A stretch of 26,003 bases of DNA, from NCBI GenBank assembly GCA_002269645.1, contig NIVC01001777.1, forward strand, positions 1 to 26,003, written 5' to 3'. A program made the translations under genes and the position numbers. Within the stretch, counting starts at the first letter, position 1. Every line of letters begins with the position of its first letter. Of the stretch, positions 1 through 26,003 are shown piece by piece. Source of the DNA: Macrostomum lignano. Taxonomy: Eukaryota. The notes below the pieces were generated by a model, which was not told the DNA's origin, searched no databases, and saw only the letters and a program-made list of their open reading frames with translations.

Positions 1-1997
1 TTAATTAAGGTGGGCAAAATTGTTTTGCTAAATGCATGGATGAAACGTTTTGCATGAACGCATAGCTGTCTATAGACTGCCATAAATGACATGATCTTAA
101 ATTTAGCTCCCATTAAGAATGCATTAATGTACGAAAGATTTTGCTGTTGGAGCGAATATGCCCGAATAAGACGGGGCTCCCAGCATGTCAGTCCTGGCCG
201 ATCTAAGAGACTCTGTGTGATCGAGGTATCCACGAAGTAGTGGGGGATTTTTTCGACCTAGAGAGTGCATGATGTCCTCAGGGCTTTGCTATTCCTTAAA
301 TCCCAAGGGTTCTGGTTCTGAGATAGAGACAACGCTAAAACTGGGATTTTCCTCTCAACTGGGGCAATATTACATGCGATTAAGTATATGGGCTATCCCA
401 GAGCTGTTTGTACTTTTAGTTCGACATGCCGTATGGGTGTTAAATTAGCTAACTCTATATTTATTTATACCGAAACTTCTTCTCTATTATCTGCAGCACA
501 TGACAAGGTTTTTTTAATAGTCTACTACATGTACGTATTTAGTGATATTTAGCAGGAATAGCCTCCTCTGCACGCGGTATAGTTGCCTCCTCTAATGGAG
601 CGCGTCTTTTAATTAACTCTTCATCTCGCTTGCTGAATAGAATCGAGGTCACAAAGGGTTCAGCCATACAAGGCTAGACTATACTAGAAATAGCCATACA
701 AGGCGAGGCATACAATGACAGTCTAATCGGTGCTGGAAACGAGAACTTCTGTATAAAGAGATCTTTTAGCTGGTGAACGATTCCAGCCTACGATACCCTC
801 CTAAGCCCCAAGATCCCAAAGGTGGATAATAGGTAACGCTAGCTCGTATTTTAATGTATTTTTTCCTAGATGGGTTCGATGCCGCAGGGGATGGGTAAGT
901 GCAGGTCCCAGAGCTCCCTCGTGGTGCACATTTTACATGGACTTATTTAAAAGTACTGATATGATTATTTGGTTGAATTCGATCGGCTTATACTTGGTGA
1001 TCTTCCACTCTATTCCTCAGCTTCTAGCTCGTATTTCATGCCCTGCGACAGTTTTATACTCACTACTCATACTTCATACTACGACTCAAGGTAAATACGT
1101 AGACAGACAGAAGCAACAAATAGTTGAATAGCAGATGTCCCGGCGGTCAGGAAGGTCACGGCGACGGCTGCAGTCATGGACGATCAGTCCAGACGAAACA
1201 CGTAAGAAAGGAGGTTAAAGCAAAGGGGCAGAGACGAAGGAAAAGAAGAAAGGAAGGAAAGAAAGAGGGAAGGAGGGTAAAATCAAGACGTGCCGCCTCG
1301 AGAGTTGTGGCTCAGGGCTCCAAACGGATTCTTATTTATAGCCCTGAGATCACGCGTTACGTGATCACGTAAGCGTGATGCGTGATATTGAAGGCCGTGA
1401 CTTGTCCTTGACTTGTTACCAAGCAACCATGATGACGCCACCGGCCAGCCGCGCTGTGATTGGACGAGAAATCGGTGGGACGCAGCAGAGAAAAATGATG
1501 ATGGGGATTACGTAACATGCAAAAAAAATCTGGGAATATAGGGGTCATAAAACTGTCACACGCATGAATCATTTCGAACGTGCGACTTCGATCTGCACTG
1601 GCAAAAGCTCCGACCTGCGCCATCTCACCCGCTCTGGGCCGACCTGAGAAACCTGGAAACGCGGCAGGTCTTCCTACGCAAGCTGCTCGCCGCTACTCCT
1701 GCTCCAGCCGAGTCCTTCGAGTCTTTCCTTCACGCCGTCGATAATGCTGCAGCGCTTCTTTCATGGAGACAGGCAAATTATCCATATTAATACAGGCAAG
1801 TATCTATTATAGTATTATAGTCTCTTCACTGAAAAGATAACTTTGTTAAAACAGTTCTACTTCTTTTTGCAAAAGTTTAAGTTTACTTTATTTCTAACAA
1901 TTCTCTTACTACTACTAAATCTAAATCTACCACGAAAATTAATTGAAACGTTACAACATTTATCAAGCATTAGACGGTAGGCCTTCCTACTATGAAC

Positions 1998-2050
1998 CAA
2001 GGACTACTCAAGTAGTCTAGTAGTCAAGTAGTGTACTTGAGTGGTCTTTG
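1998..2050. mobile_element. 53-bp miniature inverted-repeat element (P/hAT-type ends) with perfect 8-bp TSD
   Basis: CTATGAAC at 1990-1997 and 2051-2058. Termini CAAGGACTACTCAAGTA and the reverse complement of TACTTGAGTGGTCTTTG (CAAAGACCACTCAAGTA) match at 15/17. Confidence 0.75.
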
Positions 2051-3329
2051 CTATGAACATTATTTCAACATTATTATTAACAGTATTCATCAACTTTGCA
2101 ATCAATAGGGTACATTACATTACATATGGAAACTGAAATACTACTTGGTATGCAGACTGCAAAGCTTTCAAATGTGAGCTATTAGTATGAGTCGAGGTTA
2201 AATAGGATAGGATCATATTTTTCCCAAATGGATAGGAGGGCCTAATGTCATATACATAAGAATTCAATATTTGTTAGGAATTTGTGATTTTCATTTTTTA
2301 TAATTTTATAATTATATTGGGATTAAAAATGAAACAAATTTTAGTATATAAACAGGTATTGCATATAATTTAGATAGGATCAACATTTCTAGGGTAGTGT
2401 AGGATCAAGATCTCAATTTTTGCTACAATCTTAGGATTTTGGGATTGGGATCTATCTTATCTTAGTTCTAGCTTTGAAGTTCTTGACTTATTTAGGATAA
2501 TGTCAAAAGTTTTTTAATTTATATCATAAACTGATAAACTAGGGTTTTCTATTTCTTAATTTTTGGGAACCAAATATTTATTGACTAGGCCTAAGCCTGG
2601 CTTGTTTATCTCCTGCAAAGTTGTCTAAATTAAAACTAGGCAGTTGTTATTGTTACAGTAACCATATAAATAACAAAATAACAAAGGTTATTTTTATGGT
2701 TTATGCATAAGACACTATGCAGGCCTACAGTCTTTACTTAATGTAACCATATAAATAGCAAAACTATTATTTTTATGGTCACCATAGATAGGAAGCAAAA
2801 TGGCTTCCTATAATAGTTAACAATTACCTAAAGTAAGCTACCATGACAAGAACCACTAGAAGTTACCATCGTATTTATTAATAAAATGTTTCTTTATTTT
2901 TTTAAATTTAACCATCATAGTATTTGCACAGCAAGTTTGTCACTTCATTTAGATGGTATTTGTTTTAAGTGTTAACTGTAAAAATAACTGTCTTGCTATT
3001 CATACAGTCACCGTAACAATAACAACTGCCTTAAAACTAATTTAGGCAATTAGTTTTTATGTTTAATATATCATTTTAGCTTTTTACCTTATCAATATTT
3101 TTACAAATTGGAAATGTCCCCTATAATGTCTAGGAATCCCCAAACTATTTAGGAAATTCATATAATCATATAATCATACAATTCATATATTTCATATAAA
3201 TTCATATAATTCATATAAACCCTTTCAATAGTTGATAAAGGGAAGATATCTACAAGGTCTTCAACTAATATTAGCTTTAGCAATTGTCCTTATAAGCCTT
3301 GATATTTAAGCCATTCTCCTAAGCAAACA

Positions 3330-3697
3330 TCTCCCTAGAGCAAGGAAAAGAAGCAACCCCATATATAGCAAGCAACCTTAGAAAGCAAGCATCTTTCTAA
3401 TAGCCCTCCTAATAGCAAATATCTCCTAACAAGCTAGTGCAACAATTTCCTAGTGCAATAATTCCTTTTTGTTTGAGTACAATAATCGTTTTCTAATATA
3501 ATGTAATAATTAATTTTGAATTTTAATATAAACTTTTTGAATAAACTATGCAACAAAACTTTTTTATACATTATACAACACTTATATTTATATGAAGTTT
3601 CTTTCATGATTTACTTGATATATTTTTAATGTTTTAAATAATGATTCTTTCATGTCTTTTATCACACTTCTCTTAGGTCTATATGATATCTCTTTTA
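3330..3697 (-). mobile_element. Left part of an older, decayed copy of the Helitron family, in opposite orientation
   Basis: 3432-3451 AGCTAGTGCAACAATTTCCT is the exact reverse complement of 5205-5224. 3330-3430 holds degenerate reverse-complement units of the 18-bp array (e.g. ATAGCAAGCAACC, AAAGCAAGCATC). The left boundary is uncertain. Confidence 0.55.
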
Positions 3698-4174
3698 TCC
3701 TATATACTAAAAATGAAATGCCTGTGTGTATGTATGTGTGAGATAGATTTCAGAAAAAATGGCTCAACTGATTTTCTTCAAACTTGCACCATTCGATCAG
3801 AAATTTTCCTGGGATGGTACATGCATCTTGGCTAAGAAATTGCTCAGTATTAAAGGGATTAAATATTCGGAAAACATGCTTTTTTGCAAAGGTCAAGCAG
3901 CTCTTTCGACCTGGAATGCATTGTAAGAATGCTAGAGAAAAAACTGACTGACTGAATTTCAATTCTGATAAAGATTGCATCACAACAAGTTGAAAACAGT
4001 GCCGAAGAAATGCACACACAACTTGATTGAAATTGCGTAATCATATTGCTAACTTAAATTGACACTGATACTGGCTGACTGAGAAATTGATTATGTCATA
4101 ACTTTTTGCTCTAACCGATTTGCTATAAGAATTTAATTATAAGGGCCACAATTCATGTTCTCCAATTGACAAGA

Positions 4175-4240
4175 GATAGCATAGATGCGAACAGACTGGA
4201 CTACTAATGCAGCGACCTGGGTTCGAATCTTAGTAGTGCA
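4175..4240 (+). other. tRNA-derived relic (A-box/B-box-like) inside the Helitron
   Basis: TAGCATAGATG (A-box-like) and GGGTTCGAATC (B-box/T-loop). No complete cloverleaf. Confidence 0.4.
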
Positions 4241-4298
4241 AAAAGTTTTTTTTTCAAAAATCTTAAAAACACAAAATGCTTAACACAAAAAAGCACAC

Positions 4299-5165
4299 TG
4301 TCAAACATACAAGAGCCACCATGTCTAACATTAAAAAGCCATTATGTCAAACATTAAAGAGCCACCATGTCCAACATACAAGAGCCACCTTGTCAAACAT
4401 TAAAGTGCCACATTGTGGAACATTAAAGAGCCAGCATGTCGAACATTAAAGAGTCACTATTTCAAACACTAAAGAGCCACCATGTCAAACATAAAAGAGC
4501 CACCATGTCAAACATTAAAGAGACACCATGTCAGACATTAAAAAAACCCCGAATCAAACATTAAAGAGCCACCATGTAGAACATAAAAGAGTCACCATGT
4601 CAAACATTAAAGAGCCACCATGTCAAACATAGAAGAGCCACCATGTCAAACATAAAAGAGCCACCATGTCAAACATAAAAGAGCCACCATGTCAAACATT
4701 AAAGAGACACCATGCCAAAAATAAAAGAGCCACCATGTCAAACATTAAAGAGACACCATGTAGAACATAAAAGAGTCACCATGTCAAACATTAAAGAGCC
4801 ACCATGTCAAACATTAAAGAGCCACCATGTCAAATATAAAAGAGCCACCATTTCGAACATTAAAGAGTCACCCTGTCAAACATTAAAGAGCCACCATGTC
4901 AAACATAAAAGAGCCACCATGTCAAACATAAAAGAGCCACCATGTCAAACATTAAAGAGACACCATGCCAAAAATAAAAGAGCCACCATGTCGAACATTA
5001 AAGAGCCACCATTTCGAACATTAAAGAGCCACCATTTCGAACATTAAAGAGTCACCCTGTCAAACATTAAAGAGCCACCATGTCAAACATAAAAGAGCCA
5101 CCATGCCAAACATAAAAGAGCCACCCTGTCGAACATAAAAGATACACAATTCCAAACTTAAAAGT
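4299..5165. repeat. 23-bp minisatellite (TAAAGAGCCACCATGTCAAACAT), about 37 units, inside the Helitron
   Basis: Directly visible. The ORF at 4712 has a 23-aa period (3 x 23 nt). Confidence 0.95.
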
Positions 5166-5235
5166 AAGCGTCATGCCAATTTTAAAGGAGCCACTATAGA
5201 GCTAAGGAAATTGTTGCACTAGCTACTTATTGTCT

Positions 5236-5792
5236 GGTGGATGCTTACTATTTGGCGATGCTTGCTATCTGGGGGATGCTTGCTATCTGGGGGATGCTTG
5301 CTATCTGGGGGATGCTTGCTATCTGGGAGGGGGGATGCTTGCTATCTGGGGGATGCTTGCTATCTGGGGGATGCTTGCTATCTGGGGATGCTTGCTATCT
5401 GGGGGATGCTTGCTATCTGGGAGGGGGATGCTTGCTATCTGGGGGATGCTTGCTATCTGGGGGATGCTTGCTATCTGAGGGATGCTTGCTATTTGGGGGA
5501 TGCTTGTTATCTGGGAGGGGGATGCTTGCTATCTGGGGGATGCTTGCTATCTGGGGGATGCTTGCTATCTGGGGGATGCTTGCTATCTGAGGGATGCTTG
5601 CTATCTGGGGGATGCTTGCTATCTGTGGGATGCTTGCTATCTGGGGGATGCTTGCTATCTGGGGGATGCTTGCTATTTGGGAGATGCTTGCTATCTGGGG
5701 GATGCTTTCTATCTGGAAGATGCTTGCTATCTTGGGGATGCTTGCTATCTGGGGGATGCTTGCTATCTGGGGGATGCTTGCTATCTTGGGAT
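5236..5792. repeat. 18-bp minisatellite (TGCTATCTGGGGGATGCT), about 30 units, inside the Helitron
   Basis: Directly visible. It gives 6-aa periodic ORFs in all frames (GDACYL, MLAIWG, GGCLLS). Confidence 0.95.
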
Positions 5793-5916
5793 GATTTCTT
5801 TTTGCATTGCACTTTATTTGAGCAGTTTGTCTGTTGTCTTTGAGAAGGCTTTTTGTTACCTGTAGAGAGCAGAGATTCTATCCAGATGTCCCCCAACGGG
5901 GGGCGAAGATTGCTAG

Positions 5917-6630
5917 TTTCTTTCTAATTATTTTAAAGTTTTTTTAGTTTCTTAATGTTAAAAAAATTAATATCAAACTTTATACTCTAAAAATTTGAAC
6001 CCATATCACTGCATTAGCAGTTTAGCTTGTTTACCTATAGGCTAGCTCTTATTATTTTGATAACATGAATTGTAGCACTAATAATATAATACTTTTAAGA
6101 CTCAAAGCTGAGAATAAATCCTTCAAAACAGTTATAATATAACCAATTTCTTAGCCAGCTAGTATCTTATCTATTTCAAATAAATAATAAAATGGTTACA
6201 TAATTTAAATCAAGTTTTGTGCTATTCTTCCACACTGTTTTCAACACTAGCATAATTCACATTTGAGTTACAATTCAGTTGTGATGCAATCTTTATAGAA
6301 TCAGAATTCCCTATTGGAATAAATTCTAAAAATGTGCAGATTTGCATCAAGGGCCCAACAAAAATGTGCCAAGGGTCATTCTCCAAGGTACATAGGCCAC
6401 ATCAAAGAGTCCCTTTAAAAGTTGCACACAAGTGGTCATAAGTAGTTGTCTCACAGAAAATGCATCATGCCATGGAGTCATTTTGAAAATGTGCTAGATG
6501 GCTATCTGTCATTTTGCAACCTATTCTAATAGGGTCAGAATTTAGCCAACCAGTTTTTTCTCTAACATTCTTACAATGCACTTCAGTTGAAAAAATTGGC
6601 TTGAACTTTGCAAAAAGCATGTTTTTTTAT
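5917..6630 (-). mobile_element. Right part of the older, diverged copy of the same Helitron family (inverted relative to 3870-4260)
   Basis: Collinear reverse-complement matches: 6536-6627 to 3870-3957, 6195-6310 to 3960-4040 (with an insertion), 5980-6170 to 4060-4240. Confidence 0.75.
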
Positions 6631-7481
6631 CATTTCTGCAAATAAAACCCAAACCATTCCATCCATTCTGGCTCATAGTTCAACATAGCATGATAAATAA
6701 GGTTGTCTATGGCTTACTTTCTCAAGTTAATTCAAATGCTTGGCCATAGAATTCTAATGGGCCATTCTGTTTAGCATGGCCACTATTCCATATAGTGCAA
6801 CAAAAGCAATAAATGTAGATAGAAAAAGAAAGAATATTATATAGATTATATATATTGTTATTATTATTATATACTTATTAGCAACCTCCAAAATTCAGTC
6901 AGCCCTACTTCCTCTACTTTGGAGTAGGATAGTTCTTATATACATTTACCAACTGGGTAATTGCTATGCAAAGCTAAGTTATCCATATATTCTTTTATAG
7001 TAACTGCAAGACCTAATTAATTACTTTATTAAGAATTCTTTTTTTGTTATAACAGTATATCAGTAAGTGATTTTGTCATCTAAAAAGGCCAACAATATAA
7101 GGATTTTTTTTGCAATATATAAGGCCTACCATAGTTTAAAGCATAGCATTATATCAATAATAGTCAGGAAAGTATATTTTAAATGCTAGAATTTTTTAAA
7201 CATTTGTATATCATTGTATACTAGGAGGGTAAAGCCTAGTGGTCTATAGCCCAGGCTCAATTCCATCTTGGTATCGTAGTCTTGCTGTTATCATGCAATT
7301 TTCACCCTTGAGTGCCAATTACACATACAGTGATTTTGTATGTGTAACAGATTAAATGTGTTTTTATTCTATTTAAACTTTACTTGTGTTTGAAACCCCC
7401 CTTTCTGCCTTCCTATAGTAAAAATTAGCTACTTCGGTAAATATTATTCAGTAGAGACTACTAACAATCAGTAGCAGAGCA

Positions 7482-7721
7482 ATGGTTGAGCCAATGGTAG
7501 TAGATATTCTAAACGATGTGGAGCAAAACGAAAATGTGCAGCCAGCTGCTGGTGCGATTGTGCAGAATGCCAATCTAGATTTGGACCTGATAGTGTCCAG
7601 CTACACTGGCTATGCCAGGTACCAGCGCCTGATCTACATTGCCGACCATTGTCCTCCACTGCGTGTACAAGCCTTGAGTATGACGCTTAACTATTTGAAA
7701 TCGGAAACTCTGGACGTTCAG
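7482..7721 (+). CDS. GPS1: COP9 signalosome subunit 1 (CSN1/GPS1), exon 1
   Basis: MVEPM..LDLDLIVSSYTGYARYQRLIYIADHCPPLRVQAL resembles CSN1 [34 protein letters not shown]. Donor CAG|GTTGGA, 240 nt, phase 0. Confidence 0.93.
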
Positions 7722-7791
7722 GTTGGAACGCGTGTTTCATATTCGAGTTTTGTTATCTTTTTATATTTTATTTTGGCTACTCATGTAGATA

Positions 7792-8050
7792 GGGGTTGTA
7801 GTCTAGTGTTTAGAGCGTCGGACTCATGATTTGAAGGTCGGGAGTTCGATTCCCAATCCCACTCGGAACAATTTGTGTCCTTGAGCAAGACACTTAACTC
7901 TGCATTGCTTCAGTTCACCCAGCTGTAAAATGGGTGCCAGCATTAGCTGGGGCAGATTGAGGCTGAGTGTGTTTGGCGACCCCCCCCCTTCCAGTTCTTG
8001 AACAGACTGAGCTGTCGGTTGCACATCTGGCCAAATCGAGGCATGTTTAA
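7792..8050 (+). mobile_element. tRNA(Met-like)-headed SINE with CORE-like central domain, in GPS1 intron 1
   Basis: tRNA-like head with A box, CTCATGA loop and AGTTCGATTCC B box. It is followed by TGTGTCCTTGAGCAAGACACTTAAC...CTTCAGTTCACCCAGCTGTAAAATGGG, which resembles the MIR/CORE domain. A second copy lies at 12923. Confidence 0.8.
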
Positions 8051-8159
8051 TCATTAATTGTTATTGTACTTATTACAAATGTACTAAGGTTACTATATTG
8101 TGTGCTTCTAGTCTACTATATTTAATATTTTAATTTTCTTTATTCTGCCCACCGCACAG

Positions 8160-8435
8160 GCGTACGTTGAGTGCCACAGAAAGCTGGTCGCTAGTGCACC
8201 CGCTGGTCAGGCGCCCGCCCAGGACACCCAGTGGGTCGAAGCCACCAGAAAACTGGCCCAGCTAAGCCTGGAAAAATTGGACGTCGAATTGCGCTCGTCA
8301 AAGCAGAGCGCCATCAAAGAGAGCATTCGACGGGGTCAGGACGAGTTGGCTTTTCATTTTCTGCGAATGGGCGACTTAAGTAGCGCATTGAAGAATTACA
8401 GCCGGACTAGGGAGTACTGCACCAATCACCTGCAG
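8160..8435 (+). CDS. GPS1: CSN1/GPS1 exon 2
   Basis: Acceptor CACAG|. [46 protein letters not shown]. Donor CAG|GTTGGA, 276 nt. Confidence 0.95.
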
Positions 8436-8477
8436 GTTGGAGATAATACCTTTGCGATTATATACCTATATGCTTTT

Positions 8478-9090
8478 GTACCTACCTTACGTACTTACTT
8501 TCCTATTTACCTACTTTTCTACGTAGATACCTGCCTACCATCTACTTTCCTAGCTACCTACTTTTCTATCTACCTACTTTTCTACGTAGCTACCTTCCTA
8601 CCTGCCTAACTACCTAACTATATACTATCCTATCTACCCACTCTTATTTACGTAGCTATCTAGTAGCTACATAACTACCTACCTACCTATCTACTCGTAC
8701 TTTCTACCCACTCTTATTTACCTACTTTCCTACATAGATATCTGTCTATCTATCTACCTACCTACCTGCCTACCTTTCTATCTACCTACCAACTGAAGTA
8801 TCCACCCACCTTTCCTGTCCATCTATTTACGAGTACGTGTGTGCCTTCCTACTTACCTGTCTATTTACCTACCTTTCCACTTACCTACCTACTTACCTAC
8901 CTACCTACCTATACCTACTTACCTACCTACCTACCTATACCTACTTACCTACCTACTTATTTACCAAAATTCTGCGTATCTATTTACCCGCCTACCTACC
9001 TAATTACGTTGTAAACTTACCTACCTTTTAACCTACATGTACATTGCTACTTACACTTTCCTACCCAATTATCTACCTAATTAGCTATCT
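8478..9090. repeat. Degenerate (CTAC/TACC)n microsatellite, GPS1 intron 2
   Basis: Runs of ctacctacctac and tacttacc throughout. Confidence 0.85.
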
Positions 9091-9178
9091 CCCATGTTAA
9101 TCTCTCAAATTCTTTTATTTTACTATGTTATTATCATATACATTCTGCATTCTCCAACTTCCCTAAACCCCAATGCAG

Positions 9179-9374
9179 GAATTGGACATGTGCTTAAACG
9201 TCATTAGAATCAGCGTTTACAGTTGCAATTGGCAGCACGCCAAATCGCACATCACCAAAGCCGAAGCTTGCAGCGGAGTTGAAGTTGGCCGGAGCCTCGG
9301 CGCCGGCGGCTACCCTGGCGACGCGTCCGCTTTGACCTCGGCCGCGCCCTCTGCTAAGCCTAAGGAGCGCGAAG
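9179..9374 (+). CDS. GPS1: CSN1/GPS1 exon 3
   Basis: Acceptor TGCAG|. ELDMCLNVIRISVYSCNWQHAKSHITKAE (cf. MCLNVIKVSVYLQNWSHV). Donor AAG|GTGAGC, phase 1. Confidence 0.93.
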
Positions 9375-9439
9375 GTGAGCGTGCGATTAATTATTGTGTA
9401 TTGAATATATCTTGAGCTTCATAGCCTACCTTGATAATT

Positions 9440-10735
9440 TGATAATCATACTGATCAATCAATCAATCGATAATCATACTGATCAATCAATCAATCAATA
9501 ATCATACTGATCAATAAATCATTCGATAATCATACTGATCAAACAATCATTCGATAATCATACTGATCAATCAATCAATCAATAATCATACTGATCAATC
9601 AATCAATCGATAATCATACTGATCAATAAATCATTCGATAATCATACTGATCAATCAATCATGCTGATCAATCAATCAATCGATAATCATACTGATCAAT
9701 CAATCAATCAATAATCATACTGATCAATCAATCAATCGATAATCATGCTGATTAATCAATCGATCGATAATTATACTGATCAATCAATCAATCGATAATC
9801 ATACTGTTCAATCAATCAATCGATAATCATACTGATCAATCAATCAATCAATAATCATACTGATCAATCAATCAATCGATAATCATACTGATCAAACAAT
9901 CAATCGATAATCATACTGATCAATCAATCATGCTGATCAATCAATCAATCGATAATCATACTGATCAATCAATCATGCTGATCAATCAATCAATCGATAA
10001 TCATACTGATCAATAAATCATTCGATAATCATACTGATCAAACAATCATGCTGATCAATCAATCAATCGATAATCATACTGATCAATAAATCATTCGATA
10101 ATCATACTGATCAATCAATCATGCTGATCAATCAATCAATCGATAATCATACTGATCAATCAATCAATCGATAATCATACTGATTAATCAATCGATCGAT
10201 AATTATACTGATCAATCAATCAATCGATAATCATACTGTTCAATCAATCAATCGATAATCATACTGATCAATCAATCAATCAATAATCATACTGATCAAT
10301 CAATCAATCGATAATCATACTGATCAAACAATCAATCGATAATCATACTGATCAAACAATCAATCGATAATTATACTGATCAATCAATCAATCAATAATC
10401 ATACTGATCAAACAATCAATCGATAATCATACTGATCAATCAATCAATCAATAATCATACTGATCAATCAATCGATCGATAATTATACTGATTAATCAAT
10501 CAATCAATAATCATACTGATCAATCAATCAATCGATAATCATACTGATCAAACAATCAATCGATAATCATACTGATCAATCAATCAATCAATAATCATAC
10601 TGATCAATCAATCGATCGATAATCATACTGATCAATCAATCAATCGATAATCATACTGATCAATCAATCATTCGATAATCATACTGATCAATCAATCATT
10701 CGATACTCATACTGATCATTGAATAATCATATGAT
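9440..10735. repeat. 28-bp minisatellite (GATAATCATACTGATCAATCAATCAATC), about 45 units, GPS1 intron 3
   Basis: Directly visible, with an (AATC)n core and occasional short units. Confidence 0.95.
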
Positions 10736-10784
10736 AATCAGCAGACGTGTTTTAATGATGATGATGTCTCCTACTCTCCCGCAG

Positions 10785-11068
10785 GTGTTCAGCGCAAGCT
10801 GGCATTCGTACAGGCGGCATCGGGCCTAGTTGAACTCGCGGACTCCCGCTATCGCACCGCCGCGCGCCAATTCCTAGCCGTACAATTCGACTTTTTCAAT
10901 TGTCCCGAGCTTCTATCGCCGGCTAATATTGCCACTTATGCCAGCCTGTGCGCTCTGGCCACCTTTGACAGGCAGGACATGCGCAGGCTGGTCATGTCTA
11001 GCGCCAATTTTCGTCAATTCCTCGAAGTTGAACCGGCAGTTCGCGATGTTGTAACTAGCTTTCATCAG
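10785..11068 (+). CDS. GPS1: CSN1/GPS1 exon 4 (not in the supplied ORF track)
   Basis: Acceptor CGCAG|. KLAFVQAASGLVELADSRYRTAARQF..PELLSPANIATYASLCALATFDRQDM..FRQFLEVEPAVRD. Donor CAG|GTGAAG. Phases agree with both neighbours. Confidence 0.95.
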
Positions 11069-11124
11069 GTGAAGATGTTTTGAATTGTTAGATAAACTGT
11101 CAACCATTTGAAACCTAACCTAAA

Positions 11125-11830
11125 CCTAGAAGCAAGATGGTTGCCACTAGAAGCAGATTGGTTGCAATCAGAAGCAGATTGGTTGCAATCAGAAGCAGGA
11201 TGGTTGCCACTAGAAGCAGATTGGTTGCAATCAGAAGCAAATTGGTTGCAATCAGAAGTAGGATGGTTGCCACTAGAAGCAGATTGGTTGCAATCAGAAG
11301 CAGGATGGTTGCCACTAGAAGAAGATTGGTTGCAATCAGAAGCAGGATGGTTGCCACTAGAAGCAGATTGGTTGCAATCAGAAGCAGATTGGTTGCAATC
11401 AGAAGCAGGATGGTTGCCACTAGAAGCAGATTGGTTGCAATCAGAAGTAGGATGGTTGCCACTAGAAGCAGATTGGTTGCAATCAGAAGCAGGATGGTTG
11501 CCACTAGAAGCAGATTGGTTGCAATCAGAAGCAGATTGGTTGCAATCAGAAGCAGGATGGTTGCCACTAGAAGCAGATTGGTTGCAATCAGAAGCAGGAT
11601 GGTTGCCACTAGAAGCAGATTGGTTGCAATCAGAAGCAGATTGGTTGCAATCAGAAGCAGGATGGTTGCCACTAGAAGCAGATTGGTTGCAATCAGAAGC
11701 AGATTGGTTGCAATCAGAAGCAGGATGGTTGCCACTAGAAGCAGATTGGTTGCAATCAGAAGCAGATTGGTTGCAATCAGAAGCAGGATGGTTGCCACTA
11801 GAAGCAGATTGGTTGCAATCAGAAGCAGGT
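11125..11830. repeat. 21-bp two-variant minisatellite (GAAGCAGATTGGTTGCAATCA / GAAGCAGGATGGTTGCCACTA), about 33 units, GPS1 intron 4
   Basis: Directly visible, with 7-aa periodic ORFs in three frames. Confidence 0.95.
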
Positions 11831-11882
11831 TGTTCCTATTGATTTTAATTGTTCGCTTTGTTCTTTGAAAATGCCACTCCAG

Positions 11883-12398
11883 GCTAACTACGCAGCCTGC
11901 CTAGCTGGCATGGAGCGCCTGAAGCCGACTTTACTCCTAGACCTCTACCTTGGCTCGCACGTGGAATCGCTATTCTCAGAGATTAGAAAACGCGCCTTAA
12001 CCCAATACTTCAGCCCGTATGTTAGCGCCGATCTGGATAAAATGGCATCAACCTTTGGTACAAGCGTGCCAGCGCTGGAAGACGAATTAATGCGACTAAT
12101 ATTGGACAAGCGCATAGCCGCCCGTATCGATAGCAACAAGCGCCTATTGGTTGCTAAGCAGGCGGACCTGCGCAGTGCGGTATTCGAATCCGCTCTACAA
12201 GCTTGTCGCGATTGGAAGCGCAGAAATTCGGCCGCTATTCTACATCTGGCTGTTAGCAAAGCTAATTTATGCGTCACCGAGTCTAATCCCGCTAGCGGAG
12301 CTGCTTCCGCTGCCGCTTCCGCTGGCGGTGCTGCCTCCGCTGGCGCTGGCGCCGCGGCAACAGCCGCTGCTGGCGCATGCGATGATGCAATGCAGTGA
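11883..12398 (+). CDS. GPS1: CSN1/GPS1 exon 5 (PCI domain and C-terminus)
   Basis: Acceptor TCCAG|. LLLDLYLGSHV..IRKRALTQYFSPYVSADLDKMA..ALEDELMRLIL..ARIDS. TGA at 12396. The spliced CDS is 1512 nt (503 aa). Confidence 0.95.
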   Translation, partial: ANYAACLAGMERLKPTLLLDLYLGSHVESLFSEIRKRALTQYFSPYVSADLDKMASTFGTSVPALEDELMRLILDKRIAARIDSNKRLLVAKQADLRSAVFESALQACRDWKRRNSAAILHLAVSKANLCVTESNPASGAASAAASAGGAASAGAGAAATAAAGACDDAMQ

Positions 12399-12408
12399 TT
12401 TTTTATAT

Positions 12409-12414
12409 AATAAA
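12409..12414 (+). terminator. Candidate polyadenylation signal of GPS1
   Basis: AATAAA begins 11 nt after the stop codon. Confidence 0.5.
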
Positions 12415-12515
12415 ATAACTTGAAAGTTTTCCTATTTCTACTGTTTGGAGTAGAGACTAAAGAAAATGATAGCTATTTTTCTCTGTAGAAGATAAAAATC
12501 TACTGGAATATGAAT

Positions 12516-12804
12516 CATACATGCGCAACCTCCAAAATTCGGTCGGCCATGCGACTTAGTTTTAACAAAAATGCGACGTAGTTTTTGGCCAAAAATGCGA
12601 CTTAAATGTAAAAAAAACCCTAAAGCAAAATTAACGCAACTTTGGGTAAACGGCAGGAGTAACTATGACTGTCTTATAAATCAAAATGCTTCGTCAGCTA
12701 CTTAGTAGTACTACTTTGGTATTTTTTCGGGTGGGCATTTTTGCGACTTCCTTGATTGGCCGCCAAATCGGTCGGCCGGATCGGCCGACTGTTGCGCATG
12801 TATG
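12516..12804. mobile_element. 289-bp MITE (hAT/P-like), 14-bp TIR
   Basis: CATACATGCGCAAC ... GTTGCGCATGTATG. Flanks AATATGAAT and AATATGAT form an 8-bp TSD with one indel. Confidence 0.75.
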
Positions 12805-12922
12805 AATATGATTAATTAATTTACATCAGATAATGTTCACCTAAGTCTAACTCATGAAATAATGTTCTCAAAGGCCTATAGCGTTATTAAGCATCTGGGC
12901 TATTAAAAGGGAGTTAAAAAGG

Positions 12923-13030
12923 GCGCCGGACTCACGACTTGAAGGTAGGGGGTTCGATTCCCGATCCCATTGGAACGATTTGTTTCTTTGAGCAAGACAC
13001 TTAACTTTGCATTGCTTCAGTTCGCCCATT
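12923..13030 (+). mobile_element. Truncated second copy of the tRNA/CORE SINE
   Basis: GGACTCACGACTTGAAGGT..GTTCGATTCCCGATCCC..TTGAGCAAGACACTTAACTTTGCATTGCTTCAGTTC matches 7820-7920. Confidence 0.8.
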
Positions 13031-13664
13031 GGCAGGTAGGGTAGGGCAGGTTTAATCAGTTATTAATATTATTATTATGGGCTATTAATTATGAATAATT
13101 AATTATAATCATTAATAGCGGTTGAAAAATTATTTTCAACTAGTTAAATTTCATCTCACCTGGTCAAATAAGCCAATCTATTGTAATATGACATATTCCT
13201 GTATATGCTAACCGATTCTCTCGCAAGTAGTATTGAGAAAATATGTGAAATAATCCTTTGTTGAAAATGAAATCGGCAACTTTTTTTCGATAAATGGTTA
13301 TAAACAATTGCTTTGACTTTCTTAGCGTTGTGTTTGTGTTTTTTGACCTTTCTAAAAGCTAATTTGACTGCCTTGTCTGTCATGATCCAATTGTTGATCT
13401 TTGTTGTTATTAATAATTTTGTTTAAATAAAAACGAAAAGGATGAAACTATAGTACCGGTCTCTCATAGCTCTGTGCTTGGCTTTTCTGTTTATTACCGC
13501 ATTGAAATTTCTTGCTGACTTTATATATAATTACGAAGAAGCCCTTAAGGTACCGTAAAACTTGAGTTTGAGACATATACACACATCCTACATGCTAGCA
13601 ATTGAGTTATGTAAAAGACAACCCATTTTGGCTTAAATTCTTTGTTTCTTGTGTTTTGCAATAG

Positions 13665-14110
13665 TTTTAGTTCTTTCCTTTCCACTTCCCACTCTCCCCT
13701 CTCCCCTCTCCCTCTCCCTCTACCCTCTCCTTCCTCACTCTCTTCCTCTCTCCTCTCCCTTTCTCCTCTCCTCGCTCTCCCTCTGTCCTCTCCTTATTCT
13801 CTCCTCTCCTCCCTCTCCTCTCTTCACTCTCCCCTGTCTCCTTTCCTTTTCTCCTTAGTCTCTCCTTATCTCCCTATCCTCACTTCCTTTCTCACCTTCA
13901 CCACTCTACCTCTTTCTTTCACTCTCTTCTCCGTCTTCCCCATTTTCAATTTCCCTCTCTTCCTTCTCTTTCGCCTCCCACTTTGTAATCGTTCTCTAAT
14001 TATCATCTCCATCATATTTCTCTCATCCTTTATGCCCCATCTCTCTTTCATTCCATTTTCCCAGACTCTCCCTCATTCGCTTTCTTCCCCATAGCCGCTT
14101 TTCTTACCGT
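13665..14110 (+). repeat. About 450-bp CT-rich low-complexity tract upstream of WDFY3
   Basis: Strongly pyrimidine-biased on the + strand. Confidence 0.85.
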
Positions 14111-14288
14111 GTGCTTTTTCTCTATAAAATTTGTTTTTATTTATTTCTGCAAAAGCATTCCAATTATTGGTTACAAAAGAACGCTCAACACGCTAGAAAA
14201 GCTGGAGTTATTAATTAATAATAGCTCACTAGCGAAAGTTTAGTGCGCTTACTTGCTAACTAATTAGCAATCTAAATTAACTAGTTCA

Positions 14289-14567
14289 ATGAGCTTCTTC
14301 TCCAAGCTTGTCGGCGGAGGCGGCGGCAACAGCGGCTCCCAATCGAGTTCCAGTCGCGGGCCGCCCTCGGCCGCTGATCAAGCCTTCGCTCGCTACGCCG
14401 CCGCTGCGGAAGGTGCCAGGGGAGGCGTCGGCGGCGGCGCCACCGGAAGCGCCGGTCAAGGCGCAGGGTTCTCCCCTATTGAGGATCACAGTTTAGCAAT
14501 TGCCCATCTAAGGAAACTGTTTGCCGACGTCAAGGCTAACGCTAGTCGAATGGGACCAGGGGAACAG
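14289..14567 (+). CDS. WDFY3: WDFY3/ALFY (blue cheese) exon 1
   Basis: ..SPIEDHSLAIAHLRKLF.. resembles SPQDNALGLMHLRRLF. Donor CAG|GTAAAA, 279 nt. Confidence 0.88.
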
Positions 14568-14644
14568 GTAAAATTTCTCTATTTTATGATTTTTATGCTT
14601 TACCTTTCAGTAACTGCTTGACTTTGCCAAATCACCGTAACGTC

Positions 14645-14955
14645 TTAGAATCGCCCTTTTAGGATTGCCCTCATAAAATCGCCCTATTAGAATCGCCCTT
14701 TTAGAATCGCTTTTTAGAATCGCCCTCCTTGAGAGAATCGCCCTCTCATAATCGCCCTTGAGAATCGACCTCTAGAACTGCCTTCTTGACCTATTAGAAT
14801 TGCCCTTGAGGATCGCCTTCAAGAATCACTCTCGAGAATCTCCCTCTTATTATCGCCCTTGAGAATCGTTCTCTAGAATCATCCTAAAATCATCTTAAAA
14901 TCGCCCTCGAGAATAGACTTTCTGTGAATCGCCTTCTAAGAATCACTCTCTATAG
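14645..14955. repeat. Degenerate 12-13-bp tandem repeat (AGAATCGCCCT...), WDFY3 intron 1
   Basis: Repeated agaatcgccc / aatcgcc units. Confidence 0.8.
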
Positions 14956-15053
14956 AACCAGTTTCCAAAAATTTCTGATCAAATTCAATACCGAAAATAT
15001 TGCCTTAGGGAACAGTTGTCAAACACCAAAGCCACCATTATTTCACTATACAG

Positions 15054-15871
15054 GCCAGCCGTCTATACGTGATGCTGCCAGTGTTCTGCAAAGTGTACAG
15101 CTCTCTGCCTAGCTCGGAGATGTCAGCCAGTTTCCCAGACGTTGGCCAATTCTGCAGTCACGCCTCTAAACTAATGGTAACTGAGATTAAAAAGCGGGCC
15201 AGCAATCAGTCGACTGTGAACGCGTCAGCCGCTATAGTTGACTTCTTAGAAGCCGATGCACTTGACGAATCTAAATCTGGCGGTTGGATGCTATTGACAA
15301 CGTTGAATTTGCTGGCTACTGGTGGCAAAAATTTAATTGAAGCAATGACCGCTTGCTCGTTGCCGTCTACTTTAGTTAAGTGTCTCTATTTGTTCTTCGA
15401 TTTGCCGCCTCTACCAGAAGCAACCGCTTGTTCGCAACAACAACAACTAACACCATGCGAGCAAAGAGCACTTCTTCAGCGTACGTTTACTCAACTATTA
15501 GTGAGACTGTGTTCTCACACTGAGCCAGCCGAAGAATTAGTACAGAAAAACGATCTCAGCCTATTATTCGGAGCAGTATGCAGTCCTTGCGCTAATCACA
15601 ATGTAATCTGGAGGAAAGCGGCTGCCGATGTGCTTACAACTCTAAGTCGTTACGGTTTGACTTACACCGTTCGACAGTACATACACAAAGAGGCGTGTAT
15701 TAAGCAGTGCGTTAATGGTATTATGAAAGCCGCAGGTTCGCCGTTGGACACAGTGGAAATGCTAGTTACAATTTGCTGCTTTTTAAAAGACGCATCAGAG
15801 ACTAATCAGAATTTACTCGACGATTTCTGGCACGCTAATGGCTATCAAAGGATTACGCAGATTATACTCAA
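15054..15871 (+). CDS. WDFY3: WDFY3 exon 2
   Basis: Acceptor ACAG|. LYVMLPVF..LMVTEIKKRASNQST..GWMLLTTLNLLA..PSTLVKCLYLFFDLP..EELVQKNDLSLLF..CFLKDAS..LLDDF. Donor AA|GTAAGT, phase 2. Confidence 0.96.
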
Positions 15872-16232
15872 GTAAGTTTTTTAGTTTATTACACCTTTGC
15901 TTTGGTTTTGGTTGTGCTTATATCCAACAGGACAAATGTTTTTTAATCAACATATTCAAGTTTACCATTCTAGAAATAAATAAATGATTTATCGTCTGCT
16001 CAACTTTTTTGTTAATTAGCTTATGTTATTAAATATTAAAAAGAAATGATATTATTGGTGCGACGAGATATACGCACAGTAAGATGTACTAAAGCTTAAA
16101 GGCTTTTCAGGTCTGGCGTATCAGCAGTAAGGAGAAGGAGGGGATTATGCTATTTTAGCGCCTGCTTTGTTCAGTACGGCGTAGTTAGGTTGTTTGTGTG
16201 TCACGCGGCTAAAGTATTACGTTGCTTTGATT

Positions 16233-16607
16233 CATAGATAAAGTATACATAGATTCCACCCCTGCCCAGAATGTACACACGCTCGTGTCCAAACTTTGAC
16301 CACCATAAAACTCACCGTGCTCTCATTGGCTGGCGCGAAAGCCTTCCTTTCAACACCTTCGATTTCATTCCCTCACCCCTTCCACACAAGAAAGCTTTAT
16401 AACTTTAATGCGCGGAACGAAAGGATGTCTTACCAGTTTCAACAGTTAAAGCGGAGATAATAGAAAAGCGGAGTTGGGGGAATGTACACACGTGGACTCA
16501 ATGTGCATAGCGTGGCCCAGCCAATAGGAGCGCAGTGAATAAAGTGATGGTCACAATTTAGACACTCCGCGGGGGTAGGGGTGGAATCTATGTATACTTT
16601 ATCTATG
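16233..16607. mobile_element. 375-bp MITE, 31-bp perfect TIR, perfect 8-bp TSD (P-element/hAT-like)
   Basis: TIR CATAGATAAAGTATACATAGATTCCACCCCT. TSD CTTTGATT at 16225-16232 and 16608-16615. Confidence 0.9.
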
Positions 16608-16719
16608 CTTTGATTTGGGGTTGGTGGATGGTGGACTGGGGCTTGTTTGCTGATTTTATCACTTTGCCTCGCGCGCTCATGTGTTTGGCTGAGTCAATTA
16701 ACTTAATCAATACTCTAGT

Positions 16720-17000
16720 CTAGGCAGAAAACCCTAACCCCTCTGCCCCAACCCCCAAAACTTTTACCCTTTGCCATTAACTTCGCCAGCCAATCAGAAC
16801 GCGCCAACGCTTTTTAGACAGTTTTTTTAGACCAAGCCAACCCTAGAGTGAAGCGGCCCGCGGGGTGCGCGCGATTTAGAATAGCCAAACAATTAAATCA
16901 GCCAGTCGCTCTACCCCTCTACCCCCCCCCCCACCTAACTTTGCACCCAACCGCAGCGCATTATAAAATCCGGTCCGCCCGGGGCCGCCTTGTACTTTCC
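16720..17000 (+). promoter_or_regulatory. Candidate promoter of the nested LSM14 gene
   Basis: CCAAT at 16790-16794, GC-rich stretch, TATAAAA at 16962-16968 (about 150 nt before the ATG), C-rich tracts. Confidence 0.45.
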
Positions 17001-17120
17001 CTATTATTATTCTGCGCTGCCTTGCTCTCCCTGCCAATCTATTCTCTGTATTTGATCGTTTATTTCTATTTATTTTTGGAAACTTTTAAATCATCGAAGA
17101 GATTAACAAGGCACAAAGAC

Positions 17121-18854
17121 ATGACTCCACCGCCGCAAGTTCCCTATATTGGTTCGACAATCTCTCTGCTGTCCAAGGCCAGCATTCGATACGAAGGCTT
17201 TCTTTACACTATCGATCAGAAAGAATCATCCGTAGCCCTATCCCACGTCAAAGTGTTTGGTACAGAGGATCGCCAATGCGACCGTCCAGTGCCGCCGTCC
17301 GACGAGATCTTCGAATTTATAATATTTCGCGCTTCGGACATCACCGAATTAAAGGTTATCGACACTCCTCCAGTGCGCTCTGTGCCAGATCCGGCTATTA
17401 TCCGGGCGCAGAACAAGCCTCCGCCGCAGTCGTCCGATCAACAGCAGCAGTCTAGTACCGCCGCAACTGCAGAGGCTAATGCATCGGTGAAGAATTTTCT
17501 ATCGCAGGCTGGCTCTAGCGCAGCTGGAGGCCGCGCCTCGGCCTTGGCCGTTGGCGGTAGCGGCGGATCAGGAGGCGGCTCTAGCACTGTTCGATTGATG
17601 GGCAACTCTAACGGCAGCAGTCGCAATCAACATTCGTCGCAGCAGCAGCAGCACCAGTCTAGGGGCCAGCAGCAGCCTCTAATGCAAGGCCAGCAGCCAT
17701 CCCAACAGCAGCAGCAGCAGATACCGCCTCGTCGTTATAATAACAATCAACAGCAGGATAATAATAAACCATTCTCTGGCGACTATCAACAGTCTAGGTC
17801 ATACTACAACAATCGTAGGAACAATGCCGATTTCTTTGACATGCCGCCGTCTGGCAACAATAGCGGCGGCTATCGAAGCGGAGGCCGTATGGGCCGGTCT
17901 GATGGCAACAACGGCTACGGCTATTGTCCGCAGGGTCCGCCGCCTCTGCAATCGCTGCAGCCGATGCCGCCGCCTCCGCCGCATTATCGCAACGCCTACG
18001 GCGGTGGCCCAGGTGGCTACTCCGGCTATCATCGTCATCAGCAGCAGCATCACCCCGCCGCTGGCGGCTACGGCTATCCGCTGGCACCGCCGATAATGTC
18101 TATGCCGCCAATGTCTTCGCAGCGGCGCTACGGCGGTCGGCCAGTTATGCACTTTCGGCGCTATCCCGGCGGACCCGGAATGGGTGGCGGCGGCGGCGGC
18201 GGCGGTGGCCGGATGGGCGGTGGCCGCCCCGGTCCATCGCATCATCAACTGGGCGGCTGGAATTCCGGTGGCAACGATCGACGTCAGCAGCAGCAGCAGC
18301 AGCAGCAGCATCACCAGCAGCAGCATCAGCACCGGCAGCATCTGGTTGATCCGATTCCTGCTCGATTCACTGCCGACTACGATTTCGAAACTGCCAATGC
18401 CGAGATGGAGGCCGAACTAGCCAAGCTGGTGCTCAACAGCGGCGGAGGTGGTTCTGCCGGGGACAACTCTACAGCGACGGCGGACGCGCCTGCGACCTCC
18501 GACAATGCTGACACTGACGTCGATTCGAAGGCTCACCTGGCCGGCACCGTGGCGGCTATGGAGTCGCTGCTGCGCCACGCCCACGCCGGCTATGACAAGG
18601 AGAAAAGCTTCTTTGACGACATCAGCCGAGTTGAAGCCGATGCCGCTGCCGATGCTGCTAATAACTCTAGCGGCTGCGGCGCCGTCAGCTCGGCGCCAGG
18701 GCCTAACAACGCCGGCGGCCCTCGAAAGGAAACATCGATTCGTCAAAATGCGCTCAACAAGGAGACGTTTGGCCTAGTTGGCGGCCGAATGCGTCGCGGT
18801 ATTAGCAATCGTTTCTATGGCAACCGTGGCCCGTATCGCCGAGCTGTTGTGTAG
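17121..18854 (+). CDS. LSM14: LSM14/RAP55/Trailer hitch/Scd6-family P-body protein, intronless, 577 aa
   Basis: N-terminal Lsm domain [54 protein letters not shown]-box variant [12 protein letters not shown] box [11 protein letters not shown] box LNKETFG, Arg/Gly-rich C-terminus. Confidence 0.95.
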
Positions 18855-19645
18855 ACGGGATTTGGACACACCACAATGTTTTCTGTCGTTGACAATTTCT
18901 GATCGTCTCGTAAAGCTAAATCAAACAAAGTATGAAAGTCGCGCGTCATTTATTATTACCCTAATTCCTGGCCAATATGCTGTTTTTTCGCTAACCGAGT
19001 TCTTTGTCGCATTCTTCCCCTTTGTTGATTTATTTCTGCTGCTGCTGCTGAAGCCAGCCAGGTGTTTTTGCACCTCCCCCTTATCAAATTCGACTCCGAC
19101 TGCTCGCAGCTTTTGTCATATTGTTCGGCTCCCTTTTGAAGTTGCTTTTTTATAAAGAGAGACTTGCTTTGCCGCCAGTTCTAAAAGTATGTTTGATACT
19201 AATTGTAATAGCAGGCTTGTTTTTTCGGTCCTTTGATGACAAACAACTCGTCCCGTTTTCTGCGCGATCGTGCGTTTTTGTGACAACTACTTTTCTCTCG
19301 AGCCGCTTTCCTCCAAGGTGTCAGTCTGCACTCCCCCTTATTTTTTTTGTTTATTTGTCGCGCTACAAGTGCGCTATCAGAACCCGCTGCTTTGTCGCTA
19401 TTATCTGTACTAGTTTAGCAAGATTTTCCCGCGGCCAGTTTAAAAGCTATCGCTAGCGCCACTTTTGAAGTTTCTGCACCGTCATTTTCCTTCACGCTAT
19501 TGCCCGATATTGATATTGATGAATTTTGCTATCCCCGTTCAATTTAGTCGCACCGCTGCACAAGATGCAAACGTTTCAAATATTCTGCTATACGATTTCT
19601 TCCAAGGAAAAAAGAATATTATTATTGATTATTATTTAAGCTAGC

Positions 19646-19651
19646 AATAAA
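19646..19651 (+). terminator. Candidate poly(A) signal of LSM14 (inside WDFY3 intron 2)
   Basis: AATAAA about 790 nt downstream of the LSM14 stop, after a U-rich UTR-like stretch. Confidence 0.45.
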
Positions 19652-20334
19652 ATCCGAAAGTAATGACGCCTCATTTCATCATTAAATTGCCTTCATTTTA
19701 GCCTTTTTTAGCTTATTTAGACTTGCCTTCGTTTGACTGGTTGATTGATTAAGCCTGGGAACAATTAACATGCTTCTTTTCTTAGTCTATGACGGATCTC
19801 TGGCACATCAAATAGACAACTTTTGCAGAATCGTAAAATAAATTTCAATTCTGCCCCTATGATGCATTTAGATCTGAAAGAGATTGTGCCATAGACAAAA
19901 TCAGTTCTTCACACGCAGAAGCGAATAAGAATGAAAATGGCAATGACGTTCCACTGCCGCGATTAGGTGTTTGGCTTTTGGCCATAGACAAACGCGACTG
20001 ATATGTACACGCTGGATTAGCTGGTGCTATAGCTAAGTGGAGACTTAGAGTTAATCAATTTTTTTCTATGGTCAAAAAACTAAACTCGATTTACGACCTC
20101 GGATATTCTCTGATACCATGAAAGTTCTGCAAATCGGGATTAAGATGCACTTACTGGTTGAGCATAAATAAATATATTAAACAGATTAATTTAAATTGCT
20201 TGCTCCAAGACTCGTTTCACTTGGGTAAAATTTTTACTAACAAATTAAATATTATAAAAGTCAACGAACGATTAAAGCTCATTTTTGAATGTTTATTAAT
20301 TTCCCGCATCCCAAATCTTCTAAATCATGTACAG

Positions 20335-20501
20335 CTTAGAAGAGATGGACGTACAAGACTGGGAGACTGCAACTGATAATTTAATCTGCCTGGCCGCCTC
20401 TCTAGCCACCTGCGGCTGCGTGCAACTCAAGCCTAGCGACACCGTGGCCAATTCTATCTGTCAGATACCGAACTTTACTGTGCCGCAGCCTGCTGGCAAA
20501 G
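20335..20501 (+). CDS. WDFY3: WDFY3 exon 3
   Basis: Acceptor ACAG|. NLICLAASLATCG..LKP..PNFTVPQPAGKG (cf. PGFAVPQPAGKG). Donor AAG|GTACGC. Phase matches exon 2. Confidence 0.93.
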
Positions 20502-20559
20502 GTACGCTGACTCACCATCTTTTACCTCCGGCAGTAGCTTTTACCTCTGTCTTACCCTG

Positions 20560-21120
20560 TCACAGCCTCCGTCTTTACGCTGTCTCACCCTCTGGCTTTA
20601 CCCTCTGTCGCACCCTCTGGCTTTACCCTCTGTCCCAGCCTCTGGCTTTTATACCCTCTGTCCCAGCCTCTGGCTTTACCCTCTGTCCCAGCCTCTGGCT
20701 TTACCCTCTGTCCCAGCCTCTGGCTTTCATACCCTCTGTCCCAGCCTCTGGCTTTACCCTCTGTCCCAGCCTCTGGCTTTCATACCCTCTGTCCCACTCT
20801 CCGACTTTACCCTCTGTCCCAGCCTCTGGCTTTCATACCCTCTGTCCCACTCTCCGACTTTACCCTCTGTCCCAGCCTCTGGCTTTCATACCCTCTGTCC
20901 CACTCTCCGACTTTACCCTCTGTCCCAGCCTCTGGCTTTCATACCCTCTGTCCCAGCCTCTGGCTTTACCCTCTGTCCCAGCCTCTGGCTTTCATACCCT
21001 CTGTCCCAGCCTCTGGCTTTACCCTCTGTCCCAGCCTCTGGCTTTCATACCCTCTGTCCCACTCTCCGACTTTACCCTCTGTCCCACCCTCCGGCTTTAC
21101 CCTCCGTCCCACCCTCCGTT
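20560..21120. repeat. 25/28-bp minisatellite (CCCTCTGTCCCAGCCTCTGGCTTTA), WDFY3 intron 3
   Basis: Directly visible. Variants include +CAT and CCCACTCTCCGAC. Confidence 0.92.
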
Positions 21121-21357
21121 TTTTCCTTCTGTCCTACCCTCCGTCTTCTCCACTCTATATCCCTTTCCTCTCTAGCCTTAAACCTCCTTCCCGTGCCCTC
21201 TTTCTCACCCTGTTTCCCCTCTTTCTTACCCTCTGTCTCTACCCTTTTTACTCTCTCTATCTCTCTGAAGAATTAAATTTCTTCAATAAACATTTAACTA
21301 ATAAGCGACTGAAGGATTTATACTATTATATAAAAGATAAAAACTCATCAATTGCAG

Positions 21358-21739
21358 GCTTGAGTATTCGCAACATTCGAGCCTTCCACGTACTAGAAGA
21401 AGTATTTACCAAAGCTAGAACTTCGAAATTGTGCACCAGCGTATTAACTGCCATATTCAACATCTATAAGCAGGATCATGCCAACTTTTTTATATTGGAT
21501 TCTCAGCGCACTCTGTCGCATCTGATCGAACGCTTGTACGTACGCGAACCCAGCGTGCAACGTCAGTGTCTGGAGATTCTAGAATTTGTTGTGTTCCAAT
21601 TGCGCTACGTACCCATGAACGAACTGTCTAGCATTACTAAATTAATTAAGACTTGCAATTCGGCCAGATGTAAAATTATCGCATTGCAATCGTTACTGAA
21701 GATTGCTAAATGCCACGAAGTGTTGAAAGATGCCTATAG
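21358..21739 (+). CDS. WDFY3: WDFY3 exon 4
   Basis: SIRNIRAFHVL..ANFFILDSQRTLS..LEFVVFQLRYVP..EL. Acceptor GCAG|, donor AG|GTGAGT. Confidence 0.95.
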
Positions 21740-21759
21740 GTGAGTGATAACCTCTAATG

Positions 21760-22235
21760 AGTTTATAAGTTTATTGAGTCTGGCTGTATTTTTATTCAGT
21801 CTTTATTAAGTCTAGCTATAGTGTTTATAGAGTCTAGATATAGTTTTATTGAATCTAGCTATGGGTTTATAGAGTCTAGCTATTGTGTTTATTAAGCCTA
21901 GCTATAGTGTTTATTAAGCCTAGCTATAGTGTTTATTGAGTCTTGATATAGATTTATTGAGTCTAGATACAGTGTTTATTGAGTCTAGATATAGTGTTTA
22001 TTGAATCTAGCTATGGGTTTATTGAGTCTAGCTATAGTGTTTATTGAATCTAGCTATAGTGTTTATTGAATCTAGCTATAGTGTTTATTGAATCTAGCTA
22101 TAGTGTTTATTGAGTCTAGCTATAGTGTTTATTGAGTCCAGCTATAGGTTTATCAAGTGCAGCTACATGTGTATTGACTGTAGCTATAGGTTTATCGAGT
22201 CTAGCTAATAGGTTTACTGAGTCCAGCTACATGAA
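21760..22235. repeat. 22-bp minisatellite (TCTAGCTATAGTGTTTATTGAG), WDFY3 intron 4
   Basis: Directly visible, degenerate at both ends. Confidence 0.9.
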
Positions 22236-22297
22236 AATAAGATTTACGAATTCAGAGACTGGAATGTACTAACCCCAACTCTATCTCTCTTGTACAG

Positions 22298-22713
22298 AGA
22301 GGTCGGCCTTCTCGATCTCCTAGTGGCCTGCCTGCACGCCTACGCGCATCAGTTGAAAGAGTCCAGCGAATTATTAGTCCAACATCAGCCAACAGCCAGC
22401 AGGGCCTGCACTAATATGCTAGCCGAACAACGCGAATTAGGCGCTTTAGTTATGCAATTATTAGCCTTCTGCTCTAACTACTAGCGTTAAAAATGCGTCC
22501 GTATTTTCGCGACGCCGGCGGCGCCCGCTGCGCTCACAACATGGTGCCGCACGACGAGTGCAGGACAGATATACTGGGCGTTGTACAGCAGCTAGTGCTG
22601 AGTACAGCTAGCGAAGACGATATGGGCTGCCTATTGGGCCTGATGCACACGGCCCGCCTACTGCTATTAGATTGAAAACCGAAGTGCTGGCTACTATATC
22701 GGCTGTGCTGCAG
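22298..22713 (+). CDS. WDFY3: WDFY3 exon 5 (three frame changes in this sequence)
   Basis: REVGLLDLLV..LVMQLL / TTSVKNASVF / RDAGGARCAHN..QQLVLS..DDMGCLLGLMH / LKTEVL follows WDFY3 across shifts near 22470, 22505 and 22654. Confidence 0.88.
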
Positions 22714-22871
22714 GTTAGTAGCTATAATTATGTTTATAAATATTGGCTGTGTTTTCAGTTGTTATTTTTATCTAGTTCTTGGGCACAATCAAGCAGTGTA
22801 TACGGCAGCCCTAGCTTGTCATTGTCAGAGAAGTGTACGCGTACTGTAGGGCCATTGTATCGGTTTCGATG

Positions 22872-23790
22872 ATATAGTACAGTTTAGAGCTTATAGTGAA
22901 TTTTTGAGCTTATAGTGAAGTTTCGAGCTTATAGTACAGTTTCCAGCTTATAGTATCGTTTCCAGTTTATAGTAGTTTCGAGCTTATAGTGAATTTTGAG
23001 CTTATAGTGCAATTTTGAGCTTATAGTGAAGTTTCGAGCTTGTAGTGAAGTTTTGAGCTTATAGTACAGTTTCCAGCTTATAGTATCGTTTCGAGCTTAT
23101 AGTACAGTTCGAGCTTATAGTACAGTTTCCAGCTTATAGTATCGTTTCGAGCTTATAGTACAGTTCGAGCTTATAGTACAGTTTCGAGCTTATAGTACAT
23201 TTTCGAGAATATAGTTAAGTTTCGAGCTCATAGTGAAGTTTTGAGCTTATAGTGAATTTTGAGCTTATAGTGAAGTTTCGAGCTTTTAGTACAGTTTCCA
23301 GCTTATAGTACATTTTCGAGAATATAGTTAAGTTTCGAGCTTATAGTGAAGTTTCGAGCTTATAGTATAGTTTCGAGCTTATAATAAAGTTTCGAGCTTA
23401 TAGTACAGTTCGAGCTTATAGTACAGTTTCGAGCTTATAGTACAGTTTCGAGCTTATAGTACAGTTCGAGCTTATAGTACAGTTCGAGCTTATAGTACAG
23501 TTTCGAGCTTATAGTACAGTTCGAGCTTATAGTACAGTTCGAGCTTATAGTACAGTTTCGAGCTTATAGTACAGTTCGAGCTTATAGTACAGTTCGAGCT
23601 TATAGTACAGTTTCGAGCTTATAGTACAGTTCGAGCTTATAGTACAGTTCGAGCTTATAGTACAGTTCGAGCTTATAGTACAGTTTCGAGCTTATAATGA
23701 AGTTTAGAGCCTATAGAACAGTTTCGAGCTTATAGTGAATTTTCGAGCTTATAGTACAGTTTAGAGCTTATAGTACAGTTTCGAGCTTTT
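22872..23790. repeat. 18/19-bp minisatellite (GAGCTTATAGTACAGTTTC), about 48 units, WDFY3 intron 5
   Basis: Directly visible, most homogeneous from about 23400 to 23690. Confidence 0.95.
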
Positions 23791-23888
23791 TAATTTTTGA
23801 GCATTTAACAATACTGGGAGCTTGTGAAATTCAGATTTTACTCGATAATCCTACAATGTCCTGTCCTCATTTATAATTGCAACCCCAG

Positions 23889-24179
23889 GCCTCGCACCGC
23901 TGCCGTTCCGCATTTCGTCGTTGCTCCGGTTTCGTCTACGTCATCTCGCTGCTGGTGTCGCTGGAAGGCTCGCTGAAAGAGCAGCCGGGACCGCCTTGGG
24001 ACACTGCAGACTCTTCAGCGGTTGTCCTATTATTAAAAACTATATTTGTCACTCTGACCGTCGCTATGAAATTTGAACCAGCCAATGCTAGATTCTTTAA
24101 ATACGAGATTCGATACGACAGTCTGACGGAGGCTGTCCGCCTTCTGGGCTGTTTTGGACCGCACGCGGACGCTCTGCCT
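23889..24179 (+). CDS. WDFY3: WDFY3 exon 6
   Basis: ASHRCRSAFRRCSGFVYVISLLV..TLTVAMKFEPANARFFKYEIRYDSLTEAVRLLGCF. Acceptor CCAG|, donor CCT|GTAAGC. Confidence 0.92.
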
Positions 24180-24299
24180 GTAAGCCAAGCTGTCTTCTAT
24201 GAGAGGCTAAATTAATAGCTAAAAGTTCATGTACCCGGGTAAAGAAATTCCCATTCATTGAGGAAAGATCCCGATTGAGAACAGATACATGTAAAAAAT

Positions 24300-24510
24300 C
24301 GGATCCCATAACTCAGATCCCATAACTCAGATCCCACATCTCAGATCCCATATCTCATATCCCATAACTCTGATCCCATTACTCAGATCCCATATCTCAG
24401 ATCCCATATCTCAGATCCCATATCTCAGATCCCATAAATCAGATCCCAAAACTCAGATCCCATAATTCAGATCTAGATTCTAACTCAGAATCCTCAGATC
24501 CCATTTATAC
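24300..24510. repeat. 14-bp minisatellite (CTCAGATCCCATAW), WDFY3 intron 6
   Basis: Directly visible, about 14 units. Confidence 0.9.
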
Positions 24511-24551
24511 TTACATCTCACAATCAAATATTATAATCCCATGTAACACAG

Positions 24552-25017
24552 GTGCCCACAGCTTCGGCCGCTGCTGGCGCGGAAGCGGGTGCCTCGTCGG
24601 GTTCCTCTTCGCAGCCGCCTACCCCGGACCCGTCGTCCAGCACCCAGGCAGCCTTCGCTTCGACCGGGTGTTCCAATCCGCCCCAGTCGACGAAGCCCTG
24701 GTAGCCGACTATTGTTCGGATTTGCCTCAGCGGCTTCGCTGCGCCAGTTTCATGCTCAAATGCCTGTTTGAATTGGGCGTCGAATCGTTGGAATTCGGCA
24801 TCGACGGCGGCCGCGGTGGCGTCGGTAGCGAGTCCGACAACGCCGTTATGGTCGCCAGTCCAGAGCACAGTCGGCACCGAAAGCACCTGCACAATTTGAC
24901 TAATCAGTCTCCGCCTCCGCCGGCCATTGTGCACCGGGAGCCGTGCTATCGTTTCTACAGTTAATACCGGCCGTGGTGATTGGGGACGAGCAGACTCAGC
25001 CTGAGCTGGATTTGCAG
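24552..25017 (+). CDS. WDFY3: WDFY3 exon 7 (two frame changes)
   Basis: LPQRLRCASFMLKCLFEL.. and, after restoring one C near 24934, IVHPGAVLSFLQLI..LDLQ|GT (cf. IIHPGAMLAMLDLL..LDLQ). Another shift is needed near 24655. Confidence 0.8.
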
Positions 25018-25039
25018 GTTTGTAGGCTGCTGATTAATT

Positions 25040-25520
25040 GTCCATTGAGACCCTTGACTCCATTGACCCATCGACCCTATTTGACCTCATTGACACCTTG
25101 ACCCGATTTGACCTCATTGACACCTTGACCTTATTTGACCTCATTGACACCTTGACCCTATTTAAACTCATTGACACCTTGACCCTATTTGACCTCATTG
25201 ACACCTTGACCCTATTTGACCTCATTGACACCTTGGCCTTATTTGACCTCATTAACACCTTGACCTTATTTGACCTCATTGACACCTTGACCCTATTTGA
25301 ACTCATTGACACCTTGACCCTATTTGAACTCATTGACACCTTGGCCTTATTTGACCTCATTAACACCTTGACCTTATTTGACCTCATTGACACCTTGACC
25401 CTATTTGAACTCATTGACACCTTGACCCTATTTGAACTCATTGACACCTTGAAACTATTTGACCTCATTGACACTTTGACCCTATTTGACCTTATTGACA
25501 CCTTGACCCTTGACTCTTGA
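25040..25520. repeat. 27-bp minisatellite (TTGACCTCATTGACACCTTGACCCTAT), about 17 units, WDFY3 intron 7
   Basis: Directly visible, with 9-aa periodic ORFs on both strands. Confidence 0.95.
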
Positions 25521-25681
25521 CCCTCTTACCTGGACTCCATGACTCCATCTAAGTATTTTAATTGGTGTCAGAGGGTAATTCTAACTGTTGTCGAAACTTA
25601 TTATTTATTATTCGGAGGGTATTGTATTCTCCTTTAACAAATCCCCAAAATCATTTCTCTCTTGTCTCTCCCCCCCTCTAG

Positions 25682-26003
25682 GTATCGGCCCTGAACCTGC
25701 TGCGCAGCCTGATGGCTCTGGCCCGCAACGTGCAGACCATGTGCAGCTTCGGCATGACCCAGCACCTGTTGCGGCACTATCGGCACTGCCTAACAGACGA
25801 GTCGCATCATCTGCAGCCCTGCATCCAGAGCTATTCGAGCGGCTCGCTTCTCACGCCCTGTCGCCGAACGATTTGCGCGAATTTCTTCGCCTAGGCGATC
25901 CGCTCTGCTGCCGGCCGCTGAACGAGATTGCGCCTTCGGACACGGCCGCTCTGTCCGAGGCCGACGTGCCGGCCGAATTGCCGGTAGTTGGCCACGGCGG
26001 CTC
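25682..26003 (+). CDS. WDFY3: WDFY3 exon 8 (runs off the window; one frame change)
   Basis: ARNVQTMC..LTDESHHLQPCIQS and, after restoring one C near 25831, LFERLASHALSPNDLREFLRLGDPL (cf. MFERLASQALEPMVLREFLRLASPL). Confidence 0.9.

Follow-up and report, generated by a model that had tools for sequence, protein, structure and literature searches.

A single-exon LSM14-family gene nested on the same strand in an intron of WDFY3/Alfy in the flatworm Macrostomum lignano

Human F8A1 is an intronless gene nested in intron 22 of F8, and nesting on the strand of the host is probably the rarer of the two orientations. A count of 50 nested human retrocopies gave 28 on the opposite strand and 22 on the same strand (PMC7290577). 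Like F8A1 and the nested retrocopies of that survey, the locus described here, in a 26,003-nucleotide stretch of M. lignano DNA (the window), has a complete intronless gene, apparently functional in its own right, lying within one intron across which the exons of the host are spliced. What sets it apart is its place on the strand of its host and its great age, with neither an identifiable parent nor scars of retroposition.

The LSM14A and LSM14B (RAP55) proteins of vertebrates, Trailer hitch (Tral) of Drosophila, CAR-1 of C. elegans and Scd6 of yeast carry an N-terminal LSm domain (PF12701) and DFDF, FFD and TFG motifs, and the nested gene encodes an LSm domain, a candidate DFDF motif, an FFD box and a TFG box in this canonical order. 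It differs from these relatives in a coding sequence free of introns, a very long Q/G/N-rich linker of about 310 aa, the near absence of the RGG-rich tail, and the residues ISRVEADA after the FFD box, where ISCE/D is usual. Among the matches listed, no animal LSM14 protein other than its M. lignano paralogue, PAA77123.1, exceeds about 66% identity to it in the LSm domain.

Among flatworms, RNAi of lsm14 (Smp_129960) in S. mansoni blocks germ-cell differentiation (PMC7817839), and spermatid elongation in Schmidtea mediterranea requires Smed-rap55 (PMC5544531). Both genes are of the same family and phylum as the nested LSM14; the germline roles are theirs, the M. lignano gene being known from its sequence. 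Members of the family bind DDX6/Me31B and 4E-T, gather in P-bodies or germ granules and repress translation. By analogy, the nested LSM14 would repress translation and serve as a scaffold of RNP granules, recruiting DDX6 by way of its FDF/TFG region, and the role of LSM14 in flatworms may lie mainly in germ-cell differentiation. The germline candidate genes listed for M. lignano include an LSM14 transcript, 3152 nt long (PMC5173321, supplement), which could derive from either paralogue. As the source of the published transcript RNA1509_244, the two are not told apart by their Pfam LSm scores, 98.1 bits for the nested LSM14 and 96.4 bits for PAA77123.1.

The nested gene and its host intron

The LSM14 coding sequence occupies positions 17121–18854 of the plus strand as a single ATG-to-stop exon of 577 codons plus stop, recognized by its open reading frame, by Pfam and in the NCBI gene table. 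In 500 shuffles of the same composition, no open reading frame exceeded 256 codons. The Scd6-like LSm domain, residues 8–81 (17142–17363), matches PF12701 over the full length of the model with 98.1 bits (E 3e-28), against a cutoff of 30 bits. A long, disordered linker rich in Q, G and N separates it from the DFDF motif (18375–18407), the FFD box (18591–18626) and the TFG box, NKETFGL (18756–18776). In an alignment that spans one rotifer, one bivalve, one fish and arthropods, all three C-terminal motifs match the other LSM14 sequences column for column, and the columns of the FFD and TFG boxes are invariant. For the DFDF motif, the aligned counterpart in seven further LSM14 sequences reads D[FY]DFE..N. 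The Pfam FDF model (PF09532) gave no match in the nested protein even at E ≤ 10, while a rotifer control scored 31.7 bits; neither M. lignano paralogue reaches this model. The original prediction of a 577-residue LSM14 with all the family motifs stands for the reading frame, the LSm domain and the FFD and TFG boxes; the DFDF motif is supported by the alignment and not by the FDF profile. Open reading frames on the minus strand within the coding sequence have no family match and are by-products of its GC-rich, repetitive codons. We conclude with good, though not complete, confidence that the nested gene is a genuine, functional member of the LSM14 (RAP55/Tral/CAR-1) family, with one coding exon, on the same strand as WDFY3/Alfy and within an ancient intron of that gene. 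The absence of introns applies to the coding sequence, and an intron in the 5′-UTR is possible.

The flanking exons are those of WDFY3/Alfy: across 645 aa they are 44–50% identical to named WDFY3 sequences from many animals and phyla. Coding exon 1 (14289–14567; MSFFSKLVGGG to GPGEQ) is open in frame, begins at the same ATG as the NCBI WDFY3 gene call and is followed by a donor GT at 14568. Coding exon 2 (15054–15871) lies between the acceptor ACAG|GCC and the donor AA|GTAAGT and ends in phase 2; it is 50–57% identical to WDFY3 orthologues and 100% identical to residues 488–760 of UniProt A0A1I8H410. Coding exon 3 (20335–20502; LEEMDVQDW to PQPAGK) follows TACAG and ends at the donor AAG|GTACG. 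Between exons 2 and 3 lies the host intron, intron 2, a canonical GT..AG intron of 4463 bp (15872–20334), and all of these features are on the plus strand. The WDFY3 exon in the window matches Arm_4 (PF23295; E 3.8e-13), and Arm_4, PH_BEACH, Beach and WD40 domains are among the Pfam matches listed for the 3636-aa NCBI product, whose C-terminus, the place of the FYVE domain in WDFY3 proteins, falls outside the window. That exons 2 and 3 join in phase across the intron, as had been predicted, was borne out on reading the junction (QIILN|LEEMD): WDFY3 orthologues align continuously across it with no residue missing. The same junction, 15871|20335, is used by the independent UniProt model A0A1I8H410, from an older assembly.

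The WDFY3 gene of the spider Larinioides has an intron at the homologous codon, likewise in phase 2, and among the genes called at that locus there is no LSM14. Judged by this comparison, the host intron is older than the LSM14 insertion, and its position and phase should be no younger than the ancestor of protostomes. Rfam and tRNA scans of intron 2 found nothing.

Two copies of the locus and transcription of the nested gene

A near-identical public counterpart of the window is contig NIVC01001530.1 of M. lignano assembly GCA_002269645.1. The two are separate copies, collinear over about 14.5 kb with 99.2–99.4% identity; a MITE insertion of 383 bp, small indels and scattered substitutions set them apart. 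The insertion consists of a 375-bp hAT-like element with 35-nt terminal inverted repeats (16233–16607, no strand assigned), together with its 8-bp target-site duplication, CTTTGATT; it is absent from NIVC01001530.1. The nested LSM14 is present in both copies, and the alignment is continuous across both intron boundaries. Within the LSM14 coding sequence the copies differ by one synonymous change in 1734 nt. From the TATA box described below to about position 20045 they are almost invariant, and a cluster of about 20 changes falls in the intron sequence further downstream (20046–20334).

With its highly repetitive genome, duplicated in part (PMC5730564), M. lignano is a species in which an LSM14 segment might have been misjoined into the WDFY3 intron during assembly. 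Misassembly is unlikely, since both copies carry the nested gene; they share the arrangement, yet differ by the MITE, substitutions and indels, and no large repeat lies at the junctions of intron 2. By these comparisons, misassembly as the source of the nesting appears already largely refuted, and we regard it as extremely improbable.

For the locus on NIVC01001530.1, the GenBank annotation has three separate genes, namely CSN1, WDFY3 and the nested gene, and the NCBI gene table places the last, a single-exon gene of 577 aa, within the 3636-aa BEACH-domain gene on the same strand. Together with the reading frame, this upholds the original prediction of an intact, intronless, same-strand LSM14 in the second coding intron of WDFY3. 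The annotation was made from an RNA-seq-guided transcriptome (PMC5730564), so that the gene call implies a transcript. Being genuine, conserved and present in public annotation, the nested single-exon gene counts as an ordinary nested gene and not as a new kind of system. What is new here is the second paralogue, PAA77123.1, intronless and outside WDFY3, the dN/dS figures, and the ancient host intron.

The predicted promoter-like motifs and poly(A) signal are present as motif matches: a putative core promoter on the plus strand (16790–16968), with CCAAT at 16790 and TATAAAA at 16962, and, 3′ of the stop codon, a first AATAAA at 19646–19651, with others at 19837 and 20167. We propose that LSM14 would be transcribed from its own promoter, with TATA and CCAAT boxes about 160–330 nt 5′ of the ATG, to its own poly(A) site, and that it would be neither an exon of WDFY3 nor a trans-spliced, operon-like unit.

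Host-dependent expression has to be weighed against this proposal. In M. lignano about 30–39% of genes are trans-spliced and operons number in the thousands (PMC8629364; PMC5730564), and LSM14 lies on the strand of WDFY3; a promoterless LSM14 might be cut from the WDFY3 pre-mRNA by SL trans-splicing and polyadenylation, as an intronic operon, and so be co-transcribed and co-regulated with its host. The reported trans-splice acceptor motif [T/C]TNCAG has zero occurrences in 16600–17125, upstream of the LSM14 ATG, though processing from the host pre-mRNA might occur without this consensus. The TATA and CCAAT motif matches stand at plausible distances from the ATG, and the contrast between the near-invariant segment, from the TATA box to about 20045, and the variable intron downstream is as expected for an independent unit. 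We consider host-dependent expression improbable, and transcription from a promoter of its own remains our preferred reading.

A chimeric WDFY3–LSM14 exon was also considered. An open extension of 91 codons precedes the ATG in the window, and in NIVC01001530.1 it is broken by a stop codon after an 8-bp indel. Four AG dinucleotides are in phase, none of them in a CAG or polypyrimidine context, and such an exon is unlikely.

A second paralogue and the origin of the intronless state

The original prediction had called for a search for other LSM14 paralogues and their intron status. This search found PAA77123.1 (BOX15_Mlig003010g1; 471 aa), encoded elsewhere in M. lignano by a single exon of 1416 nt. 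No WDFY3 exons lie within 10 kb on either side of it, and its neighbours are a GPCR-like open reading frame and a UBE4-like gene. Among 1.84 billion representative proteins, it is by far the closest to the nested LSM14 (E 2.6e-55; the next match, 1.5e-44). This exhaustive search of representatives complemented a full-length protein search that was swamped by low-complexity words, with at least 26 matches; a search with the LSm domain alone gave three word candidates and no match. Of the ten top matches looked up from the representative-protein search, none was from a flatworm.

The two M. lignano proteins have LSm domains that are 78% identical, share lineage-specific motifs and are each encoded by a single coding exon. 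They differ in their C-terminal regions, which are only about 40% identical, and in that PAA77123.1 is not nested in WDFY3. The LSm domain of the nested LSM14 is the more conservative and that of PAA77123.1 the less like outgroups, in a panel biased towards the nested copy. In the conserved blocks, dN between the paralogues is 0.12–0.14 and dS is above 1.4, that is, saturated. Of 153 third codon positions 85 differ, against 20 first and 17 second positions. By these figures, both paralogues are under strong purifying selection, and M. lignano has, as judged from their sequences, at least two old, divergent, intronless LSM14 genes. The divergence from PAA77123.1, with the single synonymous difference between the two copies of the locus, supports the earlier view of the nested gene as old and functional.

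The statement that metazoan LSM14 genes are multi-exon held in the one animal checked, the rotifer Rotaria, whose LSM14 has at least five coding exons; M. lignano genes have about five introns on average (PMC5730564). Since PAA77123.1 is also single-exon, the intronless state probably arose before the two paralogues diverged, and the older locus could be either of them. The earlier description of a retroposed or relocated copy is sustained for an intronless and old gene, and not for derivation from a multi-exon parent: no such parental LSM14 came to light in M. lignano, where the sole other LSM14 found is PAA77123.1. A third, intron-bearing LSM14 may exist in this species.

The absence of an A-tail and of a target-site duplication, likewise noted earlier, was confirmed. 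From 18855 to 20334 there is no run of eight or more A's and no 20-mer with at least 14 A's (70%), and the best local alignment of the upstream and downstream halves of the intron has a score of 31, while shuffles gave up to 32. Two direct repeats flanking LSM14, D6 and D9, were tried as a degenerate target-site duplication or LTR and rejected, because they are out of register and their gapped local alignment is no better than that of shuffles. With no A-tail, no direct repeat and no multi-exon parent, it is from the lack of introns alone that we infer retroposition, which is plausible.

An LSM14 mRNA would have been retroposed, or the gene stripped of all its introns, in macrostomids ahead of the divergence of the two paralogues. 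Of these, one would later have landed in intron 2 of WDFY3, or would already have sat there; its position would most likely be a neutral accident, an insertion into a permissive intron.

Retroposition competes here with stepwise intron loss in an ancestral macrostomid LSM14, followed by segmental duplication or transposon-mediated capture into the WDFY3 intron. Such a route would fit the lack of an A-tail and target-site duplication, the plausible upstream promoter, which would be missing from a fresh retrocopy, and the activity of mobile DNA at this very site, as seen in the polymorphic MITE. Yet a single reverse-transcription event is the simplest way to lose all of at least five introns, and the hallmarks of retroposition are expected to have been erased at this age because dS is saturated. 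DNA-level duplication has left no trace beside the two paralogues, whose 5′ flanks and 3′ flanks show no similarity above that of shuffles, and a fragment of a non-LTR element bearing a reverse transcriptase adjoins the locus in another copy. We regard the stepwise route as possible but doubtful.

A postulated coupling with WDFY3 and practical consequences

It had been called conceivable that the nesting couples the assembly of RNP granules to their clearance. Selection might have kept LSM14 in place if its transcription or polyadenylation modulated WDFY3, by premature termination to a truncated WDFY3 or by mutual exclusion, so linking granule assembly to selective autophagy. A gene nested on the same strand can subject its host to interference or to polyadenylation within the intron, according to Kaer et al. 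(2011; cited in PMC7290577), and intron 2 contains three AATAAA signals. Against such coupling stand a paralogue placed outside WDFY3, a homologous spider intron with no LSM14, and an arrangement known from two 99.3%-identical copies of one locus. The idea found no support here, and we consider it highly improbable. A more elaborate form is also very hard to credit: use of the LSM14 promoter or of its poly(A) sites within intron 2 would decide whether WDFY3 transcripts are full-length or end prematurely, or read-through from the host would silence LSM14, so that germline RNP-granule assembly and Alfy-dependent clearance of aggregates or granules were tuned against each other at a single locus. 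A milder version, to which we likewise give little credence, would have an “orphan” retrogene displace the multi-exon LSM14 inherited by macrostomid flatworms and afterwards become duplicated. The proposed tie of granule assembly to granule autophagy would be interesting if true.

The finding matters little beyond annotation. It does illustrate cleanly the insertion of a gene into an intron that, in position and phase, appears at least as old as the protostome ancestor. M. lignano, with its two old intronless LSM14 paralogues, is a transgenic flatworm model for work on stem cells and the germline, and the arrangement is relevant to RNAi and knock-outs of LSM14 or WDFY3: edits or insertions in intron 2 of WDFY3 could damage LSM14, and a probe for one paralogue may also detect the other. 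The polymorphic MITE in the region upstream of LSM14 could act as a natural test of promoter sensitivity.

The nested gene and the age of its host intron

The ORF at 17121-18854 (+) encodes a 577-aa protein, and in 500 same-composition shuffles the longest ORF never exceeded 256 codons. The product matches, residue for residue, the gene called on NIVC01001530.1 (GCA_002269645.1, Mlig_3_7), a GenBank contig carrying a near-identical counterpart of the locus. Pfam matches an Scd6-like Sm domain over the full domain length (98 bits), and the DFDF, FFD-box and TFG-box align with their counterparts in rotifer, bivalve, fish and arthropod LSM14. The Pfam FDF HMM was matched neither by this protein nor by PAA77123.1, a second M. 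lignano LSM14 paralogue. The original prediction of a full LSM14 ORF with family motifs inside the host intron is thus upheld.

The flanking ORFs are those of WDFY3/Alfy. Concatenated (645 aa), they show 44-50% identity from end to end with proteins named WDFY3 in molluscs, arachnids, insects and vertebrates, and one WDFY3 exon in the window matches the Alfy-type Arm_4 domain (Pfam). Exon 1 lies at 14289-14567, exon 2 at 15054-15871 and exon 3 at 20335-20502. Exons 2 and 3 had been proposed to join in phase over 15872-20334, and they do: the 15871/20335 junction is GT..AG, reads ..QIILN/LEEMD.. in the protein, and is also used in UniProt A0A1I8H410, an older-assembly model. WDFY3 orthologues align over it with zero residues missing, and so the 4463-bp intron has no WDFY3 exon. 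Compared with window 11883-20536, A0A1I8H410 is itself a chimeric model, in which the CSN1 C-terminus, a non-LTR reverse-transcriptase fragment and the WDFY3 N-terminus are joined and which runs on into WDFY3 intron 3. The reverse-transcriptase fragment is missing from the window; the locus copy behind that model has a retroelement separating CSN1 from WDFY3.

WDFY3 of the spider Larinioides sclopetarius is interrupted at the homologous codon, again by a phase-2 intron (..FLL AG/GTAAT ... TTCAG/G CTA GAA..). This counterpart spans 1.8 kb (18742-20578 of the spider locus), and the spider WDFY3 locus has no LSM14 call anywhere inside it. It follows that LSM14 entered a pre-existing intron. The following WDFY3 intron (after ..PQPAGK in the window and ..PHSSG in the spider) also coincides, and both shared positions are very old.

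Two copies of the locus and the probable transcription unit

In the NCBI gene table for NIVC01001530.1, three genes share a strand. CSN1, with RPN7 and PCI domains, corresponds to window 7482-12398; the second gene begins at window 14289 and encodes a 3636-aa BEACH protein, and nested in it is the third, which has one exon and a 577-aa product. Annotation of the M. lignano assembly was derived from an RNA-seq-guided transcriptome (PMC5730564); the nested gene was therefore publicly annotated before, and the call presumably has a transcript behind it. Nesting of intronless genes within introns is a familiar phenomenon. The observation is correct but ordinary, and what is added here is a second intronless paralogue, evidence that the host intron is old, and a polymorphic MITE a short way upstream of LSM14. 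Neither M. lignano LSM14 nor its nesting in WDFY3 is discussed in the literature searched.

The window and NIVC01001530.1 align collinearly at 99.2-99.4% identity. They differ by substitutions dispersed along the alignment, by small indels and by a single insertion of 383 bp in the window, which therefore represents a further copy, haplotype or assembly of this locus. In the DV1 genome, non-repetitive duplicated blocks with identities of 95% or more add up to about 180 Mb (PMC5730564). Misassembly, which had been named as an outcome that would undo the nesting, is very unlikely, since two non-identical copies show the same arrangement. The LSM14 coding sequences differ at one synonymous site, and about 16923-20045 holds just three further differences; small as these numbers are, they agree with a constrained transcription unit. 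The final ~290 bp of the host intron, beside the exon 3 acceptor (20046-20334), form a local divergence hot spot, with a cluster of about 20 of the intron's ~30 changes.

The promoter-like motifs and poly(A) signal of the original prediction are present at motif level, as a CCAAT box at 16790 and a TATA box at 16962, upstream of the ATG, and AATAAA at 19646, 19837 and 20167. The LSM14 frame is open for 91 codons 5′ of the ATG (16848-17120). This extension was rejected as coding, because the same frame in NIVC01001530.1 has an 8-bp indel and then a stop codon; the segment would be promoter and 5′ UTR. Further upstream, at 16233-16607 and 0.5-0.9 kb from the start codon, lies a 375-bp hAT-like MITE with 35-nt terminal inverted repeats that are 97% complementary and an 8-bp target-site duplication CTTTGATT. 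It is predicted to fold into a hairpin (-153 kcal/mol) and contains CCAAT-like boxes at 16322 (minus) and 16520 (plus). NIVC01001530.1 has a clean empty site at this position, which makes the MITE an insertion polymorphism.

RAP55, Tral, CAR-1 and Scd6 repress translation and build RNP granules, with their LSm domain and FDF/TFG region serving to bring in DDX6, 4E-T and other partners. The nested LSM14 would be transcribed independently, with a role typical of the family. Host-dependent expression through trans-splicing is unlikely: [T/C]TNCAG, the acceptor motif of M. lignano trans-splicing (PMC8629364), does not occur in 16600-17125, upstream of the nested ATG. Since LSM14 lies on the same strand, host transcripts must read through its poly(A) signals, and interference by such read-through is documented at other nested genes, in the part of PMC7290577 that cites Kaer et al. 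2011. That nesting is kept by a selected coupling of LSM14 with WDFY3 is also improbable; no support was found for the granule-autophagy link that had been offered as a speculation. Flatworm members of the family have germline roles: RNAi of S. mansoni lsm14 blocks germ-cell differentiation (PMC7817839), and spermatid elongation needs Smed-rap55 (PMC5544531). A published list of M. lignano germline candidates includes an LSM14 transcript of 3152 nt, RNA1509_244, which may stem from either paralogue (PMC5173321 supplement).

A second intronless paralogue and the origin of the nested copy

A search for further LSM14 genes and their introns yielded PAA77123.1 (471 aa), which is likewise one uninterrupted coding exon, at 10001-11416 of its own locus. 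No WDFY3 exons lie within 10 kb on either side; its neighbours are a GPCR-like ORF upstream (2965-4317, minus) and a UBE4/Ufd2-like gene downstream (from about 13343). A CTTCAG trans-splice-like acceptor precedes its ATG by 208 nt. PAA77123.1 is by far the nearest relative of the nested protein in a set of 1.84 billion cluster representatives (E 2.6e-55; next match 1.5e-44). The LSm domains are 78% identical and the C-terminal motif regions about 40%, and both proteins carry lineage-specific strings, GRPVMHFRR and SFFDDISRV among them; the two are sister paralogues. The LSm domain is probably the more conservative in the nested copy, which scores nearer the outgroups in 172/174 comparisons with a panel picked using the window protein and biased towards it.

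In a comparison of 153 conserved codons, dN came to 0.12-0.14 and dS was at saturation; differences fall at 85 of the 153 third positions, 20 first and 17 second. The duplication is therefore old and both paralogues are under purifying selection.

The nested gene had been described as an old, functional retroposed or relocated copy. Its age and selection stand; descent from a multi-exon parent is doubtful. As both paralogues are intronless, the simplest history places intron absence before their split, and "retrocopy of a multi-exon parent" would then be the wrong label for the nested gene in particular. Rotaria LSM14 has at least five coding exons, and an average M. lignano gene has about five introns (PMC5730564). 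As had been noted of the A-tail and target-site duplication, no A-rich tract remains as a hallmark of retroposition, and no direct repeat above shuffle level flanks the gene; nor do its flanks resemble those of PAA77123.1. Stepwise intron loss or DNA-level relocation is an alternative to retroposition.

Other features of the window

A weak tRNA-like match at 7792-7861 (+) (Rfam RF00005; 34.6 bits, gathering score 29), about where the first CSN1 coding ORF (7482-7829) ends, received no tRNA call from ARAGORN and may be a tRNA-derived SINE remnant or pseudogene. Among the long non-coding stretches, eight contain large minisatellite arrays, and these eight are mostly CSN1 and WDFY3 introns: 4299-5142, 5233-5790, 9441-10718, 11128-11832, 20557-21147, 21798-22229, 22873-23788 and 25042-25510. 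WDFY3 intron 2, the LSM14 host, has none. The units are 18-63 nt long, in up to about 50 copies, and the arrays yield long spurious ORFs on both strands and vary between the window and NIVC01001530.1.
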